From NCBI GenBank assembly GCA_029762535.1, contig JARVGK010000039.1:1-30592 (forward strand): a stretch of 30,592 nt of DNA. The letters run 5' to 3'. The notes beneath the pieces were generated by a model, which ran no database searches, had not been told where the DNA came from, and worked only from the letters and a program-made list of their open reading frames with translations. The translations under genes and the position numbers were made by a program. Source of the DNA: Thermoplasmatota archaeon (lineage in GTDB: Archaea; Thermoplasmatota; Penumbrarchaeia; Penumbrarchaeales; Penumbrarchaeaceae). The first letter of the stretch is position 1, and each line of letters starts with the position of its first letter. This document shows, piece by piece, positions 1 through 30,592 of the stretch.

Positions 1-147
1 GCAAAGTTGGTGAAAGCTTTAAAACTTGAGAACGTGCTTACTGTCTGAAAGGGTGACATATCTCCCTAGGTTCTACATCGGTCTCCCGGAGAGGACTTCC
101 ATTAAAATTAAATAACCAATAAGCCATGTTTATATGGGGAATTTTAA

Positions 148-3100
148 ATGAGATTTAAGAGATTATTTTCGTTTTTGGCCGTTTTCTTGATGCTATTTTT
201 ATCCATCAACCAAATGGTGAACAAGTCGGTCGAAGGGTCCGAGGATGTCCCCTCAGAGGGTCGAAATGAGGTGCTGGCGCCGTTTCGCGAACTGAAAGAT
301 GTGGTCATCGGACTTCTGGAAGCCTGTGATGACCCCACCGATACCGACAACGATACCCTCCCTGACAAGGTAGAGTGGGTCATTGGGACCGATCCGGAGA
401 ACCCGGACTCGGATTTCGACGGCCTTGACGATGCCTTTGAAGCGATGAATGGCATGGACCCTCTGAGACCGGATTCGAACATGGACGGGATCGCGGATCT
501 TTTTGAAGTCAAGGGGGTACCTCTCGATATCGATGGGGACGGGATACCTAATGCATGGGACAGGGACAACGACAACGATGGGGTAAGCGACAGGATGGAC
601 CTTTCTCCCTTCCATGTCACCAAGCCCAACGCTACCTTCAATTTCTCAATATCCACATCGGGAAAACCCCTTTACCTCGAACTGCAGATAAGGCCAGAGA
701 ATCCGGACCATCTCCGACTCATAGGCCAGACCTATGACTGGCCCTACGATGATAAGGGTACCATGAGGGATCTCGACGGGTCCAAGGATGATGTGATAAG
801 CACACCTTTCCTTCAGATAAGGACCGATGCTGTCATCGAACAGGAGGATGTGAACGAATACGGGATGGTGAGGACGAACGATGGCATCATCCTGACCATC
901 TCCCCGGTCAAGGAGGACGGCATGGTCGTGGCCTTCCAGGGCAAGATCTTCATACCCCCATCTGACGGCCCCAGGGACATACACATGGAGGTTGGGATGA
1001 AATGGTTGATAACCGGACACACTGACCATCCGGGGAGATCGCTCATCTGGAACGACGGAAGGAAGCTTGTGATCGAGGAGGATGGAGAGGTTTCTATCGA
1101 GAACACGACGGATGGCGATATCCTTCTTCTGGTGGACCTTGGAAATGACAGGGTCGCATTCAAGGACATCTACGGCAGGTTCCTCAGCCTCCCAGAAGGG
1201 TCTCAACTCTTCTGCAACGATTCCATGATGGGAGATGACAGTATTTTCCGGAAAAATGTCCAAACCGATGGGACCATCACGCTTCAGAACGGGGATGGGG
1301 AATACCTGATATCAGGTGAGGATGGAAACATCATGACCATAAGGACTGACGACCCTTCGGGCCTTGGTTGGGAGTTCCAGGATAGAGGTTTCTACAACGA
1401 GCCCATGACGCTTGCGGTCTATGACGAGGACATCATCCTGACGGGCTTCACCGCTGAAGAGAATTACGGTTGCAGTGTGGGAATGGTTTACGGGAATGAC
1501 CTTGAGATGATGAACGCTGCGAACCTCATGCTCTCCTACGATTTCCTCAGGAACTCGACGAACAGCCTCCCGGGAATGACCGCCGTCCTTGCCGGGCACA
1601 ATATATCCTGCTCTATGGACATCGCTTCGTTCGAACACAGGGATGAGGCCTTCAGATACGCTCTATCGGATATGAAGGATAAGGCATTGGGTTCGCTGAA
1701 GAAAGGAGAGATGCTCCCCATCACCCTCCTTGTGGATGACCGTTTCTCATCGGTTTACATGACAGATATCCTGAACGCATCATGCAGCGTCGGATCCAAT
1801 TTCCAGATCAATATCAGAGATGAGCCAACTATCTGGTCCAGGACCATGAAGACAAGCTACTACGAGATGCCTGCGGAAGAGGCGGTGAAGGCCGAGGATG
1901 TCCTATTGAGATTCCATGATATGGACCTCTCCAATGAAGCGATGCAGACAATAATGATGTATACCGTTGCATGGTTGGCCGGGGACCACGTCATCATATC
2001 CATCGGGACCGATGTGAGGGAGTTCGCATTCCCTGAATTGGATGCTCTGGCCCAATCAGTTATAAATATCATCGAGTACGGGATAGCCGCTTTCTCAACA
2101 CTCCATGAGAGTGTTATACTTGTCAATGCGGCCATCCATCTGCACAGATTGGCCGCCCTGGGCAAGGTATCGATGTTCTCGAAGGGGTCCGCATCCCTCT
2201 TCAGCACCATACATGAATCCATGTCCTCCGTGACCCATACCAAGTTTGGTACCTGGAACCGTCTGGGCAAATGCCTGGTGGTCCTCGAGGTCGTCATCGC
2301 AGTGGCTTTCTCCGTGTACGCCCTTATAGCCATAGGCAACGCCATGGACTGGACCGCCGTCGGGACCTTTATCGCGATAGTTTACTCTGTCATGACCCTG
2401 TCCTATGCCATTGCCCTCATAGTTCTCTCGACGGTGGCCCCACCATGGGGTTTCATCGCGGCGCTCATAATCGCCCTTTCCGACCTGATAGTCGGTTGGA
2501 TCACCGGAGCCGGATGGTTCCAGAGGTTCCTGGAATGGTTCATCGGATTGTTCACCGATTTTTCCGAGCGATCCATGGTGGATTTAGACATGGGAGGATC
2601 ATCCATCCATATCGATGATAAGGAAGGGAACGGGCTCACAGCAGGGGACCGTATCACCTACAGCGCGAACTCGACCGGTATCGTCACAAAGACCAGCGAC
2701 GGGTCCTACTCCGATCTGGTTGACAGCTACATCAAGCCTCGATTCAGGGTGGCGGTGCCAGCCGAGTCCCGATCGACGAAGGAGGAATTCCTGATGGTGG
2801 TCAAAGAGACCATTACCTCCTCGAGCAAAGAGACATCCTACACTTCGGGTTTCTGGGTCGAACCCGGCGTGGGAATGGTCAATTACCCCACCATTTTCTG
2901 GTTGGAAACGGAATACAAGGTCTATTACGAGGAATGCTGGTGGCTGTTGTGGTGGCACTGCTCCAGGAAATCCAACTCCGGTTCTCAATCGGGGGATCGG
3001 ACCACGTTATATTTCGATGTAATGCCAAAAGACATCGATGAGTTCGGGAACTGGAGGGGTATCACCCCCCTTGATGCTGATGGTGACGGGATCAACAACA

Positions 3101-6100
3101 CGGATGAGATCCAAACCGATCCCTGGAAATGGGATACCGACGGGGACGGTTTATCCGACAAGCTCGAAATGGAATGGGGTTCGGACCCTCTCTTACCGGA
3201 TACGGATAAGGATGGGGTATCTGACGGCACCGAGTACTACTGGTACATGGATCCAAACAGCGATGATACGGACTCTGACGGCATGAGCGATTACCAGGAA
3301 CATGAGGGCTGGGTGGTCACATTCGATTTCTGCGGTGTGACCTTCAACTGGACGATCAATTCGGATCCCTTGTTGTATGACACCGACGGGGATGGTCTGA
3401 GCGATAGGTTGGAATACCTTTGTAAGCTAAATCCCAGGTCCGCGGACACCGACGGAGACGGAGTGAAGGACAGGCTGAGGGATTATTACGAGACCACGAT
3501 GGATCTCAAGGATGAACACGATGCGCAATACCACCCATACGATGTGATCGCATACGCGAATGGTACGTATATGGTATTGATGGCGGAATCCGAGTATGGT
3601 CTCGAGATACGGAATGCGGGCGGTGATTATATCGGGACCCTGGAGATCGATGGTCAACCCCTCAGTGGAATCACTGCCATCTCGTTCGGACCCAACGATA
3701 CTGTACTTGTGTCAGATTATAACTATGAAATACATTACCCTACCATTCATGTATTCAACGACGATTGGTCCCACAACAGGTCATACGAGTACCGGTCCAT
3801 TATGTTGATCGATAAGATATCCTACGGTGTCGGACCGATCTTTCATGTAATGGGTGCCACCGGATCTGAAGAGTCGTTCTATGCAAAGATCGACATCACG
3901 AACGGTACGATCATGGAATTCAGGATCATGCGGGAGTGGAATATCGGTGAGTTGAATATGGGACACTTCAGATGTTTTGATGTGGATGGAGAGGGCAACC
4001 GATATTTCTCATCCTCTTCAACAGTTTTGGTCCTTGACACAAACGATAACATTTCCTTTCACTTCGGGACCCATGGCACGGGTGACGGACAGTTTCAGTC
4101 CATCACCGACATAGCGCTGGACGGGAACGGGGACCTTCTGATCACGGATTATTCCCTGAAAAGGCTCCAGAAGCTCGAGCCCGACGGAAGGTTCATTGCC
4201 AGGTTCGGGACCTCAGGAGGAGGCATTGGCGAGTTTAGCTATCCCATCTCCGTGACGGAGTCCGGAAACGGTTCCATCCTTGTCTGCGATTACTACAACC
4301 ACAAGGTCGTGATCCTCTACCACAATGTCACTTTCCATGAGGTGGAAGAGACCACTGGTTTCGAGGACACGGACGGCGACGGTCTGAACGATGAGGACGA
4401 GATCTCGGGATACCTCATCCATTTGGAAACGGGTTCAAGATCGAATCCATTCCATGTGACATCCGATCCCAGATTGAAGGATACGGACGGTGACGGTCTG
4501 GACGATCGGCAGGAATGGGAGTTGGGATCGGATCCACGCTCGGTGGATACTGACATGGATGGACTTCCTGACACGATCGAATTCGGGTTGGGGGCCAATC
4601 TTTCGAACTGGGATACCGACGGGGACGGACTGGGAGATGCCATCGAGATGGCGTTTGGCAGTTCCCCGCTGCTTCGTGATACGGACGGGGACGGACTTGA
4701 TGATCTATCCGAGTTCCTTCACGGGACAGATCCGAACGATATCGATTCTGATGACGATGGCCTGACAGATGGGGAAGAGGTGAACATCTACATGTCCGAT
4801 CCGCTCAATGCCGATGCCGACGGGGATTTCATGTTCGATCACGCGGAGATCAAGGCTGGTACCCCACCTGATGATCCTGATGTGGATAAGGACGGCCTTG
4901 AGGACGGATTTGAGAAGCTCTACGGCACCGATCCCCTGGATGGCGACTCTGATGGAGACCTCGTTCCGGACGGGGCCGAAGTGCAAATGGGATTGGACCC
5001 GACCATGTGGGACACCGATGGGGACGGGCTTTCGGATGGAGAGGAGCTGGAATTGGGCTACAATCCTCTCAACCCGGATTCGGACGGCGACGGGATCATC
5101 GACTCCCTGGACAACGATTTCACCCTTGAGCTAAAGGAGCCCGTCGTGATCGTATACGATCAGGGGGAAGGGGTGGATGATTATCTGGAGAACTTAACAT
5201 CCAGCATCGATACCAAACTCATCGGACCTGATGAGTTCGAATATCACAGGGATTCAAGGTACATCGTTATAGTCGGAAGACCAAATGAGGATGAAGGGAC
5301 CGCAGGCAACATCACAAGGACCATACTGGAACCCTCCAAGGATATCCTCGACAACATGATGGTCTCGAACCTTGATAGGTTCGTGTTGAGGTACGGAGAA
5401 TGGGCCCCGAACCAGACGATCATCATGCTCTCCTCACCCTATCCGAATGACCATTACAGAACGCTCGGGATGTTGAAATCGATGAATATTATGGTCATGA
5501 AGGGTATGATATTCGCCGAATACATGAATCCCCGTTGCTGCTTTTCTCTGGACCAGTTCGAGATCATAAGGAATACAGGTGCCACTCTTAGAGGAAGATT
5601 GGACAAAAACTCGACCTTCAACGTGGAGATAAGAGAGATCAATAACAACTCCTGGGACAGGGAGGATTGGTCAGGTCTGGAGGAGATGGAGGTCCCTGTG
5701 GGTCGTTATGTGGAGTTCGAGGTCAAGGGAGGTAATGCCTCTCTGGAAGCCGCCATGATCGAGATATTCTACACCGATGAGAACATCGACAGGAACGGGG
5801 ATGGCAAAATAGGCGGTCCCGGCGACTTCGATGAAGGCCGGCTCTCCCTGTTCTTCCTGAACACCCTGACCGGCAAGTGGGAAAGGGTCCGAAATGGATC
5901 GGAATGGGTGGAGAATGTTGGAGTGAACACCACCGACTTTGAGATGTACGGCGTAGATTATTCCGGAAAGGTGTATGCCACGCTCCATCACCTGTCACGT
6001 TTTGCCATCACAGGGGCGCTCATTGAGGATGAGGAAATTCTCCCCGTTGTGGCGGATCCCGGTCCTGACAGGACCGTATATGTCGATGAGGTCTTCCTCG

Positions 6101-6717
6101 TGGATGGAAGTAATTCAACGGGTAATGGCAGGATATTCAACTTCACATGGACCGTTTCGGGAATGTCGTATATCGGCTATGGTCCGTTGACCTATATGTC
6201 CTTCTCCGAGGCAGGTGAGTACGAGCTGACACTTTCGGTCCTGGACCAGCTGGGATTGGGGGGATCCTCTTCGATCACTATAAATGTCATTGAAAGACCT
6301 CCTACCCATTTCGTGCTTGTCGTGGGACCCGTACGTGATGAGGCGGGGGATCCGATCTCCGGGGCTTCGGTCAGGATCATATCAGGTTCCATGAATTTCG
6401 AAAATATCACTGGGATCGATGGTATCGCAAGGATAACGCTTCCCCGGGACCTCCTGAACACGACTGTATTGATCAGGGTAGAAAAAGTTGGCTACCACAC
6501 GCTTGAGCTTGGCCTGAAGATCTCCCTGGATGGAATGCTCTCGGAGGATCTACCCCCGTTGGTCCGGATCGAAACCGGAAAAGAGGAACCTCCGATCCAT
6601 CTCCTTGTCTGTTGTTCTTCCCTGATATTGTCGATCCTTATTATCCTCGCCTTCATGTTCCTGGTCGTGGTGATCATCATCAGGAAGAAGGATAGATACG
6701 ACCTCTCTGAGGAATGA
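148..6717 (+). CDS. Giant secreted, C-terminally membrane-anchored surface protein (thrombospondin type-3-like Ca-binding repeats, fascin-like beta-trefoil, NHL beta-propeller, PKD and carboxypeptidase-regulatory-like domains)
   Basis: 2189-aa ORF with an N-terminal signal peptide (MRFKRLFSFLAVFLMLFL). Many DTDGDGLxDxxE...GxDP repeats in three blocks. NHL motifs (FGTHGTGDGQFQSITDIALDGNGDLLITD; FGTSGGGIGEFSYPISV). PKD-like PVVADPGPDRTV...FTW...AGEYELTLSV. GPVRDEAGDPISGASV motif. C-terminal TM helix followed by RKK. Confidence 0.9.
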   Translation: MRFKRLFSFLAVFLMLFLSINQMVNKSVEGSEDVPSEGRNEVLAPFRELKDVVIGLLEACDDPTDTDNDTLPDKVEWVIGTDPENPDSDFDGLDDAFEAMNGMDPLRPDSNMDGIADLFEVKGVPLDIDGDGIPNAWDRDNDNDGVSDRMDLSPFHVTKPNATFNFSISTSGKPLYLELQIRPENPDHLRLIGQTYDWPYDDKGTMRDLDGSKDDVISTPFLQIRTDAVIEQEDVNEYGMVRTNDGIILTISPVKEDGMVVAFQGKIFIPPSDGPRDIHMEVGMKWLITGHTDHPGRSLIWNDGRKLVIEEDGEVSIENTTDGDILLLVDLGNDRVAFKDIYGRFLSLPEGSQLFCNDSMMGDDSIFRKNVQTDGTITLQNGDGEYLISGEDGNIMTIRTDDPSGLGWEFQDRGFYNEPMTLAVYDEDIILTGFTAEENYGCSVGMVYGNDLEMMNAANLMLSYDFLRNSTNSLPGMTAVLAGHNISCSMDIASFEHRDEAFRYALSDMKDKALGSLKKGEMLPITLLVDDRFSSVYMTDILNASCSVGSNFQINIRDEPTIWSRTMKTSYYEMPAEEAVKAEDVLLRFHDMDLSNEAMQTIMMYTVAWLAGDHVIISIGTDVREFAFPELDALAQSVINIIEYGIAAFSTLHESVILVNAAIHLHRLAALGKVSMFSKGSASLFSTIHESMSSVTHTKFGTWNRLGKCLVVLEVVIAVAFSVYALIAIGNAMDWTAVGTFIAIVYSVMTLSYAIALIVLSTVAPPWGFIAALIIALSDLIVGWITGAGWFQRFLEWFIGLFTDFSERSMVDLDMGGSSIHIDDKEGNGLTAGDRITYSANSTGIVTKTSDGSYSDLVDSYIKPRFRVAVPAESRSTKEEFLMVVKETITSSSKETSYTSGFWVEPGVGMVNYPTIFWLETEYKVYYEECWWLLWWHCSRKSNSGSQSGDRTTLYFDVMPKDIDEFGNWRGITPLDADGDGINNTDEIQTDPWKWDTDGDGLSDKLEMEWGSDPLLPDTDKDGVSDGTEYYWYMDPNSDDTDSDGMSDYQEHEGWVVTFDFCGVTFNWTINSDPLLYDTDGDGLSDRLEYLCKLNPRSADTDGDGVKDRLRDYYETTMDLKDEHDAQYHPYDVIAYANGTYMVLMAESEYGLEIRNAGGDYIGTLEIDGQPLSGITAISFGPNDTVLVSDYNYEIHYPTIHVFNDDWSHNRSYEYRSIMLIDKISYGVGPIFHVMGATGSEESFYAKIDITNGTIMEFRIMREWNIGELNMGHFRCFDVDGEGNRYFSSSSTVLVLDTNDNISFHFGTHGTGDGQFQSITDIALDGNGDLLITDYSLKRLQKLEPDGRFIARFGTSGGGIGEFSYPISVTESGNGSILVCDYYNHKVVILYHNVTFHEVEETTGFEDTDGDGLNDEDEISGYLIHLETGSRSNPFHVTSDPRLKDTDGDGLDDRQEWELGSDPRSVDTDMDGLPDTIEFGLGANLSNWDTDGDGLGDAIEMAFGSSPLLRDTDGDGLDDLSEFLHGTDPNDIDSDDDGLTDGEEVNIYMSDPLNADADGDFMFDHAEIKAGTPPDDPDVDKDGLEDGFEKLYGTDPLDGDSDGDLVPDGAEVQMGLDPTMWDTDGDGLSDGEELELGYNPLNPDSDGDGIIDSLDNDFTLELKEPVVIVYDQGEGVDDYLENLTSSIDTKLIGPDEFEYHRDSRYIVIVGRPNEDEGTAGNITRTILEPSKDILDNMMVSNLDRFVLRYGEWAPNQTIIMLSSPYPNDHYRTLGMLKSMNIMVMKGMIFAEYMNPRCCFSLDQFEIIRNTGATLRGRLDKNSTFNVEIREINNNSWDREDWSGLEEMEVPVGRYVEFEVKGGNASLEAAMIEIFYTDENIDRNGDGKIGGPGDFDEGRLSLFFLNTLTGKWERVRNGSEWVENVGVNTTDFEMYGVDYSGKVYATLHHLSRFAITGALIEDEEILPVVADPGPDRTVYVDEVFLVDGSNSTGNGRIFNFTWTVSGMSYIGYGPLTYMSFSEAGEYELTLSVLDQLGLGGSSSITINVIERPPTHFVLVVGPVRDEAGDPISGASVRIISGSMNFENITGIDGIARITLPRDLLNTTVLIRVEKVGYHTLELGLKISLDGMLSEDLPPLVRIETGKEEPPIHLLVCCSSLILSILIILAFMFLVVVIIIRKKDRYDLSEE

Positions 6718-6869
6718 ATCGCTAAGGCCGGGGGATCACATAAATGGAATTCCTCTCGAATTGGGGGATCCACCCTTCCTGTGGTTAGGGTAGAGACTTA
6801 GAACAATGATCAGCCTCCATTTTGTTGGTTTATGAGGTGGTGATCCCCCATATAACGACTCCCTTTCAG

Positions 6870-7100
6870 GCTTCTCGATGGGGTGAACGGGCGGTCGATG
6901 GGCCTTATGAATATCAGATAGAGAAGGACAGCATTGGTCGTTCCAGCTGCGATTGTCGAAAGGAACATCAATACCAGATACTGTGTGAAGGTTATGTCCT
7001 AAGCGGTGGCCATCACGATGTTGGTGGGATCGCCTATGTAGAGCATCATGCTCCAGGTGTTCGCGGCGAATATTACACAGCGAATCATCATGAAGGGATA
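6870..7100 (-). pseudogene. Fragment of an ArsB/NhaD-type (ion transporter superfamily) permease with an in-frame stop
   Basis: The minus strand reads IFAANTWSMMLYIGDPTNIVMATA*DITFTQYLVLMFLSTIAAGTTNAVLLYLIFIRPI. This matches the ANxxSxxxxIGNPTN hairpin motif of ArsB/citrate-type transporters. TAG at 6999-7001; both ends missing; boundaries approximate. Confidence 0.7.
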
Positions 7101-7225
7101 CCATGTTCTTGTTCCCTTCGAAGAACAGGTTCTTACTTCGGGTCTGGATATTATCAGAATAACCGAATTTCTTTGGTTTGTAAGAAACCAAACCAACATG
7201 GATTGGAATACCATGCCAATAGCCT

Positions 7226-8065
7226 TTAGCGCAAAAAAAGCTCGTGATCGTACAACGCCGAATGGTATATACTGACCTCATCCATGGTCCCTTTAAAGGG
7301 CATATAGCCCCCCCATCCCTCGGACCTGATCCCTATCGTCAAAGGAACCGGACTGGATGTCAGGTCATGCGGCCACTCCGAATATGATATGAGCTCACCG
7401 TCCGCATATACCTTGATGGTCATCTGGTCCCAGACACCTGCGACATGATGCCATTTCCCATCCCTAAGGTCCTCCTCTCCCATAGCGCTTCTCTGACCAT
7501 TCTCGAGCGAATAGATGGTGAAGCGTAACTTTCCATCTGTGAGATAGAAAGAGAATCCGGATTCGATCGCTCCCTCGGGCATGTCCCTAACTAGATGGTG
7601 CTTATCGACTATGGCGATGTAGGTAGAGTGGGACGAGGTCTTGATCCATGCCGATATGGTAAGTTTACCGGTGATATCCATATCCCCCTCGCTGCCGATC
7701 AGGATATGGCCCCCACTGTTGAAATATGCGGCCTTGCCCGATACCCCTTCCACGTCCTGTCGGACCGGACCTACGGCAGTTCCATGGTTCGAACGGCCCG
7801 AGGAATCCCTAACCTCGCCGGATGATGAGGACCATGAAACCTCCTCGAACCGCCAGAAACCGACCGGGTCTCCATATGGAGAGCCTTCATAGCTTGAGGA
7901 GTAACCCTCATCATCGTCCGTTTCCTGAACGTATATGAAAAGAACCAGGGCGGACCCTATCACTGCGAAAACGATGAGTGCTAATGAGCAAAATGCACCA
8001 ACGATGATGACGACGGCCTTCACGTCATCGTTGAGGATCGCTGGATCACTTGTGCTTTCTTTCAT
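7226..8065 (-). CDS. Membrane-anchored LamG-like jellyroll (Laminin_G_3) domain protein
   Basis: N-terminal TM helix. Motifs VGFWRFEE, VRDSSGRSNHGT, LTISAWIK, DGKWHHVAGVWD, KVYADGEL and FKGTMDEVSIYHSAL are typical of LamG-like domains. Confidence 0.88.
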   Translation of the reverse strand: MKESTSDPAILNDDVKAVVIIVGAFCSLALIVFAVIGSALVLFIYVQETDDDEGYSSSYEGSPYGDPVGFWRFEEVSWSSSSGEVRDSSGRSNHGTAVGPVRQDVEGVSGKAAYFNSGGHILIGSEGDMDITGKLTISAWIKTSSHSTYIAIVDKHHLVRDMPEGAIESGFSFYLTDGKLRFTIYSLENGQRSAMGEEDLRDGKWHHVAGVWDQMTIKVYADGELISYSEWPHDLTSSPVPLTIGIRSEGWGGYMPFKGTMDEVSIYHSALYDHELFLR

Positions 8066-8399
8066 TCATTTGCAACCCCTGAGAAGCGTGAGATGTCCAT
8101 TGAATCCATCCATAAGAGAGGGATCCCTCCTATATCGGCCTACATTAAAACCTCGAAAGAGATATATCCCGATCCAGATTCGAATGTGACCATCATGGGA
8201 GTTGTCAGACCTCATCAAGAACAATATAAAGGGTCTATGTGATATATTTTTTTTTAACTGGCAATAGGGCTCATTTATGGGACCTGCATTTCGATCCTCC
8301 GAATGACAGGGATACAACCGAGCGATGATCTAGTTGATAAGGGAATTTATGAATAAATATCATCACCTGCATAAGAAAAGAATTACTAAGGACCAGGTG

Positions 8400-9149
8400 A
8401 TGACAGTATCGATGGATCGATCCGAAGGGAAGCATCTGATCGGGGATCCGGTGGAGATGGCGATCCCTGAAGGGGGCAAGGGGTTCCGTTTCCCCAACGC
8501 ACCCTATGGACCTAAGATGACGAGGTTCTTCGTCAACCGCTTCAGGATGATAGCTATCATGATGGGGATCTCCTTTGCAGTGGCCATGGTTATAGCTGCC
8601 CCCATAATGCTACTTACCATCTTCCTTCTGCCCGTGTTCATCGTCGGCTATCTCTTCATGATCCTATTGATCATGGGCATCTCCTTCCCTCTGGCCATAG
8701 CCCTCACCAGGGCCAAGATCAAGGACCTGGAGAGGAACGTGGTCGTTCTGGGTGGGAAGGGCATACATGTCATGTCCAAGTATGCGATCGGATCCCCTAC
8801 CGTGGTCCTTGACATACCCTATGCCAACATAGAGAGTGCGGTTATCGGAGGGAAGGACTTGTGGAGTTACCTGAAGGAGAGAAGTGCCAGGTCCTTCATG
8901 TTCCTCAACGGTGTCCCCCAGCCCCGACCCGCGGACCTGTTCACCATCTTCTCCGGCGGGGAGGATCTCATCGTCATACGGCTCATGAACCCGATCCGGA
9001 TCGATCGCCTCATACCACCATCGGGATTCCAGGTACCCAGGCAGAGGAGCTATCATGTCCGGGAACTGGTGGTCGATATCGACCCCAGGAGACAGGGTCA
9101 GTTCATGGAACTGATCATAGAGAGAATAGAGTCAGGGAGGGATCGATGA
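8400..9149 (+). CDS. Hypothetical membrane protein (2 TM plus soluble C-terminal domain); paralogue of the next gene
   Basis: ORF 8334-9149; ATG at 8400 overlaps a GGTGA RBS-like motif, so the start is uncertain. Two hydrophobic helices. C-terminal LIVIRLMNPI...VRELVVDI resembles the next ORF. Confidence 0.72.
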   Translation: MTVSMDRSEGKHLIGDPVEMAIPEGGKGFRFPNAPYGPKMTRFFVNRFRMIAIMMGISFAVAMVIAAPIMLLTIFLLPVFIVGYLFMILLIMGISFPLAIALTRAKIKDLERNVVVLGGKGIHVMSKYAIGSPTVVLDIPYANIESAVIGGKDLWSYLKERSARSFMFLNGVPQPRPADLFTIFSGGEDLIVIRLMNPIRIDRLIPPSGFQVPRQRSYHVRELVVDIDPRRQGQFMELIIERIESGRDR

Positions 9150-9826
9150 CGGAAGAGGGTCGCAGGTTCCCCATGGGCCTGTCGCTCTGGGACATGCTGA
9201 AGTTCCATTTTACCAGGGGCATGCTCCCGGCACTTGTGATAGTCTTTTTCTTGATAATGGTCCCTCTCTTTGTCATTACGGCGGGCGGGATACTTGCAGG
9301 CTCGATAGGCGCCTCGCTGCTGGTGCTCGCGGTGTTCTCATCGATCGTTCTCTTCGCGGTCCTGATGTCGATCATGTTGTTCATTCCCCTTGTTATGGTC
9401 AAGTACGCCATGATCTTCAAGGGATCGGACAATTACACGCTGATCACGAGGAACGAGGTCATCGCCTACCGACAGGGATCCCCCTTCTATCCGGTGGTGA
9501 TGAACAGGATCCAAAGGAAACTTATCGATAGGATCGAGCCAGCCGGGGAGGGGTATATCAGGGAGAGATGGATGAACACCCCCTGGTATCTGAGGATGGG
9601 TTTTATCCACAAGTACCCTCATGGAGGTCTTTACTATCCCTTGACGAACAAGGATAACCTGCTGATATTGTATCTGCGTGAGCCGGTCATGGTAACGAAC
9701 GAGGAGATGGACCTTTTAAGGGCGATGAGGAGGGGGCCGGGATTTTTAAAGACGCTGCCGGTGAAGGAAGTGGTCCTTGATGTGAAAGAAAACGATCATG
9801 GAAAGTTCATGAGATGTTTGAACTAA
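9146..9826 (+). CDS. Hypothetical membrane protein (2 TM plus soluble C-terminal domain)
   Basis: ATG at 9146 overlaps the upstream TGA (ATGA coupling) with GGAGG just upstream. MTEEGRRFPM resembles IPEGGKGFRFP of the upstream gene. C-terminal LLILYLREPV...VKEVVLDV. Confidence 0.75.
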   Translation: MTEEGRRFPMGLSLWDMLKFHFTRGMLPALVIVFFLIMVPLFVITAGGILAGSIGASLLVLAVFSSIVLFAVLMSIMLFIPLVMVKYAMIFKGSDNYTLITRNEVIAYRQGSPFYPVVMNRIQRKLIDRIEPAGEGYIRERWMNTPWYLRMGFIHKYPHGGLYYPLTNKDNLLILYLREPVMVTNEEMDLLRAMRRGPGFLKTLPVKEVVLDVKENDHGKFMRCLN

Positions 9827-9936
9827 AATTGATGGTAGGAAGGATCGATCCCGGGATCGGGACCTACGGACCGCCTCCAGGCGCTATCGCGGTCAGAAAG
9901 GCATTTAAGTACTCTTTCACCTACGGATATGATCTC

Positions 9937-11286
9937 ATGAGGCATGTCCAATTGTTCCCGGTCTTGATCCTGCTCCTGACATTCCTTCTCTATTCCGAGG
10001 GAGGTGATGCGGCGATTTCCGATGATGGACTTGTGCTACATTACGACTTCGAGGAGTTCACCTCCGGATCGGATACGGTTCAGGATATGAGCGGGAACGG
10101 TAACCACGGCGATATCGTGGGATCGCCCGATATCGTGGAGGATTCTGTGATCGGCAGGGGTATCGGGTTCGACCTCTCCGAGGGGATCTCCGTAAGGAAC
10201 GCGACCGATCTGAGGGGGTCCTTCACCATATCGATGTGGATCTCCCCGGAGAAGGAGCCTGTGAGGACCTACATGGGGATCATCGACGACGGTTATGCAG
10301 CTAATGGCGTCTTCCACCGCATCCTGCTGGGGGACGATGGCGGATGGGTCGAGGGAGCTCTGCTGACCCAGTTCCACGGGAACTTCTTCTCCTCCTCCGG
10401 AGTGGTATGGGATGCCTGGAACCACATCGTCTACGTCTATGACGAGGATGCGAACCTGCAGACATACTACATCAACGGGATCATGTCGGGTTCGATTGCA
10501 GGGTCCAGGCGAGATTGCATGATGGACGGGGACTTGATCCTCATCGGTGCCGTATACGACGAGAGGTACTCCTTCTTCGGGATGATGGACGAGATCCGGA
10601 TCTACGACAGGGCGCTTCCCAAGGAAGCGGTCCTCGACCTGACAAGGATGGGTATGGAGATCGCGGAGTATCATTTCGAGGTGGAGGTGCTCATATCCGA
10701 GCTGAGGATGGTTCCCGGGGAGAAGGGGCCTTTCGATCTCTTCTTGGTGACGAACCTCTCGGGTGAGAGCATTGTCGAGGTCTCATTGACCAATCGGCTA
10801 TGGCTCCAAGGCCAAGGGATCGATGTCGAGCTGGACCAGGATTATATGTATATGTATCCTGGGGAGAGCTGGAGGGTGTCCGCTATCATCGAGGTGGACC
10901 TTGATAATGCACTGGACACCTATCCCCTCTCGTTCGAGATCGTATCACGGGACATCGATACGGGGAACACCACTTCACGGTCCGTGCTTATCGATGTTTC
11001 GGTCGAGGACCATATGGTCCCGTGGGATCTGTTGTTATGCCTGATCGTGCCCGTGGTCGCCCTCATTTCTATCCTGATCATTCTCTTCGTGATCTTGATC
11101 CTTGTTCTGGTAAGGGTGGGAACCAGGAAGGAAACCCCATCTACAGTTGAGCCGATGTGGAACCCGCCTTTAAAAAGGGAGGGATGGGATCGTTCCAGGG
11201 TGGAGCCGACCTGGAACCCGCCTCCGGAAAGGGTGGAGGGTTTGAACGATCGACCCAGAGTGCTGGAGCCTCCTCCATCGGAGTAA
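9937..11286 (+). CDS. Secreted, membrane-anchored LamG-like domain protein with an Ig-like stalk and a Pro-rich cytoplasmic tail
   Basis: Signal peptide from ATG 9937 (MRHVQLFPVLILLLTFLLY), with TTTAAGTA about 26 bp upstream. Motifs GLVLHYDFEE, DMSGNGNHG, FTISMWI, WNHIVYVYD and FFGMMDEIRIYDRAL. C-terminal TM helix. Confidence 0.85.
   Translation: MRHVQLFPVLILLLTFLLYSEGGDAAISDDGLVLHYDFEEFTSGSDTVQDMSGNGNHGDIVGSPDIVEDSVIGRGIGFDLSEGISVRNATDLRGSFTISMWISPEKEPVRTYMGIIDDGYAANGVFHRILLGDDGGWVEGALLTQFHGNFFSSSGVVWDAWNHIVYVYDEDANLQTYYINGIMSGSIAGSRRDCMMDGDLILIGAVYDERYSFFGMMDEIRIYDRALPKEAVLDLTRMGMEIAEYHFEVEVLISELRMVPGEKGPFDLFLVTNLSGESIVEVSLTNRLWLQGQGIDVELDQDYMYMYPGESWRVSAIIEVDLDNALDTYPLSFEIVSRDIDTGNTTSRSVLIDVSVEDHMVPWDLLLCLIVPVVALISILIILFVILILVLVRVGTRKETPSTVEPMWNPPLKREGWDRSRVEPTWNPPPERVEGLNDRPRVLEPPPSE
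11146..11283 (+). repeat. Degenerate intragenic tandem repeat (~54-60 bp unit) encoding VEPxWNPP...
   Basis: GAGCCGATGTGGAACCCGCCT and GAGCCGACCTGGAACCCGCCT, plus a third partial unit. Protein: VEPMWNPPLKREGWDRSR / VEPTWNPPPERVEGLNDRPR / VLEPPPSE. Confidence 0.75.
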
Positions 11287-11310
11287 GTACCGATAGGTTC
11301 TTTCTACTGT

Positions 11311-11520
11311 ATGTATGGATCCTACAGTATCATGATCCCTTATGCGGGCGATTACACTCTGACCGCGTATGCCGATGGGTACCGTTCTTCCGCGGGGATC
11401 GTTAGAATTTCCGAGGATGTCGTATTGAAGGACATGGAAATGGGGAGGGCAAGGGTCCCTCTACTCTATCGTATCCTTTATACCATCCTGGAATTTCTGG
11501 GATCGATGTTCTATGGATGA
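11311..11520 (+). pseudogene. Probable C-terminal remnant of a carboxypeptidase-regulatory-like domain surface protein
   Basis: GSYSIMIPYAGDYTLTAYADGY matches the GxYxLxxxxxGY pattern of this domain. It is followed by a short hydrophobic tail, and the N-terminal half is absent. Confidence 0.5.
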
Positions 11521-11541
11521 ATTACATCTGCCATGACCATC

Positions 11542-12593
11542 TCACCTGCGATGCTTATGCCTGTGGTGAATATCCGGCATATGCGAATGGGAGTGTATCG
11601 TTCTGCCGTGATGATGCGGATGGTAATGGGATCCCATCTCCGTCCCATGTTCATGTCCATGATGTCCGTCGGAATGATCGTGATGGTGGTCGTGGTCCAA
11701 TTCCTCATGCTCGTGAATATGTCGATGGGACTCCCTGAACAGCAGGGCCAAACCCACGACCATCAACGGAAGGGATATCACGAACTGCAATGAGGGAGTA
11801 TCCATGAATATGGCTATAGATAGAACGACACCGACGAACGGGGATACCGCGAACAGCGTCCCGGTCCTGGCGGAGCCGACCTTTCTCAACGACAGCATGT
11901 AGAGGACGAGGCTGAGGCCGTAGGCGGCCCCCTTGAGGACCGATCCAAGGCCCAGGAAAAGGACCGAAGGGGGATCCCATGCCCGAGGACCAATGAGAGG
12001 GCAAGGGAGAAGGTCCCCGCAACGAGGCCTTTAACCATGACCACGTAGGTGGGGTCCGACCCGGAAATGTTCCGGGAGAGGTTGTTGTCAAGCCCCCAGA
12101 AAACGCAGGAGAGGATTATGAGAAGGGCGCCGGGCGATAGCATCAGCCTCTCCGACGGATCTATCGTCAGGACGATGGACCCTGCGGTGAACAGGACAAC
12201 GACCAGGGAGGTCCGCTTCCCTATGTGCTCCCTGAACACCGTTGCGGCCAGGAGTACGGTCGCGACCGCCTCGAAGTTCAAGAGGAGAGAGGTCTCCGCT
12301 GCGGAACTCGTTGAAAGCCCCACAAGGAGCGAGATCGGCGCCAGTATGCCACCGAATATTATGGATCCAACGAGCGAGAGATTGCCTTTCCTGCCGAGGA
12401 GGGGCCTGGGGTATCCCGATCCGGATAGGCTCCGGACGCCTCTGTACACGAGGAGGCAAAGACCTGCCCCCAGATAGAGAGTCCCTGCGAGCTGCAGAGG
12501 CGATATCCTGTCCAGGAATAATTTCGATATCGGCGTGCTCGAACCGAAGAGGACCGCCGCCGCGATCCCGAACAGGAGGGGGTGTACTTTCAT
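11542..12593 (-). pseudogene. EamA/DMT-family transporter with a His-rich C-terminal tail, frameshifted
   Basis: Two overlapping ORFs (11886-12608 and 11542-11898) together give a complete DMT protein: AAVLFGSSTPISK, LLLNFEAVAT, WGLDNNLSRNIS, YGLSLVLYMLSLRKVGSART and HRHIHEHEELDHDHHHDH...HMPDIHHRHKH. The frame can be restored by one base at the G5 run 11969-11973. Confidence 0.82.
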
Positions 12594-12689
12594 TATGGGA
12601 GGCCACATCCTTCTTTTCGGTATTAATCCTATTTCCTGTCTGGATCATACACCCAAGACTCACCATGGGGATCCGGATCGAGGGGATCC

Positions 12690-13076
12690 GGGACTCGATT
12701 TGTGGATTTGATCTTCCCACGCTCTTCAAGATCCCTCTGGTAAGGGAAATTATCATCCTGGTGATAAGGATCGTCCCCTCCGGAGTAGGGGAGAAAACGT
12801 CTCTCATGAATTGGGCCTCCGCTTCATGAACGGTCACATCGGCTCCTGTTTCCTTCTTCAATGTTTTCAGTGATCCGGTATGATCGATATGGGTATGGGT
12901 CAGAAAAATTACCTTGATATCCGAAGGATCCGATCCATTCCTTTCCATCATTTTCAGTATCTTTTCCGAACCACCTTTTCTTCCGGCATCAACAAGCAGG
13001 GATGAAATTCCATTGACCACAATATCGACATTAGATGCTCCTTTGTCGATCCTGTGCAGACCTTTCCTTGATCCAT
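12690..13076 (-). pseudogene. N-terminal half of an MBL-fold metallo-hydrolase (truncated)
   Basis: LLVDAG and IFLTHTHIDHTGSL (HxHxDH) motifs plus VTVHEAEA. The downstream HTPGH and D motifs are missing. Similarity is lost at a GGATCC cluster near 12669-12690. Confidence 0.72.
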
Positions 13077-13350
13077 ATTCATCACCGAAGTTTACCGATC
13101 GGGGAAAAACTCTTCCCTTCCCTGAAATGCTTTGAAAGAGGACGTGCGCCTTCTTCCACCCCATATCGGGGAGATCGGTATGAGAGTGAGGTTCATTGTG
13201 AATTCTTCAAGGTCCTTTGACATTATTGTATTACTGAGCGGTGTCCCATCGGACGAACCACCCTGTGAACATATGATACCTGTCGCAAAAAGACAAATAT
13301 AAAGAAAGCAATCCTTGATCGGGTCAATGGGTGTACATGGGGGAACAAAT

Positions 13351-13962
13351 ATGAAATATATGGCAATATTTGGCGGGTTATTGTGTGTCATGATCGGAAT
13401 ATTCTTTTTCGGTTCGGTGAGTGCTGCGATGGATTACAGTGATTCGATCACCGATCCGACAGGGGACCTGACGGGTTCACATAACGACGACATCGATATA
13501 ACACTGGTCGAATCATCAAGGATCGGAGATGAGATCGTTTTCGAGATCACTGTCGTTGGAGAGTTCAATAGCATGGTCACAAACATCAATTTCTTTGCTG
13601 ACGGAGAGAAGTATCTGATATCTGACTCCAACATGACCGGCACGTCAAGCCCTCTTTTTATGGGGCCTGACAATGAGATCCTGACGGAGCCGACAGTCAA
13701 TGTGTCCGGTTCTGTGGGCAGGTACTCCATCCCCGAGTCCGATGTTCAAGCATTGACTTCCTTCCGGATAGGGGAGGTCACACTTACGGATGAAAATTCA
13801 TCGGTAGATTTCGTCGGGTCCAACGATATAACCGATGACGATGATACAACCGACGATGACAAGGAAGATGACGAGAGCGAAGAATCTCCCGGTTTCGGAA
13901 TCATGGTCATGGTTGCAGCCGTTATCATTGTAGGTGCTGTCCTTTTCAGAAAGAGAGAATGA
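13351..13962 (+). CDS. Secreted cell-surface protein with a PGF-CTERM (archaeosortase A-type) sorting signal
   Basis: Signal peptide MKYMAIFGGLLCVMIGIFFFGSVSA. ITDPTGD...DIDIT motif. Acidic Asp/Thr linker, then SPGFG, a hydrophobic helix and RKRE. Confidence 0.85.
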   Translation: MKYMAIFGGLLCVMIGIFFFGSVSAAMDYSDSITDPTGDLTGSHNDDIDITLVESSRIGDEIVFEITVVGEFNSMVTNINFFADGEKYLISDSNMTGTSSPLFMGPDNEILTEPTVNVSGSVGRYSIPESDVQALTSFRIGEVTLTDENSSVDFVGSNDITDDDDTTDDDKEDDESEESPGFGIMVMVAAVIIVGAVLFRKRE

Positions 13963-14123
13963 GAGGGTCCGGAGGTTCCTGAAGGGATCGTGATTTTCTC
14001 CCCTCGGGGGAGCCATCTGGTTTAAGCTGGATTTTCTTTTTATATAATTCAGGATTATCCTGGTTAAAAGTGAATTTGAGTTAAGGAATAGTAAGGTTTT
14101 TATCCGAGTCCCCCTTTATATAA

Positions 14124-15314
14124 ATGATGTATGTTCAGAGGGATCTCAGTGATCGGTTCCGGATGCTTTCCGATGCTATCAACATCATAGCATTGGTCGG
14201 TCCGAGACAGTGTGGAAAGACGACCTTTCTGAAACATATCTCAAAGGATATGGATGCCGGATACGTCACTTTCGACGATCCGGATGTCCGGTCTATATTC
14301 GAAGACGTGAAATCATTCGAGGGGGAATATGTGGTGGGGAATGGAATAACCATTCTCGACGAGGTCCAGTACGGCTCCGATCCCGGGATCAAGCTTAAAT
14401 ATCTGGCAGACCGCGGTCATAGATTGTGGATCACATCCTCATCCGAGATCCTGTTGTCGAAGGATGTCCTCTCATATCTCGTCGGTCGCGTCTCCATATT
14501 GAGGCTCTATCCTTTCAATCTCAATGAGATGGGCAGGGCCAGAGGCCACGGGATCCTAACTGAGGATATCGAGAGAAGGCTCGTAACCGAGCATCTACGT
14601 TTCGGGGGATATCCCGGGATCGTCACCCAGGATAACAACATTGTGAAGGTGGAACTTCTAAAGAGCCTCAACGAGACCCTTCTCCTCAAGGACATATCCA
14701 GGGCTTTCGCGATAGAGGACCTCGATGCCATGCAAAGGCTCTTGAGATATCTGGCATGGAACTCGGGTTCGGCAATGGCCATAGACGGCATCTCCTCCGA
14801 TCTGGGCATCTCCTTCCAGACCGTCAAGAAGTATATCGATGCTCTGTTCAAGAGCTATCTGATCATAGCCGTTCCCCCTTACTTCACGAACAAGGGCCTG
14901 GAGATAGTGAAGCAATCCCGATATTTCTTCCTCGATCAGGGTTTGAAGAATGGCATCATCAACGATCTCCCGCTCTTCCCGGAAGGCAGGGCGTTTGAGA
15001 ACTACATCGTATCCGAGCTCTACAAGGCGGGTTTCCGACCGAAGTACTGGAGGTCCAAGGGCGGGGCCGAGGTCGACATCGTCCTCGAGATCGGCAGGGA
15101 TGTAATCCCCATCGAGGTGAAGCTAACACTTGAGAGGATGAAAGTGGAAAGAAGTATGAGATCTTTCATTGACAAATATTCGCCGGATCGGGCTTTCATC
15201 GTACGGTACAAGGGCATCAAGGAAAGCATGGTGATCGGAAGCTGCAGGGTGGACTGCCTCGGTCCATCCTCTCTCATACGGGAACTGAAAAAAATCGGAT
15301 GCCTCGATCCGTGA
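14124..15314 (+). CDS. AAA+ ATPase (AAA_14 + DUF4143 type) with a C-terminal PD-(D/E)xK-like domain
   Basis: Walker A GPRQCGKT, Walker B LDEVQ, LVGR, LYPF, FGGYP, GRAFENYI and YWRSKGGAEVDIV...IPIEVK. Confidence 0.92.
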   Translation: MMYVQRDLSDRFRMLSDAINIIALVGPRQCGKTTFLKHISKDMDAGYVTFDDPDVRSIFEDVKSFEGEYVVGNGITILDEVQYGSDPGIKLKYLADRGHRLWITSSSEILLSKDVLSYLVGRVSILRLYPFNLNEMGRARGHGILTEDIERRLVTEHLRFGGYPGIVTQDNNIVKVELLKSLNETLLLKDISRAFAIEDLDAMQRLLRYLAWNSGSAMAIDGISSDLGISFQTVKKYIDALFKSYLIIAVPPYFTNKGLEIVKQSRYFFLDQGLKNGIINDLPLFPEGRAFENYIVSELYKAGFRPKYWRSKGGAEVDIVLEIGRDVIPIEVKLTLERMKVERSMRSFIDKYSPDRAFIVRYKGIKESMVIGSCRVDCLGPSSLIRELKKIGCLDP

Positions 15315-15413
15315 GTATGATGAACGATCGACTTTTTGCATCGTCCGCTTTCTTTGAAGAGAGGATGTTGAGTCCTACGGGGATCCCCTCACGGACCTTG
15401 TTCTCCACCTCGA

Positions 15414-16916
15414 TCAACACCGGCGGTAATGAACGATATTTGTCAGAGGCCATTTACCGATGTCCCTGCCATGCTTCCGACATGAAGTATCAATGATCAT
15501 ATACGTCCCGGGATGCGCTTTGAGGTCGTAGCGGACCTCTGCTGTGTCGGGGAAATGGAACCTCTCGAGTAGCTTTCTATTATCGCCGTTCCTCCCGACG
15601 ATATCCTTCAGATGAAGTGATGCAATACCTTCCGGAAAGATGGCTACTATCCCCGGGTCACTACCAGAATGTACGGCTATCCGATGTCTTCCATGTTCGT
15701 AAAGGGACCAGTCCCCGTCCCTTTCAAGCAGCTTGTAGGATCGAGGTACATGCACGGGACCTGCGGAAACGGCGAAACGGTGATGGACGCCGGTGTTGTT
15801 GGGCCTCCTGAGCATCCTGTCGGGTAGGCCCAGATGGATGACATCGTCCAGATGTCTTTTGCCGTCATCAAAGAGGACCGTTATTGGTCGTATGACCTCT
15901 TCCGAGAAAAAATTGCACCTGCACCCTCCGGCGCTTATGAGATGGCCCCGACCCCGGGAATAGATCTCGGGCGATCTGTTCGTGCCGTGCCCTATCATGA
16001 CCAACGCCTCTTTGCCCGGACCCATCAGTACATCCAGGACCTCTCCCGGAAGGTCGTAAGGAAGGACCGATGCCATCAGTGCATGTTCGGCCCCGGACGT
16101 TATCATCCGGTCACTGACGTCGATGCCCCCCCTGGAGGCCCAGACCTTCATCATCACGGTATGATAGTCCTTGTCCAGGTAGCCGTCGCCCGCATGGTCC
16201 CTCCTCCTGTTGAAGGGAGGATACCTCCTGAAGAGTAGGCTGCCGTAGGAATAGTGGAGGTTCGTTCTGTCAAGGAGATCCCTGGAGGCCTTGGACACCC
16301 CGGTCCCCCCGAAGGACGAGAGCATTAGAAGAGCTGTCAACGTGTATCCCGTGTAAGGTTGTGAATTGAACTCCTTCAACCCTTTTTTCGCCTTCTCCAC
16401 CAGGTGTCCAGCCAACCACCGCTCGAGTGCGATTGAACCCGGGGAACTCTCATCTCCCTTATGGAGAATTGACCACCTTCCCTTCAGATACCTGCACCCC
16501 TCCATCATGAGGATGTGGTTCTCCGTTTCACCCTTGAGCCCGAGCGATCCGGGGGTTTTCAGGCTTCCCCTCGTTCCGGAGAGGACCAGGAGCTTCCCGA
16601 GGATGTGCTCCCTGGTCTTCGGGAACAGGATGTCATCTTTTTCCCCGAAGAGGTAGAGGATGACCGTTAACGGGACCATCGAGAAGTCGTGATCCCCCCT
16701 GTGCAGGATCCAATCCGTACCTGCCCCGGCCATCGGGAGAGCGTGTAGAAGGTAATTGTTGACCTCTTCGATATCCTTACCCAGCACCAGTTTGGCAAGG
16801 CATACCCTGGGAGCATTGACCTTCCATTCCCTCTTCCAGTCGGGGAGGTCCATGAATGCCCAACGTGACTGGACCTCGTTCAGGTCCAATGGAAGGTCGG
16901 GGCCGCCCCGGGTCAT
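15414..16916 (-). CDS. Conserved hypothetical protein, possibly an alpha/alpha-toroid (lyase-like) fold
   Basis: 500-aa open frame with protein-like motifs ETENHILMM and EFNSQPYTGYTLTALL. The frame stays open about 36 codons further upstream without an ATG, so the start is uncertain. Function not assignable. Confidence 0.7.
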   Translation of the reverse strand: MTRGGPDLPLDLNEVQSRWAFMDLPDWKREWKVNAPRVCLAKLVLGKDIEEVNNYLLHALPMAGAGTDWILHRGDHDFSMVPLTVILYLFGEKDDILFPKTREHILGKLLVLSGTRGSLKTPGSLGLKGETENHILMMEGCRYLKGRWSILHKGDESSPGSIALERWLAGHLVEKAKKGLKEFNSQPYTGYTLTALLMLSSFGGTGVSKASRDLLDRTNLHYSYGSLLFRRYPPFNRRRDHAGDGYLDKDYHTVMMKVWASRGGIDVSDRMITSGAEHALMASVLPYDLPGEVLDVLMGPGKEALVMIGHGTNRSPEIYSRGRGHLISAGGCRCNFFSEEVIRPITVLFDDGKRHLDDVIHLGLPDRMLRRPNNTGVHHRFAVSAGPVHVPRSYKLLERDGDWSLYEHGRHRIAVHSGSDPGIVAIFPEGIASLHLKDIVGRNGDNRKLLERFHFPDTAEVRYDLKAHPGTYMIIDTSCRKHGRDIGKWPLTNIVHYRRC

Positions 16917-17060
16917 GAGGGGGGATTCGAGTCTTACCTCAATATTGTTTGCAGTGGCATGACTTCTCTGAACCTGGTCGAGATAGAATCGTTTAATGGT
17001 CCGTGTCGTTCTTTGTAGTGCCCTCTATTCTTATGCCTCCAACCTACCTGTCAAGAATTC

Positions 17061-17164
17061 GGATACCAACCTTGAATTGAGGAATATCGAAACATGAAGG
17101 GGATCCCGCACCTCGTTGGGGGATCCTCGGTCGTAAAGACCCCACACAGTGAGGATCCCTTCGC
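17061..17164 (+). repeat. GGATCC-bounded dispersed repeat, copy R0 (degenerate core plus shared right extension)
   Basis: CAC(C/T)TCGTTGGGGGATCCTCGGTCGTAAAGACxCCAyACArTGAGGATCCCTTCGC is shared with ~21858-21913. The upstream part is a degenerate version of the core. Confidence 0.75.
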
Positions 17165-17339
17165 CCTTCTCATCAAAGACCAGGATATGGGGAAGACGTT
17201 CCGGACAAATACCCTGGGATGAGGCGGTTTTGTATGTGTTTCTCTGGAATTGTGTTTAAAAAAACCCAACACTATTCGGGTTCGGAACCAACGTTGAAAT
17301 AGATGACAAACCTTTTCGTATCCGGATGGTGGTGTAAGG

Positions 17340-18149
17340 ATGACATACCAGGCCGCTGATGGTTTCCGGGGAGGGGAGCCGTCGATAGGAGAGGCGTTCA
17401 GTTCGATGTTCAGGATCTACTTTTCGAACTTCTGGGAGTTTTTTGTATTGCTTCTGATCTTTCAATCCGTCATAGCACTCCTCAATATCATCAACGCGGG
17501 AATTACATTGTTCAACATACCTTTTATCGGGTTCATCTTCAACATCGGGACCGCTTTACTGGGGATCCTCCTGACAGCCGGTTTGATAGCAATGGCCGCA
17601 GAGGCGAGAATGAAGGGGTCCACAACGAGATCCAGAGCCTTCTCATTGATCGGAAAAAAGGCCCTTGCGATAATCGTGGTCAACATCATCGTCGGGTTGA
17701 TCATAATGATCGGCGTATGCCTTTGCATAATACCGGGTTTCTTTGCACTGGTCTATCTAATATGGGCGACTATAATCGTTGTGGTGGAAACCGCCGATAT
17801 TGGCGCATCAATTAAAATGAGCACCGATTTTGCCAAGAAGCACAGCCCCTACACGTTTATCCTGGCATATATCGGTGTGGCCATCCTTGTGTCTCTCTTT
17901 CAGGTCATGGTCCTGGGAGTGCCGCAGATGATAATGACATTTGGAGGTTTGGCCCTTTTCGGGTCCGGGGTCAGTATGGAAATGACGATATTTCTGATAA
18001 CTGTCATATCATCCGTGATCGCCATTCCGATCGTTTCCTTTTTCGGACCCTTTCTGCCGATATTCATCACGGATTATTATCTGCAGGCGATCGGCCCTCC
18101 GAGTGAGCCCATGCTCTCAGTCGAGAGGCGAGATTACGAGAGTGCTTAG
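17340..18149 (+). CDS. Multi-pass membrane protein (DUF975 / GDPD-membrane-domain-like)
   Basis: About 5-6 TM helices. The SIGEAF, CLCIIPG, VVVE...ASIKMS pattern is typical of this membrane-domain group. Confidence 0.78.
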   Translation: MTYQAADGFRGGEPSIGEAFSSMFRIYFSNFWEFFVLLLIFQSVIALLNIINAGITLFNIPFIGFIFNIGTALLGILLTAGLIAMAAEARMKGSTTRSRAFSLIGKKALAIIVVNIIVGLIIMIGVCLCIIPGFFALVYLIWATIIVVVETADIGASIKMSTDFAKKHSPYTFILAYIGVAILVSLFQVMVLGVPQMIMTFGGLALFGSGVSMEMTIFLITVISSVIAIPIVSFFGPFLPIFITDYYLQAIGPPSEPMLSVERRDYESA

Positions 18150-18323
18150 GATATCCGAACAGGGTCACAGTTCTTTGGGATCCCGACTTCGGGCATTTGG
18201 GAAAATGCCATCGGTCGATCCGGGTCTCTTGAGGGCAACAGGATCGAGACCCGGGACCTGCTGATAGTCTAAGCTATAATTTTAACAAAAGGTCTTTAAC
18301 ATCTTCTCATATTTCCGGTAGAT

Positions 18324-18740
18324 ATGCCCGGACCTGATTCCATCGTGGGGGACATGATCGCTCCCTGCGGGATGGACTGCGCCCTGTGCATGGCAGTCTC
18401 GAGGAAGAAGGATCCCTGTCCGGGATGCAGAGGTCCGGACGGGAGCAAGCCGAAATACTGCGTCTCCTGCAAGATGGTGGTATGCGAGAAGAGGGATAGC
18501 GATTTCTGTTTCACCTGCGACTCCTATCCCTGCAGGAGGATGAAGGACCTGGACAAGAGGTATAGGACCAAGTACTCCATGAGCATGATCGATAACCTCA
18601 AGACCATAAAAGAAGAGGGACTGGACAGGTTCATTGAAAAGGAGAGGGGGAGATGGATATGCGAAGGCTGCGGCGATCTGGTCTCGGTCCACAGGGACAA
18701 CTGCCTCAGCTGCGGATACAAATGGAGGAACAATGAATGA
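18324..18740 (+). CDS. DUF3795-family Cys-rich (metal-binding) protein
   Basis: APCGMDCALC, CPGC, CxxC...FCFTCDSYPC, SMIDNLKTIKEEGL and terminal CxxC...CxxC. Confidence 0.85.
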   Translation: MPGPDSIVGDMIAPCGMDCALCMAVSRKKDPCPGCRGPDGSKPKYCVSCKMVVCEKRDSDFCFTCDSYPCRRMKDLDKRYRTKYSMSMIDNLKTIKEEGLDRFIEKERGRWICEGCGDLVSVHRDNCLSCGYKWRNNE

Positions 18741-19177
18741 ATCCCGTCTTGAAGAAGTTGGGTTTCAAGGGCCAGGATCCCGTCCTTATCGTCGATGCTC
18801 CCCCGGAGTATGCCCCGATCCTCTCGGAGGTCCCGTCGGTGGTCCATAACGATCCCCGGGGGAGATACGGGTTCGTACAGTACTTCATCAGGAACCTCGA
18901 CTCAGTGAAGAGGGAAGCCCGGAGGATCGCAGGATCGCTTGAAGGGGACGGACACCTCTGGCTCTGCTATCCAAAGACCAGTTCCAGGAATTACAGGACC
19001 GATCTGACCCGGGATAACCTATGGTCGGTCCTTGGACCTTATGGATACGAACCAGTCACCCAGGTCTCCATCGACGATGACTGGTCGGCGATCCGATATC
19101 GTCACGTGGATCGGATCAGGAAGATGACCCGCAAGTTCGCAGCGACGGAGAAGGGTAAAGAAAGGATCGGACTTTGA
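18737..19177 (+). CDS. DUF3052-like hypothetical protein
   Basis: ATGA overlap with the upstream gene. VLKKLGFK, LWLCYPKTSS, DLTRD and VTQVSIDDDWSAIRYR motifs. Confidence 0.8.
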   Translation: MNPVLKKLGFKGQDPVLIVDAPPEYAPILSEVPSVVHNDPRGRYGFVQYFIRNLDSVKREARRIAGSLEGDGHLWLCYPKTSSRNYRTDLTRDNLWSVLGPYGYEPVTQVSIDDDWSAIRYRHVDRIRKMTRKFAATEKGKERIGL

Positions 19178-19228
19178 AAATATAAAAGTCCATCGTGTAC
19201 TTTATATCGATATCTTCCGATGGATATT
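19173..19228 (+). repeat. 56-bp duplicated intergenic segment (copy 1; copy 2 at 24490-24545)
   Basis: TTTGAAAATATAAAAGTCCATCGTGTACTTTATATCGAwATCTTCCGATGGATATT with one mismatch between copies. Contains the inverted arms TATAAA/TTTATA and CCATCG/CGATGG. Confidence 0.92.
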
Positions 19229-19297
19229 TATTAAAAATAGCAGAAAGTAATGTTATCCAGTATCATGTTTTTCTCTTTGGATCCCGATGGACGATCC

Positions 19298-19483
19298 ATG
19301 GCCTGGATCCTCATCCTCGGGAACTATTGTCAACGATGTGCAAATGATTTGAACAAGGACCGATCCTATCGAGGATATCATCGGATCCTCCACCGTCGAG
19401 ACCGTGTTCATCGATTACGAATATCTCAATGAGGTCCCCAAAGGGAATGCTATCGTCCGGATCGGATCCAGGATGAACATCTC
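19298..19483 (+). pseudogene. Degenerate 5' copy of the class I glutamine amidotransferase gene at 24618
   Basis: MAWILILGN vs MTRILVVGN. ETVFIDYEYLNEVPKG...GSRMNIS vs ETVTIGYDDLKGIPEG...GSRMNVS. Frameshifted, and ends at repeat R1. Confidence 0.8.
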
Positions 19484-19486
19484 TTA

Positions 19487-19546
19487 TGACCCCCTATTCT
19501 GGGGGAGGACGAAGAGAGCACTATTTCAAGGAGGACCCTCCACTTC
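19487..19546 (+). repeat. GGATCC-bounded dispersed repeat, copy R1
   Basis: GACCCCCTATTCTGGGGGAGGACGAAGAGAGCACTATTTCAAGGAGGACCCTCCACTTC aligns with the R3/R4/R5 core. Confidence 0.78.
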
Positions 19547-19554
19547 TCTGTGGA

Positions 19555-19695
19555 GGGTGGGATCCCCCTCCGGCCGCAGTATCCTTCAAGAGCCGAGATG
19601 GCTTCTATGATGTTCGATCCTGTCTCATCGCATCTTGGACAGGTCGATCCGTCCTTCATCTGCCTCTTCCAGTCGATCTCAAGGATCCGATCCAT
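19555..19695 (-). pseudogene. N-terminal fragment of a DUF2703 (thioredoxin-like CxxC) protein, truncated at repeat R1
   Basis: MDRILEIDWKRQMKDGSTCPRCDETGSNIIEAISALE matches the DUF2703 N-terminus. The frame then runs into repeat sequence. Confidence 0.68.
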
Positions 19696-19745
19696 GGAAG
19701 AACATCGTTTCGTGACGAAAGAGAGTTTTTCTGGAAGATACGGTC

Positions 19746-20366
19746 TCATCGTTTACGGACCATCCCCCAGTGATCGTTGTCCAGGACCTTGTATCTCTTC
19801 TTCACCTCGAACCCGAACCTCTCGTAATAGGGGACGTTCTTCTCCTTGCTCGTATCCAGCAGTATCGGGATATTATCCCGATCGATCCTCTCCAGCATGG
19901 GTTCCAGCATCATCTTCCCGTAACCGCTTTTCTGATGCTCGGGATCCACCCCGAGGATGAACAGGAACCAATGTCTTTCCTTTACGATCCCTTCCAGATT
20001 CTCTCCGATCTCCTTTCCGTAGCGTGAGAATCTCTTCATCACCGAGGACTCCATCCTGAACATCAGAGAGATGAAACCGGATCGAGCGCTTCTGATGAGG
20101 TTCATGTCGTTCTCCTCCGATCGGATCCAGAAGGAAACGCCCTCGAGCTTCCTTGAGGGGGAATACACCTCCCCGTAGAGGATCCCGAATCTGAGGAAGG
20201 GCACGAACATGACCGGGAGCTTCTTCCTTCTCATGAGAGGGTCCGGGATCAGTGTCATCATGTCCGGATCGTCGAAGAATGCCCTGGCGAGGACCTCGGA
20301 TCCCTTCTTGATATCGGATTTATCAAGTCGGTAGAGGTCCTGCAGTCCTGCCATAGGCCGGATCAT
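19746..20366 (-). CDS. GNAT-family N-acetyltransferase
   Basis: VLARAFFDDP, HWFLFILGVDPEHQKSGYGK (acetyl-CoA motif A) and LDTSKEKNVPYYERFGF. Confidence 0.92.
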   Translation of the reverse strand: MIRPMAGLQDLYRLDKSDIKKGSEVLARAFFDDPDMMTLIPDPLMRRKKLPVMFVPFLRFGILYGEVYSPSRKLEGVSFWIRSEENDMNLIRSARSGFISLMFRMESSVMKRFSRYGKEIGENLEGIVKERHWFLFILGVDPEHQKSGYGKMMLEPMLERIDRDNIPILLDTSKEKNVPYYERFGFEVKKRYKVLDNDHWGMVRKR

Positions 20367-20431
20367 GGAACGGGGGGATATAATCCTTTCATCCGGGACA
20401 CATAATAGAAGGTTCTCATTTAATAAATTTT

Positions 20432-20457
20432 AATTAGTTAATTTAAAATAACTAATT
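20432..20457. promoter_or_regulatory. Perfect inverted repeat (9-bp arms) around a TATA-like box upstream of the ATPase gene; putative operator
   Basis: AATTAGTTA-ATTTAAAA-TAACTAATT, ending 15 bp before ATG 20473, in the divergent intergenic region. Confidence 0.6.
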
Positions 20458-20472
20458 TGCTTTAACTATATT

Positions 20473-21678
20473 ATGGACCTGATCATAGGCAGGACTGAAG
20501 CCTCGTTCATCAAGGAGAAATGGACCCTTCTGTACGGGAGACGAAAGACCGGCAAGACCTATATCCTCAACCGGTTCTTCGGATCGGACCTCTACGTGCT
20601 CGTGGCACGTGAAGGGACGATATGGGTGCAAGGGGACATCCAGAGGAAGATGGCATCCCCTGACGAGATGGCGGATGTGGTCAGGGAATACCTGCTCAAA
20701 GGGAAGAAGGTCATAATAGATGAATTCCAGAGGCTTCCTTCGGATACGATGGAATGGATCTCCTCTGTCCATCCTTCGGGACAGCTTGTGATCTCCGGGT
20801 CCTCCATGGGTGTCGTCAAGAGGATATTGGGTCCGAGATCGCCCCTCCTGGGAAAGTTCAGCTTTATCAAATTGTCAACGATCGAACCGTCAGACCTGAT
20901 AAGGGAGATGCCTCAAGATGTCCCTCTCGATCTCGCACCATACTTATCCGACCCGTGGACGATACCTTTCCTTGAAAAGGGTAAGATACTTGAAGAGATG
21001 CGAAAGATGCTCTCCGGGACATCATATACGGTGCCTGCCCTCATCGGGGAGATCTTTCATGAGGAGGACCGGATCCTCTCGGAGATATATCAGGGGATAT
21101 TGGCATCCATAGGCGCCGGAAGGGCCAGGGCCATAGACATAGCGAGCCTTCTGTATTCCAAAGGGTTGATCAAGCAGGAATCCGCATCGCAGGTATCTCC
21201 CTATCTCAACGCGCTGAAGGATATGGGGATCGTAGAGTCGGTAGGGATATACGGGAAAAAGAGGGAGGTTGTACGTTTCGTATCCCAGATGATGACCTTC
21301 TATTATTACATGGAATCCAAGTACGGTCTCGAGAGGGGGCTGCCATCCTATTCAGAATCGAGGGAGAACCTCTCCCGGGTCCATTCGATCTGTATGGAAC
21401 ACTATCTGGTCAAGGCCTATGCCAGAAAACTGGAAGGATACCTTGGATACTCCTTCGATCCTGAGATCGACGGGATCGTCGTGAACAGGAAGGGAAATCC
21501 TATCGCGGTCATCGAGGTGAAATGGACCGATCTTGGGAAAAGGGATATCGATAATTTCATCGAGAAGACTGATGGGTTCGACTGCCCCAGATATATTCTG
21601 ACAAAGAAAGAGGTCCCGATCGATGATGATGTGACGGTCCATGGAGAGGGATCGATCCGAAGTTTCCTCAAAGGGTGA
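20473..21678 (+). CDS. Archaeal-type ATPase (ATPase_2 + winged HTH + DUF234-like PD-(D/E)xK domain)
   Basis: LLYGRRKTGKT, IIDEFQRL, ISGSS, SPLLGK. HTH-like YQGILASIGAG...YLNALKDMGIV. C-terminal EIDGIV...IEVKW. Confidence 0.9.
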   Translation: MDLIIGRTEASFIKEKWTLLYGRRKTGKTYILNRFFGSDLYVLVAREGTIWVQGDIQRKMASPDEMADVVREYLLKGKKVIIDEFQRLPSDTMEWISSVHPSGQLVISGSSMGVVKRILGPRSPLLGKFSFIKLSTIEPSDLIREMPQDVPLDLAPYLSDPWTIPFLEKGKILEEMRKMLSGTSYTVPALIGEIFHEEDRILSEIYQGILASIGAGRARAIDIASLLYSKGLIKQESASQVSPYLNALKDMGIVESVGIYGKKREVVRFVSQMMTFYYYMESKYGLERGLPSYSESRENLSRVHSICMEHYLVKAYARKLEGYLGYSFDPEIDGIVVNRKGNPIAVIEVKWTDLGKRDIDNFIEKTDGFDCPRYILTKKEVPIDDDVTVHGEGSIRSFLKG

Positions 21679-21803
21679 TCCGAATCATCGGACCGACCGA
21701 TTCGAGACGGTGAAACGATCTTTCGATATCGTTCTCTTTATTCATTTTGCTTGTGAAGAACGAACATATCTCATTTCAGATGGCCTTCTCCTGTCCCGTG
21801 AGA

Positions 21804-21913
21804 GGGATCCCCCCTTCGAAGAGGAGGAAGGAAAGCTCGAGATCAAAGAGGACTCCACACTTCGTTGGGGGATCCTCGGTCGTAAAGACACCATACAATG
21901 AGGATCCCTTCGC
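21804..21913 (+). repeat. GGATCC-bounded dispersed repeat, copy R2 (core plus right extension)
   Basis: GGGATCCCCCCTTCGAAGAGGAGGAAGGAAAGCTCGAGATCAAAGAGGACTCCACACTTC followed by the extension shared with R0. Confidence 0.85.
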
Positions 21914-22022
21914 TCCATGCTCAAATGAGCTTTTTCCAGGATAGCTATCAGGTCTTCAGGAATTACGGGTGTATTTATGATAACCTATTTAGCAATGGTA
22001 TCTTTTATACCTTCGACCATTT

Positions 22023-22499
22023 ATGAAAAAACTCAAGGTCTACATGGATACTTCGGTCATTGGCGCACTTTATGACAGGGAAGACCCGCTAAGAATTAAA
22101 ACCACGGAAAAGTTGCTAGAGATATTTAGAATAAAGAAACAATATGATCCATATATTTCAAATATTTTAATTGAGGAAGTGGAGGAAGCTCCGGATACCA
22201 TCAGAGAACCTATGAAAAATATCATAAAGGATGTTGATTTTTATATTATTATGGAGAATGATGAATCAGCAGAGTTATTTGATGCATATATGAAAGAAAA
22301 AATGATCAATCCGAAGTACAGGGATGATGCAAGACATGTATCCCTGTCCGTGGTAAACAATATGGATATCATCGTATCATGGAACTGTAAACACCTGTGT
22401 AACATCCACAAGAAAAGGAAGTTCAATGCCGTGAATATTCTGATGGGTTATAAAGAGATAGATATTATCACTCCTTTGGAGGTGATCGGGGATGACTGA
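22023..22499 (+). CDS. PIN-domain (VapC-like) ribonuclease toxin
   Basis: KVYMDTSVI, ISNILIEEV, DDARHVSLS and DIIVSWNCKHL carry the acidic PIN residues. AT-rich sequence. Confidence 0.9.
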   Translation: MKKLKVYMDTSVIGALYDREDPLRIKTTEKLLEIFRIKKQYDPYISNILIEEVEEAPDTIREPMKNIIKDVDFYIIMENDESAELFDAYMKEKMINPKYRDDARHVSLSVVNNMDIIVSWNCKHLCNIHKKRKFNAVNILMGYKEIDIITPLEVIGDD

Positions 22500-22644
22500 A
22501 TGGGACCATTATTCCCTGGAGTGGATCCATAAAATCAGGGAAAGGAATTACCAGAAGACGAAGGACGAACCGATCGAAGAAGTTATCAAAAAGAGTGTTG
22601 ATCGTTCTAAAAAAGTCCTTAAGTATTATAAGAGATCGGAATAA
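22492..22644 (+). CDS. Small 50-aa protein overlapping the PIN gene 3' end; putative antitoxin
   Basis: Not in the ORF track (<60 aa): MTEWDHYSLEWIHKIRERNYQKTKDEPIEEVIKKSVDRSKKVLKYYKRSE. GGAGGTGA RBS at 22478-22485. 8-bp overlap with the PIN gene. Confidence 0.72.
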   Translation: MTEWDHYSLEWIHKIRERNYQKTKDEPIEEVIKKSVDRSKKVLKYYKRSE

Positions 22645-22783
22645 TATCCATGGGATCTGAGAGAGGAGGACCAATGAAATGAATATTTTTAGAGTTGAAA
22701 ATCAATGTAATCCGGGCTTCCGATCGATCCCGGTGAGAAATCGAAGGGATCGATGCCGTCCTATGGAGTTTAGGAAGAAGGAC

Positions 22784-22811
22784 TTTAAATATTCCTTTTG
22801 CTTATAAGCAA
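22784..22811. promoter_or_regulatory. TATA-like box followed by a perfect 14-bp palindrome upstream of the ATPase gene
   Basis: TTTAAATA at 22784-22791 and TTGCTTATAAGCAA at 22798-22811, 5 bp before ATG 22817. Confidence 0.6.
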
Positions 22812-22816
22812 TAGAA

Positions 22817-24223
22817 ATGGAGCCGATCGAGAATATAATGGCCCTTGGGAGATCACTTGTCGGAGCATATACAGAGGATGGGAGGGGTTTGCTTCCGATC
22901 AGAAGGATCGCCGGATCCGTGATCGATGATTGCCTCTTAAGAAGCAATGATATGTCGAAAAGACCGAGGGTCCTCATCCTGTCCGGGCTAAGAGGTGTCG
23001 GGAAGACGACCATCCTTTTCCAGGCGATCAGGGATCTCACCAAGGCGGGCATACCTCAGGACGATATCATATTCGTCTCGATGGACAGGGCCGCGTTCTC
23101 CGGATCCTCGATCCGGGACATTGTCGTGAATTACGAGAGGATGAGAGGCCGTCACCTGATCGATATCGGGAGGCCGGTCTTCTTCTTCATCGATGAGGCC
23201 CACTATTCAGATAAATGGGCGCTGCAGTTGAAGACGCTTACCGATGAGGCTCCAAATGCCGTCTTCGTCGCGACAGGCAGTTCCGCTCTGGAACTGGAGA
23301 TATCCCCCGATCTCGCCAGGAGATCTTTGTCGTTGCATATTCATCCCCTGAATTTCCTTGAATTCCTTCAGATAAGGAGCAGAGGGGATCGAATCGATCC
23401 GTTGGATCATGATGCCATGAACGCTCTGTTCGACCGGAAGGATGCTGATAGCGCCTTCCTGGCTTTCGAGGGATCAATGGAAAGGGCCCGGCCGGCGATG
23501 AGAAAGTTGGGAGGTTACTCTCCGGGCTCCCTCGAGGCCTACATCCTGAAGGGAGGGCTGCCTTTCTCGATATCCATGGAGGATCCATATCCCCTTCTTT
23601 ACGACACGGTCAGGCGGATCATGGAGAAGGATGTCCCCATTGCGGGGGATCACGATCCCGGAACGCTCAGGGAACTTCCCAGGATACTCGGATCCATCGC
23701 ACCCTCTCCTGATATCTCGATGAACTCCATAGCCAGGGATCTGGAGGGTATGAGCGTGAAAACCGTGAGAGGGGTCCTTGACACCCTTTCCAGGACCGGT
23801 CTGATATTCGAGGTCGGGGTCATGGGTGGAGTGAAGAACACCCTGAGGTCCGATACCAGAAAGTATTTCGCCACCCCCTCGCTCGGATCGTGCATACTGA
23901 GGACCATGGGCAGGGATCCGAGGGATCATATGGGAAATCTTGCCGAGACCTCGGTCGTATCCCTTATCCATCACAGAATATCCGGGTTCTTCTCACTGAG
24001 GTACAGGAAGGATAGGGGATCCTGCGACCTGATAGTCTGTGGACCTTCGGGAAATGTCGCCGTTGAGGTCGGGTTTGGAAAGAAGCAGAACGGATCGACA
24101 CAGCTCAGGAGGACCATGAGAGAGTCGAGATGTAACTACGGGATCCTCATCTCTGACAGGGATCGTCCGGAGCTATCGGGGAATATCATCATGGTCCCAA
24201 TAAAAGAGTTCCTCTCTCTTTGA
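22817..24223 (+). CDS. AAA+ ATPase (AAA_14 + DUF4143 type)
   Basis: GLRGVGKT, FIDEAHY, ATGSS, DLARR, HPLNFLEF, GGLP, KYFATP, GNLAETSV and CDLIV...VEVG. Confidence 0.9.
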   Translation: MEPIENIMALGRSLVGAYTEDGRGLLPIRRIAGSVIDDCLLRSNDMSKRPRVLILSGLRGVGKTTILFQAIRDLTKAGIPQDDIIFVSMDRAAFSGSSIRDIVVNYERMRGRHLIDIGRPVFFFIDEAHYSDKWALQLKTLTDEAPNAVFVATGSSALELEISPDLARRSLSLHIHPLNFLEFLQIRSRGDRIDPLDHDAMNALFDRKDADSAFLAFEGSMERARPAMRKLGGYSPGSLEAYILKGGLPFSISMEDPYPLLYDTVRRIMEKDVPIAGDHDPGTLRELPRILGSIAPSPDISMNSIARDLEGMSVKTVRGVLDTLSRTGLIFEVGVMGGVKNTLRSDTRKYFATPSLGSCILRTMGRDPRDHMGNLAETSVVSLIHHRISGFFSLRYRKDRGSCDLIVCGPSGNVAVEVGFGKKQNGSTQLRRTMRESRCNYGILISDRDRPELSGNIIMVPIKEFLSL

Positions 24224-24268
24224 ACGAATTCGCAGAGGGTTTGATCGGATCCAGGATGAACATCTCTT

Positions 24269-24330
24269 GGGATCCCCCTTCTGGAGGGGAGAAAGAGGAA
24301 TGTCCGGGATCGAGGAGGATCCTCCACTTC
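24269..24330 (+). repeat. GGATCC-bounded dispersed repeat, copy R3
   Basis: GGGATCCCCCTTCTGGAGGGGAGAAAGAGGAATGTCCGGGATCGAGGAGGATCCTCCACTTC; 60/62 identical to R4. Confidence 0.93.
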
Positions 24331-24336
24331 GGTGGG

Positions 24337-24494
24337 AAGGTCCAGGATCCCGTCCTTATCCTCGATGCTCCCCGGGATTGTTCCTTAGGCCTCTCCGATA
24401 TCACTCCCGGGACCCATGCGGATCCCGAAGGGAGGTACCGTCCGGTTCTTCGTGTTGGACCTCGAATCGACAAATAAGAAGGGGTGGGGTTTGA
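24337..24494 (+). pseudogene. Degenerate, internally deleted copy of the DUF3052-like gene at 18737
   Basis: KVQDPVLILDAPRDCSLGLSDITPGTHADPEGRY vs KGQDPVLIVDAPPEYAPILSEVPSVVHNDPRGRY. Begins at the right edge of R3 and rejoins the 3' end of the gene and the duplicated 56-bp segment. Confidence 0.8.
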
Positions 24495-24545
24495 AAATAT
24501 AAAAGTCCATCGTGTACTTTATATCGAAATCTTCCGATGGATATT
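24490..24545 (+). repeat. 56-bp duplicated intergenic segment (copy 2)
   Basis: One mismatch to 19173-19228; lies upstream of the GATase gene. Confidence 0.92.
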
Positions 24546-24617
24546 CATCAATTTAGCATTAAGTGGATGCAATGATCGATGGTTATGTTTATCTCTTAGG
24601 ATCTCGATGAATGGCAT

Positions 24618-25268
24618 ATGACCAGGATCCTCGTCGTCGGTAACAAGGTCGGAGAGGGGCCGATGATCGGCGCAAGGATCGATCTTGTCGAGGATATCAT
24701 CGGATCCTATCCCGCCGAGACAGTGACCATCGGTTACGACGATCTCAAGGGGATCCCGGAAGGGATCGATGCCGTGATCCTGACCGGATCCAGGATGAAC
24801 GTCTCCGATGGTTCCACTAAGAGGAGGATCGATCACGTGGTCGGACTCATCAGGAATACTGATCTTCCGGTCCTCGGGATATGCTTCGGATTCCATCTGA
24901 TCATGCACGCCTTCGGATGTGATGTTAGGCGCAACGAGGCTTCTGGGGAGTCCAAGGAGCCTGATGGCACGTTCATCGACTTAGAGATCACAGACGATCT
25001 CGGAGTGGTCGGGAAAGGACATCACCCGGTGAACGCTGACCACAAGGATTATGTCGAACCGACCGATCCCGCCTTGGAAGGTGTTTTTCAAGTGCATGGG
25101 ACAAGCGTGGACGGCATTCTGAGCTACCTTCAATATGCGAGCCATATGTATAGGCCGATACATGCATTCCAGTTCCATCCCGAGTGTTTCGAGGGAGCTC
25201 CCATGAACGCGAAGGAGACCGGGATCGAGTTCCTCCATGGTTTCTTGTATCATACCCTGAAAGAATAA
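24618..25268 (+). CDS. Class I glutamine amidotransferase-like protein
   Basis: DAVILTGS, LPVLGICFGFH (nucleophile Cys) and FQFHPE (His-Pro-Glu). Confidence 0.9.
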   Translation: MTRILVVGNKVGEGPMIGARIDLVEDIIGSYPAETVTIGYDDLKGIPEGIDAVILTGSRMNVSDGSTKRRIDHVVGLIRNTDLPVLGICFGFHLIMHAFGCDVRRNEASGESKEPDGTFIDLEITDDLGVVGKGHHPVNADHKDYVEPTDPALEGVFQVHGTSVDGILSYLQYASHMYRPIHAFQFHPECFEGAPMNAKETGIEFLHGFLYHTLKE

Positions 25269-25344
25269 TCCGAGGTTCCATCCCAAACCCCCCACGGGGA
25301 GGATCCCGGGGAAAGAAGAAAATATCTGGCCTTAAAAGGGGGAG

Positions 25345-25406
25345 GGGATCCCCCTTCTGGAGAGGAGGAAGAGGAATGTCCGGGATCGAGGAGGATCCTC
25401 CACTTC
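25345..25406 (+). repeat. GGATCC-bounded dispersed repeat, copy R4
   Basis: GGGATCCCCCTTCTGGAGAGGAGGAAGAGGAATGTCCGGGATCGAGGAGGATCCTCCACTTC. Confidence 0.93.
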
Positions 25407-25445
25407 CGTGGGGAGAAGTTGATGGGATCTTCCGGCAAATTGGTC

Positions 25446-25727
25446 CTAAACGAAAAGGACATCATCCAGATCGAAGAGGAGATCCCCGCTCTTTCTCAGT
25501 TCATCCTTTTGCGGGATCTCGATCCCGAATAAACCGAACCTGGCCTTTTTATCCTTGCCGAAGATCCTGTAAAAATTGTTTTTCAATGACACCAATTCGG
25601 TCAATGCATCGTTTCTATCCAGGGTCCTTGCCTTTACCGAGATGGCCAACATCTCCTCTGAATCCCTCTTCAATCCATCGATGTCGAACAAATGATTATT
25701 TTTATAATCATTATAAACATAATACAT
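25446..25727 (-). pseudogene. Probable C-terminal remnant of an archaeal ATPase with a PD-(D/E)xK domain
   Basis: DIDGL...LAISVKAR...RFGLFG...LLFDLDDV resembles the EIDxx...ExKW...YGL...LFDLxD tail of DUF234-type ATPases. No ATPase motifs remain. Confidence 0.55.
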
Positions 25728-25903
25728 TTGTAAGGTATCTGCTCTTCTTATAGAGGGGGGATCGCTCTGTTAGCAGGAACAAGTAGGGGATCCGGGACCT
25801 GCGGTATCCTTTCGATCTTTCTATTGCCATTATTTTGGTATTGAAATCTTTTTTAATAGCTTATAAAGGTTAATTTTATATAGTTTTCTGCCCTTCTTTA
25901 CTT

Positions 25904-27139
25904 GTGTACGTTAAAAGGGATATCGAGGAAAAGGTCTTCGACTGGATCGGGGAGCGCGAGATAATTGCCATAATCGGGCCCAGACAGAGCGGGAAGACAA
26001 CTTTGATGGACCGTATCAAGGAACGGGCAATCGTCGAATGCGGCTACGATAAGGATCATGTCGTTTTCATCTCCTTCGAGGATGAGATAGAGAGATTGAA
26101 GTTCGAGGGGGATCCCTCGTCCTACATTCAGGCTCATCTCTTTGATGATGGAATGCATCTTTTTCTCCTGGACGAGGTCCAGTATGTCGAGAATGCGGGC
26201 CGGGCCCTGAAATTGATCTTCGACAGGTTCCACGATAGGATAAAATTCGTCATGACCGGAAGCAGCAGTCCTGACCTGAAGGACATCGGCGGATCTCTTG
26301 TGGGCAGGGTGGTCTTCTTCGAACTGTATCCATTCTCCTTCAAAGAGTTCCTTTTCGCCAGGGATGAGAAGCTTCACAATTACCTGTCCGGGAGAACGAT
26401 CGATCCGGAAGGTGAGATATCCTATGAAAGACCGGTTCTTCTGGACAGGTTGAACGTCTATCTGAAGGAGTATATCACCTACGGAGGTTTCCCGAGGATC
26501 GTGCTCATGGATGATATCGAGAAGAAGAGGATCCTTCTCAAGCAACTCGTCACGTTGTATATCGAGAAGGACGTGCTCAAGGTGCATGGATCAGCTTTCA
26601 GGAACGATGCGCTGAGAGTGGTCCAGTATCTTGCTTTCAACTGTTGCGGACTGCTGAATCGGGATGCGGTATCCTCGGAACTCGGCATCAAGGTCAAGAA
26701 GGTCCAGGAGACACTCGATATCCTCGAGGATTCCTTCCTGATCAAAAGGATCAGACCATATTTTGGCAACCTCTCCACTGAGTTGCGGAAGATGACAAAG
26801 GTCTTTTTCGTGGATAGCGGCATGAGAAATGTCCTTGCGGAGGACTTTGTCTTCTCGAGGGACAAGGGTTTTCTGCTGGAGAATTACGTATTCTCTGAAT
26901 TGAACCGGAAGGAGGGGACGTTGAAGTACTGGAGGACCACGGCCAAGGCCGAGGTGGATTTCGTCTTCCGGGACAGGATCCCGGTAGAGGTCAAATCCAC
27001 CCCGAGGATAACCAGATCCCTCAGGTCGTTCATATCAGCATACTCTCCCGACAGAGCGATCATCGTGAATTATGATACATTTGAGAAGACAGGGATCGAT
27101 GGGACGGAAATAGCCATAGTTCCAGCAGCTCTCTTTTGA
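25904..27139 (+). CDS. AAA+ ATPase (AAA_14 + DUF4143 type) with a C-terminal PD-(D/E)xK-like domain
   Basis: GTG start. GPRQSGKT, LDEVQY, TGSSS, SLVGR, LYPFSFKEF, YGGFP, KVFFVDSG, GFLLENYV and YWRTTAKAEVDFV...PVEVK. Confidence 0.93.
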   Translation: MYVKRDIEEKVFDWIGEREIIAIIGPRQSGKTTLMDRIKERAIVECGYDKDHVVFISFEDEIERLKFEGDPSSYIQAHLFDDGMHLFLLDEVQYVENAGRALKLIFDRFHDRIKFVMTGSSSPDLKDIGGSLVGRVVFFELYPFSFKEFLFARDEKLHNYLSGRTIDPEGEISYERPVLLDRLNVYLKEYITYGGFPRIVLMDDIEKKRILLKQLVTLYIEKDVLKVHGSAFRNDALRVVQYLAFNCCGLLNRDAVSSELGIKVKKVQETLDILEDSFLIKRIRPYFGNLSTELRKMTKVFFVDSGMRNVLAEDFVFSRDKGFLLENYVFSELNRKEGTLKYWRTTAKAEVDFVFRDRIPVEVKSTPRITRSLRSFISAYSPDRAIIVNYDTFEKTGIDGTEIAIVPAALF

Positions 27140-27186
27140 ATCTATCACCTCGTTGGGGATCCCATCGGGATCCGGGTGGGGCGCGT

Positions 27187-27264
27187 CTCTTTCCCTTCGT
27201 ATGGAAAGGGATCCCCCCTTCGGGAGGATGTAGGAAAGCTCCATTTCAAGGAGGATCCTCCTTC
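27187..27264 (+). repeat. GGATCC-bounded dispersed repeat, copy R5 (with a left extension shared with R6)
   Basis: TTCCCTTCGTATGGAAAGGGATCCCCCCTTCGGGAGGATGTAGGAAAGCTCCATTTCAAGGAGGATCCTCCTTC. A CACCTCGTTGGGGATCC piece matching the R0/R2 extension lies at ~27146. Confidence 0.85.
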
Positions 27265-27420
27265 AGTAGGATGAATTTAGAACCTCAATGATTTGGTAAT
27301 GAACTTGATATCATTTTTGGTAGGGAAAAATCGTACATCGGTCAGGGGGATCGCGGATCCAATGGGATCCCAATTATATTTTGAGGCATACCTCAGGTTG
27401 AGATCCCGTTTACAAGTGTT

Positions 27421-27630
27421 TCAAAGATCTTCCTCGCTCAATTCGGCATCCTCCATTATCCTCTTTACTATCTTTGGATGCAATATCTTACCTGAATGAC
27501 AGGGTAATGTGATCCTGATGCCTTCATCATTCCTCATGATCATATGGCTTCCACTCTGTCTGACAACGATGAAACCTTTCTTTTTCAGGATATGAAGCAT
27601 CTTATCAGAATCTATTCTGGGAAGTTTCAT
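27421..27630 (-). CDS. hicA: HicA-family mRNA interferase toxin
   Basis: 69 aa. LKKKGFIVVRQSGSHMIM and ITLPCH...ILHPKIVKRIMEDA; GSH catalytic motif. Confidence 0.92.
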   Translation of the reverse strand: MKLPRIDSDKMLHILKKKGFIVVRQSGSHMIMRNDEGIRITLPCHSGKILHPKIVKRIMEDAELSEEDL

Positions 27631-27851
27631 ACGGTTACTTCCAATGAGGTGAGGGAGATCATCTCCAATGTCTCTATCTTCTCTCCCATGGAGATCCTGT
27701 CCTTTACATGGAGTTGTATCACATCTTTGAGGTTCTCAATGACCTCCTCATACGTTTCTCCCTGGGCATAGCACCCTTGTAGTTCGGGACATAGAGCGAT
27801 GTAACCGTCGCTGTCCTTCTCCACGATGACGGAGAGTTTGTAATGCTCCAT
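27627..27851 (-). CDS. hicB: HicB-family antitoxin (short form without a C-terminal DNA-binding domain)
   Basis: From ATG 27851, preceded by GAGGT: MEHYKLSVIVEKDSDGYIALCPELQGCYAQGETYEEVIENLKDVIQLHV. ATGA overlap with hicA. Confidence 0.92.
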   Translation of the reverse strand: MEHYKLSVIVEKDSDGYIALCPELQGCYAQGETYEEVIENLKDVIQLHVKDRISMGEKIETLEMISLTSLEVTV

Positions 27852-28060
27852 TGTATCGACCTCTGTAGAAGTTACAACCGGATATGTTCCATATAAAGAT
27901 TTCACCTATGGGAATATCATCTTGAATAGGGTCCATCTTCCATTCCAGAGGGACCGTCGATGGAAACAGGGTTCCCTTTCGATCAGGATCAGAGAGGGAT
28001 CCCGAGCGATCCTTTGGATCTCCCCCTTCGAGGATCATGATGTATGGTTGTCGTAAATTC

Positions 28061-28114
28061 CATCGTATCAAATATTGCCTTTATGATACGGTGAATCGTA
28101 ACAGTTATATAAAA
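28061..28114. promoter_or_regulatory. Inverted repeat plus TATA-like box upstream of the ATPase gene
   Basis: CATCGTATCA-N13-TGATACGGTG (9/10 match) at 28061-28093, an extra ATCGTA half-site, and TTATATAAAA at 28105-28114. Confidence 0.5.
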
Positions 28115-28134
28115 CATAAGACCATGCCACATCC

Positions 28135-29448
28135 ATGGTCCCGGATAGAAGCACCATCTCCTCAAGCATTGTCGACTGGAACGGATGGTGGTCGAAAGGT
28201 AACGTTCCCGAGTCTCTCCTTGGACGACAGCGGATCCTCGATATCCCAATGGATCTGCTGCTGGAACGAAAAGAGATCAAGACGGTCTCCGGAATAAGAA
28301 GATGCGGAAAATCCACGCTGATCTATCAGATCATCTCGAATCTGATCGATGGCGGAACTCCACCGGAAAATATAGTCATGATAAACTTCGATGATAAGGC
28401 GCTCTCGGGGATCGAACTCGAACTTGCCCTCGACATATACAGGGAACTTATAAACCCACGGGGAAAGATGAACATATTCCTGGACGAGGTCCATAACTGC
28501 CCGGATTGGGTAAGCACGTTGAGAAAAATGTACGATCTTGCAAGGATCGATACCGTTTTCGTGACGGATTCGTCATCGAAGTACATATCCGGGGAATATA
28601 CGGTCCTTATCTCCGGTAGAACCATTGATATGAGGATACACCCGCTCAGCTTCAGGGAATTCGTTCAGTGGACCGGAGATGTGGATCCCGACGAACCCCT
28701 GGGGACCGAAGAGGCCGTTTGTATAAGAAGAAACCTGGATCAGTTCCTGAAATGGGGGGGATACCCCGAGGTGGTCCTGGCAAAGAGCGATCTCCAGAGA
28801 AAGATCATCCTCAAGGAGTACCTTGACACGATCATATACAAGGATCTGGTGGAGAGGTACAACGCCAACCACGAGAAGTTGAAGATAATGGTGGGGTACC
28901 TGCTCTCCAACATTTCCTCCCTTTTCAGCCCAAGAAGATTCTCCCGAAGACATGGCTTCTCCCTTGAGACCATCGATAATTATCTCTGTTACATGAAAGA
29001 GGTGAATTTCATACATACCGTACCCGGATTCGATTTCTCGTATGACAAGGTACTCAGGAGTCAGAAGAAGATATTCATCGAGGATCCCGGACTTGCTGAA
29101 ACATTCGGTTTCAAATTCAGTGAAGGAAAAGGAAAACTTCTCGAGAATGCCGTGTTCAATGAACTTAACAGACGGGGGTTCGAGCTGTTCTACTGGTCCG
29201 ATGGGAAGAGGGAATGCGACCTCATCGTCAAGCATGACATGGAGATACCTCTTGCGATACAAGTATGCCATGAACTGAGGGAAGAGAATATCGAGAGAGA
29301 GATCTCCGGGCTCGAAGGATGTATGAAGGCTATCGGGGCTAAGAAAGGGATCATCGTGGTCAGTGACGGATCCGATCTGGATACGAACGGGTTCGAGAAG
29401 GTCGTTTCATGGAGGTTCCTTCTCGATGTCCAGAAATATATAGGATAG
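28135..29448 (+). CDS. AAA+ ATPase (AAA_14 + DUF4143 type)
   Basis: SGIRRCGKS, INFDD, FLDEVHN, ISGR, HPLSFREF, WGGYPE, KIFIEDPG, GKLLENAVF and ECDLIV...AIQVC. Confidence 0.92.
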   Translation: MVPDRSTISSSIVDWNGWWSKGNVPESLLGRQRILDIPMDLLLERKEIKTVSGIRRCGKSTLIYQIISNLIDGGTPPENIVMINFDDKALSGIELELALDIYRELINPRGKMNIFLDEVHNCPDWVSTLRKMYDLARIDTVFVTDSSSKYISGEYTVLISGRTIDMRIHPLSFREFVQWTGDVDPDEPLGTEEAVCIRRNLDQFLKWGGYPEVVLAKSDLQRKIILKEYLDTIIYKDLVERYNANHEKLKIMVGYLLSNISSLFSPRRFSRRHGFSLETIDNYLCYMKEVNFIHTVPGFDFSYDKVLRSQKKIFIEDPGLAETFGFKFSEGKGKLLENAVFNELNRRGFELFYWSDGKRECDLIVKHDMEIPLAIQVCHELREENIEREISGLEGCMKAIGAKKGIIVVSDGSDLDTNGFEKVVSWRFLLDVQKYIG

Positions 29449-29650
29449 AAAAAGGTCGGAGCAGATCATCCAGGACGGGGAAGATGCGATCATGGATCCC
29501 AAAGAGAAGGAGATCACAACCAGGATCCAGTCCCCCGAAGAGATCCGGAAGAAACCCGTAAAACTCTTCCTGAAGGACCTGGCCAAAAATATAGGGATCC
29601 CTTCTCCTGATGATTTTCTCCCGGATCGGGGGGATCTCTTTTCAGATGAA

Positions 29651-29731
29651 TTTCCCCTTCGTATGGAAAGGGATCCCTCCATCGGGAGGAGGAAGAGGGA
29701 AAACCCCTTTTCAAGATGGATCCCCCACATC
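29651..29731 (+). repeat. GGATCC-bounded dispersed repeat, copy R6
   Basis: TTCCCCTTCGTATGGAAAGGGATCCCTCCATCGGGAGGAGGAAGAGGGAAAACCCCTTTTCAAGATGGATCCCCCACATC. Confidence 0.85.
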
Positions 29732-29867
29732 ATCATAACTAAACTACACCCTCTCTCCCTCTCAGAAGGGATCCCTCCCAGACTATTGGTCTGTTCAAGA
29801 TCCCCTGGGCACTACTCGGCGATCATGGCAAGTTAAAAATAGAGTCATCCATCTAACCTCATCGAAC

Positions 29868-30592
29868 ATGGACGAAAACAGCCTTCTTCAACTTATTCAA
29901 GGCGAGGAATGGAAAGATCTCGAGTTCAAGGTAGCCTCTAATGAGGTGCCCAAATCTGTATACGACACGGTCTCAGCTTTCTCCAACACGAATGGCGGAA
30001 CCATAGTTTTCGGAATCCACAAAGAATGATCCTCTTGCGACATCATAGGAGTGAGGAACGTCGACAAGGTCCAGAACGACTTCTTAAGCGCCATAAAAGG
30101 CGGAAAGTTGAACCACCGCATCGAGGTGAAAGAAGACCTGAAAGATGTCCAGGGCAAGAACATCCTTCTATTCCATATACCCGAAGCGGACCGAACGAAG
30201 AAACCGATTTATCCTAACGGTGATATCAGACAATCCTTCATACGGAGAGGCGGGTGCAATCAGAGATGCACTCAAGAAGAGATACACAGATTCCTGAGGG
30301 ATGCATCTTCCGAGCGATGGGAAGGGGAGATCATCGACCTCCCATTAGACAAGGCATTTGATGTTGAAGCTATAGCCTGGTACAGAAAGAAGTTCCAGGA
30401 GAACACTCCTGGTTACACCAATGGCAACGACATAGATTTTTTGCATGAGTGGGGCTATCTCGTCAGTAAAGACAGAAGGTTGTATCCTACAAGAGCATCA
30501 GTCTTGTTATTCGGATCAAACATGGCTTACCATCAGCTCTTATCCAAACCGGTCCTTGATATGCAATGGATTCCCGCAGGTATGAAGGACAA
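29868..30592 (+). pseudogene. AlbA_2 (Schlafen-like) domain protein, interrupted by an in-frame TGA; runs off the window end
   Basis: MDENSLLQLIQGEEWKDLEFK...VYDTVSAFSNTNGGTIVFGIHKE*SSCDIIGV...KKPIY...FIRRGG...TRASVLLFG. EFK and AFxNxxGGxIxxG are AlbA_2 signatures. TGA at 30027-30029, with the same frame open afterwards. Confidence 0.85.

Follow-up and report, generated by a model that had tools for sequence, protein, structure and literature searches.

Results

Gene modules of the locus

The window analysed here is a stretch of 30,592 nt on contig C35 of a 2.96-Mb MAG, in which seven copies of a repeat (R0 to R6) separate successive gene modules. The conserved side of the array is marked by P0001 (15414-16916, - strand), a gene of 500 aa whose transcription leads away from the start of the array. 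It was considered as a recombinase and rejected: it had no Pfam or NCBIfam hit, and its nearest Atlas clusters were bacterial hypotheticals and then polysaccharide-lyase-like proteins; judging by these matches it looks like a lyase-type hypothetical protein. ATPase A1 (14124-15314, +; AAA_14 and DUF4143, PDC-S01) lies outside the array, with no repeat downstream.

Module 0 (17165-19484, +) contains genes for a membrane protein (17340-18149) and a DUF3795 protein (18324-18740), an ORF (18737-19177) and, joined to R1, a decayed version of the glutamine amidotransferase (GATase) module (18766-19483) that keeps the promoter and the initial ~190 nt of the gene. Module 1 (19563-21802, mixed strands) contains a truncated DUF2703 gene (19450-19749, -) that abuts R1, a GNAT gene (19746-20366, -) and ATPase A2 (20473-21678, +; AAA_14, weak PDC-S01). 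Module 2 (21914-24268, +) consists of a 158-aa ORF (22023-22499) with a paralogue on contig C15 and ATPase A3 (22817-24223, +; AAA_14, PDC-S01); G+C is low in its 5' part (0.397 over 22001-23000), and a relic of the GATase fragment forms its last 26 nt. Module 3 (24347-25344, +), bracketed by the most similar pair of copies, R3 and R4, consists of one gene, for a class-I glutamine amidotransferase (24618-25268), which has an AT-rich promoter region of its own. Module 4 (25423-27189, +) carries ATPase A4 (25904-27139; AAA_14 and DUF4143, PDC-S01), and module 5 (27281-29651, mixed strands) carries hicA (27421-27630, -), hicB (27627-27905, -), ATPase A5 (28135-29448, +; PDC-S01) and a mini-module of 184 nt (29458-29641) that recurs on contig C62 at 84%. 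Module 6 (29748-30592, +), cut by the contig end, holds a Schlafen/AlbA_2-type gene whose frame is broken (29868-30029, then 30051-30590). The G+C content of the modules ranged from 0.40 to 0.55.

The original prediction had named the cargo as GNAT, a PIN pair, an ATPase remnant and hicBA. The GNAT and hicA/hicB calls were confirmed. The supposed ATPase remnant is the intact amidotransferase gene of module 3 (Pfam GATase, 2.8e-12), and tblastn with all ATPases of the genome as queries detected no ATPase remnant in the intergenic segments. Pfam recognised no PIN pair: 18324-18740 is the DUF3795 gene, while 18737-19177 and 22023-22499 have no Pfam match. That four intervals end in an ATPase gene preceded by cargo holds only loosely: the modules on contig C25 are toxin-antitoxin (TA) pairs without any ATPase. 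The repeats are associated with accessory cargo in general, rather than with an ATPase plus cargo specifically.

Architecture and copies of the repeat

The junction repeat is a mosaic non-coding unit of ~70 nt, private to one uncultured Thermoplasmatota MAG. It consists, from 5' to 3', of box L (GGGATCCC), an exchangeable middle of ~45 nt, box R (GGAGGATCCTCC) and a short right end that is a G/C hairpin. The boxes are palindromes of 8-12 bp, perfect in several copies, and they differ consistently (CCC in box L, TCC in box R), which shows that they belong to the unit and are not target duplications. Nucleotide identity among the repeats was 57-97%, while amino-acid identity among the flanking ATPases was only 21-35%; the repeats are thus far better conserved than the neighbouring ATPases, which excludes simple co-duplication with those genes.

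All seven predicted copies were recovered in the same orientation (+) and at the expected places, six of them clear (R1-R6, nhmmer E-values of 4e-18 to 2e-14 in a search of the whole genome) and one decayed, with spacings that match the earlier figures. The decayed copy, R0 (17061-17164), has a barely recognisable left and middle part (17061-17096), which nevertheless aligned to R2 better than 99.85% of shuffles (p 0.0015); its right part (17097-17164), made up of box R, the right end and 45 nt of right extension, is common to R2 (60/68 matches, 88%). R1 (19485-19562) is a full copy with both boxes mutated (GACCCC and GGACCC); its left junction is common to R3 and its right edge truncates the DUF2703 gene. 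R2 (21803-21880) is full and continues into the extension, to 21913, that it has in common with R0. R3 (24269-24346) has box L at 24270, box R at 24317 and the right-end hairpin CCAC-TTCG-GTGG; R4 (25345-25422) is 94% identical to it over 71 nt (67/71 by BLAST, and 60/62 over the core, as predicted), and the left flank and box L of R4 are also found in a truncated copy on C62. R5 (27207-27280) and R6 (29669-29747; box R at 29718) have in common an 18-nt left extension, from 27190 and 29652 respectively (89%), and the right flank of R5 (27250-27354) is common to a partly deleted copy on C62. Both shared extensions had been predicted and are real.

Most copies follow a gene of the same orientation, 45-220 nt past its stop codon, and precede the next AT-rich promoter. 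This position would suit a cis-acting expression element (a 3' terminator, an insulator, an operator or a processing site) that selection retains behind accessory genes, with recombination as a side effect of sequence identity; the palindromic boxes could bind a dimeric regulator, and AlbA_2-wHTH genes adjoin three or four of the repeat islands. We consider this explanation very unlikely. Several neighbours of the repeats are on the opposite strand (GNAT, hicAB and the ATPases of contig C31), the unit contains none of the T-runs typical of archaeal terminators, and no repeat follows a housekeeping gene. The single-strand fold of the repeat was not better than shuffled (z of +0.9 to -1.8 in 13 of the 14 folds, -3.2 in the other), no consensus structure was found across the copies, and no Rfam family matched at gathering score.

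Breakpoints and mosaic junctions

Comparison of paralogous junctions showed that breakpoints fall inside the repeat, as had been proposed, with homology stopping sharply at the two GGATCC palindromes. The reverse complement of C62 and C35 are unalignable to the left of box R and identical at 125 of 127 positions from box R rightward; the paths of C35 and C62 part sharply at box R of R6 (29718). The first 50 nt of C62 are identical to 29795-29844 of C35, where the assembly branches immediately to the right of R6; C62 could be a paralogue and not an allele. One C62 copy (C62a) joins a middle of the R3/R4 type (83-86%) to a right end of the R6 type, which places a crossover within ~7 nt of GGATCC. 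R4 and the truncated C62 copy have 55 nt in common up to GGATCCCCC and then diverge, and the pairs R1/R3, R5/R6 and R0/R2 have one flank in common but not the middle. Modules, repeat middles and flanks are combined differently at different loci, all of this evidence for mobility being paralogy within one MAG. Homology end-points lay within 6 nt of GGATCC in 34 of 133 cases, against 14 +/- 3 at local random positions, an enrichment that is partly circular because local alignments tend to stop at the edges of conserved motifs, and whose points are not independent.

The hexamer GGATCC is among the commonest of the genome (3649 sites, 87% of them in coding DNA); abundant everywhere, the word alone is no special signal and cannot by itself define a site. 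On contig C102, modules are bounded by another repeat family with a GGATCC core.

Distribution of the repeat

The family is not confined to the window. A profile scan of the whole genome (repeat model R1) gave 28 matches at E<=0.01, only on C35, C31, C62, C25, C6, C72 and C88. As foreseen, the copies are grouped in a small number of variable islands, and every locus has a single orientation (7/7 + on C35, 14/14 - on C31, 6/6 - on C25). C62 carries two tandem copies and C31 at least 12 diverged ones, both contigs including tandem units without cargo, and more copies lie on C25, C6, C72 and C88. The cargo across these loci is accessory and mixed, with TA and candidate defence genes among it; it comprises HicAB, GNAT, GATase, five PDC-S01 ATPases and AlbA_2, as well as Fic, an MqsA-like protein, PIN, HEPN-MNT, HepT-MntA and ORF6N. 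On C25, near-identical copies bracket HepT-MntA as a single module, like R3 and R4 around the GATase gene. The repeat was not found in 23 genomes of the family or in two public collections scanned; the collections searched hold no genome of the same genus, and no metagenome contig there carries the repeat.

REP/BIME elements with RAYT and the IS200/IS605-derived PATEs are short, G+C-rich, palindromic intergenic repeats 3' of genes, in which a strand bias is possible, and the archaeal repeats are similar in all of these features except that they are not scattered: they occupy seven contigs only, all accessory islands, in one orientation per locus. This clustering excludes the REP- or terminator-like arrangement that would have spoken against the original prediction. 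A small non-autonomous mobile element of ~55-70 nt (MITE-, PATE- or NIME-RS-like), inserted strand-specifically between genes so that the modular look is incidental, would account for a discrete unit with sharp ends and conserved terminal boxes, for the cargo-less tandem units and for the two truncated genes flanking R1. The orientation of the repeats also agrees with local GC skew at 4-5 of the 5 loci, which single-strand transposition would predict. However, more than 95% of the intergenic DNA of the genome is without copies, which occur only beside accessory modules; the consistent difference between the boxes argues against target duplications, no pair of empty and filled sites was found, and the genome has no Y1 (IS200/IS605) transposase, RAYT or TnpB-type gene. 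We regard such an element as improbable.

Search for an enzyme

No tyrosine, serine, IS110 or Y1 recombinase is encoded on any island contig, and no array has a recombinase nearby. The single IS110 gene of the genome, on contig C22, has flanks unrelated to the repeat. A separate hairpin-site array adjoins a tyrosine recombinase on C25 (~77-101 kb), and the arrangement of co-oriented sites lying 3' of cargo recalls an integron, so that the repeats might form a genuine array of integron type (CALIN) on which the Xer-like integrase of that locus would act. This is extremely doubtful: the repeat has no sequence in common with the C25 att sites and no significant single-strand fold, the modules have their own promoters and mixed gene orientations, and the window contains no RYYYAAC...GTTRRRY pair (attC R''/R' motifs). 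Nor was a dif-like layout seen in the repeats. In Xer/dif-type arrays (the pdif modules of Acinetobacter plasmids, IMEX at dif), short recombination sites delimit modules of accessory, TA or resistance genes, and the host enzyme that uses these sites is encoded elsewhere; pdif sites are 28 bp long, have an 11-6-11 architecture and alternate in orientation. The archaeal modules are likewise accessory, bounded by repeats and without an enzyme alongside, but their repeats are direct, ~70 nt long and built on two palindromes of 8-12 bp.

An undescribed, dedicated site-specific system, in which a recombinase or a nuclease encoded elsewhere would recognise the repeat and cut in the GGATCC boxes, with modules moving in and out as circles in integron style, is a possibility that we hold to be unlikely. 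Candidates would be enzymes of this genome, namely its Xer-like integrase, serine recombinase and IS110-family enzyme, or a cargo PDC-S01 ATPase with its PD-(D/E)xK-like DUF4143 tail. Such a system is consistent with crossover intervals of ~7 nt or less inside a palindrome, with the perfection of both boxes in several copies, with strict polarity, with private repeats homogenised within arrays like those of sedentary integrons, with the second GGATCC-core family bounding the C102 modules and with the over-representation of ATPase-nuclease genes among the C35 cargo. Against it, no recombinase gene is present on C35, C31 or C62 or near the C25 and C6 copies, there are two alternative crossover positions per unit instead of one, and the boxes have too little length to match the known sites of tyrosine or serine recombinases, their core word occurring thousands of times in genes. 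Genes are truncated at repeat edges, and the C25 modules lack an ATPase.

Discussion

On the sequence evidence, we favour, with some reserve, the interpretation that the repeats are probably the recombination joints of a cassette-like array of accessory genes. One-way repeat units would separate modules acquired independently of one another (TA pairs, PDC-S01 ATPase-nucleases, AlbA_2 genes and stray genes of metabolism), and the boxes would be where DNA has been joined time and again. Recombination between copies, within or between arrays or with incoming DNA that bears a copy, may insert, delete and reshuffle modules, with tandem units that lack cargo and genes cut off at the edges of repeats as its putative by-products. 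The truncated genes at R1 count against this reading in so far as they indicate an illegitimate exchange, not a clean one of cassettes. For the catalyst, short-homology or homologous recombination by the host seems about as likely as a dedicated trans-acting enzyme on the boxes and the neighbouring repeat; we lean slightly towards the host because GGATCC-type words are the commonest identical words of the genome and no recombinase accompanies the arrays. The original prediction is supported in part: clustering, polarity, the lack of attC ends and breakpoints in the repeat all stood.

By analogy, the closest design to these arrays appears to be that of the Neisseria NIME/dRS3 arrays, in which dRS3 cores flank RS elements; NIMEs have been proposed to be homologous recombination substrates or else the targets of a trans-acting recombinase (PMC1797815). 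Both have short palindromic or inverted-repeat cores flanking exchangeable middles of ~50-150 nt, concatenated units with a common core, arrays beside variable genes and mosaic combinations that vary among copies (PMC1797815). The cores differ, ATTCCC-N8-GGGAAT in dRS3 and GGGATCCC plus GGAGGATCCTCC in the archaeal repeats (PMC1797815). Unlike NIMEs, the repeats of this archaeon are strictly one-way, are mostly single units separating gene modules of 1-2.5 kb, number only some tens of copies in few islands and are linked to no phage-borne IS110-type enzyme.

Sedentary chromosomal integrons and CALINs, including archaeal ones, also have co-oriented, species-private repeats 3' of cargo with many TA and further accessory genes, a within-genome similarity of repeats that exceeds that of the cargo, and arrays that may lack an adjacent integrase (PMC9668308). 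In contrast, the archaeal array described here has no R''/R' motifs, no structure-specific single-strand hairpin and no IntI; its modules are larger and have their own promoters and some reversed genes, and breakpoints occur at two positions per unit. Although it has none of an integron's components, the array resembles an integron in its layout.

Anatomy of the repeat unit

The source genome comprises 2.96 Mb in 102 contigs and is 93% complete; the window is the whole of one contig, C35. Homologues of one of its proteins include entries with Thermoplasmatota names. Of the seven co-oriented repeats claimed in the original prediction, six full copies on the + strand were confirmed by repeat finding, alignment and an nhmmer profile, with starts at 19485 (R1), 21803 (R2), 24269 (R3), 25345 (R4), 27207 (R5) and 29669 (R6). 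The seventh (R0, 17061-17164, + strand) is a decayed copy, whose right part matches the right extension of R2 at 60 of 68 positions and whose left part matches R2 more closely than do 99.85% of shuffled sequences. The near-identity proposed for R3 and R4 was borne out (67/71 identical), and the extensions described as common to R5 and R6 on the left and to R0 and R2 on the right are both real.

Alignment of 17 copies from four contigs showed a unit of four parts: box L (GGGATCCC, up to GGGGATCCCC), a purine-rich middle of about 45 nt with the conserved end T(T/C)TCRARGAGGA, box R (GGAGGATCCTCC, or ...GGATCCCCC) and a right end formed by a short C-run/G-run hairpin of the CCAC-TTCG-GTGG type. 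The middles fall into classes, one with R3, R4 and C62a, one with R5, C62b and the partly deleted C62c (C62a, C62b and C62c being copies on contig C62), one with R6 and one with R1. Both boxes contain the palindrome GGATCC; the consistent difference between box L (…CCCC) and box R (…TCC) shows that they are not duplications.

The palindromes of the unit are only 8-12 bp long. When the fold stability of 14 copy/strand combinations, as RNA and as DNA, was compared with that of dinucleotide shuffles, z ranged from +0.9 to -1.8 in 13 of them and was -3.2 in the remaining one. The idea of a hairpin site was dropped, since the folds were, with that one exception, like those of shuffles and RNAalifold gave no consensus structure for the repeat. 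Given these results and the lack of any Rfam match in the window at gathering score, the unit consists of two palindromic boxes separated by a spacer and is not an attC-like hairpin. No tRNA gene that could be an integration target was found in the window.

Distribution of the repeat family

A search of the genome with nhmmer and a covariance model showed that the family is restricted to a few loci, which are accessory islands on seven contigs. Besides the seven copies of C35 (all +), there are two tandem units sharing one GGATCC at the start of C62 (C62b/C62a) and, deeper in that contig, two truncated ones, at least 12 diverged copies on C31 (all -, often doublets), six copies at 50.8-53.6 kb of C25 (all -), copies in the last third of C6 (all +) and copies on the short contigs C72 and C88. 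The true copy number is probably higher, because several copies lie at contig ends. The repeats are direct within each locus, and at four of five loci their orientation and the local GC skew agree in sign, the skew at the fifth (C6) being near zero; this agreement weakly hints at a strand-linked process.

REP and BIME elements are scattered genome-wide, in both orientations and after many genes, in genomes that encode a RAYT/Y1 transposase, whereas the repeats described here occur only in the accessory islands of the seven contigs, and the Y1 transposase family (PF01797) is absent. A REP- or terminator-like scatter, the alternative that had been set against the original prediction, is refuted by the confinement to few accessory loci and by the single orientation of the repeats at each locus, while the cargo lies on both strands. 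MITEs have terminal inverted repeats and a target-site duplication and occur as filled and empty sites; no empty site of the repeat was found.

Outside this genome, blastn gave only chance-level matches to the repeat in 40 relatives, and the covariance model gave only weak matches, inside coding DNA, in the 23 other genomes of the family. Exact-pattern scans of public genome contigs and of metagenome contigs returned 5 and 1 matches, respectively, in unrelated organisms, which is consistent with chance. Judged from these searches, the repeat is private to its lineage. Synteny with the closest genera, anchored on the divergent 500-aa gene P0001 at the start of the array, had P0001 alone in common, with no other window content within 20 kb; the nearest P0001 homologue among 5.8 billion proteins is 70% identical.

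Other private direct repeats were observed in two related genera, each pair around a single ATPase gene of the PDC-S01 type: at 8503-8582 and 10113-10192 (L073, G003:C98), at 7917-7956 and 9572-9611 (L070, G003:C25) and at 157-255 and 1896-1994 (L074, G004:C16). These bracketing repeats are 40-99 nt long and 82-98% identical, and those of G003:C98 and G004:C16 have only 2-3 occurrences in their genomes. They may reflect the same process, which suggests that it may be general, with lineage-specific sequences.

Cargo of the modules

The neighbours of the repeat copies are accessory genes at all loci. They include AlbA_2/HATPase_c_4, ORF6N and PIN genes, two more ATPases and an aldehyde dehydrogenase on C31; Fic, an MqsA-like zinc-ribbon protein and the tail of an AlbA-type gene on C62; and an AlbA_2 gene, a HEPN-MNT pair and a HepT-MntA pair on C25, the last with near-identical repeats about 1 kb apart on either side.

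In the window, the predicted hicA/hicB and GNAT cargo was confirmed, as were the ATPase-nuclease genes, which are five AAA_14/DUF4143 ATPases (A1-A5) matching the PADLOC candidate single-gene defence family PDC-S01. A1, A4 and A5 have both Pfam domains, the N-terminal AAA_14 ATPase and the DUF4143 tail; A3 has AAA_14 and matches the PADLOC PDC-S01 models at 5e-29, and A2 matches them weakly, at 4e-9. The PIN pair that had been reported was not found in the window, and the gene between R3 and R4 that had been taken for an ATPase remnant is intact and encodes a class-I glutamine amidotransferase; tblastn of the intergenic segments detected no ATPase remnant. Past the junction, R3 weakly resembles the amidotransferase gene at the protein level (E 0.11), which we put down to chance, and no contigs encoding the amidotransferase protein were found on record.

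Several other features of the contig were observed. Positions 18766-19483, compared with 24336-24805, hold a decayed duplicate of the whole amidotransferase module (71-93% in blocks), comprising the leader, the promoter and the gene's first ~190 nt. Of these, the promoter block, which carries a AAAATATAAAAG...TTTATATCG element, is the best preserved (89% over 73 nt). The Schlafen/AlbA_2-type gene after R6 (29868-30590) is interrupted, its first 53 codons ending at 30029 and another frame continuing from 30051, which makes it a pseudogene or else the result of misassembly; the genome has seven AlbA_2 genes, three of which adjoin the repeat family and two of which lie in an integron-like array on C25. 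The 1-kb bin of lowest G+C (22001-23000, 0.397 vs ~0.50) spans the start of A3 and a 158-aa ORF with a 71%-identical paralogue on C15 (5153-5693). The other half of the contig, which is conserved and lies outside the array, encodes a 2189-aa protein (148-6717) rich in DxDxDG repeats of the calcium-binding, thrombospondin type 3-like kind, next to two LamG-domain genes (7226-8065 and 9814-11286).

Recombination breakpoints at the two boxes

The repeats are 57-97% identical, while the ATPases beside them share only 21-35% of their amino acids. Being far more alike than the adjacent genes, the repeats were not inherited by co-duplication with them. They bound accessory modules, are polar and are homogenised relative to their cargo.

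Comparison of the copies showed that flanks, middles and right ends combine discordantly. R1 and R3 have a left junction in common, R5 and R6 a left extension, and R0 and R2 a right end; the left flank and box L of R4 are also found in a truncated C62 copy, and R6 and C62a have their right end and flank in common. C62a combines a middle of the R3/R4 type with a right end of the R6 type, a mismatch that places the exchange point within ~7 nt. The clearest case is the pair of contigs C62 and C35, which are unalignable left of box R and, from GGATCC to where C62 stops, identical at 125 of 127 positions. C62 starts with 50 nt that recur unchanged at C35 29795-29844 and constitute a branch of the assembly graph, so that two left contexts run into one right context; these belong either to two strains or to two paralogous arrays.

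On the island contigs, 34 of 133 BLAST homology end-points fell within 6 nt of a GGATCC, compared with 14 +/- 3 at nearby random positions. The figure of 34 is inflated, because the points are not independent and alignments tend to stop at conserved motifs. As read from the aligned copies, past recombination breakpoints sit at the two defined boxes of the repeat. Some events were illegitimate rather than clean cassette exchanges, since the left junction that R1 and R3 share consists of a 5' piece of the amidotransferase gene, and a DUF2703 gene is truncated by the right edge of R1.

GGATCC and candidate enzymes

In the whole genome, GATC, with 31,418 sites, is 2.7-fold over-represented, and CTAG reaches only 0.11 of its expected frequency. 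The commonest hexamers are GGGATC, GGATCC and GGATCG; the frequency of GGATCC is not unusual given its pentamers, and 87% of its sites lie in coding DNA. Among all 5-kb windows, GGATCC is densest in the array region (C35, 20-30 kb), at 6.0 per kb vs a median of 1.0. The hexamer alone could not serve as the site of an enzyme, and identical words of such abundance are natural places for crossover when otherwise diverged repeats recombine through short homology.

The same words occur elsewhere. A second repeat family, GAGATCCCC-TTAG-GAGGGGGATCCCC...GGATCCGAATGAG, was observed at 47062, 54428 and 55701 of C102, in another GGATCC-dense island, and is made of the same GATCCCC/GGGGATC pieces. On C14 (145541-145590), the 3' end of the 16S rRNA gene is followed by A8 and then by a perfect palindromic hairpin, GGGGGGATC-TTCG-GATCCCCCC, which uses the words of the repeat boxes. 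Derivation of the repeat from the 16S rRNA tail was rejected, because the hairpin after this gene is a different one and thus provides no link to the repeats. The short contigs C71 and C76 contain parts of an rRNA operon with only 75-79% identity to the one on C14. These could be a second divergent operon or bin contamination.

A PF00589 search of the genome found tyrosine recombinases only at C25:101143 and C53:7817, with no match on the island contigs. The whole genome has a single resolvase (C58) and a single IS110 enzyme (C22), and neither a Y1 transposase nor a TnpB-type gene was found. The IS110 element was rejected as a box-targeting enzyme, its flanks being AT-rich and unrelated, and P0001 was rejected as a hidden recombinase, having no Pfam or NCBIfam match and lyase-like hypothetical proteins as its Atlas neighbours. 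A hairpin-site array on C25 (77-96 kb) had nothing in common with the repeat family.

Comparison with known repeat-bounded arrays

Integron attC sites of 57-141 nt have R'' (RYYYAAC) and R' (GTTRRRY) boxes at their ends, form an imperfect single-strand hairpin and are recombined by IntI, a tyrosine recombinase with an additional domain. The original prediction that attC ends are lacking held, regular-expression searches giving no RYYYAAC/GTTRRRY pair on either strand of the whole window and neither motif in the seven repeats +/-40 nt. The repeats are like integrons and CALINs, which in their sedentary form are also known in archaea (PMC9668308), in being co-oriented, in lying 3' of the cargo and in separating unrelated cargo, but differ from them in having neither R''/R' boxes nor a structure-specific hairpin, and no PF00589 recombinase on the island contigs. 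The layout therefore resembles that of sedentary integrons and CALINs, whereas every defining integron feature tested failed. The pdif modules of Xer/dif recombination have 28-bp sites in alternating orientation, with two ~11-nt arms and a 6-nt spacer, whereas the present repeats are all direct at each locus and have palindromes of only 8-12 bp.

The closest design is that of the Neisseria NIME arrays, in which short inverted-repeat cores flank exchangeable middles, concatenated beside variable genes; it has been proposed that NIMEs serve as substrates of recombination or as targets of a recombinase (PMC1797815). As in NIMEs, whose middles are ~50-150 nt, the cores flank several families of exchangeable middles, variable genes adjoin them, and units are concatenated through shared cores, as in the single GGATCC of C62b/C62a and the doublets on C31. 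The two differ in host domain, in the strict polarity and gene-sized modules seen here, and in the core, which is GGGATCCC and GGAGGATCCTCC and not the dRS3 core ATTCCC-N8-GGGAAT (PMC1797815).

Mechanism and significance

We consider this to be a real cassette-like junction-repeat system, a variant of known repeat-bounded arrays with a partly resolved mechanism. Repeat copies would recombine with each other or with incoming DNA bearing a copy. Such recombination would insert modules between near-identical copies, as may have happened between R3 and R4 and in the C25 pair, and would delete and reorder modules, leaving tandem units devoid of cargo. As to the catalyst, we lean slightly towards host short-homology recombination over a dedicated trans-acting enzyme. 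It is unlikely, in our estimation, that the arrays are an undescribed archaeal gene-cassette system in which the repeat, with its two GGATCC-centred palindromes, is the site of an enzyme acting in trans, such as the cargo PDC-S01 ATPase/PD-(D/E)xK nuclease (homing-like) or a borrowed host recombinase, and which captures and reshuffles modules for toxin-antitoxin and defence functions with neither attC hairpins nor an integron integrase.

The defence and toxin-antitoxin islands of archaea are highly variable and, to our knowledge, the route by which they gather modules is unknown apart from a few integrons. NIME arrays are thought to drive gene exchange. The repeats provide a testable handle, with crossover intervals of ~7 nt at two palindromes, few candidate enzymes and a NIME-like layout. 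If the process is only homology-driven, they would be an ordinary though neat case of repeat-mediated island scrambling; if recombination at the boxes is confirmed, they would reveal a second way in which archaea accrete cassettes, one independent of integrons.
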